Assembly: GCA_963736285.1 (NCBI GenBank)
Contig: CAVTOA010000003.1
Span: 281,652-345,651 of the forward strand
Source: an uncultured Acidimicrobiales bacterium
Lineage (GTDB): Bacteria > Actinomycetota > Actinomycetes > Mycobacteriales > QHCE01
Direction of reading: 5' to 3'
DNA length: 64,000 nt
Shown: positions 1 through 64,000 of the stretch, piece after piece
Layout of the letters: every line of letters starts with the position of its first letter
Numbering within the stretch: the first letter of the stretch is position 1
The notes under the pieces: generated by a model
Database searches by the model: none
The model's input: the letters and a program-made list of their open reading frames with translations, nothing else
Told to the model about the DNA's origin: nothing
Translations under genes and position numbers: made by a program

Positions 1-61
1 TCCGACCCAGGACACGACGCGGCGCGAATAGCGGCAAACGCACACCACCAGGCCAATAGCG

Positions 62-412
62 CTACTTCCCCACCGGGCACAATTTGTTTTCCACAACGTC
101 GACGATTTGCACTGCCTTTGCGGAGTCAATCTTGACGGTGTCGGTGCTGAATCGTTTAGTCACATTTTCGATGAGCTTGTCGTTGGGCGTTCCGGATGAC
201 AAGTCTTCGCAAGTCTGCGCACCTGCTTTAAGGACACGCTCTTTGTCTTTCGCCAACGCTGGGTCAACGTCTTTCAAGCTCGCCACATACGCGTTCTGCG
301 CCTTGTCGCTCCAGGATCGCGTCGCGGATTTCGCCTTGTCTACTCCTTGGCATCCCGCAAGCAGGACAGCCACACACACCACACCGGTAACCGCAAGATG
401 ACGACGCAACAT
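62..412 (-). CDS. putative secreted lipoprotein
   Basis: 116-aa ORF with an N-terminal signal peptide and lipobox LLAG/C. Later Cys residues fit a small secreted protein. TAG stop. Confidence 0.55.
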   Translation of the reverse strand: MLRRHLAVTGVVCVAVLLAGCQGVDKAKSATRSWSDKAQNAYVASLKDVDPALAKDKERVLKAGAQTCEDLSSGTPNDKLIENVTKRFSTDTVKIDSAKAVQIVDVVENKLCPVGK

Positions 413-473
413 TGCTCCATAATCGACGAACCATCACATAACCCTGCCGGCGGGGTCGGCCCAATCCCAGGCC

Positions 474-1745
474 CTACCAACCGATGGCCTGCAACATGGT
501 TTGAAACTTGGCGGATGTTTCGGCGAGTTCGAGCGCCGGCTCGGACGCGGGCATGATCCCTCCCCCAGCAAACAACCGCAGTGAATCACCTTGCACATCG
601 GCGCAACGAATCGTAATTCCCCATTCGCCATCGCCGCGAGCATCGGTCCAACCCACCGCCCCGGTATAGAACCCTCGATCAAAGGGTTCGCTGCGCTTAA
701 TGAAGGCCTGCGCCTCGGCGGTGGGCGTGCCGCAAATTGCGGGTGTGGGGTGTAGCGCCGTCGCCAATGTCAATGCGGAAACGGATGGGTCAATGATCTC
801 GCCAGTGATCATGGTCGACAAATGCCAGACCGTTGGCGTGCTAATCAACGACGGCTTGGCTGGAACATTGAGTCGCCGGCAGAAAGGGCGCAACCCATCC
901 ACCAACGCGTCAATGACGACCTGATGCTCTTCGCGGTCCTTTACTGACGCGTACAGCTCTCGAATGCGTCGCTGATCTTCCTCCGGGTCATCACTACGGG
1001 GAAGCGACCCGGCCAGCGGATTTGCGGCAACGCGAGATCCATACTTACTGACCAGCAATTCAGGGCTGGCTCCAATCAGGACGCGATTGCTATGCCGGCG
1101 CACCTGCCCGGCCGATTCGGACTCTATGCCGGTCTCCAGGGCCGGGAGGTTCACGGCAAATGTGTAGCCCTGCGAGTTTCTACGTGCGACATTTCGCAAG
1201 AGCTGGGCGACATCGACCGGCTCGGCAGAAAGTAACTCCAAAGAGCGCGATAGCACCACTTTGCGGAGCTCGCCCGCCTGCAGCGCAACCACTGCTTTGG
1301 CGACGTTCTCCTCATGTATCTGGGGCTCGGGAAGCTCCTGCAGCTGCCCATTACGGATAGCGGATCGATGCTCGAGTGACGCCGCCTGCGGATGCAATGG
1401 TCCAGCCCACCGAGGCGTGCGAACCAGCGAAAGACACGCGGGCCTAGCCGAATCGAACGGAAGCGCACCGATCACCAGCGGAGTCGGAGCCGAATGGTTG
1501 GAGAACTTCGCGCCGGCGCTCACGGCGGGCGTCTGGTCCGCGAGCAGTTGGTCTACCCGGCCGGCCAAGCCAGCATCGGGTATGGCCGACGCAGCTGGCA
1601 GCCACTCGCGATCGCCATCGGCGAGCAATGTCCGTTCGGGGGAGGCGAAAAACGATGAACTTGGCAAATATTCGTACAACAGAGACATCGCGGTTAGCTC
1701 GGGAGCCACACCTATCGCCATAAATCCCTCCGTTTGACTCCACAT
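474..1745 (-). CDS. isochorismate synthase (MenF/EntC family chorismate-binding enzyme)
   Basis: 423-aa ORF. C-terminal chorismate-binding signature (FDRGFYTGAVGW ... FAGGGIMPASEPALELAETSAKF). The true start may be an internal Met near 1721. Confidence 0.8.
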   Translation of the reverse strand: MWSQTEGFMAIGVAPELTAMSLLYEYLPSSSFFASPERTLLADGDREWLPAASAIPDAGLAGRVDQLLADQTPAVSAGAKFSNHSAPTPLVIGALPFDSARPACLSLVRTPRWAGPLHPQAASLEHRSAIRNGQLQELPEPQIHEENVAKAVVALQAGELRKVVLSRSLELLSAEPVDVAQLLRNVARRNSQGYTFAVNLPALETGIESESAGQVRRHSNRVLIGASPELLVSKYGSRVAANPLAGSLPRSDDPEEDQRRIRELYASVKDREEHQVVIDALVDGLRPFCRRLNVPAKPSLISTPTVWHLSTMITGEIIDPSVSALTLATALHPTPAICGTPTAEAQAFIKRSEPFDRGFYTGAVGWTDARGDGEWGITIRCADVQGDSLRLFAGGGIMPASEPALELAETSAKFQTMLQAIGW

Positions 1746-1772
1746 TAGACAGAAGAGCCAGCAAACAATCTG

Positions 1773-3035
1773 CTAGAAGGTGAAGGTACTCCCCACCGGG
1801 TCACTGGGAGTAAAGGTGGCCGACAGGGACGAGAAACTATTCACCATTGCCATCGACGCGTAGCGCTCAGAACCAACCTTCATCACCTTAAAATCGGGCA
1901 TTCTTTCGAGAACTGCACGCAGCATCACGTCAATTTGAATCCGGGCGAGGTGAGCACCAACGCAGTAGTGAATACCAAATCCAAATGCGGCATGCGGATT
2001 AGGCGAACGATCAAATTGCACCTGCTCGGGGCAATCAAACACCGCGGGATCGCGATTCGCGGCCGCAAACGACATCAATACCCGATCCCCTTTGCGAATC
2101 TGCTGCCCATCCAGCTCAACGTCGCGGGTCGCAGTTCGCGCAAGCGCTGCAACGGGAGGAAGAAAACGCAGAAACTCCTCTACTGCGGACGGGATCAACG
2201 ACGGGTCGTCGATGAGCATTTGCCGGTGGTCTGGATTGAGATACAACCAGTTGAGCGCGTTGGCTACCGCGCCCGTGGTGGTATTAACGCCGGCCGCAAG
2301 CACGAGCGTGCAGGTCGCCATCAGCCGATCGTCGCTGAGTGGTTTTCCATCGATTTCTGCGGTTGTCAACCGTGTCAGCAAGTCGTCTTTGGGGTCGGCA
2401 CGCCGCTTTGCCGCGGTTCGGCGCAACGAACGGGCAAGCATTTTGATCCCCTCGGCGGCTTCAAGATAGCGGTCACTACCGCCCGGGGCGTTATTAATGT
2501 CCAGCACTGGACCCGCATAGTGCTCCCACTCTTTGAGCGGGAGGCCCAGTATCTTCATCGTCAAAATTGCCGGTACCGGGCTCGCCAAATCACGCGCAAA
2601 ATCGATAGCACCCCGAGTGCACTGCCGGTCAAGACATGCGGTGGTGATGTCCTGAATAAAGGGACGCCACTTTTGTACTTGCTCGGCAGAAAATACGGGT
2701 TTTAGCAAGTTGTGGTACGCCATATACTCCGGCGGGTCGAGCTCAATGGGCACCTCCACGACTGGTCCAGCCGGAAGCGAGATGCCACCGTGATTGCCCT
2801 CCGCTGTAATATCATGCGCAGACGAGAACGTCGCATCGTCGCGGATCACTTCAGACAAAGCCTCGTAGCTGGACACTAACCAGAACCCGCCATGCGCTTC
2901 AGACCACGCAACTGGGCATTTGGCAAGGTTTTCATCCGAAACGTCCTGCCAGCGCGCGCGATATTCCGGCGAGTGATGGTCAAAGTCGATGACAGGCTTA
3001 GACGAAACAGCCTCTTCATAATCAGTACCTGTCAT
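1773..3035 (-). CDS. cytochrome P450
   Basis: Heme-binding loop FGFGIHYCVGAHLAR and EEFLRF (ExxR) motif. Start placed at the Met preceded by GGGAG (ORF track extends to 3047). Confidence 0.85.
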   Translation of the reverse strand: MTGTDYEEAVSSKPVIDFDHHSPEYRARWQDVSDENLAKCPVAWSEAHGGFWLVSSYEALSEVIRDDATFSSAHDITAEGNHGGISLPAGPVVEVPIELDPPEYMAYHNLLKPVFSAEQVQKWRPFIQDITTACLDRQCTRGAIDFARDLASPVPAILTMKILGLPLKEWEHYAGPVLDINNAPGGSDRYLEAAEGIKMLARSLRRTAAKRRADPKDDLLTRLTTAEIDGKPLSDDRLMATCTLVLAAGVNTTTGAVANALNWLYLNPDHRQMLIDDPSLIPSAVEEFLRFLPPVAALARTATRDVELDGQQIRKGDRVLMSFAAANRDPAVFDCPEQVQFDRSPNPHAAFGFGIHYCVGAHLARIQIDVMLRAVLERMPDFKVMKVGSERYASMAMVNSFSSLSATFTPSDPVGSTFTF

Positions 3036-3393
3036 CAGAACTCCCAATGCCGCAACAAAACTTGGCTAACATCACATAATACGACGTAATCTCAGGTCGA
3101 TGCCCATACTCAAAATGGCTCTGCGACGGCATTTTTGCGAAACCAGCACAGAAATGGCATTTAACCGACGCAGACAGTAATCGTGAACACTACCTCTACC
3201 GTGCCCGACAAACGCCCCAAATAGAAGAGCTAGTGCAGGCTTTTAACGGAGTCGTGCGATTACGCGAGCTCCTCCGAGGCTGGAAGAAACGCCACCGCCA
3301 CCTGAGAACCCACAGTGGCTCTCCAGGCGGCCACTCCGCAGCCGCACTCCCAGTTTCTATGAGCGGACTCCCACCAGTGGCGGGCCATCGGCA

Positions 3394-3963
3394 TCACTGG
3401 CCAGAACCACCAGCTTGATCAAAGTCAGCTCTGTCCTTTCGGCCTTTGCCACTGATCTTTCGACGTTCGGTGTTTCTTTTTTCAGAGGACGAAGTGGTCT
3501 CTACTTTCTCAGTCACCACGTACTTACGCAGCCGCGCACCCCCATGCCCCCCAGACTCGACATCCATCCGCACCCGCTCCTCTGAGCGGATCATCGGCTC
3601 GTCTTCCCGCAAGCGCTCTTGAGCGGGGTCGGAGTTTGCGGGATGGCGGGCAGGGTTGATGTCGTAGTAGCCATAAAGCTCGACTTCCTGATTCGCGGGA
3701 AGCTCACCATCGGCGTCGATACGCGGTGCACCCTTGACCGCCTCTTTTTTCACACTGAGCACAAGGTGCTCACCCTCAATGCGCGCCCGATTTAGCGGAG
3801 CAAAGCTCTCTTTGATCCCAAAAAAACCAGTACGGACGGTCACCCAGCTCGGCTCTTTACTATCGTCCTCTAGGTACACCTGGCCCACCTTGCCGACCTT
3901 TTCTCCGTCGACGTCGTACACGGCCATTCCCACTAGGTCGGGAACCTGATCCTGGGTAATCAT
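3394..3963 (-). CDS. PRC-barrel domain protein
   Basis: N-terminal PRC-barrel-like sequence (LVGMAVYDVDGEKVGKVGQVYLEDD...PSWVTVRTGFFG) followed by a charged C-terminal tail. Confidence 0.65.
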   Translation of the reverse strand: MITQDQVPDLVGMAVYDVDGEKVGKVGQVYLEDDSKEPSWVTVRTGFFGIKESFAPLNRARIEGEHLVLSVKKEAVKGAPRIDADGELPANQEVELYGYYDINPARHPANSDPAQERLREDEPMIRSEERVRMDVESGGHGGARLRKYVVTEKVETTSSSEKRNTERRKISGKGRKDRADFDQAGGSGQ

Positions 3964-4061
3964 GCTGCCTCCTCATTTGAGTCTGTTAGGGAGTGTTTCC
4001 TAACGACAAACGCCCCTAAACGTGGCGATACGGAGTGCTCGGCAAACGAGAAAGCAGCCAT

Positions 4062-4096
4062 AAAAAAGGCGGCCGGGGCATCACACCCAGGCCGCC
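4062..4096 (-). terminator. intrinsic terminator downstream of ssrA and its trailer repeats
   Basis: On the minus strand, GGCGGCC-15 nt-GGCCGCC is followed by TTTTTT. It lies after the repeat array, not directly after the tmRNA. Confidence 0.7.
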
Positions 4097-4106
4097 GTTC
4101 GAAGAA

Positions 4107-4330
4107 CTCGTCAACAAGCTCAATCGGCTCGGACACGCAAGCAAGCTTGCGTATCTCTCGCCTCAGTCGTGTGATCCTCGCTTAGCTCGTCAACAAGCTC
4201 AGTCAGCTCGGACACGCAAGCAAGCTTGCGTATCTCTCGCCTCAGTCGTGTGATCCTCGCTTAGCTCGTCAACAAGCTCAATCGGCTCGGACACGCAAGC
4301 AAGCTTGCGTATCTCTCGCCTCAGTCGCTT
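4107..4330 (-). repeat. 79-bp tandem repeat, about 2.8 copies, abutting the tmRNA 3' end
   Basis: Units start at 4107, 4186 and 4265 (period 79). Each contains the hairpin ACGCAAGC-AA-GCTTGCGT. The core is about 95% identical to the repeats next to tRNA-Leu at 43335-43507. Confidence 0.9.
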
Positions 4331-4703
4331 GTGGAGGTGGCGGGAATCGAACCCGCGTCCTTCGTCGCTTCAACAGGACTTCTCCGGGCGCAGCTTGCTG
4401 TGCCTCTACTCGGCCTCACCGATCCCGCAAGCAAGTCGGTGTGACAGGCCCAGTCGCTGTTTGATGTCCCAACGAACCCCGCGACCGAGTTTGTTGGTGC
4501 AGTCCCCTAGCTGATGCCAGGATCCGGGTCGGGAACGTCCCCGGTCTGACAGAGGTGCTTCGCTTTAAGCAGCGAGAGCAACCTCAGCGCGGTTATTAAC
4601 ATTGGCGCTTATTGGTTTGCGACACGTGGTTTACGAGATCATCGTCGCCTTCCTCGGCCCGCTTCCCCTGCCTCGACGTCCGAAGTCGAGACCTGTCACC
4701 CCC
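4331..4703 (-). ncRNA. ssrA: tmRNA (transfer-messenger RNA)
   Basis: Minus strand begins GGGGGTGACAGGTCTCGAC and ends GGGTTCGATTCCCGCCACCTCCA. The acceptor stem is 7 bp with a G3-U pair. Internal tag ORF GCC AAT GTT AAT AAC CGC GCT GAG GTT GCT CTC GCT GCT TAA gives ANVNNRAEVALAA. CCA is not encoded. smpB is nearby. Confidence 0.93.
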
Positions 4704-4798
4704 AAGATGGATAGCTGCTTTGTACTTCCGCGACTAGCTTAGCGGGAAGGTCTACCGATTTATTCCCGCAGGCTCCCGACTCCGTGGCTTCGTGCGCG

Positions 4799-6619
4799 CT
4801 ACCAGCTGCCACCGCCGCCGCCTCCGCCACCACCGCCGGAGAACCCGCCTCCCCCAAAACCAGACGACCCAGAAGCGGACGGCGGCGTTGATGCCATCAC
4901 CCCGCTGGTGCTGGTGCTGAAGCTGCCGATGGATGCACCAAAGTAGAGAAGACTCCATCCTTGCAGACCGGAGTACCAATAGAGACCAGAAGAACCATCA
5001 GGCTGCACTGAACCGAGATCTTTGAATTGGTCGGCCCAACGCTCCGCCACGCCAAATACAATGGCGTAGGGCAAATACCGAGAAAATATTTCTTCTCGCT
5101 CTTCAAACCGGATCTGATTCGCTTCCGCCGTAGCAAGATATTGTCGGAATCCGAGAATGCGCGCCAGCATGGCACTGCCTTTCCCTGTCCGAGCGGGCAT
5201 ATATGTGGCAGCGAAAAAGAAGATAAGGGCCGCAACAAACAATCCCACGCCTATAAAAGCGATGTGAGTAGAAATAAACAAAACAAAGGTAATCACCGCT
5301 GCGACGGCCGCAATACCGATGGCATAGCCCCGATACTTATTGCGAGTTGTCTCCGGGGAACCGCGGTACCACCCTTGTTCTACGACGTCACGATATAGTT
5401 CTGATTTGACGAACTGCAAATCCTTGGCAAACGTATTTTTCAGCGTGGAAAGGCGTACACTAGTTTGGTTCCCAAACAGGGAATCAAACAATGTCCGCTC
5501 ATACCGCGTGAAATTCGGATCGCCATCATCTAGCTTCACTAATTCCCAATCCTGGCTCGAAAATCGCCCTTTCCTTGGGATTTCGCGAATATGCACATGT
5601 TTACGCACGGCAAAATCAACAATTGTGGCAGTGACATCAATGGTGTCAGCCCGTTCATCGATCAGAGTACCGACCTGGGCCGGACGCACGCGGTCCGGCG
5701 GAGTGAACTCCACCACTATAGGTCCCCGACCCAAGTACCTCTTGCGCCGCTCCGTGCCGTCTTGGCCGGCCAACGGAGTCAGCCCTGGTATTTGATCTGC
5801 GTAGGCGCGGTCGCGCCCCACCCGCCATGCGACCAGCAACGCGCCGGAAATCCCTAACAGCGCCAGGACCGATGCTCCGCCAATTGTCCACGGAGTAATT
5901 CTGAAAGCAGCCGCAAAATCGTGCCGCTCTTCCAAGATGGGTCCAGTGTTGTGCACACTCCCCCGCGGAAAACCCACTACAACAGTCATGCCGGAGTATG
6001 CGTTTAGATTCGCGTCGGAAAATATCGCCGAAAGCCCACCTGGTGCAGACTCATTGTCGCAGCCAGCATGACTATCCTTGGGGCCAACGAAACATTGGAC
6101 ATGAGTAATATTTGCGGGGCCCGTTACCTTTGTGCTTATAGAGCCAATCGGAACATTCCATTCAGTTCCTACCGCATTCCAGTACAGCTCTTCGTGATCC
6201 TTAAAACTATTGAGCGCACCCTTCACGGAATACGCAATGCGATATGTATGAACGCCACTTGTAGATTCATTCGGCTTGCCAATTTTGAAATTCACATAAC
6301 CGTTATTCGAGCTACGCTTATAGGTTACCGAGTGACCATCCATCAAGATATTTACGTCATTGATCGGATATATGCGATCTTTGGTTTCATTGTAATGAAA
6401 CCGCGCGGGTATTTTACGATAAATACCATGTTTGCTGTTATTTCCGAAATCGTAAACAATAGTTTCAGTGACGCGCAGATTGCCGTCTCGCTGCACATCA
6501 AGCACCACATCGTATGTGTTAATGGACTCACCGACATCAGCGGATGCTGCTTGGCCTGTAGCCACGACAACGGCGACAACGCAAAATAGCGCAAAAACCA
6601 GGGCAGGTAAACGCTTCAT
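4799..6619 (-). CDS. DUF2207-family membrane protein with Gly-rich C-terminus
   Basis: 606 aa with a signal peptide, a large N-terminal extracytoplasmic domain, several TM helices and a C-terminal GGGGFSGGGGGGGGGGSW tail typical of DUF2207. Visibly AT-richer than its flanks. Confidence 0.7.
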   Translation of the reverse strand: MKRLPALVFALFCVVAVVVATGQAASADVGESINTYDVVLDVQRDGNLRVTETIVYDFGNNSKHGIYRKIPARFHYNETKDRIYPINDVNILMDGHSVTYKRSSNNGYVNFKIGKPNESTSGVHTYRIAYSVKGALNSFKDHEELYWNAVGTEWNVPIGSISTKVTGPANITHVQCFVGPKDSHAGCDNESAPGGLSAIFSDANLNAYSGMTVVVGFPRGSVHNTGPILEERHDFAAAFRITPWTIGGASVLALLGISGALLVAWRVGRDRAYADQIPGLTPLAGQDGTERRKRYLGRGPIVVEFTPPDRVRPAQVGTLIDERADTIDVTATIVDFAVRKHVHIREIPRKGRFSSQDWELVKLDDGDPNFTRYERTLFDSLFGNQTSVRLSTLKNTFAKDLQFVKSELYRDVVEQGWYRGSPETTRNKYRGYAIGIAAVAAVITFVLFISTHIAFIGVGLFVAALIFFFAATYMPARTGKGSAMLARILGFRQYLATAEANQIRFEEREEIFSRYLPYAIVFGVAERWADQFKDLGSVQPDGSSGLYWYSGLQGWSLLYFGASIGSFSTSTSGVMASTPPSASGSSGFGGGGFSGGGGGGGGGGSW

Positions 6620-6653
6620 ATTGCGAGACTAGCCGGTTAGTACAACCGCACTG

Positions 6654-7130
6654 CTATTCCATACCTTTGTTACGACGACCCATCGCTCGCGCTATCTCGC
6701 GATCAGCGTCACGTTTGGCGAGCGTTTGGCGTTTATCGTAGGAGCGCTTGCCGCGCGCTAGCCCGATCTCCGCCTTCGCCCGACCATGCGAAAAATAGAG
6801 TTTGAGCGGGACAAGCGTGAGCCCCGCTTCATTGAGTTTGGTCGTGATACGAGCGATCTCACCACGATGCAGCAGTAGCTTGCGTACTCGCCGAACTGGG
6901 TGATTAGTCCACGTCCCCTGGGTGTATTCCGGGATATGCACCCCATGAAGGAACACTTCGCCATTATCGATAATGGCGAAACCGTCCACAAGCGACGCAC
7001 GCCCCGCTCGCAACGACTTTACCTCGGTGCCAGTAAGCACCAAGCCAGCCTCAAACGTCTCGATGATGGCATAGTCGTGGTGCGCCTTTCGGTTGGTTGT
7101 CACCACCGAACGCCCTTGCTCGCGCGCCAC
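6654..7130 (-). CDS. smpB: SsrA-binding protein SmpB
   Basis: 158 aa. [10 protein letters not shown] ... GTEVKSLR ... LVPLKLYF ... [13 protein letters not shown] are typical SmpB sequences. Confidence 0.95.
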
Positions 7131-7183
7131 AACGCCCCCTCTAGTTTACCGGCATTCTCGTTACAGCCTTAGAGAATATCGGG

Positions 7184-8506
7184 TCACATCGGGAACCAGC
7201 CCAGCGGTTGCTTGGGTGCCCCATTGATTCGGACCTCAAAGTGCAGATGCGGACCTGTCGCAGCACCTGTCATGCCCACTTTGCCGATGGTCTGACCCTG
7301 GCTCACTTGCTGTCCCTTGTGGACCAATATCTGCGACTGATGCCCATAACACGTTGACACACCGGACGTCCCATTAATTGTGCCGTGAAGAATGCACGTG
7401 TAGTTACCGTAGCCGCGTTCCCAACCGGCGTATACGACAGTTCCGCCCGCGGCCGCCCATATAGGTGCACCCGTACCCGCCGCGAGATCTACCCCCGCAT
7501 GGAGCTGCCATACGTGGTAGTACGGATCGAATCTCCAACCGTAGTCACTGGATTTCCAGCCCACGACCGGCTTAATGAATCCACCGCTGCGCGATGGTGG
7601 CCCATAGCCACCCGAGGACGAAGAATGGCCGGACTGAGCTTGCTGCGCCTGCTGTAGCTGATCCTCAATCCGTCGAGACTCTTCTTGGAGTTCGTTGTAC
7701 TTCTGCTGACTCGCGTCCTTTTCCCGCTGGGCAGTCGTATAAGCCCGCTGGCTCTGGCTCACCAGGTCGTTAACCTTTTGTTTAGCCGTGTTCGCATCAG
7801 CCGCCTGCTGTTGAGCGTCCCTCAGCGCCTGCCGGGCTTGATCGTTTGCCTGATCTGCCTGCTGTTTGCTCTTCGTTACATCTGCACGCCGCTCTCCAGC
7901 GCGGAGCCGTGCCGCTTTCATGACGTCGATGTGGTCTTGCTGGTTCGCACCCAGGGCCCGCACGTATTCGACCGCGTCCACCACTTGCTGAGGATCCTTC
8001 GCCGCAAGCACCAGCGACGAGGAAAGATACCGCGCACTTTCATAGCTTTGTCGCGCAAATGACGCAAACTTTGCACGCGCGGCTTTCACGTCATTGTCAG
8101 CTTGGTCATAGCTACTCTGGGCTCGTTGTAGCTGCTGCTGTGCCGCCTCGGCATCGCGCTGCGTCTCATTTGCTCTTACTTGAGCCGCAATTACCTGGCC
8201 TCTTGCTTCGTCTGCGGCTTGCTGAGCCGCCGGCAGCTGCTGATTCGCCCGCGAGAAATCCGCCCAGGCCTGCTGAGCTTTACTCGTGGCATTCTCCAAA
8301 ACGGAGTCAGCTTGTTGTAGCTCCCGATCGACTCGGCTCTTATCCCCCGATGGGTCAGCCTTCGCCGAGCCACCGCCGGTAGCGATCACGCTGACGATCA
8401 GCGTGGCAAAGAAGATCCACCGCCACACCAAGCCGCGATCGTGGCCCGCCCGGGTGCGTTGATCGCTGTTCAGCGCTCTCCTACCGTTTGTGCCATTAAG
8501 CGTCAT
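7184..8506 (-). CDS. coiled-coil M23 (LytM-type) metallopeptidase, likely FtsEX-associated
   Basis: TM/signal, then about 250 aa of Gln/Ala-rich coiled coil, then a C-terminal M23 domain that retains HAGVDLAA and GPHLHFEV metal ligands. Immediately downstream of ftsE-ftsX. Confidence 0.85.
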   Translation of the reverse strand: MTLNGTNGRRALNSDQRTRAGHDRGLVWRWIFFATLIVSVIATGGGSAKADPSGDKSRVDRELQQADSVLENATSKAQQAWADFSRANQQLPAAQQAADEARGQVIAAQVRANETQRDAEAAQQQLQRAQSSYDQADNDVKAARAKFASFARQSYESARYLSSSLVLAAKDPQQVVDAVEYVRALGANQQDHIDVMKAARLRAGERRADVTKSKQQADQANDQARQALRDAQQQAADANTAKQKVNDLVSQSQRAYTTAQREKDASQQKYNELQEESRRIEDQLQQAQQAQSGHSSSSGGYGPPSRSGGFIKPVVGWKSSDYGWRFDPYYHVWQLHAGVDLAAGTGAPIWAAAGGTVVYAGWERGYGNYTCILHGTINGTSGVSTCYGHQSQILVHKGQQVSQGQTIGKVGMTGAATGPHLHFEVRINGAPKQPLGWFPM

Positions 8507-8624
8507 AAAAACCCTCGATCCCTTATTGAGGGTTCACCGTACGCGTGAGCACTTGTGGGCACAAATAACCCAGGCGGAACACTTGTGCAAATAGTGAAAA
8601 TAGATCAAATTGACATGTTCGACG

Positions 8625-9506
8625 CTAGACCTTCACATACAACCGCAAGGTGCTCCAGCCGGTGATCGCGGCGATTGCGACCGCAACAAGGCCCAAAATT
8701 GGTCCAGTCACCATAATGTCGCTCCACTGAATGATCGGAATTAGCCCGCTGGTAAACACCGGTTTAAGCGCGCCGTCAATGAGCCACAGTTTGCTGACGA
8801 TGAGGGCAAACCAAGCGAGCACAGCCCCAATGAGTCCGGCGATCGCCGCCTCCAGCACGAATGGCAAACGCACATACCAGTTAGACGCACCGACGAGTTT
8901 CATAATGCTGACCTCGCGGCGGCGACTATACGCAGCCACCTGAATGGTGTTTCCGATCAGCAGCACCGCCGCCACACCTTGCAAGATGGCGACCACGAAG
9001 ACCGTGTTCTTAATGGCATCCACCATCGCAAACAGCTGGGTCACGATTTCTTGCTGACTAGAAACTCGGGATACACCGTCCTCGTGCCGATATTTATTGG
9101 ACACATCGGTGTAATCGCCTGGATCACGCAACTTAACCCGGAACGACGACGGCAACGCGCTGGCGTCTACACCAGACACCAAGTCCGGCGAGTTTTTGAA
9201 CAGCTCACGAAAACGCTTATAGGCCTGCTCTTTCGTCTCTAAAGCCACCTCGCGCACGCGACGGTCGTCTTTTAGCTGCTGCTCAAGCTTGTTTCGTTGG
9301 TCGTTAGACGCATCGTCGCGCAGATAAAACATCACCTCGACCTTGCCGCGAAGCAGATCCTTCGTTTTTTGGATCTGCACATACAGCAACCCGCCAGCGC
9401 CAAGCAGCGCCAATGAGATCGCAGTGGTGATGATCATCGCTACCGTCATGGTGACATTGCGCCAGAGGCCAGTCGCAGCCTCAGAAAAAACAAACTTTGC
9501 GCGCAT
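8625..9506 (-). CDS. ftsX: cell division permease-like protein FtsX
   Basis: 293 aa with four TM segments and an extracytoplasmic loop domain. Downstream of ftsE. Confidence 0.9.
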   Translation of the reverse strand: MRAKFVFSEAATGLWRNVTMTVAMIITTAISLALLGAGGLLYVQIQKTKDLLRGKVEVMFYLRDDASNDQRNKLEQQLKDDRRVREVALETKEQAYKRFRELFKNSPDLVSGVDASALPSSFRVKLRDPGDYTDVSNKYRHEDGVSRVSSQQEIVTQLFAMVDAIKNTVFVVAILQGVAAVLLIGNTIQVAAYSRRREVSIMKLVGASNWYVRLPFVLEAAIAGLIGAVLAWFALIVSKLWLIDGALKPVFTSGLIPIIQWSDIMVTGPILGLVAVAIAAITGWSTLRLYVKV

Positions 9507-9582
9507 GGCTTCCTCGGGTGTCTCGTTGGCTTTCGCAGGGGACGTGGCTTAGGGAGAGCGGCGGTTAGGCAGCAAAGGCGGC

Positions 9583-10263
9583 CTAACCGTAGACTCCTCG
9601 GTTTTGGTCACGAATGACCCGGCCGCCTTCTAGCTCCACCACTCGGCGGCGCATCTGATTGACGATGTTCGCGTCGTGGGTAGCCATGACCACGGTCGTG
9701 CCCGTGCGGTTAATCCGGTCCAGTAATCGCATGATCTCGATACTGGTATCTGGGTCCAGGTTTCCGGTGGGTTCATCAGCGAGCAGCACCAGCGGTCTGT
9801 TCACAAACGCACGAGCAATGGCGACCCGTTGCTGCTCACCACCGGAGAGCTCCGTTGGATACCGATTTTCCTTGCCCTCCAGTCCAACGAGGCTCAAGAC
9901 CTCGGGTACAACCCGGCGAATAACCGGGCGAGTCTTTCCGATTACTTCCAGAGCAAAGGCCACGTTCTCCGCAGCCGTCTTGTTGGGAAGTAGCCGGAAA
10001 TCTTGGAAGACACATCCGATGCTGCGGCGCACTTGTGGCACCCGCCAACCACGGATGGAGGTTAGGTCGCGGCCCGCAATCCACACCTTGCCTTTGGAAG
10101 GCGTCTCTTCTCGCAGCAGCAACCGGATAAACGTCGACTTGCCTGAGCCGGACGGTCCGATGAAAAAGACAAACTCGCCCTTGTCGACAGTGACGCTGAC
10201 ATCGTCCAGCGCTGGGCGCCGCGACTTTGGATACAGCTTGGTTACACGGTCGAGGGTAATCAC
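9583..10263 (-). CDS. ftsE: cell division ATP-binding protein FtsE
   Basis: ABC ATPase with Walker [10 protein letters not shown], signature LSGGEQQRV and Walker [12 protein letters not shown]. Confidence 0.95.
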
Positions 10264-10413
10264 AACGTGCCAGTGTAGCGAGCGACTCCCGCGAGCCGCT
10301 AACGGCGTAGCAAGTAGCGCGTGGGCACATGCGAGACAACACTCGCATTATGGACAGGGGCGACACGAAGCGCATTTTACGGAAATTACTGGCTATTTCG
10401 CTAATCTTGACAA

Positions 10414-11007
10414 GTGGCTAACTATTCCAATGCAGACAGTGACCTCGTCGACGCGATGACCAAGGCGCTAGTCCAGCTCCCACCCACCGAACAGTGGACT
10501 CGTATCCACGAGCACCTCGTGGCTGTCACGCAAGAATTAGCCACAGTGGGCTCCCATGCACACGCAGAGCCGGTAAAAAATGCCGCCGAGGCTATGCACC
10601 AAGCCACATCTCATCTTCAAGACGCACAGACCCATTACTCCATGGTCATCACAGAATTTGCACACGCCCTAGGCCGGACTATTGTTCCAGCGGGCGATAT
10701 CAAGCTCCCAACAATGCGACGCCCTCATCGCCCCAGTGGAACCAGCGCCGCCGCACTTAGTCAATTCTATTCGGACTGTCGCGAGGTGCTCATGTCCGAT
10801 TTGATAGGTCCAATTAGGACCAGCATCGCAACCGCATCCGGCGAGATAAACACCTGCCTAAAAATGGCACAGGATAAAGAAAAACCTGTTCCCCCGGCAG
10901 TACTTCCCGCATGCAGCGGCCTCATTACTTTGCACGCTAGCCTTGGGTTGCCCGCGATGAAACAGCTCAATGCCGCGAACGAGCTCCACACAAAAGCGAT
11001 GGTCTAG
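10414..11007 (+). CDS. hypothetical helical protein (opposite strand to all neighbours)
   Basis: 197-aa ORF with a non-ATG start in the track and no clear RBS. The first ~90 aa look like a two-helix hairpin. No family recognised. Confidence 0.4.
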   Translation: MANYSNADSDLVDAMTKALVQLPPTEQWTRIHEHLVAVTQELATVGSHAHAEPVKNAAEAMHQATSHLQDAQTHYSMVITEFAHALGRTIVPAGDIKLPTMRRPHRPSGTSAAALSQFYSDCREVLMSDLIGPIRTSIATASGEINTCLKMAQDKEKPVPPAVLPACSGLITLHASLGLPAMKQLNAANELHTKAMV

Positions 11008-11048
11008 CTACTGACGCGGAATGTGGGCTACGTTAATCCAACCCTGGC

Positions 11049-12212
11049 TCAGCTTGCCGCGGTCTCTTTCTCGTGGCTTCTCCGCCACCGAATTCCGGCC
11101 TCGATAAAGTCGTCGATTTCGCCGTCAAATACAGCCTGCGGATTCCCGACTTCGTGACCCGTGCGGATGTCCTTCACCATCTGGTAGGGGTGCAATACAT
11201 AAGAACGCATCTGATTACCCCACGAGCCCGCTGAGTCGGTACGCAAAGCATCCATCTCCGCCTTTTGCTCTTGGCGGCGCAGCTCCAGCAAACGCGATTG
11301 CAACACCCTCATAGCCGCCGCGCGATTTTGGATCTGCGATTTCTCGTTTTGGCAGCTCACGACTATTCCACTTGGCACGTGCGTGATACGGACGGCCGAG
11401 TCAGTGGTATTTACGCTCTGCCCGCCAGGTCCCGATGAGCGGAATACGTCGACACGGATCTCATTTTCTGGGATTTCTACGTGGTCGGTCTGCTCCACAA
11501 CGGGCAGCACCTCTACCCCAGCAAAAGACGTCTGCCGGCGTCCCTGGTTGTCGTAGGAGCTGATCCGCACCATGCGGTGAGTGCCGCTCTCTACCGAGAG
11601 GGTCCCGTAGGCATAAGGGATCTTGACCGCGAACGTGGCTGACTTAATACCTGCCTCTTCCGCGTAGGAGATGTCGTACACCTCCGTCGGATAGCCGTGC
11701 CGTTCCGACCAGCGCAGATACATCCGAAGGAGCATCTCCGCAAAGTCTGACGCGTCTATCCCACCCGCTTGTGCGTGAATGTTCACCAGCGCTTCACGAG
11801 CGTCATAGTCGCCAGAAAGCAACGTACGAACTTCCAACTCGTCAATCGAAGACCGCAGCGACCGCAGCTCGGCAGTAACCTCATTTCGTACGCTCGAGTC
11901 TGACTCATCCTCTGCCAAATCGAACAGAACCCGACAGTCATCCAGCCGACGGCGCAAGCTACCCACTCTGTTCAGTTCGCCTTGAACAAACGACAGTCGA
12001 GAGGTAACTCTCTGTGCTCTTTCTTGATCGCCCCACAGATCCGGAGCCGCTGCCTCCTGATTGAGCTCAGCTAACTCGCCACGCAATTTGTCGAGATCAA
12101 GGACCGTTTCAACGGAAGAGAGCGTGGAGTCAAGGTCTTTGAGTTCGTCGCGTACGTCTACAGATGCCACGTTGCCCAGCGTACGGGGTAGAGGCGTTAG
12201 CTCGTGGACCAT
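11049..12212 (-). CDS. prfB: peptide chain release factor 2 (uninterrupted ORF, variant SSY instead of SPF)
   Basis: GGQ motif (SGPGGQSVN) and an RF2-type domain 2 sequence, [20 protein letters not shown], alignable to E. coli LVRKSPFDSGGRRHTSF. No CUU UGA frameshift site. Confidence 0.9.
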
Positions 12213-12307
12213 GGGAGCCCTAATTGGTCTGCGCCGCGCTCTTACAAAGAATCAGCAAGGCACATGCGGCAGCGCCACGGCTCGGCGCAGACCAATTCTG
12301 ACAAGTG

Positions 12308-12853
12308 CTAACTCGACGTTGGTGCGCTCGCGAGCCAGCGCAAAACCGCTTTTTGGTAGGTGATAGAGAACTCCAAGGTGGCAACCTGAAAAGCGTCGCC
12401 TTCTTTCTTCGCCTCCTTGAGCTGCTCCTTGAGCTCCTCAAGCTTGGCATCGCGTGCCTGCGTCTGTGACTCGTAAAGCTCACGGAGCTGCTTAGCGCTG
12501 TGCTGGCCCCCGAACGCTGCCCGCAAAAGCAGCGGGTTTCGAAGCTGATCGCGGCCCGCAGGCTCGCCGAGCCACCGAGTAAAGGCACGCTTACCCGCAG
12601 CAGTGATCGAATACGGTTGGGAAGACCGCGGTCCCGGCTTGCCGGTACGCACGTACCCCGCCTCAGCGAGCAACGGCAGTTCCCGGTAGACCTGACTACG
12701 GGTAGTGGTCCAGAACGGACCCAAACGAGCCTCAGCCGTGGCCATGAGCTGGCCCCCGGTCATCGCTCCATCGTGGAGTAGCCCAAGCAGGGCAGCTGCT
12801 GTCGCATTAAGACCTTTGTCCGCCATACCTACACGCTGCCACGTTATTGCCAC
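12308..12853 (-). CDS. PadR-family transcriptional regulator
   Basis: Winged-helix PadR signature (LLGLLHDGAMTGGQL ... SQVYRELPLLAEAGYV ... YSITAAGKRAF) and a C-terminal coiled-coil. Confidence 0.8.
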   Translation of the reverse strand: MAITWQRVGMADKGLNATAAALLGLLHDGAMTGGQLMATAEARLGPFWTTTRSQVYRELPLLAEAGYVRTGKPGPRSSQPYSITAAGKRAFTRWLGEPAGRDQLRNPLLLRAAFGGQHSAKQLRELYESQTQARDAKLEELKEQLKEAKKEGDAFQVATLEFSITYQKAVLRWLASAPTSS

Positions 12854-12873
12854 AGAATCCAGTCCTTAACAGG

Positions 12874-12886
12874 TTCCACTGTGGAT
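12874..12886. promoter_or_regulatory. palindromic operator candidate upstream of the PadR gene
   Basis: TTCCAC-T-GTGGAT (ATCCACAGTGGAA on the gene strand), 20-35 nt upstream of the PadR ORF start. Shares ATCCACAG with the 13-mer box. Confidence 0.35.
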
Positions 12887-12952
12887 TTTTCTTGAGCTAA
12901 TCCGCTGGTCACGCCTACAAAAGGCGTGACCGCTGTGCGCCACGCGCGAGGG

Positions 12953-13411
12953 TCAACGCAAAGGTGAACGCGCTTCACTGACCGCGGTCCTTACCAAACC
13001 GTGAGAGAACCCAAACACCGTCCCGAAGGGGATTTGAACCAGGCGGCGGCATCTCACCATTACTGCTCTCCGGTCCACAGTGGCGGCCATGACTAGGGAC
13101 GCGTCATCAGTGAGCATGTACGAGCGATATTCACCAAGCGCATGCTGAGCGGCCTCCGTAGCGACGGGAAGCGCGTCGCCCTCCCGCACGCCAACCGCGT
13201 AGACGGCATCCGAGTCAAGCCCGGATGCAGCGGCGATGGCACCTCCGTCGCAGTCTGCTTGCAGGTCACGCTGGGCAAGGAACGCTGACGATGCGGCAGC
13301 TACACCGGCCGTGAGCAAACTCACGATGAGGAAGCACACCAATATAAGGGGAATACTGCTTCCCGCATCACCGTGGATCCGTGCGTGAATACCCGCCAAG
13401 AGCCGTCGCAT
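12953..13411 (-). CDS. TadE/TadG-like pilus assembly (pseudopilin-like) protein
   Basis: Start set at the Met that overlaps the upstream stop (TGATG). N-terminal hydrophobic segment IPLILVCFLIVSLLTAGVAAA. Last gene of the tad operon. Confidence 0.6.
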   Translation of the reverse strand: MRRLLAGIHARIHGDAGSSIPLILVCFLIVSLLTAGVAAASSAFLAQRDLQADCDGGAIAAASGLDSDAVYAVGVREGDALPVATEAAQHALGEYRSYMLTDDASLVMAATVDRRAVMVRCRRLVQIPFGTVFGFSHGLVRTAVSEARSPLR

Positions 13412-13920
13412 CAGACCGCCGCCGTCCGATACGTATCCACATGCACTACAAACCTGCCGGTCACAGTGTTGCGACTGCTGTCCAAAAAGCTTGGCACCCC
13501 CGGAACCGTGAATACCTGAACCACGCATGCGACAAACTCTGCCCCCGGCTCCAACGTGGCCGCACCAGGCGCTGGCGCAACCGGCCCGTTGTCGCACGAT
13601 TGATTGTGTTGGACAAAGCGAAGGAGGGCCTCGCTCGTATCAAGGTTTTGGTCTTGCAACGCCAACCGCACCGCAAAAACCGCACGGTCCACCCCGGTGT
13701 TCACGTTGTCCGCGCTAGCCACAGCACGTCCGGCCTCACGAGCGGCCTGGGTAACAGCGAAGACATTCCGCTGTAGCTCGAACACCGCCACCAACAGGTA
13801 CAGCAGTGGAACCAACACCATGATGCCAAGAAAGACAAATTCGATCGTCGCGGCACCGGTCTCGTCTCGGAACCGACCCAGCACACCACGAAGATTCCTA
13901 GTGCGAGATGGGAGCGTCAA
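13411..13920 (-). CDS. TadE-like protein
   Basis: TadE N-terminal motif GAATIEFVFLGIMVLVPLLYL. Overlaps both neighbouring genes (ATGA and TGATG). Confidence 0.75.
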   Translation of the reverse strand: MTLPSRTRNLRGVLGRFRDETGAATIEFVFLGIMVLVPLLYLLVAVFELQRNVFAVTQAAREAGRAVASADNVNTGVDRAVFAVRLALQDQNLDTSEALLRFVQHNQSCDNGPVAPAPGAATLEPGAEFVACVVQVFTVPGVPSFLDSSRNTVTGRFVVHVDTYRTAAV

Positions 13921-14354
13921 TTTCTTCCCTCCTTGACCGCATGGCCCCGCACCTCTAGTGGCAACACGTCACCCAATGGAGCAAAAAAGACCGGCAACGC
14001 GCCGTCACATCGAACCTCAACGGTCACAATCCCGCCGGTTCCCGTTGCTTGCCTGCCGGTACAGGAGAGCTGGGACGACGCCGATTCGCCTACGCCACGG
14101 CCGAGCAACACCCGGGCGCGACTCGCCCCAGCTGCTGAGGACACATTGGCTGCGGCGGCATAACGTGCGCCCTCAGCAACGCTCGCTGCCGCAACATTGC
14201 GGATGTACAGATATACCGCCACCTGCAGAATCGCCAACGTCAGGAAGATGAGCAGCACAGAGACCAAGGCAAACTCAACGAGCGTGGAGCCCTCCTCTGA
14301 CATCTTTGCGGTCGACACGTGCGCTCTGCGCAAGAAGGACGCCCGGAACGCCAT
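13917..14354 (-). CDS. TadE-like protein
   Basis: TadE motif GSTLVEFALVSVLLIFLTLAILQ, within the tad operon. Confidence 0.75.
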   Translation of the reverse strand: MAFRASFLRRAHVSTAKMSEEGSTLVEFALVSVLLIFLTLAILQVAVYLYIRNVAAASVAEGARYAAAANVSSAAGASRARVLLGRGVGESASSQLSCTGRQATGTGGIVTVEVRCDGALPVFFAPLGDVLPLEVRGHAVKEGRN

Positions 14355-14360
14355 CTCCGC

Positions 14361-14576
14361 CTAACCACCAGTGCCTGAAACCACTTGGCCAATGGCGGTT
14401 TGAACAGCACCAATGATCGCGCCCTTAAACACCGCAAAGACAGCAACAACCAGGCCCGCGGTCATCACCGTAACCATGACCCAGCCAGGAACATCGCCAC
14501 GATCCAGGCCAAGGCGTCGCAGTGACGATATGCGAGCTCGAACGGCCGTGATGGGCCAGCAACGTTGCATCCGCAT
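14361..14576 (-). CDS. Flp-type small pilin candidate
   Basis: Start chosen at the ATG preceded by GGAGG (ORF track extends to 14711). 71 aa with a charged leader ending RG, then DVPGWVMVTVMTAGLVVAVFAVF as a hydrophobic helix. Sits between tadC and the tadE genes. Confidence 0.6.
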   Translation of the reverse strand: MRMQRCWPITAVRARISSLRRLGLDRGDVPGWVMVTVMTAGLVVAVFAVFKGAIIGAVQTAIGQVVSGTGG

Positions 14577-14666
14577 GCACGCCTCCTTCATTGGGAGTAC
14601 AAATAGGATTGATTGACTGCACAGCGTAAAGGAAATGACCGACTGAGTGAGACCGCTGACTGCGCT

Positions 14667-14681
14667 CTGTGGATAACTCCC
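14667..14681 (-). promoter_or_regulatory. conserved box GGGAGTTATCCACAG upstream of flp
   Basis: Reads GGGAGTTATCCACAG on the gene strand, about 90-105 nt upstream of the flp start. The same 15-mer occurs at 17963-17977. Confidence 0.6.
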
Positions 14682-14721
14682 ATGCGGCTCGCGGTAGGCA
14701 AGCCAAATCACGCCCGACCCT

Positions 14722-15663
14722 TTATTGCGTCAACACGGTGATGCTCGCCAAGCCCGGGTAAAGAGCAAAAAGGACAGTAACGGGCAAGATCAGAAAGACC
14801 ACCGGTACCATCATCAAGATTTCCTTTCTCCCTCCCGCTGCGAGCAATGCACGCTTGCCCGCTTCTCGAACATCGGCCGCTTGTGCACGCAATAGCTCGG
14901 CCAATGGAGTTCCTCGCTCTAACGCGATCGCCACGCCATCAACAAATCTTGCCAATGGCGGAAGACTCGTGCGTTTGGAAAGTCGCTCCAATGCGGCAGG
15001 CAAGGTGACGCCCTCTCGCGTATTTGAAATGACGATCTTCAACTCTTTAGAGAGCTCACCGCCGCACAAGCGACATACGCGCTCCAGCGCCGCAAGGGGT
15101 GCTTCACCTGCGGTAACCGCAAGCGCGAGGAATTCCGCGACTATTGGAAACTCGGCGAGCATGTCCTGCTCACGACGCCGAACCCGCATGCTGAGCCACC
15201 AGTCATAGCCCAATGCACCCGCCAGAAATCCCGCGATCGCAAGCACGATGAGGGCTATGAGACTCACCGAACTGGCCGCAATAGATAGCAGCACAGATGA
15301 CAAGCCACCCATTACAAATCCAACAACGCCCCACACCAGTTGTTCAACTCGAAAATCCTCGACGCTCGCCGATGAGCCCAACGCGCTTAACCTGCGCTGC
15401 ACTGACCTGGAACCGCCAAGCGATCGCTCCATCATCGCCGCACCTCGCTCAAGAGCCGGCCGCAAAACCGCTAGAGGAACACCCCAAAGATGAAGCGTTT
15501 CATCGCTCTGAGCCAAGTTAGACGACGGCTGACGTGCACGAAGATAGGGAGCTAGGCGATCGTCGAGCCTCACCCGCCTCATTGGCGGTGAATACGCAAT
15601 AGCCACCAGGAGACCGGTGGCTCCAAAGAGGCCCAGTAACGCTCCTAACGCGACAGAGTTCAC
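14722..15663 (-). CDS. tadC: type II secretion F-family pilus assembly membrane protein TadC
   Basis: 313 aa polytopic protein with a T2SSF-like domain. 4-nt overlap with tadB. Confidence 0.8.
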   Translation of the reverse strand: MNSVALGALLGLFGATGLLVAIAYSPPMRRVRLDDRLAPYLRARQPSSNLAQSDETLHLWGVPLAVLRPALERGAAMMERSLGGSRSVQRRLSALGSSASVEDFRVEQLVWGVVGFVMGGLSSVLLSIAASSVSLIALIVLAIAGFLAGALGYDWWLSMRVRRREQDMLAEFPIVAEFLALAVTAGEAPLAALERVCRLCGGELSKELKIVISNTREGVTLPAALERLSKRTSLPPLARFVDGVAIALERGTPLAELLRAQAADVREAGKRALLAAGGRKEILMMVPVVFLILPVTVLFALYPGLASITVLTQ

Positions 15664-16526
15664 TGTAATACTCGCTTCTCTTCAGGCAAACGGCCAATGC
15701 GAACCATTGCGCGATAAGCAAGGATGCTCACAACTGCCCCAAGTAACAGCAGAATTCGGCCCGCAAAAGACTCGTACGCGCTCAAAGTGGCCGACTGAGT
15801 CGCAAGGAGAAGCAGCACGAGCCAAGGGGCAGCGACCGCAAGGCGAGCAGCATTAATGGTCCAATTTTGACGAGTCTCAAGCTCGGCGCGGGTACGACTC
15901 TCGTCACGCAGAAATGTCGATAGAGTCCGTAACAGCCGACCTAAATCTGTTCCCCCTACTTCGCGTGCGAGCCGTAACGACTCGCAGATCCGATCACCAA
16001 CGGGATCTGCGAGGTGAGTCTTGAGCCGATCGAGGCAATCCGAAAATTTGCCGGTAATTCGGTAATCGCTGGCAAAGCGGCCGAATGCGGCCTGGAGGGG
16101 CGCTGGACCCCGTACTGCCAAAGCCGCGACACCTTCTGGCAAGGAGAGGCCCGCGCGGACGGCGGACGCCAGACTGTCCACAACCTCCGGCCATACCTCG
16201 CGGAAATCAAGTCTGCGCCTTCTTCTTAGGCTACCGATCATCCCGACAGGAGAGAAAAACCCGAAGAATACAAAGCATGTGGCCACCGAGATGCTCCGGC
16301 TCAATGCCAACGTCGCCATACCTGCTAGCAAGCCCGCTGCCAGCTGTAGGCACATGACCTGCCACGGGCCCACTCCTGTGATTCCTGCTTGCCGCAGTGC
16401 TGCGGTTCGTCGCGCTTTCCACTTCGCAAGAGAGTCGGGTCGCTCCGGTCGCACGGGCGCACGACTGTGCCACACAAGCAGTACACCCAAGCCAAACAGT
16501 AACCCGATGACGGCGCCCATTAGCAC
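15660..16526 (-). CDS. tadB: pilus assembly membrane protein TadB
   Basis: 288 aa polytopic T2SSF-like protein. Overlaps tadA by 7 nt. Confidence 0.8.
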   Translation of the reverse strand: MLMGAVIGLLFGLGVLLVWHSRAPVRPERPDSLAKWKARRTAALRQAGITGVGPWQVMCLQLAAGLLAGMATLALSRSISVATCFVFFGFFSPVGMIGSLRRRRRLDFREVWPEVVDSLASAVRAGLSLPEGVAALAVRGPAPLQAAFGRFASDYRITGKFSDCLDRLKTHLADPVGDRICESLRLAREVGGTDLGRLLRTLSTFLRDESRTRAELETRQNWTINAARLAVAAPWLVLLLLATQSATLSAYESFAGRILLLLGAVVSILAYRAMVRIGRLPEEKRVLQ

Positions 16527-17881
16527 TCACCATCTCCCGCCGAAACAGAAGTCACCCGATATTTCGGCTCACTTCGGACAGCGTTGAGCAGCCGGACGAT
16601 ATCGATGCCCGCCCGGGTGAACCGCTCCATATTGGATGGGAAGCCATCTGCTCGTACGAGCTCATTGCCTCGAGTCGCAAAGATGTCGACTGATTCGATG
16701 ACTGTGCCCTCAACCCTGCCAGAGAGGGCTACGACTTCCCCTACTCGCCGCCTGCCCTGACTATCGCTGGTGAGGTGAACCACCAGATCAACACTCGCCG
16801 CGACAGTCGGGACAACGAAAGAGGCCGCGACATTGCTGCCTGCCAGCAGCGGGAGCGTACACAGTTTGGTAATCGCTTCTCGGGCTGAATTGGCATGGAC
16901 ACTCGCCATCCCCGGTAGGCCAGAGTTCAATGCTATGAGCAAGTCTAAGCACTCTGCTTGGCGAACCTCACCAACAATAATTCGCGAGGGGCGCATTCGG
17001 AGGGCTTCGCTAATGAGTCTGCGAAGAGGAATCTCCCCCGTTCCTTCCAAGTTTGGCTGACGCGTTTGCATCGGCACCCAATCCCGGGCATTTAGCCGTA
17101 GCTCAAAGACCTCCTCACAACTGATAATTCGATCATGCTGCGGAATCGCACCAGCCAAGCAATTTAAAAGAGTTGTCTTGCCGGCTTGAGTGCCCCCAGC
17201 CACAACGACATTGAGCCCAGCAATTACCGCCGCCTCTAGGAAACACGCTGCGTGCGCGGTCATAGTTCGAAGTGCGACCAGCTCCGTGAGGGACCGGGCT
17301 TTCACGATGAACTTTCGGATATTGACTGCCCAATGTTCCCGTGTGATGTCAGGTATGACTACGTGCAGGCGAGAACCATCTGGCAAAGTGGCATCAACAA
17401 ACGGGGTAGAAAGGTCAATGCGCCGCCCGGTGTGTTTAAGCATCCGTTCGACCAGCTCAGTTACCTGTTGGTAAGTGAGGACAACTGTTGTCAATTCGCT
17501 GCGATTATTGCGCGAGATAAAAACGTGACCGGGATCGTTGATCCATATCTCCTCGACTTCTGGATCGTCCAAAAACTGTTGCAAAGGACCGAGACCAGCA
17601 ACGGCGTCAAAAAGCATTTTTGCAACGCACTCGGCGTCAGACAGGGGCGGCGATATGCCCGCAGCAGCTTGTGTCGCATAGTCGACGATGGCCTGATCAA
17701 TTAGTGCGCGCACTGTGGCGGGCTCACGGGCAGGGTCGATGCCGTCGCGTCGGATCAGCTCATGTAGCACTGACTCCACAATGGCATATGAACCTACGGT
17801 GTTCTCTGCCCTTGTGTGACCTACATGGGCCCGTGATGCAGACTGCTTCGAGATACTGGTCAACGTGTTGGTTAATGCCAC
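16520..17881 (-). CDS. tadA: Tad/Flp pilus secretion ATPase TadA/CpaF
   Basis: 453 aa. Walker A GGTQAGKTTLLN, a CEEVFEL region and a RIIVGEVR box typical of VirB11/CpaF ATPases. Confidence 0.9.
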   Translation of the reverse strand: MALTNTLTSISKQSASRAHVGHTRAENTVGSYAIVESVLHELIRRDGIDPAREPATVRALIDQAIVDYATQAAAGISPPLSDAECVAKMLFDAVAGLGPLQQFLDDPEVEEIWINDPGHVFISRNNRSELTTVVLTYQQVTELVERMLKHTGRRIDLSTPFVDATLPDGSRLHVVIPDITREHWAVNIRKFIVKARSLTELVALRTMTAHAACFLEAAVIAGLNVVVAGGTQAGKTTLLNCLAGAIPQHDRIISCEEVFELRLNARDWVPMQTRQPNLEGTGEIPLRRLISEALRMRPSRIIVGEVRQAECLDLLIALNSGLPGMASVHANSAREAITKLCTLPLLAGSNVAASFVVPTVAASVDLVVHLTSDSQGRRRVGEVVALSGRVEGTVIESVDIFATRGNELVRADGFPSNMERFTRAGIDIVRLLNAVRSEPKYRVTSVSAGDGEC

Positions 17882-17962
17882 CGAAGCTACCTTCTTTATC
17901 CCTGATGGGTTACTAGCCGCCGCACGGATCGAGAGAACACTAGCTGACGGTTCAACCCCGCA

Positions 17963-17977
17963 GGGAGTTATCCACAG
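17963..17977 (+). promoter_or_regulatory. conserved box GGGAGTTATCCACAG upstream of the FtsK-like ATPase
   Basis: In the 254-bp tadA/FtsK-like divergent intergenic region, about 160-173 nt upstream of the GTG start at 18136. Identical to the flp box, and both share the preceding CCGCA. Confidence 0.6.
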
Positions 17978-18135
17978 TCACGCATTGTCAACAACGAACG
18001 CGCAGCGTCCATATGCGACTGCGCACATGCGGATTGTTTTGTCCAGCGGGGGAAAAAACTTGTGGAAAGAAACAGAGAAGTCTCGGCACCTGGGGATAAG
18101 GCGTCATCCGGTGAGAATTCACGCAGACTAGTCGT

Positions 18136-21100
18136 GTGGAATTCCCCATCACTTTCGTGGACTCTTGCGGCGATGAGCATGACCTAACTATCTCTGCGGC
18201 TCACACCACGACTGCGCAGGCCCTCGTGGAAAAGCTTCGCGAAATCGACCCGGACGCCCGCATCGACCGGCTTTACCATCCACAAGGACAATTGCGGGCC
18301 ACCCAGCGCATAGGAGAGCCACCCCTCATAGCCGGAATTCGACTCCAGGCCATGCCCGTCGTCTCGTCACGTGAACCGTCTACTACAGACAAGAAGCGTC
18401 AACGCCTCACCCTCACGGCTTCCCAGGACTTAACCTGTTCTCAATATCCTCCTCATGGCTCGCTACTGCTCCATGTCATAGCAGGACCAGACAGCGGCCA
18501 GGTACACCCGCTCACAAGCCGTAGGGCTACCACAGACAAAGCCCGGAAGTCGACTTCTACATCAGACAATTCGCGCAGCATCACGGTTGGCCGCAGCGAT
18601 TGCGCCGACGTTTCAATTGAAGACCCAGATGTATCGAGTCTTCATGCAAAGATAACAATTCGACCCGGATCTCTGCAGCTATCTGACTTGGGCTCAACCA
18701 ATGGCACGACGTTACAGGGAAGAGCCATTGATGGGCCTGTTGAGCTGTGGCCAGAACAGGTTATTCGGTGCGGCGGAAGCTTATTTGTAGTCTCGACATC
18801 GACATTCCCACCATTGCAACTCAGACCAAACCGCTCTGGCTTTTTGATGCTTGGAAGGCCACCTAGGGTCACTCCTCGCCATGTGCCTCCGGAGTTCAGT
18901 TTTCCTGCTCCCCCAATATCCCCACCTCGCACTCCCATACCGTGGCTATTGGTGATTACACCTTTGCTGATCGGAACTGCCTTCTATTGGATTAGTGGAG
19001 CATTACATGGCGATGGCGCGTACTTTCTTTTGCTCACTTTCCTCTCTCCTCTCATGGTTTTTCTCGGTGGACTAACCGACAAGATTGCTCGGTTTAAGGC
19101 TCACCGAAAAGCAATGTTGCGGCACAATCACGTTGTCGCCGATATAACGCAGGGGATAGCTGCTGCGGTCAGCGACGAGCAACAACGGCTGAGAACCGCA
19201 TTTCCCAGTCCCGCCTTACTCTTCCTCGTGATCTGTCACAGAAATTCGCGCCTGTGGGAACGGCGGCCGCGGGATCACGACAACCTGGTGCTTAGGGTTG
19301 GAACAGCAAACCTCCCCTCCGGACTGCGGATTCATGGAGAAACTGGCAACCGCACTCGCCAGCCGGTGAGCTTGCTTGCCTCACACCGGAAACCTCGGGA
19401 GGCACCCTCTCGAACCCTGGCAAGCGTGCCGGCCACGGTGCCACTCCGTGACGTGGGTGTGTTCGGAGTAGCAGGGCCGAGCCGCCTCGGAGTGGTCCGC
19501 TTCCTTGTCGCGCAACTGGCCGGACTCCACCACCCCAAAAATCTTCGCCTAGTGCTACTGGCAAATAACGACGCACCACAGCGCTGGAAATGGTTTCGGT
19601 GGTTGCCACACGCTGCCACCTCTGGCTCTCATCCGAATGGAGCAACCTTCCACATAGGACTATCGCCAGCTCAAAGGAACAGCAGAGTCGGCGAGCTTGG
19701 ATCGCTCATCACGGAGCGCATTTCCCACGACCCAGAAACGCTCCGGCAGCCAAACCATCACGGGCTCGTAGTGCGGCCAAATTATGTCGTGGTAATCGAC
19801 GACGCTGACCTGCTAAGAACCGAGGAAGGCGTTGCTCGCTTACTCATCGACGGCCCGCGTGTTGGAGTCTATGTGATCTGCCTCACCGAAGATTCGCTGC
19901 GCCTTCCTGAAGAATGCGATGCAACTCTGATCACTACTAATGCACCGGGCGAAGGTGCGACCCTACAGATCCGAAATCAGGCGACTCTATCGTCGATCAC
20001 CACCGAGTCTGTATCCCCAGATTGGACGGACACCATTGCGCGCGCATTGGCTCCACTCCACGACGCGGCCCCTGAAGAGGACCACCTTGACCTACCGCCC
20101 CAAGTCTTCCTAGAGGCGTTCTTGTCAGAGATTCACGCCAGGCACCGCGTTTACGTTGAAGCGCGCACCCCTTCCCGCAGACACTGGTCCAAAGCTCATC
20201 AGTCGCATGTCGAGCCATTAGTGCCGGAGAACGTGCACCAGCATTGGCTCGATAAGCCACGCTCATCGCTTGTTCCGGTCGGCATTGGCTCGGCCGGAAC
20301 GGTCGCTATCGACCTCATAAAAAACGGTCCACACGCTCTGATCGCAGGAACGACAGGGTCAGGAAAGTCGGAACTTTTGCAAACCATCATCCTTGGATTG
20401 GCCCTGGGTAATCACCCTCACGAGCTTTCTTTCATACTCATTGACTACAAAGGTGGCGCGGCTTTTTTCGAATGCGACGACCTGCCACACACGGTTGGGC
20501 TTGTCACCGATCTCGACAGTCAATTGACGAGACGTGCTTTGTCCTCGCTTCGGGCGGAGCTACGAAACCGGGAAAAAATCCTCGCGGCTCACCAGATGAA
20601 AAACCACGAAAGCTACTGCATCGCACGCGACCAGGCCTCGCCGCATACACAACCGCCCCGCGCTCACACTTCTACCTGGCCTCACATGGCCCGTCTCGTC
20701 ATCGTTGTCGACGAGTTTGCCGCACTGGCTCAAGAACTCCCTGAGTTCATCACAGGGCTTGTCGACATAGCGCGACGCGGACGTTCTCTAGGAGTGCACC
20801 TCATCCTCGCAACTCAACGTCCTGCGGGCGTGGTTTCGACGGAGATCCGTGCGAACACCGCGCTCCGAATGTGCCTGAGAGTGAACGATCCAGCTGAAAG
20901 TAGCGACGTCATCGGGGCAGTCGATGCCGCTCAACTCAGTCACACGCGGCCTGGTCGTTGTTGGATCCGGACCGGCAATACGTTGCAGCAGGTACAAGTT
21001 GCCTACGGCGGTGTCACTCCCCCCGTCGCCACAAGTGCCTCAGATGTCGACATAAGACATATGCCGTGGGAGGCGCTAGGAGACTCCTTGCAGGAGTTCA

Positions 21101-22824
21101 GCTCGTCGGGCCTCGCAAACGAAAGGGAGGCGGACGCCACTCGAATTGTGTCCACTCTTCGGCTTGCCGCAGCGCCTATCGCACCTCTGCCAAGCCCGTG
21201 GCTACCACCGCTTCCTCGCTTGATCACTCTTACTGAGCTGCTGACTTATTCCGGGAGGCCGCATTCACGCCCCGACTCCATCGATCGCGAGTCTCGGTGG
21301 TGCCTGGCTCCTGTTGGCTTACAGGACATACCTGACGAGCAACGGCGTGCTCTCTACGGACTGTCTCTACGCGGCTCTGTGAGATCCCCCGCCAGCCAAG
21401 ACGGCACCCTATCCAGTGCAGTGCCACTACCTGCGGCAACGAGCGCAGGTGGACCGTCAGATGCGGTGCACCACATCATGTTTGTTGGCGGACCGCATAG
21501 CGGGAAGACATCTGCGTTACGAATGCTGGCAGTCAGCGCCGCACAGTTTGCGACGCCCGAAGAGATGCAGATCTACGTGCTGGACTGTGCAAACGGCGAC
21601 TTGGCTGACCTCGAATATTTGCCCCATTGTGCTGGCATCGCCCACCATCTAGATCTGGAACACGGCGAGCGTTTGCTATACAGCCTGGCAAAAAACACAT
21701 CAACGATCGCGCCGGCAGACCGCCGTGGCGACAAGCCGGCAAAGATACTTCTGATCGACTCTTGGGAGGGTTTCTCTGAAAGCTATGGGTCTGTCGGCCA
21801 TGGTGAGCTCATGGACCTGCTTGGCCTCCTCTTGAGGACCGGTCCGTCCGCCGGAGTGCGGGTGGCAATAACAGGCGGCCGCGCTCTGGCAACAGCTCGG
21901 TTTGCAAGCCACATCACTGAGCGACTCATCCTGCCCTTCGCTGATGTGGACAGCTACTGTTCCCTCGGAGTCCCGAAAGACCAGATCCCCACCAACCCAC
22001 CCCCTGGCAGAGCTTTACGCATGGGTAGACAGATTACCGAAATTCAGCTCGCCGCCACCCAGGCAGTGCCACAGGCCGATCAACGCTCCCAAAAGGAGCT
22101 CGGACCCCGACGAATGATGCCCCTGCCTCAGCACGTAAGACTAGAGGAGCTTGAGCCCCAAGTAGAGCGAGCTCCTCACGCGGCGACACCTGCCGTAATT
22201 TTGGGCATCGGTGGTGAATACGCCCAACCGTTCCAGATAAACTTCGACGACATTACCTCCGGATTGTTGGTGGTCGGTCCACCAGCAAGTGGGCGTACAA
22301 ATACACTTCGGCTCTTTGCACACGCTGCCAGTCAAGCAGCTCGCCAATTTTTTGTCATTTCTTCCCAGAAAACAGAATGGCAGCTGGGGCAAGCGGATAT
22401 ACAACACTCCTATGTGGCCTCTCACCGAGAACCAACGGATGGCCATTGCTTCAGTACAAGCGGCATAGCCGAGCTGGAAAACGCCTTGAAAACGCAAGCG
22501 ACCAAACCCGCGATCATTATCGTCGACGACGCTCAACAGCTCCTGGACACTGAAATGGGAGAACGGCTGTCCACCCTCGCACGAACCGGTGAGCACACAG
22601 TGATTGCGAGTGTCGCCACAGAGGACTTACATAACGCTTTTCGGGGACTCATTCACGAACTACGACGCGCCCACACCGCACTTCTGTTATGGCCCAAGTA
22701 CCACGATGGCTCTCTCTTCGACCTGCAACTAAGTCGCGCAATTGGCCTGCGCTACCCAGGGCGTGGGCTCTACATCGCGCGCGGAAACGCCACACCCATA
22801 CAGCTCGCCCGCATAGGAAGCTGA
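18136..22824 (+). CDS. FHA-domain FtsK/SpoIIIE-family (EssC/EccC-like) membrane ATPase with four P-loop-type domains
   Basis: 1562 aa. FHA-like segment (ITVGRSDCADVSIEDPDVSSLHAKI...GSTNGTTLQG) and two TM helices (IPWLLVITPLLIGTAFYWISG, YFLLLTFLSPLMVFLGGL). One degenerate P-loop domain (GVAGPSRLG ... VVVIDDAD) is followed by Walker A GTTGSGKS with IVVDEF, GGPHSGKT, and GPPASGRT with IIIVDDAQ. Confidence 0.85.
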   Translation: MEFPITFVDSCGDEHDLTISAAHTTTAQALVEKLREIDPDARIDRLYHPQGQLRATQRIGEPPLIAGIRLQAMPVVSSREPSTTDKKRQRLTLTASQDLTCSQYPPHGSLLLHVIAGPDSGQVHPLTSRRATTDKARKSTSTSDNSRSITVGRSDCADVSIEDPDVSSLHAKITIRPGSLQLSDLGSTNGTTLQGRAIDGPVELWPEQVIRCGGSLFVVSTSTFPPLQLRPNRSGFLMLGRPPRVTPRHVPPEFSFPAPPISPPRTPIPWLLVITPLLIGTAFYWISGALHGDGAYFLLLTFLSPLMVFLGGLTDKIARFKAHRKAMLRHNHVVADITQGIAAAVSDEQQRLRTAFPSPALLFLVICHRNSRLWERRPRDHDNLVLRVGTANLPSGLRIHGETGNRTRQPVSLLASHRKPREAPSRTLASVPATVPLRDVGVFGVAGPSRLGVVRFLVAQLAGLHHPKNLRLVLLANNDAPQRWKWFRWLPHAATSGSHPNGATFHIGLSPAQRNSRVGELGSLITERISHDPETLRQPNHHGLVVRPNYVVVIDDADLLRTEEGVARLLIDGPRVGVYVICLTEDSLRLPEECDATLITTNAPGEGATLQIRNQATLSSITTESVSPDWTDTIARALAPLHDAAPEEDHLDLPPQVFLEAFLSEIHARHRVYVEARTPSRRHWSKAHQSHVEPLVPENVHQHWLDKPRSSLVPVGIGSAGTVAIDLIKNGPHALIAGTTGSGKSELLQTIILGLALGNHPHELSFILIDYKGGAAFFECDDLPHTVGLVTDLDSQLTRRALSSLRAELRNREKILAAHQMKNHESYCIARDQASPHTQPPRAHTSTWPHMARLVIVVDEFAALAQELPEFITGLVDIARRGRSLGVHLILATQRPAGVVSTEIRANTALRMCLRVNDPAESSDVIGAVDAAQLSHTRPGRCWIRTGNTLQQVQVAYGGVTPPVATSASDVDIRHMPWEALGDSLQEFSSSGLANEREADATRIVSTLRLAAAPIAPLPSPWLPPLPRLITLTELLTYSGRPHSRPDSIDRESRWCLAPVGLQDIPDEQRRALYGLSLRGSVRSPASQDGTLSSAVPLPAATSAGGPSDAVHHIMFVGGPHSGKTSALRMLAVSAAQFATPEEMQIYVLDCANGDLADLEYLPHCAGIAHHLDLEHGERLLYSLAKNTSTIAPADRRGDKPAKILLIDSWEGFSESYGSVGHGELMDLLGLLLRTGPSAGVRVAITGGRALATARFASHITERLILPFADVDSYCSLGVPKDQIPTNPPPGRALRMGRQITEIQLAATQAVPQADQRSQKELGPRRMMPLPQHVRLEELEPQVERAPHAATPAVILGIGGEYAQPFQINFDDITSGLLVVGPPASGRTNTLRLFAHAASQAARQFFVISSQKTEWQLGQADIQHSYVASHREPTDGHCFSTSGIAELENALKTQATKPAIIIVDDAQQLLDTEMGERLSTLARTGEHTVIASVATEDLHNAFRGLIHELRRAHTALLLWPKYHDGSLFDLQLSRAIGLRYPGRGLYIARGNATPIQLARIGS

Positions 22825-22896
22825 AGGAAAAACCGCGCATGGTGGAGCGGAAGAAACAAAAAGACGTGCCAGCGACCCCGATTCCAGATGGCAGTG

Positions 22897-24537
22897 TTAC
22901 CCCATGTGGGGATACCGATAGTCGACGGGGGGAACAAACGTCTCCTTAACGACCCTCGGTGAGACCCATCGCAACAAATTGAGCACGCTTCCCGCTTTGT
23001 CGTTTGTTCCGCTTGCCCTCGCACCACCAAACGGCTGCTGACCTACAACTGCCCCAGTCGGTTTGTCATTGACATAAAAGTTGCCTGCTGAAAACCGCAA
23101 TATTTCACTCGCTCGACTCACCGCATGTCGGTCGGTGGAAAAAATGGAACCAGTGAGCGCGTACTTGGCAACATGTGCTGCCTGCCGAGTAACGGAATCG
23201 AAGGATGCATCGTCATACACAAATACGGAGAGAATCGGCCCAAAGTACTCAGTGGTAAAGACATCGTTGCCTGCCTCGTTACACACCACCACGGTAGGAC
23301 GCACAAAATAGCCCACGCTATCGTCCGTTAACCCGCCAGCACGTACCGAACATGCGGTGTCCGATTTGATGCGTTCCATTACGGTGGACAATCGGTCGAA
23401 AGACCTTCTGTCGATGACCGCCCCACCAAACTGAGTGAAGTCAGCGACATCACCGTAAGGAAGTCCCTCGGCTGTGGCTACCAGCTGATCACCCAGGCCG
23501 CCTTCCCACATCGACCGTGGCACATATGCACGTGAGGCCGCCGAGCACTTCTGCCCCTGATATTCGAAGGCACCCCGAACTAATGCGGTGTGAACCGCCA
23601 TCGGATCCGCACTGGGATGCGCGATCACGAAGTCTTTCCCGCCTGTCTCACCCACAAGACGCGGATAGGTGTGATAGCGGTCAATCTTTTGCCCAACGGT
23701 GCGCCACAAGTGTTGGAAGGTTCGGGTCGAGCCAGTGAAATGTATGCCCGCCAAGCTGGAATGAGCCAAGGCCACTCGCGACACCGCTTCACCATCGCCG
23801 GTGACCATATTGATCACTCCAGGTGGTAGCCCTGCGGCCTCCAGCAATCGCATCGTGTAATGCGCGGCCAGCTGCTGAGTAGGTGACGGCTTCCACACCA
23901 CAGTGTTGCCCATCAGCGCTGGAGCCAGCGGTAGATTGCCGGCGATTGCGGTGAAATTGAAGGGGGTGATCGCCAAGACAAAACCTTCAAGAGGGCGATG
24001 ATCGAATTGGTTCCATACTCCTGCCGAAGACCGGGGCTGCTCGGTGAGGATTTTCTGTCCAAACGCGACATTAAACCGCATAAAATCGATCAGCTCGCAG
24101 GCAGAATCGGCCTCTGCCTGAATAACGGTCTTGGACTGGCCGAGCATAGTTGTGGCATTTAACACATCACGCCAAGGACCCGCCAGCAAATCGGCGGCAC
24201 GCAAAAGCACTGCGGCACGATCCCCAAACGATGTGGAACGCCACCCGGGTGCGGCGGACAAAGCGGCATCGATGGCTTTAGCAACATCCGAATCCGTGGC
24301 CTGCCTCAATGTCCCTAAGACATGACGATGATTATGCGGCTGTACCACGGAGACTTGTTCGCCTTCGCCGATCAGCTCTTGGCCACCAATGGTATGGGTC
24401 AGCCGCATCTCGCGATCGGCATGAGCGGCCAGGGCGTTGACTAGCGCCGCACGTTCAGGGCTGTCTGGTGCGTAGTCCCGCATCGGCTCGTTCGTGGGTT
24501 CAGGAACGGCTAGCAATGCGTCCATCGAATGAGGCAT
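22897..24537 (-). CDS. pruA: L-glutamate gamma-semialdehyde (1-pyrroline-5-carboxylate) dehydrogenase
   Basis: 546-aa aldehyde dehydrogenase. VGETGGKDF and QGQKCSA catalytic Cys region. Length and sequence fit actinobacterial PruA/RocA. Confidence 0.85.
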   Translation of the reverse strand: MPHSMDALLAVPEPTNEPMRDYAPDSPERAALVNALAAHADREMRLTHTIGGQELIGEGEQVSVVQPHNHRHVLGTLRQATDSDVAKAIDAALSAAPGWRSTSFGDRAAVLLRAADLLAGPWRDVLNATTMLGQSKTVIQAEADSACELIDFMRFNVAFGQKILTEQPRSSAGVWNQFDHRPLEGFVLAITPFNFTAIAGNLPLAPALMGNTVVWKPSPTQQLAAHYTMRLLEAAGLPPGVINMVTGDGEAVSRVALAHSSLAGIHFTGSTRTFQHLWRTVGQKIDRYHTYPRLVGETGGKDFVIAHPSADPMAVHTALVRGAFEYQGQKCSAASRAYVPRSMWEGGLGDQLVATAEGLPYGDVADFTQFGGAVIDRRSFDRLSTVMERIKSDTACSVRAGGLTDDSVGYFVRPTVVVCNEAGNDVFTTEYFGPILSVFVYDDASFDSVTRQAAHVAKYALTGSIFSTDRHAVSRASEILRFSAGNFYVNDKPTGAVVGQQPFGGARASGTNDKAGSVLNLLRWVSPRVVKETFVPPVDYRYPHMG

Positions 24538-24597
24538 GCCATCATCCTGGCACGCTCTCCGTTTTCCGGGGAGGCCTGCGCGTTTTCCGATCTCTCC

Positions 24598-25308
24598 CTA
24601 CCGAGAGGCTGGCGCCACCACATCAATGCCCTTTAGAGCACTGACAGCGCTCGGGTCAGCTAACGACGAAACTAGTAAATGCGCCGGAAGACGCACACCC
24701 TCTACAGAGGGTGCACCGATTACGAACAAACCCGCAGACTTGGCCGAACTCACACCCGGTTGCGAATCTTCAATAGCGATGGCCCATTCTGGTTCCACAT
24801 TGAGTTTTTGGCAGGCAAGCAGATACGGATCCGGCGCCGGTTTTGACGCCAATACATCGTCCGCACCGATCACTACGTCGAACGCGTCCCACAGCCCCAC
24901 GCCGCTCAACGCCCGTTGCACAAAACGTCGAGATGAATTCGAGGCCACCGCCATAGGTACCATGCCGTGCAACGATTTCACCAGCTCAAGCACTCCGGGC
25001 ATGGCCACAACATCGTGTAACTGACGCTCTGTCATGGCATATAGCCGAGCCAACAACTCCCTACCCTGACCGGGCATTTCCAACAACCGCTCCAAAATAT
25101 GAAGGGTCTGTTCTGCCGATTTCCCCAGCACCTCTTGCTTATGCTCTGGTCCAAATACTTTGCCGAACTCCGCAAACAATGCCACTTCGGACTTGGAAAA
25201 CAACGCTTCGGTGTCTACCAACACGCCATCGCAATCGAAGACAATGGCTCGTGGGGGGCATGGGGGTCGTCTATCGCTAGAAATTGTGAGGACACCCGGA
25301 TCACTCAT
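24598..25308 (-). CDS. HAD-superfamily hydrolase
   Basis: Motif I DCDGVLVD, and a later AIEDSQPG motif. Start set at the Met whose ATG overlaps the upstream stop (TGATG). ORF track extends to 25359. Confidence 0.8.
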   Translation of the reverse strand: MSDPGVLTISSDRRPPCPPRAIVFDCDGVLVDTEALFSKSEVALFAEFGKVFGPEHKQEVLGKSAEQTLHILERLLEMPGQGRELLARLYAMTERQLHDVVAMPGVLELVKSLHGMVPMAVASNSSRRFVQRALSGVGLWDAFDVVIGADDVLASKPAPDPYLLACQKLNVEPEWAIAIEDSQPGVSSAKSAGLFVIGAPSVEGVRLPAHLLVSSLADPSAVSALKGIDVVAPASR

Positions 25309-25811
25309 CAGTTTGTCTCCAGCGAGAGCAATTGGTCCACTTCGGATATGTCGTACCACTCCAACTCGTACTCGTCGGCGGAATCGACAGTAAACTCCGC
25401 GTCCGGATCGCCTAGCTCGGCTGGCAGCACCGCACGCACCGCCGCGTCAATCGTGGTCTGTGCATCTTCGCCGTCTATGTGGACGCATGCGGCTGCGGAG
25501 TAAGGAATCTTTGTGTTCACCCGCACGACCGAACGATCTAAATCGGCTCGTTCTGCTACGTGCTCACTGTCTACATCGACTGAAACCACCACACGCCGAC
25601 GTGCGGCGCCCGAATCAGCGTCAAGCAACCTCAGCGAAGCCCTCGCAGCATCGAGGAAAGCCGCGTATTCCAATTCGTCGATGTCGTTATCTGGGTACCA
25701 ATCACGCGTAGCGGAGGTGACAGCGAATCCGGTGACCGGAACAGGGCCTAAAGCGCCATCATTTTTAAATCCCCGCAGCCCTTGAATCGTTGTTGGTAAG
25801 TAGACGCGCAC
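25308..25811 (-). CDS. conserved actinobacterial hypothetical protein
   Basis: 167-aa acidic ORF, translationally coupled to the HAD gene. No family recognised. Confidence 0.55.
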   Translation of the reverse strand: MRVYLPTTIQGLRGFKNDGALGPVPVTGFAVTSATRDWYPDNDIDELEYAAFLDAARASLRLLDADSGAARRRVVVSVDVDSEHVAERADLDRSVVRVNTKIPYSAAACVHIDGEDAQTTIDAAVRAVLPAELGDPDAEFTVDSADEYELEWYDISEVDQLLSLETN

Positions 25812-25867
25812 TATGCCCCCATCAATCGCCTGCTCGAGCGGCTCATTATGCCGAACTGCTCTGACAT

Positions 25868-26905
25868 TTAGACCCTCACGCTAGCGAGCTGCTGGCGAAG
25901 TAGCCGCAATGACGTTTCCTGAGCCACCTCGATAACGAGAGACCTACGCGACACGTCCATCAAGTTCGCCCCCATCGCCGTCAGATCATCCAAACCCGGG
26001 CACAGTACGTATACCTTGGCGCCGCTCCTTATGATGTGCTCCATCTCTCGACGCAAACGCCGCGTCACCGAACGCCTCCATCGACGCTCAAGACGTGCCA
26101 ACATTCCTGTCGGTGAATCCAATGCAAAGGCCGCCAGCGGTGCTACTACATAGATCTCATCCAGATTCTCTTGTGCGAGCAAATCTGCTGACGTCGACGA
26201 ATACATTCCGCCATCGACGTAACGTCGCCCATCAATGTCGACCGGTGTAAACCAGCCAGGAATGGCACACGAGGCTCCGACCGCCGCCGGCAACGAGGGA
26301 AACGGCGAGCCAGCTCGCCCGAATGCCACTCGCTCGCCAGAGTCGTAATTCATCGCCACTATCCACAATGCGGGATGCGGCGCCCATGTGCGTTGTGGAC
26401 CCAGGGCCAGTTCAACGATGTCCTCGATCGGCGCCAGAGAACCACGCCCAAGGGGCAACAGTGCCGACAGGGCCGCACGCGGCGTAATGCTTCGAGGATT
26501 GCGCAAAGCCGTGAGCAACAGCCTCATAGAACCCGGGCGCAAATGAGGCCGGCTAGGGCGTGGACGTCCTCCGTTGAGCTCATCGTTGTAGTCGATGAGG
26601 AAGTCGCCCGGCGCGGGCGCACCCATCTGTTGACGCAACATCATTGGCACTGATATGCCGCAGCCCAGCACGGATCCCACAAGTGCGCCAGCTGACGTGC
26701 CGACGATGATGTCGACTTGCCGGCAGTCTAAGCCCGTGGATTTTTCTAACGCGGCCAGCGCCCCTACCATCCAGGCATACCCGAGAACACCTCCACCGCC
26801 GAGGACAAGACCGCGCCGTACTTGATCTCCGTCTACCACGGTCTCATCTTCCCCCTCGTCACGACGGTTGCGCGGAAAGGCGCCGCCTTTCCTGGCTGCT
26901 GCCAC
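25868..26905 (-). CDS. patatin-like phospholipase
   Basis: Oxyanion GGGGVLG, nucleophile elbow GTSAG and catalytic DGG motif. Confidence 0.85.
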   Translation of the reverse strand: MAAARKGGAFPRNRRDEGEDETVVDGDQVRRGLVLGGGGVLGYAWMVGALAALEKSTGLDCRQVDIIVGTSAGALVGSVLGCGISVPMMLRQQMGAPAPGDFLIDYNDELNGGRPRPSRPHLRPGSMRLLLTALRNPRSITPRAALSALLPLGRGSLAPIEDIVELALGPQRTWAPHPALWIVAMNYDSGERVAFGRAGSPFPSLPAAVGASCAIPGWFTPVDIDGRRYVDGGMYSSTSADLLAQENLDEIYVVAPLAAFALDSPTGMLARLERRWRRSVTRRLRREMEHIIRSGAKVYVLCPGLDDLTAMGANLMDVSRRSLVIEVAQETSLRLLRQQLASVRV

Positions 26906-28175
26906 CGGACATCAGTGCCGGGGATCCGACCAATGACTCGGCAATCTGGGCGAGACGCACCCGAAGACGAGATTCTGGCGCTACCTCTGCAAGGGTTCGC
27001 CCTACCGCCACCGCTCGATCCGCCGCCAGCTGATCGTGAGGCAATTGCTGCGCATTAATGACTCCCGCATACCGCTTTAGCGCAGCCATTACCTCCTGCT
27101 CCGGATCGCCGGGGACCACACCACGGCGGGTCTTATTAACCACCACGTGGCGTGTCGTATCGGGCACTATCCCCGCTAACTCGTCCAGACCCCGGATCAG
27201 CCTGCCCATGCCCACCGGATCAGCCGCTCCGACCGCCACCACAATGTCAGAAGAAGCCAAAGCCGCCAATGTGGCTCCATTACGTCTAGGTGCCATAGTG
27301 TCGTAGGACAGTTCTTCGTCTGTCTCTAAGCAAAATCCGCAGTCGATGACAGTGAACGCAGCAAGCTCCCGCGCTCGAGCCAGCACCGCCATCAACGAAT
27401 CCGGACGCAGCTCCACCCACCTCTCAGGTCGCGTAATTCCCGTCAAAACCCTCAACTGAGGATGGATAGCCCTGGCCAAGCCGGCGAGTGCTGGTATGTC
27501 TAGCGCACCATTATTGGCCAAGTGAGCTGCGGCAGCGATGCCCGGCGCCTCGTCCAGCATGCTAAGCATTTGGGCAATCGTCCCCCCATAAGAATCCGCA
27601 TCTATCAGTAATGTCGGAACGCCCAATCGAGCGGCTTCATCCGCCAATCCGATTGCCAGAGTGGTACGGCCGGGTGCACCGGTCGGACCCCACACCGCTA
27701 CTACTCGTCCCGGTGCCGCAGGTGAAATTGGACCACGGTTGTCCGCAGGTAGAGACGCTGAAAAGAGAGCCGCTCGAGGGTCGGCTGGCATGTGTCGCGC
27801 AGACGAAGGCCGCATTTGTGCCGCACCCCGAATAAGAGCTTCTGCCACAAGCGCTGCTGGAGATCGCAAAGGCAAGACCTGCGTCAGACCCAGTTGACGT
27901 AGCCGCCGCTCCCCCGCTTCGTCGTGTGCATCGACCAGCCCCACGATGGCGACGCCGGCCGCATATAGCCGAGTGAGTATCTCGTGATCGAGATGTCGAA
28001 GGTCCGCGGAGAGCAAGGCCGCACGCGCAACGCCGACCGATGCCGTGGCTAGAAGATCCGCAACGTCAGCACATCTGCGCACTACGGCAATCCCATGCTC
28101 GGCTTGACCCAGTGCGGTGACCAAGGCAGCCTCGAGCTCGGCATTAGTGACGGCGGTCAGTACTGGCAAATCCAT
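26859..28175 (-). CDS. CpaE/TadZ- or Ssd-like ParA/MinD-family ATPase
   Basis: N-terminal receiver-like domain followed by the deviant Walker A VVAVWGPTGAPGRTTLAIGLA. Resembles M. tuberculosis Rv3660c in its tad context. Confidence 0.75.
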   Translation of the reverse strand: MDLPVLTAVTNAELEAALVTALGQAEHGIAVVRRCADVADLLATASVGVARAALLSADLRHLDHEILTRLYAAGVAIVGLVDAHDEAGERRLRQLGLTQVLPLRSPAALVAEALIRGAAQMRPSSARHMPADPRAALFSASLPADNRGPISPAAPGRVVAVWGPTGAPGRTTLAIGLADEAARLGVPTLLIDADSYGGTIAQMLSMLDEAPGIAAAAHLANNGALDIPALAGLARAIHPQLRVLTGITRPERWVELRPDSLMAVLARARELAAFTVIDCGFCLETDEELSYDTMAPRRNGATLAALASSDIVVAVGAADPVGMGRLIRGLDELAGIVPDTTRHVVVNKTRRGVVPGDPEQEVMAALKRYAGVINAQQLPHDQLAADRAVAVGRTLAEVAPESRLRVRLAQIAESLVGSPALMSGGSSQERRRLSAQPS

Positions 28176-28214
28176 AACTCTGGCCTTCTTCGTTTAATTT
28201 GCGGTCTTGATCGC

Positions 28215-29057
28215 TCATTGATGAGAAGCCATGTTGTGGGAGCTCCGCTGGTTAGCCGGCACATTGCTTGAAGACGTGGGATGCGTCGGTGGCGGCACGG
28301 ATGCGGAAGAGCTAGCCCTTGGATCCGCTTTAGCGCCGCCCAACTTCGTAGGCTCGCACAATGACGTTCGGGTGGTGGAGCCCGCGGATAGCGTGACATC
28401 GATCTCCGCCGCCCGGACCGCGTTGACAACGCGCGAAGTGGTGTCCGACGCCACCCAGACTGTCAGCGACCATTCGCCTGTGTCGGAAAGACCCGAATGA
28501 GGCGAGGTCACGTCTTGCACGGTGGCGCTCTGCAGTACTCGCTCTGTCTGGCCTGCCCTGTTGTCTCGAGGGCTGGCAAAAACATCGACACGCCGGCCCC
28601 GGGTGACAGAAGGCGGAAGGTGGTGCGATGCCACCGGAATGCTCACCAAGGCACCACAGGCCGCGACACGCAATGCACCACGAGGGATGAGCTCATGCGC
28701 TGACACATCTCTCACCAGTGTCTTTCCGGTCACAACTTGTGTGTCGGCGAAATATTGCGCTGAGCCCCTGGGTAGCCGCACGCTTACTCGTTCAATATCT
28801 GCGGCAGTCAGCGTTGCGCCCGCAGCAGTGTCGTGCCGTACTGCCCACACAAGCGTCGAGTGGTCGGCGGACGCAACAACACGTGCACCGAGAGCGACCG
28901 AGACGAGCAACAGAAGGACACCACACACAAGACGAATGTTGAGCCATGTGGGCATCCGAGTACGGGTGGCGCTAGGAGAGGCGAAGTGCCCCTCACCCGC
29001 CGCACGTAACGGACCCTCCGTTGCTTTGATCGCAGAGGGCGACGACACCTGACTCAT
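28215..29057 (-). CDS. SAF-domain protein (CpaB/RcpC-like pilus assembly protein)
   Basis: Start set at the Met preceded by GGAGAGG (ORF track extends to 29321). One TM helix, then a SAF-like segment (AAGATLTAADIERVSVRLP...VTGKTLVRDVSAHELI). Directly upstream of the cpaE-like gene. Confidence 0.65.
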   Translation of the reverse strand: MSQVSSPSAIKATEGPLRAAGEGHFASPSATRTRMPTWLNIRLVCGVLLLLVSVALGARVVASADHSTLVWAVRHDTAAGATLTAADIERVSVRLPRGSAQYFADTQVVTGKTLVRDVSAHELIPRGALRVAACGALVSIPVASHHLPPSVTRGRRVDVFASPRDNRAGQTERVLQSATVQDVTSPHSGLSDTGEWSLTVWVASDTTSRVVNAVRAAEIDVTLSAGSTTRTSLCEPTKLGGAKADPRASSSASVPPPTHPTSSSNVPANQRSSHNMASHQ

Positions 29058-29378
29058 CGAAATACCTCTCCACACATACTGATTTGCGAGAAAACCTCGG
29101 CCATCCTGCACCATCACGACCAAAGCATCGAAAGTTTTCCACAAGAAGGATGGAAATCGCTTCCCCTGTGGACAGAGGAACCAGAGTCGGCGTAAGTGGC
29201 AAAATAAGGCAGTGCGCGGGGCAGGTTCCCCAACGCACTGACTAACCGCCGTTGCCGGTGGAGCGTTACGGCGCTCCTTCACCCGGACCAACCAGAACCG
29301 CACGGCTACACCAGTGATCATCAGGGAACAAACTGCTGTCTCTGATCAAGCACGGAAGAACAGAAAGCAGAGCCACCC

Positions 29379-29618
29379 ATGAGTTCCGACCGATTCCTTC
29401 AACTCGCCGAGGTAGCCGAAGTGCTCAATATCAGCGCCTCACAGACCTATGCATTGGTTCGTTCGGGAGAGCTACCGGCCATCAAGATCGGCGGGCGTGG
29501 CCAGTGGCGAGTCGAGCGAGACGAGTTAGAGAAATACATCAAGCGGATGTACACGGAGACGCAGAAATTTGTTCGCTCTCACCCGCTCGAACGGGACGAG
29601 GCATTTTCTAGCGACTAG
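29379..29618 (+). CDS. excisionase-family helix-turn-helix DNA-binding protein
   Basis: 79 aa. FLQLAEVAEVLNISASQTYALVRSGELPAIKIGGRGQWRV matches the excisionase/MerR-like HTH pattern. Confidence 0.75.
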   Translation: MSSDRFLQLAEVAEVLNISASQTYALVRSGELPAIKIGGRGQWRVERDELEKYIKRMYTETQKFVRSHPLERDEAFSSD

Positions 29619-29621
29619 CGC

Positions 29622-30287
29622 TCAATACATGCGCCGCTCTTCAAGCGAACGCACGAGTTCAACCGCGGTAAGCGGAACATCGCACACCGCGGTCACCGCA
29701 TGCCTGCGCCGAGGCTCACCTGTCGGGTGTGTGGCGATTTCCACGAAATCTTTGCCAACTCGGTCGATTGTGCCAGACAACTGTTCGCTGCCCGTGAGGG
29801 AAAACACCAGCGGCACCCGACTTCGAGCCGCCTTCCTCAATAAAAACCTCATGTCCAGTTTGGACGCAACGACACCTTCCCCATTGGGCACAGTGGAATG
29901 CGCGCCCATTCCACTGATCAAACCGATCTTCCCGATTGGAATAAGGGTGTGCCTGACAGCACTTTGCATACAGGACGTGGCATCACCCGGCGTACTTTCC
30001 CCCAGCAATAACCAGTCTGGGCCCACGTCAGACACCTGACCGCACACCCTGCCAGCGGTAGGCACGAGCACTGTTATGCGATTTCCCTTGGAAGCATGTA
30101 AGCGGTCAATCAGCCGCAACCGCGCGTTTTCCAGACGGGTGCGATCCGCAATCTCCGCTGCGAGCTCAGCGGCTTCAGCCTCGCCAACTTCGGTTTCGAG
30201 ATCCAAGAAGAGCCGCTCCCATCTGTCGACAAAACGTGCTAATCCGGCGGCGTTGTCTTTGAGGTTGTCACTGAAGTTCACGGTCAA
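29622..30287 (-). CDS. conserved hypothetical protein
   Basis: 221-aa ORF with plausible composition. No family recognised. Confidence 0.5.
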   Translation of the reverse strand: MTVNFSDNLKDNAAGLARFVDRWERLFLDLETEVGEAEAAELAAEIADRTRLENARLRLIDRLHASKGNRITVLVPTAGRVCGQVSDVGPDWLLLGESTPGDATSCMQSAVRHTLIPIGKIGLISGMGAHSTVPNGEGVVASKLDMRFLLRKAARSRVPLVFSLTGSEQLSGTIDRVGKDFVEIATHPTGEPRRRHAVTAVCDVPLTAVELVRSLEERRMY

Positions 30288-30435
30288 GACTGTGCCAGTG
30301 GATCGCCGGCAGCATGTCGTCGGCCATCTTTTCGGACGCTCCTTCTAGCAAACAAAGCCTTACTAAGGCTTACGGTATTGACTGCACTCGAAATAATCTG
30401 TATGAAGGCAAACGAACGCAAACGAAAGGAAAAAC

Positions 30436-31128
30436 GTGCGAGTGCTGCGCCCAACGGCAACGCTGGCTTTGCTAATGGCAACCTCAGTGCTCCTGCTGCA
30501 ATTGCGCCCCAGCTCTATTCGCATGGGAGCGCGGCTTCCAGAACTGTTGGACCATGCTCCAACTGATTCTCATGCGGTAGACCAGCTCGGGCTGCTGCTA
30601 GCAACACTCGGCAGCTGGCTCGCGTTGGGATGGCTTGGTCTCGGTGTCACCCTGGTTTTCGCATCAAGGCTCCCCGGCGCCATGGGAAGGGTTGCGCGTC
30701 GCACCGCCCGGGCTCTGCTTCCTCATGCCATTCGCAGTGCGATCGCAGCTGTTTTAAGCATGAGCGTCATCGCGGGCTCAACGTCACAAGCATGGGCCGC
30801 CGAAGGCGCGGGCCCTCACAGCGACCCCTCCAGCGTCGCAGTGGTGCCCTTCGATTTGGACTGGCCAATGTCGCCCTCAGTCGACACCACATCGAAGACG
30901 CCAACAGACGGTAGATCGCCAGCCTCAGTACTCGCCGACGACGTCGTGGTGAGGCGCGGAGACACCCTGTGGCGTATCGCCGCAGAGCATCTACCCCCCG
31001 ACGCAACCAGCCCCACCATCGCCGAAGCCTGGCCTCTGTGGTGGCGCGCCAATTATTCGACTATCGGCGATGACCCCTCCTATTTGGAACCGGGTCAACG
31101 TCTCAAGAATCCCAGGTCAGTGTCGTAA
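30436..31128 (+). CDS. LysM-domain membrane protein
   Basis: N-terminal TM segments and a C-terminal LysM motif (VVVRRGDTLWRIAAEHL ... YLEPGQRL). Confidence 0.7.
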   Translation: MRVLRPTATLALLMATSVLLLQLRPSSIRMGARLPELLDHAPTDSHAVDQLGLLLATLGSWLALGWLGLGVTLVFASRLPGAMGRVARRTARALLPHAIRSAIAAVLSMSVIAGSTSQAWAAEGAGPHSDPSSVAVVPFDLDWPMSPSVDTTSKTPTDGRSPASVLADDVVVRRGDTLWRIAAEHLPPDATSPTIAEAWPLWWRANYSTIGDDPSYLEPGQRLKNPRSVS

Positions 31129-31165
31129 GCGTTTGTCTTTCCTTCACCCCCATTAACCATCTACT

Positions 31166-31825
31166 TTGGAGCCTTTCGTGTCTCTAGCTTCGGTTGCGTC
31201 ACCATCACTCGACAATCCGCTAGACAGCTCAGCCCTCGGTGAGCTGGCAGCGCCATCCGGGGGCGCAAGCCGACTAACCGCGCTGCGCCATCTGCGAACC
31301 GCTCCAGCGCTAGAGCCCCCGTGTGAAGATGAGCTCATACCCACGTCGCCACGCTCCCCCGGGCTGCGCCTGATCGTTGGTGGCCAAATCACCGAGTTGC
31401 CACCACTTGAACTCGCGGAATATCAGCCCGACGACACGGAAACGCCCCCCGATAACGGATTCGGTTACAGCTTTGCCCGCCAAACAACCGCCAGCAGCGC
31501 TCTACCCGACGCCAAAAGACATGTGCTTCGGCTTACTCAGGGCCTGTTGGAGGCACTCGCCGGAGTTCGACCCTTGCAGCAATTGAGCAGCCTTCTACAC
31601 GAGTCTGTCTACTTTGACCTATGTGGACGTAGGACACCGCAATCACGGCCAAGAATTGGCACCGTAAGTACCGCACATGTGCGCCACGCGCGCATCACCG
31701 AACCCGCCGACGGCGTGGTGGAAGCCAGCGTCGTCGCGATGGAACGAGGGTATGCCTACGCGATCGCTGTGCGCCTGGAAGGACTAGACGGACGCTGGCA
31801 GTGCACTCACTTCGAAATTATCTGA
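31166..31825 (+). CDS. Rv3235-family protein
   Basis: C-terminal half (LLEALAGVRPLQQL ... VEASVVAMERGYAYAIAVRLEGLDGRWQCTHFE) and a position next to secA, as in mycobacteria. Confidence 0.6.
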   Translation: MEPFVSLASVASPSLDNPLDSSALGELAAPSGGASRLTALRHLRTAPALEPPCEDELIPTSPRSPGLRLIVGGQITELPPLELAEYQPDDTETPPDNGFGYSFARQTTASSALPDAKRHVLRLTQGLLEALAGVRPLQQLSSLLHESVYFDLCGRRTPQSRPRIGTVSTAHVRHARITEPADGVVEASVVAMERGYAYAIAVRLEGLDGRWQCTHFEII

Positions 31826-31829
31826 CGTG

Positions 31830-34660
31830 TTAGACCGCAGTGGGCGCACCGTGGCACTTCTTGTACTTCTTCCCGGAACCACATGGACAAGGCGCGTTGC
31901 GGGACGGCCCATGACCGACTTTCTGTCCGCTGTCCGGAATCTTCTCCCCGGCAGCAAGTGCCGACGAAGGACCACTCGCAACACTGACAGCGGCCAGGCC
32001 GTCATTCTCATCGCCGTCGATGGTGGGCGCGGAGTAACGCAAATGCCGCGGTCGTGATGCACCACCAAGCCCCTTGGCATGTACCTCCACTTTCGGCTCA
32101 GCCTCAGGCTCGGAGGGCTCCTCGTCCAGCTCACCGCCTGCTTGCGTGCCTGTTTCGTCGCCGCTCTGCTCCACATCGACGTCCAGATGGAAGAGGTAAC
32201 CTACGGTCTCTTCTTTGATCGACTCCATCATGGCCGCGAAGAGATCGAATCCTTCTCGCTGATATTCGACCAACGGATCGCGCTGCGCATAGGCGCGCAG
32301 TCCTATGCCCTCTTGCAGATAGTCCATCTCATATAGGTGCTCGCGCCATTTGCGGTCCAGCACAGTGAGCACAACGTTGCGTTCAAGCTCCCGGAGCGTA
32401 TCGGCTCCAAGCTCTTCTTCCCGCCGGTCGTATGCCGCTTGCGCATCCTCTTTGAGCGTACCAACAAGAAAGTCTGGGTCGAGGGAGTCCTAGCCACCAG
32501 CCTCTTCGATGATCTCGTCGATCAGAACGAAATGGGGTACAGCAGTTTGAGATCCGTCCAGAGCTGCTCAAGATCCCAGTCTTCGGCGTATCCCTCGGCG
32601 GTCGCCGCCTAGCACGCGCTCGGCGATGACATCATCGATCATGCCGCGAACTTGATCGGCGATATCCGCGCCTTCGAGCACTTCTTTCCGCTCGGCGTAA
32701 ATAACTTGCCGCTGCTTGTTGAGCACCTCGTCGTATTTCAGGACATTCTTACGAATCTCCGCGTTCTGCTGCTCCAGTTGTGTTTGCGCACCTTGGATCT
32801 GGCGACTGACCAATTTAGACTCGATAGGCACATCTTCTGGCACCCGCAATCCGTTCATCACCATCTCTACCGCGGCAGAATTAAACCGCCGCATCAACTC
32901 ATCTTGCAGCGAGAGGTAAAAGCGCGACTCTCCTGGATCTCCCTGTCGCCCGGACCGACCCCGCAACTGATTGTCGATACGCCGCGAATCGTGACGCTCG
33001 GTCCCAAGCACGTATAGTCCGCCCGCTTCAGCCGACTTGATCGGCCTCGTCAGCGCAACTCTTCTCCCACCGCTCCAGTGTGGATTCCCAGGCCTGTTCG
33101 TATACCTCAGGGTCTTCGTCACGACATATGCCTTGTTGGCGAGCTCCGCCGCCGCCAAGTACTCCGGGTTGCCACCAAGCAGGATGTCAGTTCCACGACC
33201 GGCCATATTGGTCGCAACAGTGACAGCGACTCAGCCGACCCGCCTGAGCGATGATCTCAGCCTCTTTGGCGTGGAATTTAGCGTTAAGAACCTCGTGCCG
33301 AACACCGCGGCGAACAGCATGTCCGAGAGGAACTCCGAGCTCTCCACGCTCACCGTCCCCACCAAAACCGGCTGTCCAAGCTCATTTCGCTCGACAATGT
33401 CTTCGACAACGGCGGTGAACTTTGCCTCTTCCGTCTTATAGATAACGTCGGACGATCCTTCCGCACCATCGGCCGGTGGGTAGGGATCGGTACTACACCC
33501 ATCTCATAAGTCTTCTGGAACTCGGCTCGCCTCGGTCAGAGGCGGTACCGGTCATTCCAGCAAGCTTGTCGTACATCCGGAAGTAGTTTTGCAGCGTGAT
33601 CGTGGCGAGCGTCTGGTTTTCTTCCTTGATCTGTACGCCCTCTTTGGCCTCGATCGCCTGGTGCATGCCCTCGTTGTAACGCCGCCCATGGAGTACTCGA
33701 CCGGTGAATTCATCGACGATGAGCACCTCACCATCAGAGACGATGTAGTCACGGTCGCGCTTGTAGAGCTCCTGTGCTTTAAGCGCGTTGTTCAAGTAGC
33801 TGACCAACGGGGTATTAGCCGCCTCGTACAGATTGTCGATGCCGAGCTGATCCTCCACTTTGGTCACGCCGGACTCTCCGATCCCCACCGTGCGCTTGGA
33901 CTCATCGACCTCGTAGTCAGTATCCCGCTTAAGTCGGGGGATGATGCGGGAGAACTCTTGATACCAGCGAGCCGACTGCTCTACCGGACCAGAAATAATC
34001 AGCGGGGTACGGGCCTCGTCAATCAGGATGGAGTCGACCTCATCGACGATGGCAAAAAATGCCCACGCTGCACAACTCATCTTCGGTCGCACGCCATGTT
34101 GTCGCGCAGATAGTCGAAACCAAACTCGTTATTGGTGCCGTAAGTGATGTCACGCGCGTACTGGTCGCGGCGGTGATCTGGCCGCTCATTGGCAAGGATG
34201 ACACCCAACATCTAGACCCAAAAAGCGATGGACTCGCCCCATCCACTCCGAGTCACGCTGAGCCAGATAGTCGTTAACCGTCATGATGTGAACACCTTTG
34301 CCAGCTAACGCGTTCAGATATGCGGCCGGCACCGAGGTGAGGGTTTTACCTTCACCGGTTCTCATCTCCGCGATATTGCCGAAATGTAACGCGGCAGCGC
34401 CCATGAGCTGGACATCGAAATGGCGCTGGCCAAGCACGCGGCGTCGCAGCCTCCCGCGCGGTCGCGAAATGCTTCTGGGAGCAGATCGTCAAGCGACTCA
34501 CCATCGGCATAACGCTCCTTGTATTATCGGTTAGTTCTTGTAGTTCCGCATCCGTGAGCTCGGTGTAGTCGTCTTCGATGGAGTCGACCGCATCAGCGAT
34601 GCCCTTCAAGCGGCGAATAGTACGGCCTTCGCCGACGCGAAGAAGCCTTTCCAAAATCAC
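31830..34660 (-). pseudogene. secA: preprotein translocase ATPase SecA, disrupted by many frameshifts and one in-frame TAG
   Basis: SecA sequence is spread over at least 6 ORF fragments in different frames (34352-34660, 34186-34437, 33493-34092, 32568-33206, 31830-32372, plus unlisted pieces between them). The C-terminal zinc motif [14 protein letters not shown] is present. An in-frame TAG falls within ...[15 protein letters not shown] near 32490. Confidence 0.85.
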
Positions 34661-34789
34661 GACTGCGTCCTCACTTCATTAGTATTGCGCTCTGCCCAGC
34701 CAGCTCCCCATGGTATTAGGCGTTACTGAATTCGCTCATCCTGCGGGGTACCTGCCGAACCGTGACAATCATGACAGGACGCATCAGGT

Positions 34790-34835
34790 ATATGCGTGGA
34801 GGCGTAGGAGAAACCTCCTACGCCTCCACGCATAT
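34790..34835. repeat. perfect 21-bp-stem hairpin between hpf and secA
   Basis: ATATGCGTGGAGGCGTAGGAG-AAAC-CTCCTACGCCTCCACGCATAT. It is enclosed by an outer 10-nt inverted repeat, GCTCTGCCCA (34689-34698) and TGGGCAGAGC (34835-34844). Confidence 0.85.
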
Positions 34836-34880
34836 GGGCAGAGCAGAGCAACGGTCGACTACACAAAACCCAAGGCCTGC

Positions 34881-35648
34881 TCAAGCCGCAAGGCTAATAA
34901 CTCCATAGTCGTAGCCGTGCCGTCGATAGACCACGCTGGGGCGGCCCGTATCTACGTCGCTAAAGAGATAAAAATCGTGCCCCACAAGCTCCATCTCAAA
35001 CAGCGCTTGATCGACAGTCATGGGTTTAGCACTGTGCTCTTTTTCTCGCACCACACGCCCAGGAACGTAGTCGTCTGCTGAGTCTTGGGTCTCCAGAAGG
35101 TCGGTTGACTGGCCGGCATGGGATGACGACGCGCCAGAACCATCAGTGAACGATGAAGGTGGTGCGGCAAGCCAGTCCGAGAGCTGCGCTGTCGCGGCAG
35201 CTACCGATACAGGCGTCCTCCGTCCATGATGGACGCGCCGCCGATCCGCAGCACGACGCAAACGGTTTTCTAGTTTCTTTACCGCAATATCGAGAGCGGA
35301 GTAGAAATCCTTAGCGCATGCCTCGCTGCGAATCACTGGACCGCGAGATCGACACGTCAATTCGACTCGCTGACATGACTGAGACTGCCGAGGATTGCGC
35401 TCATGGATGAGTTCAACATCGATACGAATGAGTTTGCCGTCATAACGGGAAAGCCGCGAAAGCTTTTCGGCCACATGCTGCCGATAGTGCTCCGGAACTT
35501 CCACATTTCGGCCCTCTACCACCACTTCGACTTCTGGTGTGGCGTGATCACTTGAGATCGGGGCGCTGTCCTCTATAGCAATATTGTTTGGCACATTGGT
35601 TGGCATAGCAGTGGCTGTGCTTGCTGCATTGTCCACGTGTACCTCCAC
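34881..35648 (-). CDS. hpf: long-form ribosome hibernation promoting factor
   Basis: S30AE domain (VEGRNVEVPEHYRQHVAEKL) and a C-terminal dimerisation domain (KPMTVDQALFEMELVGHDFYLF). The start is uncertain. Confidence 0.85.
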   Translation of the reverse strand: MEVHVDNAASTATAMPTNVPNNIAIEDSAPISSDHATPEVEVVVEGRNVEVPEHYRQHVAEKLSRLSRYDGKLIRIDVELIHERNPRQSQSCQRVELTCRSRGPVIRSEACAKDFYSALDIAVKKLENRLRRAADRRRVHHGRRTPVSVAAATAQLSDWLAAPPSSFTDGSGASSSHAGQSTDLLETQDSADDYVPGRVVREKEHSAKPMTVDQALFEMELVGHDFYLFSDVDTGRPSVVYRRHGYDYGVISLAA

Positions 35649-35945
35649 GCAATTCGCAATGGTGTCAACCGGGATTGGGGTTTACCGGCGACTACTTGGC
35701 TCCGCCGACGCCTACCAAACACAAAGCGCCCACGGCAATCGAATTACGACCACCCCCACTTGCGATCGAGGATTGAACTAGCGGCATCTACAACCGTCAC
35801 TTTTAGTGTGGATGCAACGCTGTAAAACCGACGCTAACGCTTCGCGCGCGCCCAGTCACCCCTTGTCGGCAAATCCGTCCTATTTCCTTGCCGTATCTCA
35901 ACATCTGGTCGGAACTCTTGACGAGAACTACAGAAGAAAGAACGG

Positions 35946-36725
35946 CTACTCCCTGAGCGGAGCCGCAAGAGTTACCGCACCCGATACCTCGATCTCCACC
36001 GTTCGTAACAACAACGTGGCCTCAGAAAGCGTTGCTCCGCTCGCCACAACATCATCGAGCAACACGAAAGAAGGCTTACCGCCGCTCGTTTCATCGCCTT
36101 GCCCACACCACGGTGATCGCCATCCGGGGCTCGCGCCTCCCCTGTGCCGCAGCACAAACGCCCCACTGATATTTGCCCTCCGTTTCGCTGCCGACAGACC
36201 CACTGAATCTGGCCTGCCATCACGTGCGCGTAGCGGGCACCACAGACGTAGGCGCATGCCGCCCATTCTGAGACGATGAATAGCGTGCCACGCAATCCGC
36301 AACACGTGATCGCCAGCGCGACGGCGCCGTGCTGATCCGCTCGCCGGGATTGGAACAATCACCAAGGGTGTCGCAAGCCACGGTGCACACGTCGCTCGGG
36401 CAATCAAAATAGCCTCCGCTAGCACCCGGCCAAACAATGGTGCGAGTCGATGCGCTTGGTGCTCCTTATATGCCAATAACGCGGATCGAACTGCTCCGTA
36501 ATATCTAAGCGCAGCCATCGCTGGCGGGCCGCCATTCGCACCGAAATGAGCGGCCCGCACTAAGAAAGGCGCCACCCGAACCTGACCCAAACACCTCTCA
36601 CATAGCCCCACTCCGGAGACTGGCGTGGCCCGGTAGCCCTCCGCGAGATATGCGCATCCAAAGCAAGCACGCGGATACAACAAATCCAGCAGCGACTGAA
36701 TCCCAGCAGACAGCAACCCATTCAC
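35946..36725 (-). CDS. comF: ComF-family (ComFC-like) phosphoribosyltransferase-domain protein
   Basis: N-terminal Cys-rich segment (CFGC ... CERC) and a C-terminal PRT motif VLLDDVVASGATL. Positioned as for Rv3242c. Confidence 0.75.
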   Translation of the reverse strand: MNGLLSAGIQSLLDLLYPRACFGCAYLAEGYRATPVSGVGLCERCLGQVRVAPFLVRAAHFGANGGPPAMAALRYYGAVRSALLAYKEHQAHRLAPLFGRVLAEAILIARATCAPWLATPLVIVPIPASGSARRRRAGDHVLRIAWHAIHRLRMGGMRLRLWCPLRARDGRPDSVGLSAAKRRANISGAFVLRHRGGASPGWRSPWCGQGDETSGGKPSFVLLDDVVASGATLSEATLLLRTVEIEVSGAVTLAAPLRE

Positions 36726-36775
36726 CCGTTTAGCGTTCCGTTGATATCTCTATGCCGCTAGTGGCGCGGATAAAA

Positions 36776-36788
36776 CTGTGGATAACTC
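36776..36788 (-). promoter_or_regulatory. conserved box GAGTTATCCACAG upstream of comF, flanked by two TTTTATCCG repeats
   Basis: The gene strand reads TTTTATCCGAGAATTGAGTTATCCACAGTTTTATCCGCG, 52-64 nt upstream of the comF GTG. The 13-mer is identical to the flp and FtsK-like boxes. Confidence 0.55.
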
Positions 36789-36848
36789 AATTCTCGGATA
36801 AAAGCATCGGCGATCAACAAGTAACCGCAGCGCGGCCCTTCTGCCTCA

Positions 36849-38489
36849 TCAACTAGAGCTCTCATCATCCACATCGGATGGTCGCAACGGAATAGGCGAG
36901 CTATCCAACTCAGTACCGACATGCAGCGGAACCGTCAACAGAAACTGCGTTCCATAACCCGGACGACCCCATGCTTGCAGCGTGCCGCCGTGCAATCGTG
37001 CGTCTTCCCAGGCGATGGCGAGCCCTAGACCCGTTCCGCCTGTTTGCCGCGCCCGCGACGGATCGGCGCGCCAAAAGCGAGTAAACACGGAGTCAACGTC
37101 TGCCGGGCGCAGGCCCACTCCATAGTCACGCACAGCCACCGCCACGGCCTCTGAATTCGCCGCAAGCCGCACCACGACCGGTCTTCCTTCGGCGTATTCC
37201 AGCGCGTTCCCCACTAGGTTGCGCAGTACCCGCTCGATCCGGCGGGGGTCGACATCGGCAACGATGCGGGAACTCGGAATCACCGTCTGTAGCTGAATGT
37301 GGTTACGCTCGGCGAGCGGTCTGAGCCCTGCCAGCACACGATCGATCAGTACCGCGATGTCTGTCGGCTCTGGTTCCAGCACTGCGAAGCCGCTGTCGTA
37401 CCTGCTGATCTCCAACAGGTCCGCGAGCAAGGCTTCGAACCGGTCGAGCTCTGCCACCAGCAACTCGGAGCTGCGCGCCGCTTCGATCGAAAACTGATTG
37501 CGCTTGCTATACAAGATCTCCGCGGCCATGCGGACCGTCGTCAATGGAGTGCGCAACTCGTGGGAAACGTCCGAGGTGAATCGGCGCTGCAATCGCGATA
37601 AATCTTCTAGCTGGACGATCTGGCTTTGTAGGTTTGCCGCCATCTGGTTGAACGCTTGCGCCAATTGTGCCAAGTCGTCGGTGCCATGCACCTTCATGCG
37701 TTCCTCGAGCATCCCGGCCGACAGCCGGCTGGCAGTACGTGCCGCCAGCCTCACCGGCGTCACCACCTGATGCGTGACCACCCACGCGATGCCCGTCAGT
37801 AGTAAAGCCAGCAGAATGCCCGTGCCCAGCAACGCCTTGCGCACCAAGTCGATGGCTCGGCTTTCGGCATCGAGCGGGAAGAAATAATAGAGTTGGAACT
37901 GGCCAGCCGCGGTCTCCAACGCGGTACCCACCACCAAAAAGGGGCGATGAGTCCCGCCGTCCAGACTCGTCGATACATATTTGTACGCCAGCGGTTTACG
38001 CTTACCCACCACATCGGACAGTTCACGGGGGATGACCAATGTGTCGGATGCGAATTGCGCCAGATATAGCCGGGGAAGGCGTGAGCTGTGGGTGCTAATA
38101 GCGACCGCAAAATCCGCCGTTTCGGCTCCTCGCGTCGACAAGTTGACTACGACCATGCGCAGGGTGGAGTCGAGGGCTGGATCCGAAGGACCATTGAGCG
38201 TTTGCAGCTGTTGAGCGGCATAACGCTGACCGCTCTTTGCTTCGTCGAGTGCCTGATTGCGTTTGGTAGTCACTAAGCCATGAGCGATTTGGTTCATTAA
38301 TAACAAGCCAAGTATCGCAATCACGACCGCCGAAACCACCAAGGTGGTTGCCACCACCCGAAGCTGAATATTCGCCCGCCACGTGCGCAACGCCCAGTGC
38401 CAGCAAGCCGCGGCCACGCGAGACACCGGCCGAACAGCGGCCATGAGTTTCTCGACAGCGGGCTGGGGTGGGGGGTGCCGGGCGCTCAT
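36849..38489 (-). CDS. mtrB: sensor histidine kinase MtrB
   Basis: Two TM helices, a HAMP domain, H-box FTSDVSHELRTPLT and an ATPase domain. Directly downstream of mtrA. Confidence 0.9.
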   Translation of the reverse strand: MSARHPPPQPAVEKLMAAVRPVSRVAAACWHWALRTWRANIQLRVVATTLVVSAVVIAILGLLLMNQIAHGLVTTKRNQALDEAKSGQRYAAQQLQTLNGPSDPALDSTLRMVVVNLSTRGAETADFAVAISTHSSRLPRLYLAQFASDTLVIPRELSDVVGKRKPLAYKYVSTSLDGGTHRPFLVVGTALETAAGQFQLYYFFPLDAESRAIDLVRKALLGTGILLALLLTGIAWVVTHQVVTPVRLAARTASRLSAGMLEERMKVHGTDDLAQLAQAFNQMAANLQSQIVQLEDLSRLQRRFTSDVSHELRTPLTTVRMAAEILYSKRNQFSIEAARSSELLVAELDRFEALLADLLEISRYDSGFAVLEPEPTDIAVLIDRVLAGLRPLAERNHIQLQTVIPSSRIVADVDPRRIERVLRNLVGNALEYAEGRPVVVRLAANSEAVAVAVRDYGVGLRPADVDSVFTRFWRADPSRARQTGGTGLGLAIAWEDARLHGGTLQAWGRPGYGTQFLLTVPLHVGTELDSSPIPLRPSDVDDESSS

Positions 38490-38506
38490 TTTGGTAGCCG
38501 GCTCAT

Positions 38507-39226
38507 TTAACCCCCGTCGGGGTGTGGTCCAGCGTTGTTTGCCGCACCAGCCTTATAGCCCACGCCCCGCACAGTGAGCACAATCTCTGGATGTTCCGGG
38601 TCAATCTCCACTTTGGCGCGCAACCGTTGCACGTGGACATTCACCAACCGAGTATCGGCCGCATGTCGATAACCCCACACCTGCTCCAACAACAGCTCCC
38701 GGGAGAACACCTGCCGGGGCTTGCGAGCCAAGGCCAGAAGAAGATCGAACTCCAACGGGGTCAATGCAATGGAGTCACCACCGCGAGTGACCTGATGGCC
38801 AGCGACATCAATAGTTACGGGATTAGTTGAGGGCCCAACAGTGAGCGCTTCCTCCGCATGTGCGTCCGGCTGCCTTAGTCGGGCCCGTATTCGCGCGACC
38901 AATTCTTTGGGTTTAAACGGTTTGACTACATAGTCGTCGGCGCCAGACTCTAGCCCGAGAACCACATCGATGGTGTCGCTCTTGGCTGTCAACATGACGA
39001 TCGGCACGCCAGATTCGGCACGGATCGCACGGCACACGTCGATGCCATTCATGCCCGGCAACATCAGGTCTAGCAGGACGATGTCCGGCTTAGTCTCGTG
39101 GAACGCCGGCAACGCACGCTCGCCATCTGCCACGAATAGAGGTTCGAAGCCTTCGCCGCGCAGCACAATGCCCAGCATCTCTGCCAATGCTGCGTCGTCG
39201 TCAACCACGAGTACGCGTACCTTCAT
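38507..39226 (-). CDS. mtrA: OmpR-family response regulator MtrA
   Basis: Receiver domain (VLVVDDD ... LLDLMLPG) plus a winged-helix output domain. Conserved pairing with mtrB. Confidence 0.9.
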   Translation of the reverse strand: MKVRVLVVDDDAALAEMLGIVLRGEGFEPLFVADGERALPAFHETKPDIVLLDLMLPGMNGIDVCRAIRAESGVPIVMLTAKSDTIDVVLGLESGADDYVVKPFKPKELVARIRARLRQPDAHAEEALTVGPSTNPVTIDVAGHQVTRGGDSIALTPLEFDLLLALARKPRQVFSRELLLEQVWGYRHAADTRLVNVHVQRLRAKVEIDPEHPEIVLTVRGVGYKAGAANNAGPHPDGG

Positions 39227-39302
39227 AGCTCCATCGTGGCACCTTCGCCGGATTCTCGCCGCCTGCGACGGCCCGTGTTTTACGACGTATTCCGCAATAT
39301 CC

Positions 39303-40676
39303 TTAGCGGGTCACGTAACCCAGCAAGTCCTGCCGCGTAAGAACGCCCACGGGTTTTCCTTCTTCGAGGACGATTGCCGCATCCGCGTCCTTGAGGGTCG
39401 ACACCACCTCGGTGACTGGCTCACCGGAACCGATCATGGGAAAAGCAGGAGCTACGTGGTGGCTTATCGGATCCGCGAGTGCGGCTTTCCCAGAGAACAG
39501 CGCATCCAACAGGGGCTTCTCGGAGATAGATCCCAATATCTCCGCCGTCATGACCGGAGGCTCCGCTCCGAGTACAGGAACCTGCGAAACTCCGTACTTT
39601 CGGAGTACGTCAATCGCTTCCCTCACCGTCTCTTGTGGATGGACATGCACCAATGACGGCAGCCGCCCGGACTTGCCCCGCAGCACCTCGCCCACCGTGG
39701 CGGTCCCGGGTCGGGTCAGGAAGCCATATTTGGACATCCAGTCATCATTAAAGATTTTGGACAGATAGCCCCGCCCCCCATCCGGCAGCAACACCACGAC
39801 CACCGCGTCAGGGTCAGCATCTGCCGCAACCTCTAGCGCTGCCACCACAGCCATTCCGCAGGAACCGCCCACCAGTAGGCCCTCTTCTCGCGCCAGCCTG
39901 CGGGTCATGGCGAAGGAGTCTTTATCGCTGACGGCAATGATCTGGTCTGGCAGCTTTGCGTCGTATGCCGAAGGCCAGAAGTCTTCTCCCACACCTTCAA
40001 CCAGGTATGGACGGCCTGTCCCTCCCGAGTAAACAGAGCCAACCGGATCAGCGCCGATGACCTTGACGCGCCCCTCGGACTTTTCCTTCAAGTAGCGCCC
40101 TGTGCCACTAATGGTTCCGCCGGTGCCGACCCCTGCGACAAAGTGAGTTATTTTGCCGTCAGTGTCGGACCAAATCTCAGGCCCGGTGGAGTGATAGTGC
40201 GCCGCTGGACCCTCCACATTGGAATACTGATCTGGCTTCCACGCGTCCGCGATCTCGTCGACCAATCGATCGGAAACGCTGTAGTACGAATCTGGATGCT
40301 CTGGCGGAACGGCCGTGGGACACACCCTCACTTCTGCCCCATATGCCCGCAGCACGTCAAGCTTGTCCGTGCCAACCTTGTCGGGGCACACAAATACACA
40401 GTGGTACCCGCGCTGCTGGGCGACCAAAGCCAAACCAACACCAGTGTTTCCACTCGTGGGTTCGACGATGGTGCCCCCTGGCCGCAAAAGACCCGCGCGC
40501 TCGGCCGCGTCGATCATCCGCGGAGCGATGCGATCCTTAACCGAACCGCCGGGGTTGAAGTATTCCACCTTGGCCAAAACCAGCGGGCCATTCGGGCCCA
40601 ATTCGCTGGTTACCGAGCGCAGCGCAACCAAAGGTGTGTTACCGATCAGCTGAACTATCGAGTTGACATAGCGCAC
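39303..40676 (-). CDS. cystathionine beta-synthase (PLP domain plus tandem CBS domains)
   Basis: IGNTPLV, PGGSVKDR and TSGNTG PLP motifs, with C-terminal CBS pairs. Start placed at the GTG giving MRYVNSIVQLIGNTPL, because the longer ORF (to 40793) overlaps the divergent gene. Confidence 0.85.
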   Translation of the reverse strand: MRYVNSIVQLIGNTPLVALRSVTSELGPNGPLVLAKVEYFNPGGSVKDRIAPRMIDAAERAGLLRPGGTIVEPTSGNTGVGLALVAQQRGYHCVFVCPDKVGTDKLDVLRAYGAEVRVCPTAVPPEHPDSYYSVSDRLVDEIADAWKPDQYSNVEGPAAHYHSTGPEIWSDTDGKITHFVAGVGTGGTISGTGRYLKEKSEGRVKVIGADPVGSVYSGGTGRPYLVEGVGEDFWPSAYDAKLPDQIIAVSDKDSFAMTRRLAREEGLLVGGSCGMAVVAALEVAADADPDAVVVVLLPDGGRGYLSKIFNDDWMSKYGFLTRPGTATVGEVLRGKSGRLPSLVHVHPQETVREAIDVLRKYGVSQVPVLGAEPPVMTAEILGSISEKPLLDALFSGKAALADPISHHVAPAFPMIGSGEPVTEVVSTLKDADAAIVLEEGKPVGVLTRQDLLGYVTR

Positions 40677-40768
40677 GGCGCCAGCGTACGCGGGGCTATA
40701 GCCAAGGTGGGTTAATCTCAGTCCGCGGACCACGATGTCGGCCAACAAGCATGGAAGGACCTCATTAA

Positions 40769-41878
40769 ATGACGACACGGAGTCGCGCCGCACGGGCCCG
40801 GCAGATCGCCGTTAAGGCGGCCTACGGGACCGGCGCCGTGGGTCTGCTCGGCATCACCGCAGCTGCCCTGCTCGTAGGTCAAGCGCTCCGGGCACGGCAG
40901 GTCATTCCCGTCGCTACCGACGCTCCGCTGCCTTGCGACGGACGCTACGGAGACAACGAACCAGGCAAGCCGCTCACGCTGGCACTCATAGGCGACTCCA
41001 CCGCGGCCGGGTTCGGAGTAGAAAGCCCAGAAGAGACTCCCGGCGCACTTATGGGCATGAGCCTTTCCCAAGCACTACACCGGCCAGTCGATGTACGGTG
41101 CCCCGCCGTTGTGGGGGCACTCAGCAAAGATCTGCCTGCTCAGCTCGACCTTGTATTGGCGAACCCACCGGACATTGTCGCCATTCTCGTCGGCGCCAAC
41201 GATGTGACTCGAGGAATCCGCCCCCTCAACGCTGTGCGCCACTTGGATCGAGCCGTTCGGCGGCTCATTGAGCATAATGTGCGCGTTGTCGTCGGCACAT
41301 GCCCTGACCTTGGCGCAATCCAACCCATCCGGCGACCATTGCGCTGGATAGCCCGAGAATGGAGCAGAGAGTTGGCGGCGGCCCAAACCGTGGCCGTGGT
41401 GGCAGCGGGCGGCCGCACCGTATCGCTAGGTGACCTGCTGGGAGCAGAATTCCTGGCGCGGCCAGAAGAGATGTTCGCCCACGACCAATTCCACCCTTCT
41501 GCCCTGGGGTACGCACGGGCGGTAGCAGTGGTATTGCCGTCACTCATCACAGCACTCGGATACGACGAAAACCTGGCACGCACACCCGCGATAGACATCA
41601 CCCTGCCACCAGCGCCTGCGCCCGACGGGGTCCAACGACTCGCCCACGCCGCCGTCGCGGCCGCGAACAACGCCGGAACCGAGGTCGCCCCCGTCAGTGC
41701 ACTCGATGCGGCCAATCACGTTTCCGACCAGCATGGACGACGGCTCCCACCGTTGCTGGGAGAACTACGGCATCGGCTCCACCTTCTCGCCGAACTCCTG
41801 CCAGGCAAAACGCGAGAACATAATCACGAACGTCCTAGGGACCCCGCCCATGTGCGCGACACCGGGACGCTGGGATAG
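40769..41878 (+). CDS. SGNH/GDSL-family hydrolase
   Basis: TM anchor, block I IGDSTAAG, GANDV, and block V DQFHPS. Confidence 0.8.
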   Translation: MTTRSRAARARQIAVKAAYGTGAVGLLGITAAALLVGQALRARQVIPVATDAPLPCDGRYGDNEPGKPLTLALIGDSTAAGFGVESPEETPGALMGMSLSQALHRPVDVRCPAVVGALSKDLPAQLDLVLANPPDIVAILVGANDVTRGIRPLNAVRHLDRAVRRLIEHNVRVVVGTCPDLGAIQPIRRPLRWIAREWSRELAAAQTVAVVAAGGRTVSLGDLLGAEFLARPEEMFAHDQFHPSALGYARAVAVVLPSLITALGYDENLARTPAIDITLPPAPAPDGVQRLAHAAVAAANNAGTEVAPVSALDAANHVSDQHGRRLPPLLGELRHRLHLLAELLPGKTREHNHERPRDPAHVRDTGTLG

Positions 41879-41896
41879 CCGATGAACGCCAGAGCG

Positions 41897-42217
41897 CTAC
41901 GTCAACTGCTTACTCGCCTTACGAAGGGCAGCACATGCTCTGCCAGTGAGCTCCGCACTCGGGCGTGCCGCCATCAGATCGTGCGCTATTACCGCGAACT
42001 GATCTGCCAAAGCTACATCATTCGCAAGTCGCGGCACCGCGCGATGCGGCTCACCTTCGGCATCTGCGGCAAAGTCAGCTAATTGCTGCACCAACGCACC
42101 CACCGCGCCCGCATGCATTCGCCATCGCGGCTTCGCCCACACAGCAATACGTTGATGAAAACCAGCGGCGGCCGATCGCAGAGAATCGGCCGCCGTGGCA
42201 GTTGACGAGTAACTCAT
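41897..42217 (-). CDS. hypothetical protein
   Basis: About 106 aa counted from the internal Met (MSYSSTATAAD...). Follows the BI-1 gene after 5 nt. No family recognised. Confidence 0.4.
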   Translation of the reverse strand: MSYSSTATAADSLRSAAAGFHQRIAVWAKPRWRMHAGAVGALVQQLADFAADAEGEPHRAVPRLANDVALADQFAVIAHDLMAARPSAELTGRACAALRKASKQLT

Positions 42218-42222
42218 GCGCA

Positions 42223-43113
42223 CTAATTTCGCGCGTAACCGAGCAGCCGCAAAATCTCCAAATACAGCCAGATCAAGCCAACCAGGATGCCAAAGGAGCA
42301 GTACCACGCATACCGCTGCTCAACACCCGCGTTTACGCCGGCCTCCACCGCCCCAAAATCGTTGATGAAGGTCAGCGCTGCCAGCCCAATCGCCACCAGG
42401 CTAAAGATGACGGCCATCGGACCGCCATCGCGCAGACCAAGCCCATGGCCATTGTTCACACCGAAGGCACCGAGCAAAAGATTGAGCATCGCCAGGCCCA
42501 AGAAGCCAAACAGCATGCCGGTCACCCAACGAGTGAACTTCGGGGTGGCGCGCAAAACGCGCAGCTTATAGAGCGCAGCCATGCCAAAGAACACGGCGAA
42601 CGTGCCCACCACAGCCTGCAGCACGATGCCGCCGCCGTAAATCTCCGCGTAGAAGCGGCTTACGACGCCGAGCACCACGCCTTCTACCACCGCGTAGGCG
42701 CTAATCACCAACGGGTTAGTGACCTGCATGAAGGCGATAACCAAGCCCAATACAAGGCCGAGAATAATGCCACCGGCGAGAGCAACCCCCGTGGTGCCGG
42801 TGCTCTCCGGCACCAGAAGCCATGTCGCCGCACCCGATAGGCCAGTCAACCCGAGCAGTGCCACAGTGCGAACGACCACGTCGTCAACCGTCATCGCTCG
42901 CTGAGAAGACGGAGCATACGGCGAGTAGCTCTGCTGCTGTTGCTGCTGGTAGTTCGGGTCCATCGTGGTGGTGGGAGCACCGTAATTCGGGCCATAACCA
43001 CCGGGATAGCCAGGCGACGAGTAGCCAGGCCCGCCCACTGGTTCACGGCGCAACCCGGCATGGCGAGTTGCCCGCTGGGTCAATCGACCCAAGACCGGAT
43101 TCTTACTTCTCAC
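42223..43113 (-). CDS. Bax inhibitor-1/YccA-family membrane protein
   Basis: GTG start after GGAGG gives MRSKNPVLG. Pro/Gly/Tyr/Gln-rich N-terminus, then 7 TM helices. Confidence 0.8.
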   Translation of the reverse strand: MRSKNPVLGRLTQRATRHAGLRREPVGGPGYSSPGYPGGYGPNYGAPTTTMDPNYQQQQQQSYSPYAPSSQRAMTVDDVVVRTVALLGLTGLSGAATWLLVPESTGTTGVALAGGIILGLVLGLVIAFMQVTNPLVISAYAVVEGVVLGVVSRFYAEIYGGGIVLQAVVGTFAVFFGMAALYKLRVLRATPKFTRWVTGMLFGFLGLAMLNLLLGAFGVNNGHGLGLRDGGPMAVIFSLVAIGLAALTFINDFGAVEAGVNAGVEQRYAWYCSFGILVGLIWLYLEILRLLGYARN

Positions 43114-43334
43114 GGTTGGCCTCCCTGAGGGCTTACATAAGGCGCAGTACCCGCCAAATAACACGGATACGCTGACACATAGTTGGCTATAGCGTATCGC
43201 GTAGGCGCCAAATGTCGCGGTGTGGACAGCACGCATTGAGTCGGTGCGCTAAAGGTGAGGGCAACGAGTCAGCGCCGCTGCTGGGCACCCTAAGCCATTA
43301 AGATAGTTGGGAACAGATCCGACAGCCGTCAAAC

Positions 43335-43507
43335 TCGCCTGTGTTCCTCGCTCCGCTCGTCAACACGCTCAATCGGCTCGGACACACAAGCAAGCTTGCG
43401 TGTCTCTCGCCCAACAAAACCAATCGCCTGTGTTCCTCGCTCCGCTCGTCAACACGCTCAATCGGCTCGGACACACAAGCAAGCTTGCGTGTCTCTCGCC
43501 TCAATCG
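43335..43507 (-). repeat. 89-bp-period tandem repeat (2 copies) abutting the tRNA-Leu 3' end
   Basis: Identical units at 43335 and 43424. The 56-nt core CTCGTCAACACGCTCAATCGGCTCGGACACACAAGCAAGCTTGCGTGTCTCTCGCC differs at 3 positions from the ssrA-linked unit. Confidence 0.9.
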
Positions 43508-43511
43508 CGTG

Positions 43512-43597
43512 TGCCCGGGACGGGACTCGAACCCGCATGCCCGTTTTAAGGGCAGCCGTTTTTAAGACGGCCGTGTCTGCCATTCCACCACCCAGGC
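43512..43597 (-). tRNA. tRNA-Leu (anticodon UAA)
   Basis: Hand-folded cloverleaf with acceptor GCCTGGG/CCCGGGC, anticodon stem GCCGT/ACGGC, loop CTTAAAA, a long variable arm, and T-loop GGTTCGAGTCC. CCA is not encoded. Confidence 0.9.
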
Positions 43598-43671
43598 TTG
43601 CGCCCTACCGTACGCAAAGCGCCAGCGACCTTGGCTGCATTGCCATAACGGTGTGAACGCAGCCAGGTTAC

Positions 43672-44541
43672 TTACGCACGTGTAGGCACCAACGTTGTCA
43701 TCCGAATGGATGAGCGAGCTGGACCGCGCGCGCAAAGACGCCGTCGAGCATCGCTGCTGTGAGTTTGCCAGTAAAGGTATTTTGCTGACTCACGTGGTAG
43801 CACCCTAAGACCGTGAGCGGATTGTTCGGTCGATCTTCGACCGTGACTTCCGCCCCATGGCCAAACCGTGGCCGGGGCCGCGGCACCTCGATCCCTAATC
43901 GGACCAACGCTGGCCACAGCGTGTTCCAGCCGAACGCGCCAAGCACCACAAGGACCTTGAGTGTTGGCCGCAAGCAGCTCCAGCTCGCGATCTAGCCAAG
44001 GGGTGCAGGTGTCGCGCTCTGCCGGTGTTGGCTTGTTAGCTGGCGGTGCGCATCGGACCGCTGCGAAAATACGCGTCCGCCGCAGCGCGAGTCCATCATG
44101 GACGCAGATGCTTTCCGCTTGATTGGCGAGGCCAGCGCGGTGCAACGCGGCAAAAAGCCACTCACCACTCTTGTCGCCGGTGAAAATTCGGCCGGTGCGG
44201 TTGCCGCCATGGGCAGCGGGCGCCAATCCGACAATGCCGATACTGGCATCTCGCGGGCCGAAGCCCGGCAACGGGCGGCCCCAATACTCTTCATTTTTGA
44301 ACGCGGCCCGTTTTTCTCGAGCCACCTGTTCTCGCCACTCCACTAACCTTGGGCACGACCGGCAAGACGCTATGTGAGCGTCGAGTTCGTCCAATGTGGC
44401 TGCTTGCTGCGCTTGCTCGACGACGTCCACCGCAGAGCGCGCGGGTATTACCGCGGAGCTACTGCGCAGGTAGCTGGGGACTGAAGTCACGGTCAGATTA
44501 TGAGCAGGTCTATCTAGCGTGGGCCGTACGACTACCGGCAC
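43672..44541 (-). pseudogene. family 4/5 uracil-DNA glycosylase with one frameshift
   Basis: The N-terminal 4Fe-4S motif CRSCPRL and GLAPAAHGGNRTGRIFTGD lie in one frame. The C-terminal VLVVLGAFGW ... LGCYHVSQQNTFTGKL lies in another (43698-43973). The shift is near 43975. Confidence 0.75.
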
Positions 44542-44824
44542 CTATGACGGTATTAAAAGCATCTTGGGCCGCTCGTCGAGCTGCTTGTGTGGCTGCGTCT
44601 CGCGCTGCTCCACGCCGCTGCCCACGTTGCGCTGTAGCCATAGCAGCGACAACATCCCGTAGAGCCGTGCCTCCTTGCTGCACCGCCCAAGGATTGTTCG
44701 CCGCAAAAGTTCGAGCTGCCAAAGTAGCCCTACGGACACACCTACCAAGCCGTTGCCACCACCGCCTTGGCGACCTATGTGCACTCATTAGTGCCACCCG
44801 TTCTTCGTTGTCGCTACTGCTCAC
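44510..44824 (-). CDS. hypothetical Arg/Ala-rich small protein (weak call)
   Basis: 104-aa ORF with a GTG start, low third-position GC and no clear RBS. Overlaps the annotated udg start. Confidence 0.2.
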   Translation of the reverse strand: MSSSDNEERVALMSAHRSPRRWWQRLGRCVRRATLAARTFAANNPWAVQQGGTALRDVVAAMATAQRGQRRGAARDAATQAARRAAQDAFNTVIGAGSRTAHAR

Positions 44825-45158
44825 ACCAGCTTACTGGTCCTCATCAAACGTGCGGACGTTTGTCGTCCCAATGGCTCACCGCGGTTGAAACCCACGGCGT
44901 AGATAGCAATGAAACCCATAGGAACCACAGTCATGGAGGGGTGCCTACCTACCGGCCGGTCGTCGTGGGCGCGGCGCCTGAGCCGATGGCGAGGGGCTGC
45001 CGGTTTCTGTTCGGCAGAGGCGTGATGCGAGGCGCACGCGGCGAGGAAGGTGGACGACGACTGGAATTTCGGTGAGCCGCCTGAGCCGCCTGAGGCGGCG
45101 GAGTGGCCGCGGCAGCTGCGAAAGTTTCTCTAGCCGGCCTTTTAACTCGCCTATTAAC

Positions 45159-45183
45159 GTCGTTGGCTCCCAGCCAACGACGG
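45159..45183 (-). terminator. hairpin downstream of the 131-aa ORF
   Basis: Perfect 11-bp stem CGTCGTTGGCT-CCC-AGCCAACGACG, 23 nt after the stop at 45206. No strong U-tract. Confidence 0.45.
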
Positions 45184-45205
45184 CTGGGACCGGCTTTAGC
45201 CGGCG

Positions 45206-45601
45206 TCATACCAAGAACCTCTGTCGGCAGGAAATGGACAACGTGGACGTCGTGGCAGGCGTTGCGGCTTGCGCTGTAGTCCGAGTCCGCCCTTTCTTAC
45301 CAAAGAACTGACCCACAGCCTTGCTAAAGGCTGCATTAACGGCCACGCCAGTAGCGTGCTTGCCAAGCTCGGCTTTTAGTGCATATTTCTTGTTGCCATT
45401 TTCGGCTTTGATAACGGTGTCAATAGACGCGGCAACGTCGACTGGGCTTACATTCTCTGCTACGGATCGCCCTATGTGTTTAGTGACTGGATGTCTAGCG
45501 ACACGAGCTGTTCCTGAGGCCACTTTTGCTGCACCGGGAGCCTTTGCTACAGCTTGGACTGCCCTTGCTCCCTTAGCTCCTTTAACCGCTCCTTTGGCCA
45601 C
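45206..45601 (-). CDS. hypothetical Lys/Ala-rich protein
   Basis: 131-aa ORF with a GTG start and low GC3 relative to the core genes. Followed by a hairpin. No family recognised. Confidence 0.35.
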   Translation of the reverse strand: MAKGAVKGAKGARAVQAVAKAPGAAKVASGTARVARHPVTKHIGRSVAENVSPVDVAASIDTVIKAENGNKKYALKAELGKHATGVAVNAAFSKAVGQFFGKKGRTRTTAQAATPATTSTLSISCRQRFLV

Positions 45602-45718
45602 TTTTCCGGCTGCTACGGCAAGCCGCTCGCCGGGAACGAGGGCTAGCGCGTTAGTGAATGAGGGGTTAGTTCCCGTGTACGTAGTCAGCTTTCTTATGGA
45701 ATTAGCAGGAAGATCAGC

Positions 45719-46030
45719 TCACCCATTGACGAACTTAATTTTTGCTCGTCGTTCCATAAGCCTCTGCGCCTTATGGAAATTGCCGGCTTGAGCGGCACTT
45801 TCAATCTGACGGTCAGTGATCCTCAAGCCTAGTTCGAATGCCTTTTTTGCTGGCAATCTGCCGAGGTGGATGTTAACGTCGGCGCCCATTAAAGCAAGGG
45901 TAAAGAGACCACCAGTAAAAGTATCCGCAACGGCCACAGCTGCTTGCGTAGTGCCCTTAGCTACCTGGCGCCTATCAATGCCAGGCTCGCTGCGTCGCGC
46001 CCGCCTTGCGGGGACAAGCTCAGCGGACAT
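45719..46030 (-). CDS. hypothetical small protein with one hydrophobic segment
   Basis: 103-aa ORF with an ATG start. AAVAVADTFTGGLFTLALMGA is a putative TM helix. GC3 is about 55%. No family recognised. Confidence 0.4.
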   Translation of the reverse strand: MSAELVPARRARRSEPGIDRRQVAKGTTQAAVAVADTFTGGLFTLALMGADVNIHLGRLPAKKAFELGLRITDRQIESAAQAGNFHKAQRLMERRAKIKFVNG

Positions 46031-46143
46031 GGCGGGCTCCGATCGGTCATTGGACCCACGGTAACAGGCGTTGTCACGGCGTCACAGCTGGTAGAGCCGG
46101 ATTTGAGTAGACCGCAAGAGAATGGCCAGCCGCTGGAAGATGG

Positions 46144-47072
46144 CTAACCCAGGGCGTAGGCGATGCCGTCGAGGATGTCGTGCTCGCTCGCGATCAGCTG
46201 ACTGGCACCCGCGGCCTGCATAATCTGCTGGACGATGAGCGCACCTCCGGCGATGATGTCGGCCCGTCCGGGTTGCAACGATCCGATCTCTGCGCGCTGC
46301 TGACGGCTGGATGTTAGTAACCGCTGGGTTACCTGGGAGACATCGTCCATGGTCATGGCGGCATGGTGCACCCGCTGCAGAGTCATAATGGGACAGTCCT
46401 AACGCGATGGCGGTCATCGTCGTTACCGAGCCCGCTACTCCGACGAGCGTGCGTGCAGAACCACGGCAACCCGCTCGGAGCGCGGTTCCGAGACATGCGC
46501 GTTGATCATTTCGTCACGAGCGGCCTCGATCTGCTCAGCGGAAGGTGGGTCGCCCATCAGGCATCGCTCCGTGATGCGGACGGAACCAATGTCGATCGAC
46601 ATTGCCGCGTCGACGCCGTGGCGAGGATTGCACCCAGCACCAGCTCCGTTGAGCCACCACCCACGTCGATCACACACCATGGCGCCGGCGAATCCTGCAA
46701 GCTGCGGACCGCGCCAGTAAAGGACAGATATGCCTCTTCAGCGCCCGAAATGACCTCCGGCTCCACCGCGACCGTCTCTAGTGCCAGCAACCGAAACTCG
46801 TCCGCATTGGACGCATCTCGGGTAGCGCTGGTCGCCACCAGACGTACTTTGTCGACACCAAGCTCATGTAGCTGGGTGGCGAAGCTCACGAGCACCGCTC
46901 GTGCACGCGCCAGCGCTGCGGTGGTCAGCGTGCCGGAGGCGTCGACCCCTTCTCCTAGCCGAACAATCTCGGCCCGCCGGACGACGTCGTGGAGTGATCC
47001 GTCGGCCGAGATGTCGGCGATCAACAACCGAAAGGAGTTGGTACCGCAGTCGATGGCGGCCACCCGGGTCAT
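46144..47072 (-). pseudogene. ppx: Ppx/GppA-family exopolyphosphatase, frameshifted
   Basis: The N-terminus MTRVAAIDCGTNSFRLL ... VIDVGGGSTELV (46557-47072) continues in two other frames (46435-46680 and 46144-46386). The start ATG overlaps the DUF501 stop (ATGA). Confidence 0.8.
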
Positions 47073-47638
47073 GCCCGGCTCTCCGATGTGGACACATCGG
47101 GCTCGACACATGGACCCGAGCACCACCACTCTGATAACTGCGCGAGCGCTTCGTCACCGAATGGATTGACCCCTGGGCCTGCCGCGAGCGAATGGCCCAC
47201 CAGCGCATGTAAACACTTGACTCGCTCGGGCATCCCGCCAGCAGAGACTCCGGCGATCTCCGGCACTTCGTCGCCCAACTGGTCCCGGCGATGCAGGTAG
47301 TCGTTGTGCGCCTGGCGGTATTTCTCGGCTAACTTTGGATCGTCACTGAGCCGGGCGGTCATCTCCCGCATCACACCGGCACCCTCGAGACGGCTAATCG
47401 CCGCAGCGGCCTTAGGACAGGTCAGATAGAAGGTCGTCGGGAATGGCGTGCCGTCAGCCAATCGCGGCAACGTCCGCACCACATCCGGCGAGCCGCAGGG
47501 GCATCGATGCGCGACGGCGACCATGCCGCGAGGCTCACGCCCCAATTGGGTCGTAACCACCTGACGATCGCTGTCAGTAACGCTCTCTTGGACGCTCACG
47601 TGCTCGCGGGACGATCCGCTGCCTGGACGGTTGACCAC
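47069..47638 (-). CDS. DUF501-domain protein (Rv1025-like)
   Basis: CPCGSPDVVRT ... FPTTFYLTCP ... GGMPERVKCLHA. Sits between ftsB and ppx, as in mycobacteria. Confidence 0.8.
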   Translation of the reverse strand: MVNRPGSGSSREHVSVQESVTDSDRQVVTTQLGREPRGMVAVAHRCPCGSPDVVRTLPRLADGTPFPTTFYLTCPKAAAAISRLEGAGVMREMTARLSDDPKLAEKYRQAHNDYLHRRDQLGDEVPEIAGVSAGGMPERVKCLHALVGHSLAAGPGVNPFGDEALAQLSEWWCSGPCVEPDVSTSESRA

Positions 47639-48222
47639 AGTTTCTTATACCAGGAGCCCCGGTTACTACTGTGGCCGCGCTGGGCATCGACGGCCGAGCT
47701 CTCACCCGAGCCCGCGTTCTCATCTTTGATGACATAAGCCATCTCGCCGGGTTGGACATATTGCCGGCGTTTGCGCGCCTGGCTACGGATATAGTCCGGA
47801 TCTTTCCACTGGTCTTTCTGCCCTTGTAGCGCATGAATACGCTCGCGCTGTGACGCCTGGTCACGCTCCATCTGAGCGATCTGTGCCTGCTGGGCAAAGT
47901 ATTGCCGAGCAGGATAGGCCAGCGTGAGAGCCAACAAAGCCAGCACCACGGCCAACACGGCGGCCCGGCCGGTGAAACGCGGACCAGGTCGACGCTGAAA
48001 ACGTCTGCCTGTTTGGGCGGCCCGATTGCTCGCCACCGTGCGCCTGATTCCGGGTCTGCGCCCAGCGGGCTCCCGATCCGAATGTTCTATTTCGCCGGCG
48101 GATCCGCGTAGAGGTAGAAGAAGTTCTAGTTTTTGCTTTACCGCCGCCTTTTCCCGCTGATCGGGGGGAGCGGTTCGCCGCTCCGCGCCGCGCCGCGGCC
48201 GCCCCTGGTCCAGATGAGGCAC
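47596..48222 (-). CDS. ftsB: septum formation initiator FtsB/DivIC-like protein
   Basis: Basic N-terminus, a single TM (AAVLAVVLALLALTLAY), then a coiled-coil (QQAQIAQMERDQASQRERIHALQ) and DPDYIRSQAR. The start is uncertain. Confidence 0.75.
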   Translation of the reverse strand: MPHLDQGRPRRGAERRTAPPDQREKAAVKQKLELLLPLRGSAGEIEHSDREPAGRRPGIRRTVASNRAAQTGRRFQRRPGPRFTGRAAVLAVVLALLALTLAYPARQYFAQQAQIAQMERDQASQRERIHALQGQKDQWKDPDYIRSQARKRRQYVQPGEMAYVIKDENAGSGESSAVDAQRGHSSNRGSWYKKLWSTVQAADRPAST

Positions 48223-48258
48223 CAGAGCCGGCTGCGGAGGGATGACGAACCATTCCGT

Positions 48259-49579
<1,321 letters not shown>

Positions 49580-49775
49580 TTAGGCCATACATTGCGGTTG
49601 TGCTGTGACGCCGATTGAGACAGCCGGTGGCGTCACAGCACCAAGATTCAGCCGGCAGCCTACCGCGCAACCATGCCACTCCCCCGCCGATGCCACAGGA
49701 TTTAGCGAGCTGACCGGTCATTTTCTGAGTTCACTCCAGAAAATGACCGGCAGACACGTGGGGCTAGTCGCGGAC

Positions 49776-50836
49776 CTACGCGGAGCTGGCTTCAGTGGCC
49801 CGAATCTGCCCAGCGAGCCGGTCCGCTGCCGAACGGAGGGCGGCTTCGGCATCGAGACCATGGGAACGGGCGGCGACCACAATGGACAACAACAGATCAC
49901 CCAACCGCTCGGAGTCATCCGGCACATTGAGCCCGGCGAGGCAGGCTCGGCGTTGTGACCGGCACCTGGAACTTCTCCGCCTTTGACAGGTACTTCCGGG
50001 CTAGGGACAGTGCGGGTTGCGCCCTGGCGACACCATCCAAAGCAGACGTTCGCTGCTTTTCGTGGCGCTTGATTTCTTCCCAATTGCGCTTCACATCGTC
50101 TGCGGTCTCTGCCTGGCACCCGCGCAAACACATGCGGGTGACGCCGCACCAGCTTGTCCACTAGGGCGCCAGCGACGTCGTCAATATTCCACCGATCTTG
50201 CTCTGGGTTTTCTTCGGCGAGACGCGCATGGAACACCGGTTGCAACAGCACGTCGCCGAGTTCTTCGATCATCGCCTCACGGTCATTTGCTTCTATGGCG
50301 TCGTAGGCTTCGTAAGCTTCCTCCAGCAAGTACGGCATGAGTGAGCTGTGTGTCTGCTCCGCATCCCACGGGCAGCCACCGGGAGTGCGCAACCGATCCA
50401 TCACCGCGACCACGTCGAGCAGCCGAGCCCCCGGCGGATCCCAGGAGCCGTACACCACCTCTAGCTCAGGCACTGGTCGGCGGTCACCCGCGCCGCTCAC
50501 GCCGTTTTCTCGCACCACGCTATGGCCAAGCGCGGTCGCGAACTGGGTATCGCCGGTTGGTCCCGCGAACCAAACCGGCTCAACCCCGGAGTGTGCGACC
50601 AGCCGAAACGAAGCCGCCTGCTCGGTCGGGGTGCCATCGAGAATTTCAACCGGCACATCGCAGGCACGCAGTGCGGCTACCGCCTCCGTCTCTGCCCCGG
50701 CATAGACGGGATGCGTTTGGAGCAGGCTCCAGGCGCGGGCAGTAAGCAGGCCAGCCGGAAGTCGCGGCGAGGTAACCAGCAGGTAAAGCCGACTAGTGCT
50801 GACATCGTCAATTACATCTGGGGAGGTTTCGGTCAC
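49776..50836 (-). pseudogene. mazG: MazG nucleoside triphosphate pyrophosphohydrolase, two frameshifts in the C-terminal half
   Basis: The N-terminal and first MazG domain are in the frame of 49718-50836. ADDVKRNWEEIKRHEK is in the frame of 49915-50133. The last helix (LGDLLLSIVVAARSHGLDAEAALRSAADRL) is in a third frame and ends with TAG at 49776. Confidence 0.75.
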
Positions 50837-51119
50837 GCAAACCAGACTAGAGCCGACGTCGTCGATGAAACTTTCGGATAAGAGCTAGCTCAGATACAGA
50901 AGCATTTCAAAGTTCACCGCATGCTCTAGCACAGGGTCGAATCGACCAGGTAAGCTTGTGAGCGGTTGCAGTCGTAGTTCCTCGATCGTTGGTAAGACGC
51001 CCGCGGAATGTAAGACAGCGGGCACTTTTTGGGTTTCAGATCGTCTCCCGGAAAGCCGTCCGGCAATCACGAAGCGCACAACGTGTGTGGTTCGTACCGT
51101 TTTCCGCAGGGAGAAAGTT

Positions 51120-51326
51120 ATGGCTCAGCAAGGCACCGTCAAGTGGTTCAACGCCGACAAGGGCTTTGGATTCATTGCACCAGACGGTGAGGGTCCAGAC
51201 GTGTTCGTTCACTACTCCGCCATCAACAGCAATGGGTTCCGCAGCTTGGACGAAGGTCAGCGAGTGGAGTTCGAAATCACGCAGGGCCAGAAGGGTCCGC
51301 AAGCGGAGCAAGTTAGCATGCTCTAG
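51120..51326 (+). CDS. cspA: cold-shock protein CspA family
   Basis: 68 aa. [33 protein letters not shown] includes the RNP1/RNP2 motifs. Long 5' UTR-type upstream region. Confidence 0.95.
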
Positions 51327-51339
51327 ATGCTCGCAGAGG

Positions 51340-51370
51340 ATCCCCGCCCAGCTGGGCGGGGATTTTTTTT
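51340..51370 (+). terminator. intrinsic terminator of cspA
   Basis: TCCCCGCCC-AGCT-GGGCGGGGA followed by T8. Confidence 0.85.
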
Positions 51371-51409
51371 GGCTCTGCTCCCTTGCAACGCCTCCGACAT
51401 CGTCGCGCT

Positions 51410-52456
51410 TCACAACGGCGCCTGGTAGTTGTTTTCCCAAGCATCAACCCGGAAGCCCAGGCGCTCATTGATCGCCCGCATATAACGGTTCTCGGCCGCG
51501 TTCCACGTCTGAATCTCATGTACATCAGACCGCTCTTCCGCAAGCCAATTGAGCATCGCCGACTTAAGCCAGATACCCAAGCCATGCCCCCGGTGTTCAC
51601 GCACCACCGAGGTGTCCTCCTGCCAGGCCCGAGAAGGCGTCCAATGCGAGATAAGTACCTCGGTAAGGCCCGCGATGGCGCCCGTCGCTTCATGTACCGC
51701 GACAACGACTCGTAGCTCTTTCCCTACCGCATGCTGATGCTCGAAAGCCCGTACCGCTTCGGTGTTCCAATGCCATGGTTCGAATTCGAGGTCGCCGAGA
51801 GGGGCGTCAGCCATAGCATTCTTAGCGGCGGCATAGGCACGCACCACATTGTCAGGCGCGGAGCCCACCCAGCTGACGAGACGATACCCCTCCCGGCCCG
51901 CCTGAAGCTCCTTCTCCACCAGAAAAGTGTCCATAGTAGATCTGGTGATGAGTGAGCGGGCCTCTACTTGGGCTAGGGAAAAGCCCCAACGTTCAGCTAC
52001 GTAGGAACCGGCACCGCCAGCAACGGCCGCACCGTCTAGGACCGTCCGGTCGTGATCGCGTGCGGTTTTGACCGCTGCGGCAAGCAGCCTGGTTCCGTAA
52101 CCATGAGCACGATGCTCGGGGGCGACAATGATGTCCACTTTGACTCGCTGCCTGTTTTGTACCAGTGGCAGGCGCAACTCAGCCACTCCCACCACATTTC
52201 CGGTGTCTCGCGCAAGCCAGAAGTAGCGCTGAGTGTTGACGTTTTCCGTAGTCAGCTCCGCCGTGGTGTCTTGCTGCACCGGGAGCGGGTCTTGTGGGAG
52301 GTCAACTGCCAAGGCGGCGACGACCACGTCGTGCCATGCTCGCAGGATCGCCTTGTCTGCGTCCACAGGTGAAAAACTGTCGATGGTCACATCGATGTTT
52401 TCCCAGCTCACTGACGAGACCAAACTACTTTGATCTTCGGGGAGTTCCATCCCCAT
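51410..52456 (-). CDS. tandem GNAT-domain N-acetyltransferase
   Basis: Two acetyl-CoA-binding-type segments (VAPEHRAHGYGTRLL and VVREHRGHGLGIWLK). Confidence 0.75.
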   Translation of the reverse strand: MGMELPEDQSSLVSSVSWENIDVTIDSFSPVDADKAILRAWHDVVVAALAVDLPQDPLPVQQDTTAELTTENVNTQRYFWLARDTGNVVGVAELRLPLVQNRQRVKVDIIVAPEHRAHGYGTRLLAAAVKTARDHDRTVLDGAAVAGGAGSYVAERWGFSLAQVEARSLITRSTMDTFLVEKELQAGREGYRLVSWVGSAPDNVVRAYAAAKNAMADAPLGDLEFEPWHWNTEAVRAFEHQHAVGKELRVVVAVHEATGAIAGLTEVLISHWTPSRAWQEDTSVVREHRGHGLGIWLKSAMLNWLAEERSDVHEIQTWNAAENRYMRAINERLGFRVDAWENNYQAPL

Positions 52457-53306
52457 CGGACAGACTTGTCAAAATTTTCATAGGTGGTCTATCCGTAAAG
52501 CGATCCAAGGGATGAACAGACTCCTCTTTTTTCGACTTCTTATATTGAATGAGATCGAGACCTAATTCCTTCCGGGAAATGTTCACTTCGGCGCAAATTC
52601 GCTCCATTTCCTTAAAAGAGGGATGGTATTTTACGCTTAATGCAACTCCGTTCGACAAGTTTGTTTGTAGCGAGCGCAGAAAAGTCCCGAAAAACTCTTG
52701 CTCATCCCAGGTATGATTTATTGGCGATAGCCTGCAAAGAATGTTCGCGGTTCTTTCTCGAACCTCTGGCGGGTACTGGTCGCAATCCTGCAGATCATCT
52801 ATTCTTCTCGCAATCTCCCCAACAATAGACTTCCGAGGGAAAAGATTAATGAATACTTGCTTTACTTTCTTATTGGACGGATCTTGATCCGCAAAAATTC
52901 CTCGCTCTTCCCACGTAAGGCCAGGCCAAATGAGAAAATGCTCCTCCCCCAGATCGATGGTGTTGTCTTCTTCATTCAGAGCGACATTCACTCTAGGGCC
53001 GTTTAGTTCGTATTGCCTTTTCTGTCTACATTGCTCTAGGTAGTAATGGTTATATTCGTTTCTTACCGCAAAAGGAAGAATCAAGTTCATGCCAATGAGT
53101 AACGGCATTTTTTCGCGAATAAATTTTTTATCTCGATCAGATAAATGAAAAAAACGGTCAGCTCGAATTCTATCCGCTTCTAACTTCGATTTCCCTTCCA
53201 AATCATCTTGAAAGAAACTCATCAGCCACGGCGTACGTGGCATTCCCACCCTTTCGAGAAACACGCGGGCCTTATTCCAGTTGGACATGACACGCGATCC
53301 ACTCAA
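52425..53306 (-). CDS. orphan hypothetical protein encoded in a low-GC insert
   Basis: 293-aa uninterrupted ORF (an alternative ATG start is at 53288). A sampled stretch, 52561-52740, is about 44% GC against about 60% in the flanks. Lys/Glu/Asn-rich. No motif recognised. Confidence 0.55.
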   Translation of the reverse strand: MSGSRVMSNWNKARVFLERVGMPRTPWLMSFFQDDLEGKSKLEADRIRADRFFHLSDRDKKFIREKMPLLIGMNLILPFAVRNEYNHYYLEQCRQKRQYELNGPRVNVALNEEDNTIDLGEEHFLIWPGLTWEERGIFADQDPSNKKVKQVFINLFPRKSIVGEIARRIDDLQDCDQYPPEVRERTANILCRLSPINHTWDEQEFFGTFLRSLQTNLSNGVALSVKYHPSFKEMERICAEVNISRKELGLDLIQYKKSKKEESVHPLDRFTDRPPMKILTSLSDGDGTPRRSK

Positions 53307-53367
53307 TGGCCAACGTTTGCTCCGGCTTGGTACGCGCTAGATAGGTGCGGCATGACCTCGCTCCCCG

Positions 53368-56300
53368 CTACTCAAACACCTGCTCGATGAGCGTGGTGCA
53401 CCACCGCAGCAGCTCAGCGTCGCGCAGTGGTTTCCCGCCGATGCGCGCCGTGGTCGGCGCCGGGACTGTGACTACTTGGGCGGCTTGCTTGTACATTGCC
53501 CCAGGGTAAAGCCGCTGCAACCGCATCACCCGGCTTTCTGGAAGATCGACGGGCGCGAACCGGATGGCGCGGCCAGCTACCGCAATGTCTGTCAATCTGT
53601 GCGCTCGGGCAAGAATCCGGAAAGCCGCGACACCAAACAGATGCTCCACTTGTTCCGGCAAGAGACCGTAGCGGTCGAGCACCTCTTCTCGGACGGCCCG
53701 CAACTGGTCGGCCGTTTCGGCCGCCGCCAGTTTGCGATAAATCTCAAGCCGTAAGCGCTCGCCAGTCACGTAGTCGTGCGGAATGTTGGCATCGATCGGC
53801 AAGTCCACTTTGACCTCTGCCGCTTCTTCATTGCGCTCGCCTTTGAATTCGGCGACAGCCTCTCCCACCATCCGGACATACAGATCGAAGCCGATCGCGG
53901 CGATGTGCCCCGACTGCTGACCGCCCAGCAGGTTGCCAGCGCCACGAATCTCCAGGTCTTTCATAGCGACATACATTCCCGCACCCAGCTCGGTGTGCTG
54001 GGCGATGGTGGCGAGCCGTTCATGCGCCGTCTCAGTAAGTGGACGTTCTGGCGGGTAGAAAAAGTAACCGTAGGCGCGTTCCCGCCCACGCCCGACCCGA
54101 CCACGGATCTGGTGTAGCTGGGAAAGCCCGAACATGTCGGCACGTTCCACGATCAGCGTGTTCGCATTGGGCATGTCCAAACCGGACTCAACGATGGTGG
54201 TGCAGACCAGCACGTCATACCGCTTCTCCCAGAAGCCGACCATGACCTGCTCGAGCGCGTCTTCGCTCATTTGCCCGTGCCCCACCGACACTCGGGCCTC
54301 TGGCACGAGCTCACGGATTCGTTGCGCCGCGCGCTCGATCGACTCCACCCGGTTATGAATAAAGAAAACCTGCCCGTCCCGCAGAAGCTCTCGACGAATC
54401 GCAGCAGAGATCTGCTTGTCGTCATAGGCGCCCACGTAGGTAAGAACCGGGTGCCGCTCCTCCGGCGGGGTGGCGATAGTCGACATCTCGCGAATGCCGG
54501 TCAGGCTCATCTCCAGCGTGCGTGGGATAGGCGTCGCCGACATGGTGAGTACGTCAACCGCCGTGCGCAGATGCTTCAAGTGCTCTTTATGCTCCACTCC
54601 GAACCGCTGCTCTTCGTCCACAATGACTAGTCCGAGATCTTTGAACCGCACCCCCGGCTGTAGCAACCGGTGCGTGCCGATGACGATGTCGACACTGCCC
54701 TCGGCCAAACCCGCCAGTACGTCCTTTGCCTCCACTTCGGTCTGGAACCGGGAAAGCTGAGCGATCTTGACCGGGAACTGCGCCATTCGCTCGGTGAAGG
54801 TGCCCGTGTGCTGCCGAGCCAGCAGTGTGGTCGGGACCAGAATGACCACCTGCTTGCCGTCTTGCACCGCCTTGAAAGCCGCTCGCACCGCGATCTCGGT
54901 CTTGCCGTAACCAACATCACCGCAAATGACGCGGTCCATCGGATGCGGCTGCCGCATATCGCCCTTGACCTCGTCGATGGCGGCCATTTGGTCAGGAGTC
55001 TCGGTGAACGGAAAGGCATCCTCTAGCTCACGTTGCCACGGGGTGTCGGGGCCATACGCGTAGCCCGGCGTGGCGGTGCGGGCGGCGTAGAGACGAATGA
55101 GTTCAGCAGCGATCTCCTTGACCGCCTTGCGCGCTCGGCCTTTCGCTTTCTGCCAGTCGGCACCACCCATCCGGTGCAATGCCGGCGCTTCTCCCCCGAC
55201 ATAGCGGGTCAGCTGGTCGAGCTGATCGGTCGGAACGAACAGTCGGTCGCCCGGTTGCCCCCGCTTGCTCGCGGCGTACTCCAGTACCAAGTATTCGCGT
55301 TCGCCGCCGTTGATGGTTCGACGCACCATCTCGACATAGCGACCGACTCCGTGCTGCTCATGCACCACATAGTCGCCTGGCTGCAGCTGTAGCGGATCGA
55401 CCGCATTACGACGACGGCTCGCCATTTTGCGCGGCGCCTCGGCCGGGCGAGCGCCGGTGAGGTCGGTCTCGGTGATGACCGCCAGCTTCAGGGACTCGAG
55501 GGTAAAACCCCGATCCAGCGCACCCGTCGTGACCAGCACTTGCCCCGGTGTAGGTTTGTCCACAATGGACCCCACGGTGGTTGCCGGGACGTCAGCATCA
55601 TGAAACTGCTCCACCGCTCGACGTGCGGTTCCGTGCCCCGCCACGACGACAACGACCCGCCAACCATTGCGTGCCCGGTCGCCGATCTCCGCAATCGCTT
55701 TCTCAGTGTCGCCGCGATATGCCGGCGCTGGATGCGCGTCCACCGTCACAGCGTCCGCGTCGGCTAATGGGCTGACCGTCCACCATGGAAACTGGCGCTG
55801 CTGGGCGGTGGCCCGAGCATCGGCCAAGCTATGGAAAGAGGCTGCCCCGAGATCAATGGGTGCTTGGGCCCCGACCGCAGCAGCGGCCCAGGAGGCCGCC
55901 AAAAACTCCTCACTCGTGGCGACCAAGTCATGCGCGCGGGTGCGCACGCGCTCCGGGTCACACACCAGCACATGGGTCTTGGGTGACAACGCGTCAAACA
56001 GCAGTTCAAGTTTCTGACCAGACGCCGCGTCTATCAGCACCGGCATCAACGACTCCATGCCCTCTACCGGAATGCCGTCAGCGAGCTTGTCCAGCAGCTC
56101 CGCAAGATCGGGACGCTCAGTGCAGAGTTCAGCGGCGCGCTTGCGCACCCCGTCCGTCAGCAGCAATTCACGACACGGCGGCGCCCACAGTCCATGGGGC
56201 GCGACTTCCAGAGAACGTTGGTCTGCCACCGAGAAGTAGCGAACCTCGTCGACCTCGTCGCCAAAGAACTCGACCCGCAAGGGATGTTCTTCCGTGGGCG

Positions 56301-56982
56301 GGAAAACGTCGAGAATGCCACCCCGCACCGCGAACTCACCGCGTTTCTCCACGAGATCAACCCGCGAGTACGCGAGCTCGACCAACGTGCGCACGACCTC
56401 GTCCAAATTCGCCGACTCACCAGAGCGCAACGCGACCGGATCAATGTCGCCCAATCCAGCAAGCTGCGGTTGAAGAACGCTTCGAACCGGCGCAACAATC
56501 ACCCTGACCGGACCGGTCGTGGGATCGTCACCGCTCGGATGGGCGAGACGACGCAACACCGCAAGCCGACGTCCCACCGTGTCCGCCCGAGGCGAGAGCC
56601 GCTCATGCGGCAGCGTCTCCCAGGCTGGATACACTACGACCTCATCCGGCGGCAGCACTGACCGCAGCGCCAGCGCTAGGTCTTCTGACTCCCGTTCCGT
56701 TGCGGTGACTACCAGCAACGGAACGCCCGCACCGCCCTGTTCTTGGTCAGTGGCGAGCGCGGCCGCCACGAAGGGCCGCAGTGCATCGGGGGCGGTGAGT
56801 TCGACGCCCGGGCCTTCATCGCTGCGGCCCAGCGCCCGAGACACCACATCGGCCAGGACCGTGTCGCCGAGTATTAGCGCGCCTAAGCCGACCAGTGAGG
56901 AAGGGGCGCTCACAGCACTGTCAGAGGTAAGAGAAGTTGAGCTGGAAACAGGAGGTGCGGAGCCGGCGCCGGGGGAGGTCAT
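53368..56982 (-). CDS. mfd: transcription-repair coupling factor Mfd
   Basis: 1204 aa. Contains a CarD-like domain, SF2 helicase motifs ([24 protein letters not shown]) and a TRCF C-terminal domain. Confidence 0.95.
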
Positions 56983-57015
56983 ATATCGAGCCTAAAGCGT
57001 GCCCCCATGGCCGTA

Positions 57016-58185
57016 TTACCTGCCACTGAGCTCTGCGTAGATATCGAGATAACGCGGAACGATGTGCTCCGGACGGAAATGATCCAGCGCCCGTTGCCTG
57101 CCGGCAGCGCCCATTTGTGTGCGGATTTGATTGTCCCCGATAATTCTCAAGGCCGCGTCGGCCATGGCATCGACATCTTTGGGGGCGCACAGCACTCCGG
57201 TCACGCCATCCTCAACCACCTCGGGCAGGCCGCCGACCTTGGAGGCGACCACCGGCACCTCACAGCTCATCGCCTCCAGCGCGACGAGGCCGAAACTCTC
57301 GGTCGTGCTGGGCAGTAAGAAAACATCAGCGATGCTCAGCATCGTTTCCAAATCTGGGCACAGACCTAAGAATTGCGTGCGGCCAGAAATGCCGAGCTCT
57401 TGGGCCAGCTCGTACGCGCCCGCCCGTTCCGGACCATCGCCGACCATCAACAGCCGTGAAGGAAACTCAGAATTGACCCGAGCGAAGGTTTCGATGACAT
57501 CGTGCACCCGCTTGACAGGTCGGAAATTGCTGACGTGGATGAAGATCGCCTCATCGGGGTGTGCATACCGAGCACGCGCTTTAGCGTCGTTGTTGCGACG
57601 AAACCGCTCGGAATCAACAAAATTATGGATGACGTCTATAGGGGCGTCCACGTCAAAAACTGCCCGCGCTTCCGCCGCTAAGTAATGCGACACAGCGGTT
57701 ACTCGATCACAATTTTGAATGGCATGACGAGTGGAATGCCGAAACGCCGCGGCAGAACCCACGATCGTCACATCTGTGCCGTGCAACGTGGTGACCACTT
57801 TGGAGCGTCCCAAAATGTCGCGTGCATGGAGCGCGCTCGAGGCGTGCGGGATCGCATAATGCGCGTGCACAACCTCGAGATCATGTTCGGTAATGACGTC
57901 AGCCAGCGCGTTGGCCTGCGCGAGCTCTGGAAAGGGCTGCTCAAATAGCGGATATGAATAGCCGCCCACCTCATGGAAGAACAAGCTGTTGGGGGTCGTT
58001 CGCCCAAGTCGGAAGGGCAAAGAAGAACCCACGAAATGAGTGGCGTTGCCCGCCTCGGCAGTGAGCACACCGAGCTCTGTGGCGACGACCCCAGAGCCGC
58101 CGGCACCTGCATGGCACAAGACTGCGATCTTCACAACTGCGGATGGTAAAGCGACCGCCTTAGCACCGAACACACCGAGTCCCAC
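57016..58185 (-). CDS. GT4 glycosyltransferase closely resembling BshA (N-acetylglucosaminyl-malate synthase)
   Basis: GGSGVV ... LPFRL ... HAHYAIPHA ... TTLHGTDVT ... [10 protein letters not shown] ... [29 protein letters not shown] closely parallels Bacillus BshA as I recall it. The start is uncertain. Confidence 0.7.
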
Positions 58186-58254
58186 CTTTGGCGGGAGAAA
58201 CCGGCTTCGCTTCTACCCCCTCGACGGTGCAAACCGGCACATTTGTGCTAAAGC

Positions 58255-61080
58255 TTGAGCATGATCGCCAACCGGGGCCACGATGTCGCAGCGTCCACAG
58301 CTACCCCATCCACAACCACGACACCAACTACGACCGCGACACCCTCGGAAAACCCAGAGAGTGCAGAAGCCAACGCCGCACTACGCGCCGACATTCGTCG
58401 GCTTGGCAATCTTCTCGGCGAGACCCTGGTGCGGCAAGAAGACGCGGAGCTGCTAGCAACCGTGGAGCGAGTGCGCGCGGTAGTACGTCACGAACCGGCG
58501 AATGCCGCCTCGGTGTTGGAACGAGTCGACACAGCCACAGCCACTCGGTTGACCCGTGCTTTCTCCACATACTTTTTGCTCGCTAACGCGGCCGAACAAG
58601 TGCATCGAGGACGCAATCTGCGAGAACAACGGCATCGCAAAGGCGGTTGGATTGCCCATGCCGGGCGGGAGATCGCTGACGCCATCGCCCGAGACAACAT
58701 GGGTGGGGGTGAATCGACGGCTGCTCGACTACGCGAAGTGGCCACACATTTGGCTGTACGCCCGGTATTCACCGCGCACCCCACCGAAGCGGCCCGGCGG
58801 TCCACCTTGACCAAGCTCCGCATGATCGCGGATCTACTTGAAGAACGTGAGCCAGACGCCCACACCCAGCACCGGCTCGCCGAGCTCGTCGACCTCCTGT
58901 GGCAGACAGACGAACTCCGGCTGGAGCGCCCCGAACCCGCAGATGAGGCACGCAACGCCGTCTACTACCTGTCATCGCTGCATCACGACACCGCGGCCAT
59001 GGTGCTAGTCGAACTCGCCGACATGCTCAGCCAGCTGGGCATTCATCAGCCGGCAACCGCTCGGCCACTCACCTTCGGCACATGGATAGGTGGCGACCGA
59101 GACGGAAACCCATTTGTGACACCTGAGGTCACGCTCGAGGTGCTAGTACTCGCTCACGAATACGGCATCCGGGCAACCGAGCGGGCGATCGACGAACTGA
59201 TCGACGAACTGTCTATCTCCGAACGCGTCGCCGGCGTCAGCGAGGAACTGACCGCCAGCTTGACCGCCGACCTCCGTCAGCTACCCGACCTGGAGCCGCG
59301 CCATCGCAGAGTCAATGCTGGTGAGCCATATCGCCTCAAGCTGCGATGCATCCGCGCCAAGTTGGAGCACACTCGTCGACGGCTCGCTCGTAGTACGCCG
59401 CACGTGCCTGGGCGAGATTATCTGGGAACCGCCGAGCTCATGGCCGATTTGGAGATCATCCGTCGCTCGCTTGTGGCCCATCGAGGCGAATTGGTCGCAA
59501 GCGGACGGCTGACCACCATCATTCGTACCATTAGTGCATTTGGAATCCAACTGGCCACTATGGACATTCGTGAGCACGCGGCGGCACATCACGCCGTACT
59601 CTCCCAGCTCTTCGACCGGCTCGGCGAACTGAGCCAGCCATACCAAGAGTTGGATCGCGCCACCCGCACCGCGCTGCTGGCCACGGAACTGGCTAGTCAC
59701 CGTCCGCTCTCCAACGCGGCACCCGAGCTCACGCTCGCCAACGCAAAGACTTACGGGGTGTTCAGCTCCATTGCCGCCGCGCAGCAACGGTTCGGCGCGG
59801 AAACGATCGAGTCTTACATCATCTCGATGACCGAGGGTGTCGACGACGTTTTGGCCGCTGCGGTGCTCGCTCGCGAAGCTGGACTAGTTGATGTCACCGC
59901 TGGTCGCGCCGACATTGGCTTTGTTCCCCTGCTCGAGCAGGTGGCCGAGTTGTCCCATGCCGGCGCCATCCTCGACGACCTACTATCCGTGCCGGCATAC
60001 CGAGCGATTGTTACGGCGCGAGGTAATGTGCAGGAGGTCATGCTGGGTTACTCAGACTCCAATAAGGACGCCGGCATCGCCGCATCGCAATGGCAAATTC
60101 ACCAAGCGCAGCGGGCCCTACGGCAAATCGCCGATAAACACGGTGTGCGCCTGCGGCTATTCCACGGCCGTGGCGGCACCATCGGACGCGGCGGCGGCCC
60201 CACCTATGACGCCATCCTTGCCCAACCAGAAGGAACCGTCGATGGCGAAATGAAGGTAACCGAGCAAGGCGAAGTGATCTCCGACAAATACGCTCTGCCC
60301 ACGCTCGCCCGCGAAAATCTGGAACTGACCGTGGCCGCCGTACTACGTGCCAGCGTGCTACAGGTCACTCCGCCCAAGCACACGCAAAACGTCGAACTCT
60401 GGCACACCACTATGGACAAGCTCAGCGCGGCCGCACATGGTGTATATCGTCGACTCATCGACGACCCCGCGCTCACCGCCTATTTTTGGGCGGCCACACC
60501 CACGGAACTATTGGGCGAGCTCAACATCGGCTCCCGCCCCGCTAAACGACCAGACGCCGACTCGGGATTGGCGGGCTTGCGCGCGATTCCATGGGTATTC
60601 GGTTGGACCCAGTCGCGGCAGATCGTTCCGGGCTGGTTCGGAGTCGGCTCTGGCGTCGCCGCACTGCGGGCCGACGGGCACGGCGAACTCCTACACGACA
60701 TGTTCCGACACTGGCGGTTCTTCCACACATTTCTGGCCAACGTCGAGATGACATTGTTCAAAACAGACCTAGCAATCACCGCGCATTACGTCGAACGACT
60801 CGTGCCAGAGGAACTACACAGCGTCTTCGCCGCAATCCGCGCCGAACATGACCGTGCCGTTGCGGAAGTACTCGCAATTACCGGTCAAGGTCGCCTGCTG
60901 GACTCGCAACCGGGGCTGCGTCGGACACTCAGCGTCCGCGACCGCTACCTGCTGCCCCTGCACCATCTACAAGTGGATCTGCTGGCTCGCTACCGTGAGG
61001 GAAACCAAGACCCCGAAGTCCGCCGAGCCCTACTATTGACGGTCAACGGGATCGCTGCCGGCATGCGCAACACCGGCTAG
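58255..61080 (+). CDS. ppc: phosphoenolpyruvate carboxylase
   Basis: 941 aa. VFTAHPTE, GYSDSNKDAG, FHGRGGTIGRGGGP and C-terminal NGIAAGMRNTG. Confidence 0.95.
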   Translation: MSMIANRGHDVAASTATPSTTTTPTTTATPSENPESAEANAALRADIRRLGNLLGETLVRQEDAELLATVERVRAVVRHEPANAASVLERVDTATATRLTRAFSTYFLLANAAEQVHRGRNLREQRHRKGGWIAHAGREIADAIARDNMGGGESTAARLREVATHLAVRPVFTAHPTEAARRSTLTKLRMIADLLEEREPDAHTQHRLAELVDLLWQTDELRLERPEPADEARNAVYYLSSLHHDTAAMVLVELADMLSQLGIHQPATARPLTFGTWIGGDRDGNPFVTPEVTLEVLVLAHEYGIRATERAIDELIDELSISERVAGVSEELTASLTADLRQLPDLEPRHRRVNAGEPYRLKLRCIRAKLEHTRRRLARSTPHVPGRDYLGTAELMADLEIIRRSLVAHRGELVASGRLTTIIRTISAFGIQLATMDIREHAAAHHAVLSQLFDRLGELSQPYQELDRATRTALLATELASHRPLSNAAPELTLANAKTYGVFSSIAAAQQRFGAETIESYIISMTEGVDDVLAAAVLAREAGLVDVTAGRADIGFVPLLEQVAELSHAGAILDDLLSVPAYRAIVTARGNVQEVMLGYSDSNKDAGIAASQWQIHQAQRALRQIADKHGVRLRLFHGRGGTIGRGGGPTYDAILAQPEGTVDGEMKVTEQGEVISDKYALPTLARENLELTVAAVLRASVLQVTPPKHTQNVELWHTTMDKLSAAAHGVYRRLIDDPALTAYFWAATPTELLGELNIGSRPAKRPDADSGLAGLRAIPWVFGWTQSRQIVPGWFGVGSGVAALRADGHGELLHDMFRHWRFFHTFLANVEMTLFKTDLAITAHYVERLVPEELHSVFAAIRAEHDRAVAEVLAITGQGRLLDSQPGLRRTLSVRDRYLLPLHHLQVDLLARYREGNQDPEVRRALLLTVNGIAAGMRNTG

Positions 61081-61691
61081 CTGATTTTTAGACTGGCCAC
61101 CAGCTGGTCGCACGCCTTTTGTATGAGACGTTTGTGCTCGTTCCAGTGGCACTCGACTCTGACGCCGGACACATTGGCCTTGTCGGAAACCGCACCATGA
61201 AGGTCAATCACGTAATCGATTTCCGGATTACTCATAGGCACTTCGGAGATCGTTAAAGCGGGGAGCGTGGCGACCGTCATCCGACCCACTTGCGCGCCCA
61301 TTGACGTGCTCTCAGCGGCGATGTCGGCCAGATTGAGCGGGCTGGTGGTGACCGCGTCGACCGTCAGATAGTCGTCCTGCACTGGCAGCGCGGTGACCTC
61401 GGTGGGCATGACAATCGCCAAGTATTGATCGCGGCGAGTCGGATGCGTGACATCGGTGTCCGTGCGCTCAGTGACCTCCGCTAGACCGGCCGGAACCCGG
61501 AACGAATAGTGCGCCGCGGCACGCGTCACCGTCTCCCCCGCCGAATGCACCGTGGCGACGTTCGTCATTTTGGAAGTGCCACACGCATTCAGCAACAACA
61601 CACCAGCTGTGGCCAGCACCGCCACCGCCGCACTCCGAAGTCTGAGAGCCGCCGTTGGCCTTCCCGAGGTGCGGACACACGCTAATGGCAT
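61077..61691 (-). CDS. putative lipoprotein
   Basis: Signal peptide with lipobox LLNA/C. Its stop overlaps the ppc stop in a shared CTAG. Confidence 0.55.
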   Translation of the reverse strand: MPLACVRTSGRPTAALRLRSAAVAVLATAGVLLLNACGTSKMTNVATVHSAGETVTRAAAHYSFRVPAGLAEVTERTDTDVTHPTRRDQYLAIVMPTEVTALPVQDDYLTVDAVTTSPLNLADIAAESTSMGAQVGRMTVATLPALTISEVPMSNPEIDYVIDLHGAVSDKANVSGVRVECHWNEHKRLIQKACDQLVASLKIS

Positions 61692-61746
61692 GGTCCGACT
61701 GTAGCCACCGACCGAGTCGGTGCCATCACCTGGTTCGGTCGTGCGA

Positions 61747-62880
61747 TTAGTCTATTGTGGACTTACTCTCGTGGACCTCGGCATACAGCGTGCTCAGACG
61801 TCCAGGATCGTTGGGATCCTCGTCCCCCGCCACCAAACGCTCTTCCAATGCAAGCTTGCGAGCACGAAAACCAGCATCCATTGCTCGCCCTGGATTAGCC
61901 AAAAGGTCGATAACCGCGCTCGTCAACGCTCGGGGAAAGTTTGCCGGGACCACTCGTCCGATGTCCTCCGCCACCGCCTCGCGCATGCCATCCGCGTCAG
62001 AGGCGACAACCGGACGACCCAACTCTCTTGCTTCTAGCGGCACCAACGAACTCCCTTCCCAGCGAGAAGGGCAGATGACGATGTCGGCGGCATACATCCA
62101 GGCCAGCGCCGTCTCCCGCTCCACCCGCCCGATGAACCGAATGCCCATACCCATCTGCTGCTCCAGGTCACGTCGAGCCGGTCCATCTCCCACCAACACA
62201 AGTTCGGCATTCGGGATAGCGTCACGAACCAAGGGCCAAGCAGCAACGGCGACGTCCTGCCCCTTCTGCTCACACAGGCGTGCGGCACACACCACCACTG
62301 GTTGACCAGCCGACAACCCCAACTCTGCCCGAACGCTTGCCCGGTCGCGGTCGCATAAGGCATCGATAGGAGCGACGTCGATATTCGGCGGGACGTATGC
62401 GAACCGACCACGAACCCCATTCCGTCGTCCAGTAGCGGCTTCACCCTGACTAGCGCAGATGGTCACCGCCGTCCACCTCGCGGCAAACCGCTCCCATTCG
62501 CGGATCAACCGCTGGCGTAGACCTTTGGCCGAAAGAAACGCCCAGCCATAGGGACTAAAAACCGTAGGAACACGGCCACGTATCGCCATCCGCCCGATCA
62601 TTCCGGCGCGAGAGCCATGTAAATGTGCGACGGCGGGCGCGGTCTGCTCCACAAGCTCCCCCAACTGGCGCGCCTGCAGCGCAAGCGCCACATCGGAGCC
62701 ACTCAGAGGACGCCAAGGAACCACCCGAGCACCAGCCTGTTGAGCTAGCCGAGCCAACCAGCTGTCTGGGCACGCGACAGTCGCGCTGCCACCCGCCGCG
62801 AGATGACGTGAAATTTCGTCCGCGAGGCAGTGCGCTAGCCCAGTGTTAATTGCGTCAGAGACATGCAGCACGTGGGGCAT
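61747..62880 (-). CDS. GT4-family glycosyltransferase
   Basis: C-terminal EGSSLVPLEARELGRPVVASDADGMREAV (E-x7-E type motif). Start placed at MPHVLHVS (ORF track extends to 62910). Confidence 0.75.
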   Translation of the reverse strand: MPHVLHVSDAINTGLAHCLADEISRHLAAGGSATVACPDSWLARLAQQAGARVVPWRPLSGSDVALALQARQLGELVEQTAPAVAHLHGSRAGMIGRMAIRGRVPTVFSPYGWAFLSAKGLRQRLIREWERFAARWTAVTICASQGEAATGRRNGVRGRFAYVPPNIDVAPIDALCDRDRASVRAELGLSAGQPVVVCAARLCEQKGQDVAVAAWPLVRDAIPNAELVLVGDGPARRDLEQQMGMGIRFIGRVERETALAWMYAADIVICPSRWEGSSLVPLEARELGRPVVASDADGMREAVAEDIGRVVPANFPRALTSAVIDLLANPGRAMDAGFRARKLALEERLVAGDEDPNDPGRLSTLYAEVHESKSTID

Positions 62881-62979
62881 CACCCTGCCGAGCGTGCCAC
62901 AGTTGCCCATTGCTTCGCGAGTCGCTCTTTCTCTTTGCCTGTCACAGATTGGGGTGCTCGTGGTGGATCAGTCCGAAAC

Positions 62980-63585
62980 TTATTGTCGGGAAGAATCGGG
63001 GTAGTCCGCGTGGAAGATATTTTGCACGTCGGCCAACGGGCGAGCCAGCAACGCCTCCACCGCATCTGCCGCACGTTCAATGTGGACAGCCAGCTCTTTG
63101 CGCTCAGGGGCAGCAAAGTCCGTTAACACGAAGTCTGCGACGGGTTGCCGCCCAGGAGGGCGGCCGATACCAAAGCGCACCCGGAGAAAATCCGGGCTGC
63201 CCAACGATTGAGCAAGCGAACGTAACCCGTTGTGCCCTGCTGTTCCGCCGCCCTGCTTGAGCCTTAGCGCACCATACGGAAGATCTAGCTCGTCGTGAAC
63301 CACCACGATGCGTTCTGTCGGTACTTTGAAAAAGTCACGCACACCAACTACCGGGCCGCCAGAAATATTCATGAACGACATCGGTTTGACGAGCACCGCC
63401 CGCCAGCCCAGCCCCTCGCCCAGTCCGCATTCGCTGATCTGAGCCTGTGAGCGGTGCGCCTTGAAACGCGCCCCAGCACGATGAGCCAACGCGTCGACCA
63501 CCATGAAGCCAGCATTGTGCCGATTACCAGCGTAACGAGGGCCAGGGTTACCAAGTCCAACAACGAGGAAAAGCTCATTGGTCAT
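62980..63585 (-). CDS. pth: peptidyl-tRNA hydrolase
   Basis: [21 protein letters not shown] ... HDELDLPYG ... [11 protein letters not shown]. Confidence 0.95.
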
Positions 63586-63686
63586 GGTTCCCCGACCCTA
63601 CTCCCGCTTCACATACTGGCGAGCCAGGTTTCACCTAGCTGACGAGCCCGACTGGTGCGCGACTACACACGTCGCGTCCGCACAAG

Positions 63687-64000
63687 TTAGGAAGCCGCGG
63701 GCTCGGCAGCGGGCTCCGCTTCTTCTTCGCTGGCCTGCTTCTCGATCCCAAGGCCAGCCTCTGCCGAGGAGAGGTCTGCCTCCATTTGCGCCGCCGTGGG
63801 AGACGCCATCACACTGACGACAATAGCTTCTGGGTCGGTGTCCAATGTGGACCCGCTTGGAAGCTTCACGTCTTTCGCCAACACGTGCTGGCCGATCTCG
63901 AGACCATCCAAGCTCACCTCGACCGACTCGGGTAGATGAGTAGCCTCAGCCTCCACCGCGAGGGTGGTGAGCTCCTGTGTGAGAAGACCACCCTTGGCCT
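63687..64000 (-). CDS. rplY: 50S ribosomal protein L25/general stress protein Ctc, C-terminal part (runs off the window)
   Basis: Position upstream of pth, an L25 C-terminal beta-domain-like sequence and an acidic tail EEEAEPAAEPAAS. The N-terminus lies outside the window. Confidence 0.7.
   Translation of the reverse strand, partial: AKGGLLTQELTTLAVEAEATHLPESVEVSLDGLEIGQHVLAKDVKLPSGSTLDTDPEAIVVSVMASPTAAQMEADLSSAEAGLGIEKQASEEEAEPAAEPAAS

What the first reader, a model, noticed from the sequence alone, without database searches (positions are those of the whole stretch)
18136..22824. Unusual architecture: possible ubiquitin-like N-terminus, FHA, two TM helices and four P-loop domains, as an orphan
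The sequence shows an FHA-like block at roughly residues 150-215 and two TM helices at about 270-310. These are followed by one degenerate and three canonical Walker A/B domains (GTTGSGKS, GGPHSGKT, GPPASGRT). The first ~75 residues (ITFVDSCGDEHDLTISAAHTTTAQALVEKL) resemble the beta-grasp YukD/EccD N-terminal pattern. As I recall, actinobacterial EccC lacks FHA domains and firmicute EssC has them, so this looks like an EssC-style protein in an actinobacterial context with no partners in the window. The whole 1562-codon frame is intact, although several nearby core genes are frameshifted.
Basis: partly seen in the sequence, partly recalled or inferred. Interest (0 to 1): 0.7.

Follow-up and report, generated by a model that had tools for sequence, protein, structure and literature searches.

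The report
Tad-linked EssC-like secretion ATPase
This intact 1562-codon gene encodes a type VII secretion-class (EssC/EccC-like) membrane ATPase with its own ubiquitin-like and phosphothreonine-binding domains; it belongs to a widespread actinobacterial family that I found neither named nor described, and it sits back-to-back with a Tad pilus operon in an arrangement conserved across distant genomes.

Summary
The architecture is real. It runs: ubiquitin-like domain (residues 1-76), one FHA domain with an intact phosphothreonine-binding motif, a two-helix membrane hairpin, a degenerate P-loop (DUF) domain, then three ATPase domains. Only the first ATPase domain is fully canonical.

It is not a one-off. 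About 1450-residue homologues with the same layout occur across Actinomycetota. In 29 of 47 related loci they lie beside WXG100 genes, often with RHS toxins carrying a type VII signal, or with Ser/Thr kinases. This marks the family as type VII secretion (T7SS) ATPases. It fails the curated cut-offs for both EssC and EccC. Its N-terminus (ubiquitin-like domain plus FHA) differs from every described T7SS type a-j, including actinobacterial T7SSd.

The 64 kb window holds no WXG100 gene or other T7SS partner. However, the gene is divergently paired with tadA of a complete Tad pilus operon. The same prfB-tad-ATPase block occurs in Intrasporangium calvum and in several metagenome-assembled genomes (MAGs).

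In Micrococcus luteus, a point mutation in a two-TM "FtsK/SpoIIIE" gene at that position lowers natural transformation at least 1000-fold. I could not fetch its sequence, so its membership of this family is untested.

The frameshifted neighbours (secA, eno) look like assembly indels.

Verdict: a new variant of a known kind, of moderate interest.

The parts
18136..22824 (+). Whole gene: Ubl-FHA-2TM-DUF-D1-D2-D3 T7SS-class ATPase, 1562 aa, GTG start
   Evidence: ORF. Pfam and NCBIfam matches. Start supported by homologue N-termini.
18136..18363 (+). Ubiquitin-like (YukD/EsaB-like beta-grasp) domain, residues 1-76
   Evidence: AF2 pLDDT 89.6. Foldseek matches to ubiquitin, NEDD8 and ISG15. YukD Pfam hits in 12 of 45 relatives.
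18364..18459 (+). Low-confidence Ser/Thr-rich linker, residues 77-108; partly specific to this protein
   Evidence: pLDDT 45-60 in the 1-700 model. Alignment gaps in homologues.
18460..18801 (+). FHA domain, residues 109-222, with GR (152-153), SxxH (167-170) and NG (189-190); a 20-residue S/T-rich loop insertion at about 128-147
   Evidence: Pfam PF00498 7e-13. Motif table. Foldseek matches to OdhI, GarA and CT664 FHA.
18937..19080 (+). Transmembrane hairpin, residues 268-290 and 294-315
   Evidence: Kyte-Doolittle scan finds these as the only hydrophobic segments. Helices appear in the AF2 model.
19081..20205 (+). Stalk helix plus DUF (degenerate P-loop) domain, residues 316-690
   Evidence: TIGR03924 EccCa aligns over residues 258-956. 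PDB sequence hits to EccC3 and the EccC5 DUF. Foldseek hits to 9qks YukB, 7np7, 6umm and 8rin.
20206..21015 (+). ATPase domain D1, residues 691-960: Walker A GTTGSGKS (738-745), Walker B DE (859-860); the catalytic domain and the most conserved part
   Evidence: PF01580 1.8e-49. Motifs are universal in the family. 53-62% identity to relatives against 25-45% elsewhere in the protein.
21316..22095 (+). ATPase domain D2, residues 1061-1320: Walker A GGPHSGKT; Walker B Asp 1208 without an adjacent Glu
   Evidence: Most relatives have GxxRSGR[ST] here.
22096..22821 (+). ATPase domain D3, residues 1321-1562: Walker A GPPASGRT (Arg for Lys), DD at 1464-1465
   Evidence: PF13401 match at 1377-1488. 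The Arg is 94% conserved in the family.
17882..18135 (.). Shared 254-bp divergent intergenic region between tadA and the ATPase gene
   Evidence: No sigma-70 consensus site was found.
12953..17881 (-). Tad (Flp) pilus operon. tadA 16520-17881, tadB 15660-16526, tadC 14722-15663, flp-containing ORF 14361-14711, tadE 13917-14354, ORF 13411-13920, tadG-like 12953-13597.
   Evidence: Pfam T2SSE, T2SSF x2, TadE and Tad. Orthologues in L001, L002, L018 and L086.
26859..29321 (-). Detached half of the Tad system: TadZ-like ParA ATPase (26859-28175) and CpaB/SAF protein (28215-29321)
   Evidence: Weak Pfam CbiA and SAF hits. Orthologues of L001/L005 ParA and SAF genes at 51-62% identity.

Best explanation
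**What it is.** The gene encodes a membrane-anchored translocase ATPase of the type VII secretion class (EssC/EccC). It belongs to a distinct actinobacterial subfamily whose N-terminus is a ubiquitin-like domain followed by a single FHA domain competent to bind phosphothreonine.

**How it most likely works (inferred by analogy with EssC/EccC).**
- It oligomerises in the membrane through its two-helix hairpin and stalk.
- Only D1 hydrolyses ATP.
- D2 and D3 bind nucleotide or substrate and act as regulators.
- The fused ubiquitin-like domain does in cis what free YukD does for B. subtilis YukB, and what the EccD ubiquitin-like domain does for EccC. That is, it clamps the FHA/DUF region to stabilise the assembly.
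- The FHA domain couples activity to Ser/Thr-kinase signalling.

**Its role in this genome.** This is the conserved Tad-linked orthologue. It is transcribed divergently from tadA and lies between the two halves of a Tad pilus gene set, with no WXG100 gene beside it. The most likely role is therefore export of a protein substrate encoded elsewhere, in concert with or co-regulated with the Tad pilus. In the one organism where the neighbouring system was studied, that pilus serves DNA uptake.

**Shown versus inferred.** Shown here: domain identities, motif states, family membership, neighbourhood statistics and synteny. Inferred: oligomer, substrate, the cis role of the ubiquitin-like domain, and functional coupling to Tad.
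For: **T7SS-class ATPase.**
- NCBIfam: EssC 480.8 bits, EccCa 318.8 bits, EccCb 266.1 bits.
- PDB by sequence: YukB 236 bits and T. curvata EccC 222 bits.
- AF2 model of residues 1-700: pLDDT 82, pTM 0.82. Its best Foldseek hit is the B. subtilis T7SSb core unit 9qks at E 1.4e-24, followed by ESX-5 and ESX-3 EccC.

**Family links to T7SS substrates.**
- WXG100 genes (Pfam 6e-14 to 4e-17) lie within 10 kb in 29 of 47 loci.
- RHS proteins with T7SS_signal/WXG100 N-termini occur in 15 loci.
- Ser/Thr kinases occur in 6 loci.

**Ubiquitin-like and FHA domains:**

**Mechanistic precedent.** YukD binds the YukB FHA, DUF and D1 hairpin and is needed for assembly. The EccD ubiquitin-like domain binds the EccC DUF (PMC12637312).

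**The gene is under constraint.** It deviates at 11 of 189 columns that are at least 85% conserved; the family median is 8.5. D1 motifs are intact.

**Tad linkage.**
- Tad genes lie within 6 genes in 13 of 47 loci, spread over at least 4 clades.
- The tadA-first divergent arrangement, with TadA 62-70% identical, occurs in L001, L002, L018, L029, L058, L063 and Intrasporangium calvum CP002343.
- I. calvum shares the whole M23-ftsX-ftsE-prfB-tad-ATPase block with the window.
- T7SSg and T7SSh of Bacillota are also always next to Tad genes (PMC11217815).
- In M. luteus, a G327E change in the two-TM FtsK/SpoIIIE gene divergent from tadA1 cuts transformation at least 1000-fold (PMC8467076).
Against: - No WXG100, LXG, kinase or other T7SS component was detected in the 64 kb. 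The substrate is therefore unknown, and the rest of the 1.5 Mb genome could not be read.
- I could not retrieve the M. luteus Mlut_07490 sequence, so its membership of this family rests on the published description and synteny only.
- Adjacency to Tad genes does not prove functional coupling. 34 of 47 family loci have no Tad genes nearby.
- The gene evolves far faster than its neighbours: 37% identity to the L001 orthologue against 54-78% for flanking genes. This could mean relaxed constraint outside D1.
- Contacts in the AF2 model could not be inspected, so cis-docking of the ubiquitin-like domain is inferred only from a high pTM.
Confidence: 0.6

Rival explanations
1. It is a plain T7SS motor whose WXG100 and toxin substrates are simply encoded elsewhere in the genome. 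The Tad adjacency would then be a neutral relic of gene order with no functional meaning.
For: Most family loci (29 of 47) carry WXG100 genes, and many carry RHS toxins. The syntenic orthologue in L005 has a WXG100 gene divergently upstream instead of Tad. T7SS substrates are often unlinked from the motor gene.
Against: The tadA-ATPase divergent pair is kept across lineages in which the ATPase itself has diverged to 30-37% identity. Tad adjacency in 13 of 47 loci far exceeds chance for a single roughly 10 kb locus per genome. It also recurs with a different Tad type in Streptosporangiales and in Bacillota T7SSg/h.
Confidence: 0.25
2. It is a DNA translocase. In this reading the FtsK-like motor imports (or exports) DNA through the membrane during Tad-pilus-dependent natural transformation, as the M. 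luteus authors assumed for Mlut_07490.
For: [quoted passage not shown] D1 also gives weak hits to FtsK, TraB and CedB models.
Against: - The FtsK model NF007615 scores 64 bits against a cut-off of 1566. TraB scores 37 against 800 and CedB 26 against 700.
- The DUF plus three tandem ATPase layout and the two-TM hairpin are the T7SS signature, not that of DNA pumps. No gamma/winged-helix DNA-binding domain was detected.
- Relatives sit beside WXG100 and T7SS-signal toxins.
- ComEC is the usual DNA channel in M. luteus.
Confidence: 0.08
3. It is a decaying relic: a T7SS ATPase left behind after loss of its substrates in a small (about 1.5 Mb) genome and drifting towards pseudogenisation.
For: No partner genes lie in the window. 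It is the fastest-diverging gene of the syntenic block. It carries lineage-specific low-complexity insertions. Broken genes lie nearby.
Against: The 4.7 kb frame is intact, and conserved-column deviations are typical of the family (11 against a median of 8.5). D1 and FHA motifs are intact. The same partner-less arrangement persists in L001, L002 and I. calvum. The nearby broken genes are essential (secA, eno) with perfectly conserved pieces, so they are likely sequencing indels.
Confidence: 0.05
4. It is part of an anti-phage defence or conjugation system built on an FtsK/HerA-type ATPase.
For: PADLOC mad8 (1e-40) and SspH hits, and NCBIfam HerA and VirB4 hits, all on D1.
Against: All these hits cover only the generic FtsK-like D1 core (residues about 710-955). 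No defence or conjugation genes lie nearby. Full-length similarity is to EssC/EccC.
Confidence: 0.02

Closest known systems
EssC / YukB, the T7SSb ATPase of Bacillota (PDB 9qks)
   Same: A cytoplasmic N-terminal module containing FHA, a two-TM stalk, a DUF and three FtsK-like ATPase domains. It is the best sequence and structure match.
   Different: EssC has two FHA domains that lack the phosphothreonine motif, and it uses a separate YukD/EsaB protein. Here the first position is a fused ubiquitin-like domain and the single FHA keeps GR/SxxH/NG. The TIGR03928 score of 480.8 is below its cut-off of 778.4. No EssA/EssB/EsaA partners are present.
TsdC / TseC, ATPases of T7SSd (Olsenella, Bifidobacterium) and T7SSe (PMC11217815)
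   Same: FHA with a conserved phosphothreonine-binding motif, association with Ser/Thr kinases in some loci, and (for T7SSd) an actinobacterial host. The family FHA HMM hits TseC at 42 bits and TsdC at 32 bits.
   Different: The TsdC N-terminus aligns with EssC FHA1 and gives no hit to the family's ubiquitin-like HMM. T7SSd is reported to have no ubiquitin-like component at all. TsdH and TsdI were not looked for. TsdD was not found in the window, though kinases occur in 6 related loci.
EccC, the T7SSa (ESX) ATPase of Actinomycetota
   Same: Two TM helices, a DUF and three ATPase domains. The DUF and D1 align.
   Different: EccC has no cytoplasmic N-terminal domains, and its ubiquitin-like partner is the N-terminus of EccD. 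The TM-DUF HMM scores EccC at only 87 bits against 138-154 for EssC-like types. TIGR03924 and TIGR03925 score below cut-off. No eccB/D/E or mycP genes are present.
YukD / EsaB and the EccD N-terminal ubiquitin-like domain
   Same: The beta-grasp fold. Pfam YukD hits 12 of 45 family N-termini. The proposed role is as a non-conjugated structural clamp on the ATPase (PMC12637312).
   Different: Here the domain is covalently fused to the ATPase N-terminus. [quoted passage not shown]
Micrococcus luteus Mlut_07490 ('FtsK/SpoIIIE DNA translocase' next to tad-1)
   Same: Divergent from tadA of a tadA-first Tad cluster, only two TM helices, and Walker A GTTGSGKS. The same position is occupied in I. calvum, another member of Micrococcales.
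   Different: It was interpreted as a DNA translocase or signalling protein, not as a T7SS-class ATPase.

Membership tests
T7SS ATPases in general (EssC/EccC class) | Two-TM hairpin, then a DUF (degenerate P-loop), then three FtsK/SpoIIIE-like ATPase domains | tested here: met
T7SS ATPases in general (EssC/EccC class) | Genetic association with a WXG100 (EsxA-like) substrate gene | tested here: inconclusive
   Not met in the 64 kb window. Met at family level in 29 of 47 loci. The rest of the genome was not available.
T7SSb EssC (TIGR03928) | Score at or above the curated equivalog cut-off of 778.4 bits | tested here: not met
   480.8 bits.
T7SSb EssC | Two N-terminal FHA domains lacking the phosphothreonine motif, with separate YukD/EsaB, EssA, EssB and EsaA partners | tested here: not met
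   One FHA with an intact GR/SxxH/NG motif, preceded by a ubiquitin-like domain. No partner genes lie in the window.
T7SSa EccC (TIGR03924 / TIGR03925) | Scores at or above cut-offs of 509.15 and 346.55 bits; no N-terminal cytoplasmic domain; eccB/eccD/eccE/mycP neighbours | tested here: not met
   318.8 and 266.1 bits. 265 residues precede TM1. No ecc or mycP genes are present.
T7SSd TsdC (Garrett et al. 2024) | FHA domain with a conserved phosphothreonine-binding motif | tested here: met
   Table S1 of PMC11217815.
T7SSd TsdC (Garrett et al. 2024) | N-terminal FHA1-like region and no ubiquitin-like component in the system; TsdD kinase, TsdH and TsdI in the locus | tested here: not met
   The ubiquitin-like HMM finds nothing in the O. 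uli TsdC N-terminus, and the query has a ubiquitin-like domain there. No kinase lies in the window. TsdH and TsdI were not specifically searched for.
FtsK/SpoIIIE DNA translocases | A single motor domain with a C-terminal gamma (winged-helix) domain; four or more TM helices; NF007615 cut-off of 1566 bits | tested here: not met
   64 bits, over D1 only. Two TM helices. Three tandem ATPase domains.
YukD/EsaB ubiquitin-like family (PF08817) | Beta-grasp fold and a profile match | tested here: inconclusive
   The fold is met. The Pfam profile matches 12 of 45 relatives but not the query itself.
FHA domain (PF00498) | A profile match above the gathering score, and the GR, SxxH and NG residues | tested here: met
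   49.2 bits against 20.7. Motifs.
Tad-linked actinobacterial ATPase typified by M. luteus Mlut_07490 | Divergent from tadA of a tadA-first Tad cluster; two TM helices; GTTGSGKS | tested here: met
   Window. Published description.
Tad-linked actinobacterial ATPase typified by M. luteus Mlut_07490 | Sequence homology to Mlut_07490 (UniProt C5C9X9) over the full length | not testable with these tools
   The sequence could not be retrieved. Micrococcus was absent from the 120 rows listed in each.

The most novel reading that the evidence does not exclude
The window carries a member of an undescribed T7SS subtype in which the YukD-like ubiquitin domain is fused in cis to an EssC-like ATPase. Its Tad-linked orthologues, including M. 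luteus Mlut_07490, would be an ancestral core-genome component of the actinobacterial Tad pilus and competence machine. A type VII-class translocase would then be required for Flp-pilus-dependent DNA uptake, rather than (or in addition to) toxin export.
Probability: 0.3. Interest if true: 0.75.

Novelty: new variant of a known kind. Interest (0 to 1): 0.55.

Why it matters
**Classification of type VII systems.** T7SS types are currently classified by their ATPase and partners (types a-j). All but one type use a separate ubiquitin-like protein that has just been shown to scaffold assembly. A large actinobacterial family carrying that scaffold in cis would be a natural single-chain model for the Ubl-FHA-DUF interaction. 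It would also extend the T7SS catalogue in Actinomycetota beyond ESX and T7SSd. Annotation pipelines currently label the family only 'FtsK/SpoIIIE domain-containing protein'.

**Link between secretion and pili.** The conserved back-to-back pairing with Tad pilus operons echoes the unexplained Tad adjacency of T7SSg/h in Bacillota. Together with the M. luteus transformation phenotype, it makes one question directly testable: do type VII-class motors and Tad pili work together, and if so in contact-dependent delivery, pilus biogenesis or DNA uptake?

Tried and rejected
- **Organism identity.** The self-match P0001 and the window's pruA product are not in the contig index. Cluster look-up gave no names or accessions. 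Megablast against plasmids found nothing.
- **Family-specific genome scan.** The full-length alignment was used instead; its last roughly 20 loci are generic FtsK hits and were discarded.
- **First gene caller.** A GC3-based caller failed on this 57% GC window and was replaced.
- **WXG100 in the window.** tblastn with the L005 WXG100 and two custom HMMs found nothing. Positive controls gave 28 and 35 hits in related loci.
- **M. luteus Mlut_07490.** A second homologue search seeded with the Humibacillus Tad-linked orthologue listed only Intrasporangiaceae and Streptomyces proteins. The plasmid collection gave only an Arthrobacter split EccC-like gene without Tad genes.
- **Defence-system reading.** PADLOC hits cover only the generic D1 core.
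- **Promoter scan.** No consensus site was found in the divergent intergenic region, which is uninformative for Actinomycetota.
- **Ubl profile search.** The search of 1.84 billion representatives was topped by poly-ubiquitin-like repeat proteins. It therefore confirms the fold family but does not give a clean count of the fused architecture.
- **Literature.** Searches for a description of a Ubl-fused T7SS ATPase found none in the held library.
Full report
**1. The observation**

The ORF at 18136..22824 (+) is intact: 1562 codons with a GTG start.
- Pfam finds FHA at residues 149-213 (7e-13), a strong FtsK_SpoIIIE match at 712-897, and AAA_22 at 1377-1488.
- A hydropathy scan finds only two hydrophobic segments, 268-290 and 294-315.
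- The N-terminal 76 residues are conserved across the family. Many homologues start M-x-L-x-L-T-V aligned to query residue 1. The GTG at 18136 is therefore the better start. The database version (P0001, 1532 aa, starting at V31) truncates the first domain.
- AF2 on residues 1-82 with a 45-sequence alignment gave pLDDT 89.6 and a beta-beta-alpha-beta fold. Its best PDB matches are ISG15, NEDD8, ubiquitin and a bacterial Ubl.
- Pfam YukD matches 12 of 45 family N-termini, though not the query itself.

- Only D1 is fully canonical (GTTGSGKS, Walker B DE).
- D2 has GGPHSGKT, but no Glu follows its Walker B Asp.
- D3 has Arg in place of the Walker Lys, a feature 94% conserved in the family.

**2. 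What class of protein it is**

NCBIfam scores are EssC 480.8, EccCa 318.8 and EccCb 266.1 bits. All are below their curated cut-offs. FtsK, TraB and CedB models score trivially.

By sequence, the best solved relatives are B. subtilis YukB (236 bits) and T. curvata EccC (222 bits).

An AF2 model of residues 1-700 gave pLDDT 82 and pTM 0.82. Its best structural match is the B. subtilis T7SSb core unit 9qks (E 1.4e-24), then ESX-5 and ESX-3 EccC and the EccC5 DUF. The FHA part matches the phosphothreonine readers OdhI, GarA and CT664.

I also built family HMMs and scored fragments transcribed from the published alignment of T7SS types.

| Family HMM region | EssC | TseC | TsdC | EccC |
|---|---|---|---|---|
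| TM-DUF | 154 bits | 142 bits | 138 bits | 87 bits |
| FHA | no hit | 42 bits | 32 bits | no hit |
| Ubiquitin-like | no hit | no hit | no hit | no hit |

The protein is thus an EssC-like T7SS-class ATPase. Its N-terminus (Ubl plus one phosphothreonine-competent FHA) matches none of the described types a-j (PMC11217815).

**3. It is a family, not a singleton**

- The window protein found 197 homologues. The best non-self hit is 37% identical. Most are about 1450 aa and come from Frankiales, Streptomyces, Kribbella, Actinoplanes, Janibacter and many MAGs.
- A genome scan returned loci from Streptomyces, Nonomuraea, Microbispora, Thermomonospora, Frankia, Geodermatophilus, Microbacterium, Cellulosimicrobium, Demequina, Acidimicrobiia and others.
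- I called genes in 47 full-length loci and clustered the neighbours.
  - Two clusters of roughly 100-aa proteins are WXG100 (Pfam 6e-14 to 4e-17). They occur within 10 kb in 29 of 47 loci.
  - Fifteen loci have large RHS proteins with T7SS_signal/WXG100 N-termini.
  - Six loci have Ser/Thr kinases.
- This neighbourhood supports the family being a type VII secretion motor that often serves toxin export.
- NCBI's annotation pipeline (PGAP) labels these proteins only 'FtsK/SpoIIIE domain-containing protein', while true eccCa, eccCb and essC genes get named.
- I found no paper in the held library describing a ubiquitin-like domain fused to a T7SS ATPase. [quoted passage not shown]

**4. The window's context**

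The 64 kb contains no WXG100 gene. This was tested by tblastn and by two custom HMMs with positive controls. Nor does it contain EccB/D/E, MycP, EssB or a kinase.

The gene is nevertheless not context-free.
- It is divergent, across 254 bp, from tadA of a complete Tad operon (tadA-tadB-tadC-flp-tadE-...-tadG-like, 12953-17881). That operon is preceded by PadR, prfB, ftsE, ftsX, an M23 peptidase, smpB and tmRNA.
- TadZ-like and CpaB-like genes lie 4 kb downstream of the ATPase gene, beyond pruA, HAD, DUF6912 and patatin genes.
- The same tadA-ATPase divergent pair occurs in L001, L002, L018, L029, L058 and L063, with TadA 62-70% identical.
- In the complete genome of Intrasporangium calvum DSM 43043, the whole M23-ftsX-ftsE-prfB-tad-ATPase block is shared with the window.
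- A different Tad type (cpaB-tadZ-tadA, TadA 29-37% identical) is divergent from family members in Streptosporangiales, one Streptomyces and an Acidimicrobiales MAG. In some of these a WXG100 gene lies on the other side.
- Overall, 13 of 47 loci have Tad genes within six genes, spread over at least four clades of a neighbour-joining tree.
- Garrett et al. noted that T7SSg and T7SSh of Bacillota are also always next to Tad genes.

**5. An experimental lead**

In Micrococcus luteus, Mlut_07490 is described as an FtsK/SpoIIIE-family ATPase with only two TM helices and Walker A GTTGSGKS. It lies directly next to, and opposite in orientation to, tadA1 of the tad-1 cluster.

A re-introduced G327E point mutation lowered natural transformation at least 1000-fold without repressing the comEA/EC promoter (PMC8467076). 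The tad-1 cluster is itself required for Flp pili and transformation (PMC4322843).

The description and position fit this family. I could not obtain the sequence, so membership is untested.

**6. State of the gene**

- It deviates from the family consensus at 11 of 189 strongly conserved columns; the family median is 8.5.
- It keeps the D1 and FHA motifs.
- Between the window and its closest syntenic relative L001, flanking genes are 54-78% identical (RF2 78, TadA 72, PruA 72). The ATPase is only 37% identical: D1 is 62%, and the other domains are 32-43%. It is thus the fastest-evolving gene of the block, yet it is retained.
- It carries lineage-specific Ser/Thr-rich insertions in the Ubl-FHA linker and inside the FHA.

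**7. The 'frameshifted neighbours'**

secA is split into at least four ORFs (31830-34660), and eno has three frame changes (48250-49560). In both, the pieces encode perfectly conserved sequence.

These are essential genes, and related MAG records are from long-read projects. Assembly indels are therefore the likelier cause. Intactness of the ATPase frame is accordingly weak evidence: mfd and ppc are intact too.

**8. Interpretation**

The best-supported reading has three parts.
- It is a T7SS-class translocase of a distinct Ubl-FHA subfamily.
- The fused ubiquitin-like domain plausibly plays in cis the scaffold role shown for YukD on YukB, and for the EccD ubiquitin-like domain on EccC (PMC12637312).
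- The FHA plausibly receives kinase input.

In this lineage it is the conserved Tad-linked orthologue with no adjacent substrate gene. A function in concert with the Tad pilus is the leading hypothesis. A plain T7SS with remote substrates is the main rival. A DNA-pump role, a decaying relic and a defence system are less likely, for the reasons given under the rival explanations.

**9. Verdict**

The protein is a new architectural variant of a known kind of machine, and a member of a large family that I found neither named nor described in the resources searched. Its interest lies in the cis-fused ubiquitin-like scaffold and in the conserved, possibly functional, link to Tad pili and competence.

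Noticed in passing
window 31830-34660 (-): secA is broken into at least four ORFs, each matching consecutive SecA Pfam domains. secA is essential, so this is probably due to assembly indels rather than decay.
   Followed up: partly
window 48250-49560 (-): Enolase runs through three reading frames, with two indels within about 10 codons at one site. All pieces are perfectly conserved up to the normal stop, which is typical of long-read consensus errors.
   Followed up: partly
window 18136-18225: The deposited protein for this gene (P0001, 1532 aa) starts at V31. That start removes the first two strands of the ubiquitin-like domain. Homologues support the GTG at 18136.
   Followed up: yes
window 18380-18569: A 13-nt motif CTAC(T/C)ACAGACAA occurs three times. 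It encodes TTDK- and STSDN-like stretches in the two Ser/Thr-rich insertions specific to this protein (linker, and FHA loop 128-147). These could be small duplications or possible phospho-acceptor sites.
   Followed up: partly
window 12953-17881 and 26859-29321: The Tad gene set is split. tadA to tadG-like lie on one side of the ATPase gene. tadZ-like and cpaB-like lie 4 kb beyond it on the other side, separated by pruA, HAD, DUF6912 and patatin genes. TadZ orthologues also lie downstream of the ATPase in L005, L013, L034 and L047.
   Followed up: partly
window 18136-22824 versus L001 10001-14347: The ATPase is by far the fastest-evolving gene of the syntenic block: 37% identity against 54-78% for 13 flanking genes. 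Only D1 (62%) is comparably conserved.
   Followed up: yes
L004, L007, L009-L012, L014-L017, L020, L021, L024, L026, L027, L032, L033, L037, L038, L053: In the Streptomyces, Kribbella and Streptosporangiales clade the FHA phosphothreonine motif (GR/SxxH/NG) is degenerate. Many of these members sit beside RHS toxins. The motif is intact in the Tad-linked and pruA-syntenic clade and in a kinase-associated clade.
   Followed up: partly
family-wide (alignments A3, full.aln): The Walker A lysine is replaced by arginine in D3 in nearly all members, and in D2 in most members. The window protein is unusual in keeping Lys in D2.
   Followed up: partly
P0121, P0122, P0149 and others: The ubiquitin-like profile's strongest hits in 1.84 billion representatives are proteins with 4-18 tandem ubiquitin-family repeats, some with Ig/CARDB/PKD-like domains. 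Their origin and function are unknown.
   Followed up: partly
L046 14181-18229: An Iamiaceae MAG has four consecutive genes with near-identical WXG100 N-termini. Three are fused to different C-terminal domains (one is CHAP), forming a polymorphic-toxin array right after the ATPase.
   Followed up: partly
P0296, P0303, P0312: Three distinct ~1500-aa family proteins (46-48% identical to the Humibacillus MAG query) are all named Humibacillus xanthopallidus. They sit on separate contigs (1.8, 2.5 and 4.7 Mb) that may be different assemblies, so I did not establish whether one genome holds several paralogues.
   Followed up: no
L005 9528-13603: A syntenic orthologue (pruA downstream) is only 1200 aa and lacks D3. 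It has a WXG100 gene divergently upstream where the window has the Tad operon.
   Followed up: partly
window 4329-4703 (-), 43512-43597 (-): A tmRNA lies next to smpB, and there is one tRNA. Both are ordinary features.
   Followed up: no

Follow-up and report, generated by a model that had tools for sequence, protein, structure and literature searches.

A DnaA-box-type repeat cluster upstream of comF and a proposed promoter module shared by DNA-uptake and recombination genes of Actinobacteria

Several bacteria control competence through a dedicated regulon whose promoters share a box; examples are the K-boxes of ComK in B. subtilis, the cin-box of streptococcal ComX and the CRP-S/Sxy system of Haemophilus. 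Actinobacteria possess RecA-NDp/PafBC promoters, which follow the pattern tTGTCRgtg-N8-TAnnnT. How transformation is controlled in this group is described as little known in the papers on M. luteus (PMC8467076, PMC12849477). Transformation of this organism requires Flp/Tad pili and comEA/EC (PMC4322843), and where mutants derepress the comEA/EC promoter, their SNPs almost always map to Mlut_14660 or its 5' region (PMC8467076). Mlut_14660 encodes a small, possibly essential HTH_17 protein and lies divergent from a SAF-CpaE operon (PMC8467076).

A second line of research concerns DnaA boxes, which are well known as transcriptional operators (PMC11317965, PMC8203912, PMC3245932). The double-DnaA-box promoters of E. 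coli comprise dnaA, nrdAB, polA, purH and mutH/DARS2 (Stringer et al. 2024, PMC11317965), and in vivo E. coli DnaA needs paired boxes at a gap of 2–3 bp (PMC11317965). Clusters of such boxes away from dnaA or dnaN, which the sequence-only reading of the DNA discussed here had considered unusual in their own right, are not so per se, as regulons and clusters of this kind have been described (PMC11317965, PMC3245932). The literature that we searched contained no paper linking DnaA boxes to competence genes or comF in Actinobacteria; the words TCCACAG and TTGTCCACA retrieved primers and unrelated papers only.

The window, that is the whole 64-kb stretch of DNA that was analysed, corresponds to C3:281652-345651 of a 2.17-Mb genome rated 88% complete. 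This genome is the sole member of its genus among the genomes compared, and gene calls beyond the window come from a rough in-house ORF script and are approximate. The region between mtrB and comF contains the following features, all on the minus strand:

38507-39226, minus strand, mtrA
36849-38489, minus strand, mtrB
36810-36837, minus strand, two overlapping terminator-like hairpins directly after the mtrB stop and upstream of the boxes
36796-36801, 36780-36785 and 36768-36773, minus strand, TTATCC cores found by sequence scan
36793-36801, minus strand, distal weak box TTATCCGAG, 7/9 consensus matches
36776-36788, minus strand, strong central box within the 13-mer GAGTTATCCACAG, an exact DnaA box
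36777-36785, minus strand, 9-mer TTATCCACA of the strong box, a perfect consensus match followed by G at 36776
36765-36773, minus strand, promoter-proximal weak box TTATCCGCG, 7/9 consensus matches
36732-36737, minus strand, -10-like hexamer AACGCT at conserved spacing
35946-36725, minus strand, comF, ComFC-like, with an N-terminal CxxC motif and a C-terminal phosphoribosyltransferase fold

On the minus strand the 123-nt spacer reads CTTTTATCCGAGAATTGAGTTATCCACAGTTTTATCCGCG, and its stretch next to comF runs into the start codon as ...GATGCTTTTATCCGAGAATTGAGTTATCCACAGTTTTATCCGCGCCACTAGCGGCATAGAGATATCAACGGAACGCTAAACGG-GTG. Three direct TTATCC cores are found on the comF strand within 36765-36801, in agreement with the sequence-only reading, which had placed three of them within 40 nt. 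The strong box ends 51 nt upstream of the comF GTG and 39 nt upstream of AACGCT, which itself sits 6 nt before the GTG (36725); the 13-mer spans 51-63 nt from the start codon, within 1 nt of the 52-64 nt proposed before. The proximal weak box follows 3 bp downstream of the strong one and ends 39 nt from the GTG, so that the two together make up a 'double DnaA box' in which the weak box is the 7/9 partner. The distal weak box begins 16 nt ahead of the start of the strong box, near the position of the distal box in relatives (18-20 nt). A scan of the spacer for standard sigma-70 promoters returned nothing, which is expected for a promoter that has no -35. An Rfam search of the same spacer gave no noteworthy match, and a structured RNA or riboswitch was rejected on this ground.

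The assignment of the gene itself rests on several features taken together. Matches to ComF families are weak (Pfam Pribosyltran, TIGR00201), the only and best PDB match is ComF of H. pylori (7P0H), and the nearest orthologs are about 40-44% identical with conserved synteny. The protein combines the zinc-finger CxxC with the PRTase fold, and its gene takes part in the mtrAB-(lpqB)-comF-hpf-secA gene order that characterizes ComFC. In Actinobacteria, lpqB normally separates mtrB from comF; this locus has no lpqB, and the LpqB propeller domain (PF10647) was detected nowhere in the 88%-complete genome. Two further genes appear broken: secA extends across two or more reading frames (window 32568-34092, SecA domains in ORFs 33493-34092 and 32568-33206), and for comEC (C3:144647-146959) two overlapping frames both match the Pfam model. 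Either frameshift pseudogenes or indel errors of the assembly would account for this.

The central 13-mer occurs exactly three times in the genome, every time inside the window, and this count in the window was reached in none of 100 shuffles. Its repetition at the pilin gene flp and at a gene previously called FtsK-like is thereby confirmed, with the following surroundings:

14667-14679, minus strand, 13-mer copy between tadC and the flp-like pilin gene
14623-14628, minus strand, -10-like TACGCT of the flp promoter, 39 nt past the end of the box
16520-17881, minus strand, tadA
17965-17977, plus strand, 13-mer copy in the divergent region between tadA and an FHA-EssC/EccC-like gene
18136-22824, plus strand, FHA-EssC/EccC-like ATPase gene (1562 aa)

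The flp ATG lies at 14576 and is directly preceded by GAAGGAGG. The tad/flp operon ends with a PadR-family regulator gene (12308-12853), and 26 nt upstream of this gene AAAAATCCACAGTGGA is found at window 12879-12885, without canonical promoter spacing. Likeness between the three 13-mer copies ends at the box, with dissimilar flanks. The 13-mer was dropped as a specific word, the evidence for it being weak: genome-wide, its GA extension is present at 3 of 14 GTTATCCACAG sites. The functional unit is better taken to be the box GTTATCCACAG, or the 10-11-mer (G)TTATCCACAG. TTATCCACAG has 21 copies in the genome; 200 shuffled 10-mers of matched composition average 1.8, which amounts to an enrichment of about 12-fold. 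Nearly all copies are promoter-proximal, lying within intergenic regions or at their edges. The TTATCC hexamer alone is not enriched in the 64-kb window (11 observed, 14 expected), and the signal therefore resides in the clustering and in the extended box.

The clustering is rare. Three same-strand TTATCC within 40 nt are found at two sites in the 2.17-Mb genome, oriC and comF, and in none of ten Markov-simulated genomes. A genome-wide scan thus gave no support to the idea that the triple cluster is a common intergenic repeat. More generally, we give next to no credence to the view that the similarity arose by chance or stems from a functionless mobile or intergenic repeat. The unremarkable frequency of TTATCC in the window would fit it, but the simulated genomes, the enrichment of TTATCCACAG, the lack of anything shared between copies beyond the box and the conservation of box position and orientation across many families do not; the conservation data contradict it.

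Which protein would recognize such a box? The 13-mer GAGTTATCCACAG is letter for letter box R4 of E. coli oriC, whose box R1 is TGTTATCCACAG. The replication origin of the present genome offers the direct comparison:

C3:761686-762711, dnaA
C3:761354-762711, dnaA/oriC region, about 443 kb from the comF cluster

Beside dnaA, 11 boxes with at most one mismatch to TTATCCACA are packed into 285 bp, from which it follows that the DnaA box of this genome is TTATCCACA; in oriC it is often followed by G.

Other repeated words were seen in the same genome. Many copies of TTGTCCACAnnGGACA(A) exist (e.g. C2:83489, C3:337207, C3:478411, C3:882982), in which an inverted repeat TGTCC-N5-GGACA overlaps a DnaA-box-like word; this is probably the operator of some other regulator. 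A near-palindrome, ATCCACAGTGGA, has at least 15 copies, mostly in coding regions (e.g. C1:25077, C1:26902, C2:45749, C2:60949). At C1:165427-165500, upstream of a gene for an AAA-ATPase (by eye, DUF4143-like), TAATCCACAAAA is repeated four times in direct orientation with a 23-bp period, the fourth copy reading TAGTCCACAAAA; the array may be called iteron-like.

The lpqB-comF spacers of many families of the same order contain one or two nnRTCCACAG boxes in comF orientation, with pairs 18-20 bp apart. Among 61 named actinomycete comF loci, which were fetched through MtrA, 31 have a forward TCCACA box no more than 220 nt upstream, mostly at 25-75 nt, against a background of 0.011 boxes per 250 nt per strand. 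Among the 31 are loci of Streptomyces, Nocardiopsis, Kribbella, Nocardioides, Actinomadura, Geodermatophilus, Intrasporangium and Leucobacter; the Micromonospora, Nocardia, Rhodococcus and Mycobacterium loci showed none in forward orientation upstream of comF. In 26 of 48 loci, 50-52 nt separate the proximal box from the comF start codon; the most frequent value is 51, which is where the strong box of the window ends. In Streptomyces the distance is 39 nt, exactly that of the weak proximal box of the window. The triple cluster is real here, as the sequence-only reading had it, but peculiar to this genome: what is conserved is a layout of one or two boxes at fixed distances from the promoter. 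Boxes are absent from comF, comEA and recA in the nearest relatives of this genome, the members G001 and G003-G005 of its own family.

The strict register with the promoter bears on the suggestion that the cluster is a site of DnaA titration or reactivation (datA/DARS-like) or modulates initiation, with no role in comF transcription. It is, oriC aside, the sole site in the genome with three same-strand TTATCC in 40 nt, and B. subtilis does control initiation with box clusters outside oriC (PMC3245932). Titration would not, however, be expected to fix the orientation of the boxes and their 39-nt and 51-nt distances across families and promoters, and two of the three boxes are weak. As dnaA/oriC is about 443 kb away and the cluster keeps strict promoter register, we regard this explanation as unlikely.

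The architecture of the promoter becomes apparent when 62 promoters of relatives (comF, comEA, recA) are aligned on the proximal box. In this alignment a -10 hexamer begins 39-40 nt past the box; it reads TAGCGT at comEA and recA and nAsGnT at comF, and the -35 position contains no information. At comF and comEA the start codon follows 6 nt past the -10, a spacing that predicts leaderless mRNAs for both genes. The present genome keeps the same spacing at comF (AACGCT), flp (TACGCT), comEA (TAACGT), recA (TAGCGT) and many others: a hexamer nAnnnT is found at +38 to +41 in 18 of 34 TT[AG]TCCACAG sites, where about 1.3 sites would be expected per single offset and about 5 over the four. Relative to the start, the proximal box is predicted at about -60 to -52 and the distal one at about -79 to -71, both oriented along transcription. 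Such a position and orientation on promoters that have no -35 suggest an activator-type (class I) site.

Boxes of this kind are by no means confined to the three genes from which the repeat was originally known. In this genome they are usually direct pairs 17-19 bp apart with canonical -10 geometry, at the following loci:

C3:147950, comEA-comEC, canonical box geometry
C1:26901 and 26919, yraN-comM-dprA, canonical box geometry
C1:84826 and 84844, recA, boxes followed by a RecA-NDp-like TGTCGTAG-N8-TAGCGT and adjoined by a LexA box
C3:203657, ssb paralog, canonical box geometry
C3:528766, Ssd/CpaE-TadA 'helicase/secretion neighbourhood' locus (second Tad-like), canonical box geometry
C1:31976, M23 peptidase, canonical box geometry
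window 29166-29175, SAF-like gene divergent from an HTH_17 gene, canonical box geometry

Boxes with canonical geometry also precede flp, glmU, dapF, a geranylgeranyl reductase and others, while boxes of no fixed geometry occur at the dnaA promoter, dnaB, gyrA, topA, nrdJ and the EssC-like gene. The regulon predicted from these positions is much wider than comF, flp and the ATPase gene. The earlier notion of a competence-like regulon is supported by comEA-comEC, yraN-comM-dprA, recA, ssb and the Tad loci, but the regulon is not one of competence only, as dnaA, dnaB, gyrA, topA, nrdJ, glmU and dapF carry the box as well. Likewise, the proposed sharing of a cis element with a membrane translocase is right as far as the box is concerned, but the gene encodes an FHA-EssC/EccC-like type VII secretion ATPase, and its box has no -10-like hexamer at the canonical distance. 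A box pair with TAGCGT is also present at C3:938045-938070 between a dinG/YoaA-like helicase gene and a WXG100 gene, where it points into the 3' end of the helicase gene. Taken with the box of the EssC-like gene, this pair hints at a tie between the boxes and a type VII secretion system.

The same module is recovered in relatives of the same order, where, of 20 genomes compared at comEA, 19 show one box or more and 16 a direct pair. Forward boxes precede recA in 25 of 30 genomes and stand immediately before TTGTCGGTG-N8-TAGCGT. In five named genomes the signal at comEA is weaker: Pseudarthrobacter has a single degenerate box at the canonical site together with TAGCGT, Nocardioides and Kribbella have a single box each, and Kocuria and S. 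boninensis have no box in the expected orientation. The recA upstream region of the present genome (C1:84800-84920) stacks a LexA SOS box CGAACACCTGTTCGA, the DnaA-type box pair and the RecA-NDp-like promoter. A second motif, TTTTRTCCG, was considered as a companion of the boxes and discarded, as it is unassociated with the regulon genome-wide and its recA copy overlaps the LexA SOS box. We also noted inteins in recA, nrdJ and gyrA.

The breadth of this distribution weighs on another candidate, the response regulator MtrA. Its gene lies just upstream, so the repeats adjoining mtrA-mtrB could be its operator, and mycobacterial MtrA binds both direct repeats and oriC (PMC6265350). The published motif, a GTnAC-type 9-nt repeat with 2-nt spacing and an 11-bp period (PMC6265350), does not fit TTATCCACAG spaced by 12, 16 and 18-20 nt, and the same boxes recur in oriC arrays and at numerous loci that have no relation to mtrAB. 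An MtrA operator was rejected on the basis of this motif and is highly improbable.

We favour DnaA as the binder of the boxes, at a probability of roughly 0.5. Several considerations speak for it. The box is identical with those in oriC of this genome and with E. coli R4, and replication genes carry the same box including G10 (dnaA promoter, dnaB, gyrA, topA, nrdJ). Regulon and oriC boxes of 29 relatives have common flanks (G0, Y1, Y2, R3, TCCACA, G10), so that their flanking preferences are equal, and comF has a double box of the E. coli type. A second protein with DnaA domain IV was dismissed as binder, since the genome encodes one such domain and no other was found.

The spacing between boxes fits less well. 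Regulon pairs are 18-20 bp apart (gaps of 8-11 bp), as opposed to mostly 12 or 9 bp between oriC boxes of the same genomes, and a DnaA-specific 19-bp spacing that was looked for in oriC is absent, oriC favouring 12 and 9. Together with the 2–3-bp gap of E. coli, this implies that the paired layout differs from known DnaA-DnaA geometry. Moreover, position 2 of the proximal boxes is loosely conserved while G10 and A11-T12 are strong, which could reflect another protein or promoter constraints.

This other protein may be encoded nearby, about 7 kb from comF:

29379-29618, plus strand, HTH_17 (BldC/excisionase-family) protein of 79 aa, the candidate alternative binder
28215-29059, minus strand, SAF-like gene divergent from the HTH_17 gene
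29135-29143, plus strand, box TTTTCCACA in the region between the two
29166-29175, minus strand, box CTGTCCACAG, convergent with the former

After the SAF-like gene comes one of 438 aa, which has no Pfam match; the whole locus occupies 26859-29618 of the window. Under this alternative, a dedicated competence regulator reads the boxes, the prime candidate being the HTH_17 protein as ortholog of Mlut_14660, bound head-to-tail to direct repeats, and the likeness to DnaA boxes is a coincidence or a means of competing with DnaA. It is the main rival of DnaA and, in our view, somewhat less likely. The mapping of comEA/EC derepression to Mlut_14660 in M. luteus (PMC8467076) speaks in its favour and at the same time counts against DnaA, as the mutations sit in the HTH_17 gene and not in dnaA. 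The ortholog is 54-79% identical across families, compared with about 40% for ComF, is syntenic with comF, and in about 20 of 30 cases has boxes in its own upstream region, which would fit autoregulation. BldC-family proteins bind head-to-tail direct repeats with a 9-bp unit, two of which make 18-19 bp (PMC5859096); the boxes are indeed direct repeats in the orientation of the gene, and the 18-20-bp spacing of the regulon is unlike that of oriC.

Against this stand the BldC consensus AATTnnnnC and its contiguous 9-bp units (PMC5859096), which do not resemble boxes with a TCCACAG core, repeated 12-20 bp apart with unconserved spacers. Any protein of such specificity would bind oriC too, given that the flanking preferences equal those of the oriC boxes. 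In addition, seven genomes from four families (four of them rated 100% complete) have no ortholog and keep boxes at comEA and/or recA, a persistence that favours DnaA; four genomes of the window's family keep the ortholog and have no boxes at comF, comEA or recA. The latter also counts against DnaA, which is universal. The idea that the HTH_17 ortholog is an obligate partner of the boxes thus failed in both directions, in a co-occurrence test on draft genomes in which paralogs exist.

With DnaA as the preferred binder, the following picture can be drawn. The TTATCC cluster would be the upstream operator of the comF promoter, with an optimal DnaA box GTTATCCACAG centred near -56 from a leaderless start and weak boxes one turn downstream (3-bp gap) and 16 nt upstream, all along transcription. 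The core promoter, with its -10-like AACGCT and no recognisable -35, would probably depend on a box-bound protein in the manner of class-I-type activation. One module of one or two boxes, the proximal one ending 38-39 nt before the -10, would drive a conserved actinobacterial DNA-uptake and recombination regulon, and DnaA binding would couple both processes to replication status. The sequence, the geometry, the conservation and the regulon membership are observations; the binder, the sign of regulation and the transcription start are what we infer from them. A bolder version, to which we give somewhat less than even odds, casts DnaA as the master switch of actinobacterial competence via the -55/-74 boxes, perhaps with a BldC-family competitor, activating or gating the -35-less promoters of the Tad pilus, ComEA/ComEC, ComF, DprA, SSB and RecA.

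A conserved box at a fixed position before nearly all DNA-uptake and recombination genes provides an experimental handle on the control of transformation in Actinobacteria, and a practical predictor of competence regulons in members that cannot be cultured. If DnaA is the binder, replication status would control gene uptake and recombination phylum-wide and the DnaA regulon would extend to competence. If it is a BldC-family protein reading DnaA boxes, cross-talk with origin firing would be implied.

How does this arrangement compare with the systems introduced above? As in the DnaA promoters of E. coli, consensus TTATCCACA is found outside oriC and upstream of DNA-metabolism genes, and the central and proximal boxes of comF reproduce the combination of a consensus box with a 7/9 partner 3 bp away. 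In E. coli the DnaA regulon extends to nucleotide synthesis, replication and repair, and in the present genome boxes are found at nrdJ, dnaB, gyrA, topA and recA. Unlike in E. coli (11-12 bp), actinobacterial pairs are usually 18-20 bp apart start-to-start, and the boxes are fixed at -55/-74 on -35-less promoters that serve the whole DNA-uptake machinery, with DnaA binding predicted. The DnaA-box clusters and the replication-stress regulon of B. subtilis (PMC3245932, PMC8203912) are likewise intergenic and off oriC, with some of them regulating their neighbours, but those clusters consist of many boxes and act mainly in DnaA titration, whereas here one to three boxes stand in strict promoter register.

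The window shares with M. luteus the divergent arrangement of HTH_17 and SAF genes (Mlut_14660, 14650 and, encoding CpaE, 14640), and the gene classes required for transformation there, Flp/Tad and comEA/EC, are classes that have boxes in this genome. The M. luteus study (PMC8467076) defined no operator sequence; here, a box is defined. Two Micrococcaceae were checked, namely the Pseudarthrobacter with its single degenerate comEA box and the Kocuria with none.

At recA of relatives, the box pair lies directly upstream of a RecA-NDp/PafBC-like TTGTCGGTG-N8-TAGCGT. The comF, comEA and flp promoters have no TGTCRGTG element, comF showing GGCATAGAGATATCAACGG before AACGCT where recA has the element; the boxes form a separate upstream module.

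Finally, as in the regulons of ComK, ComX and CRP-S, one short box at a fixed position unites genes for the pilus, ComEA/ComEC, ComF, DprA, SSB and RecA. Unlike the boxes of those regulons, the one described here is the site of the replication initiator, and it is also present at replication genes and in oriC.
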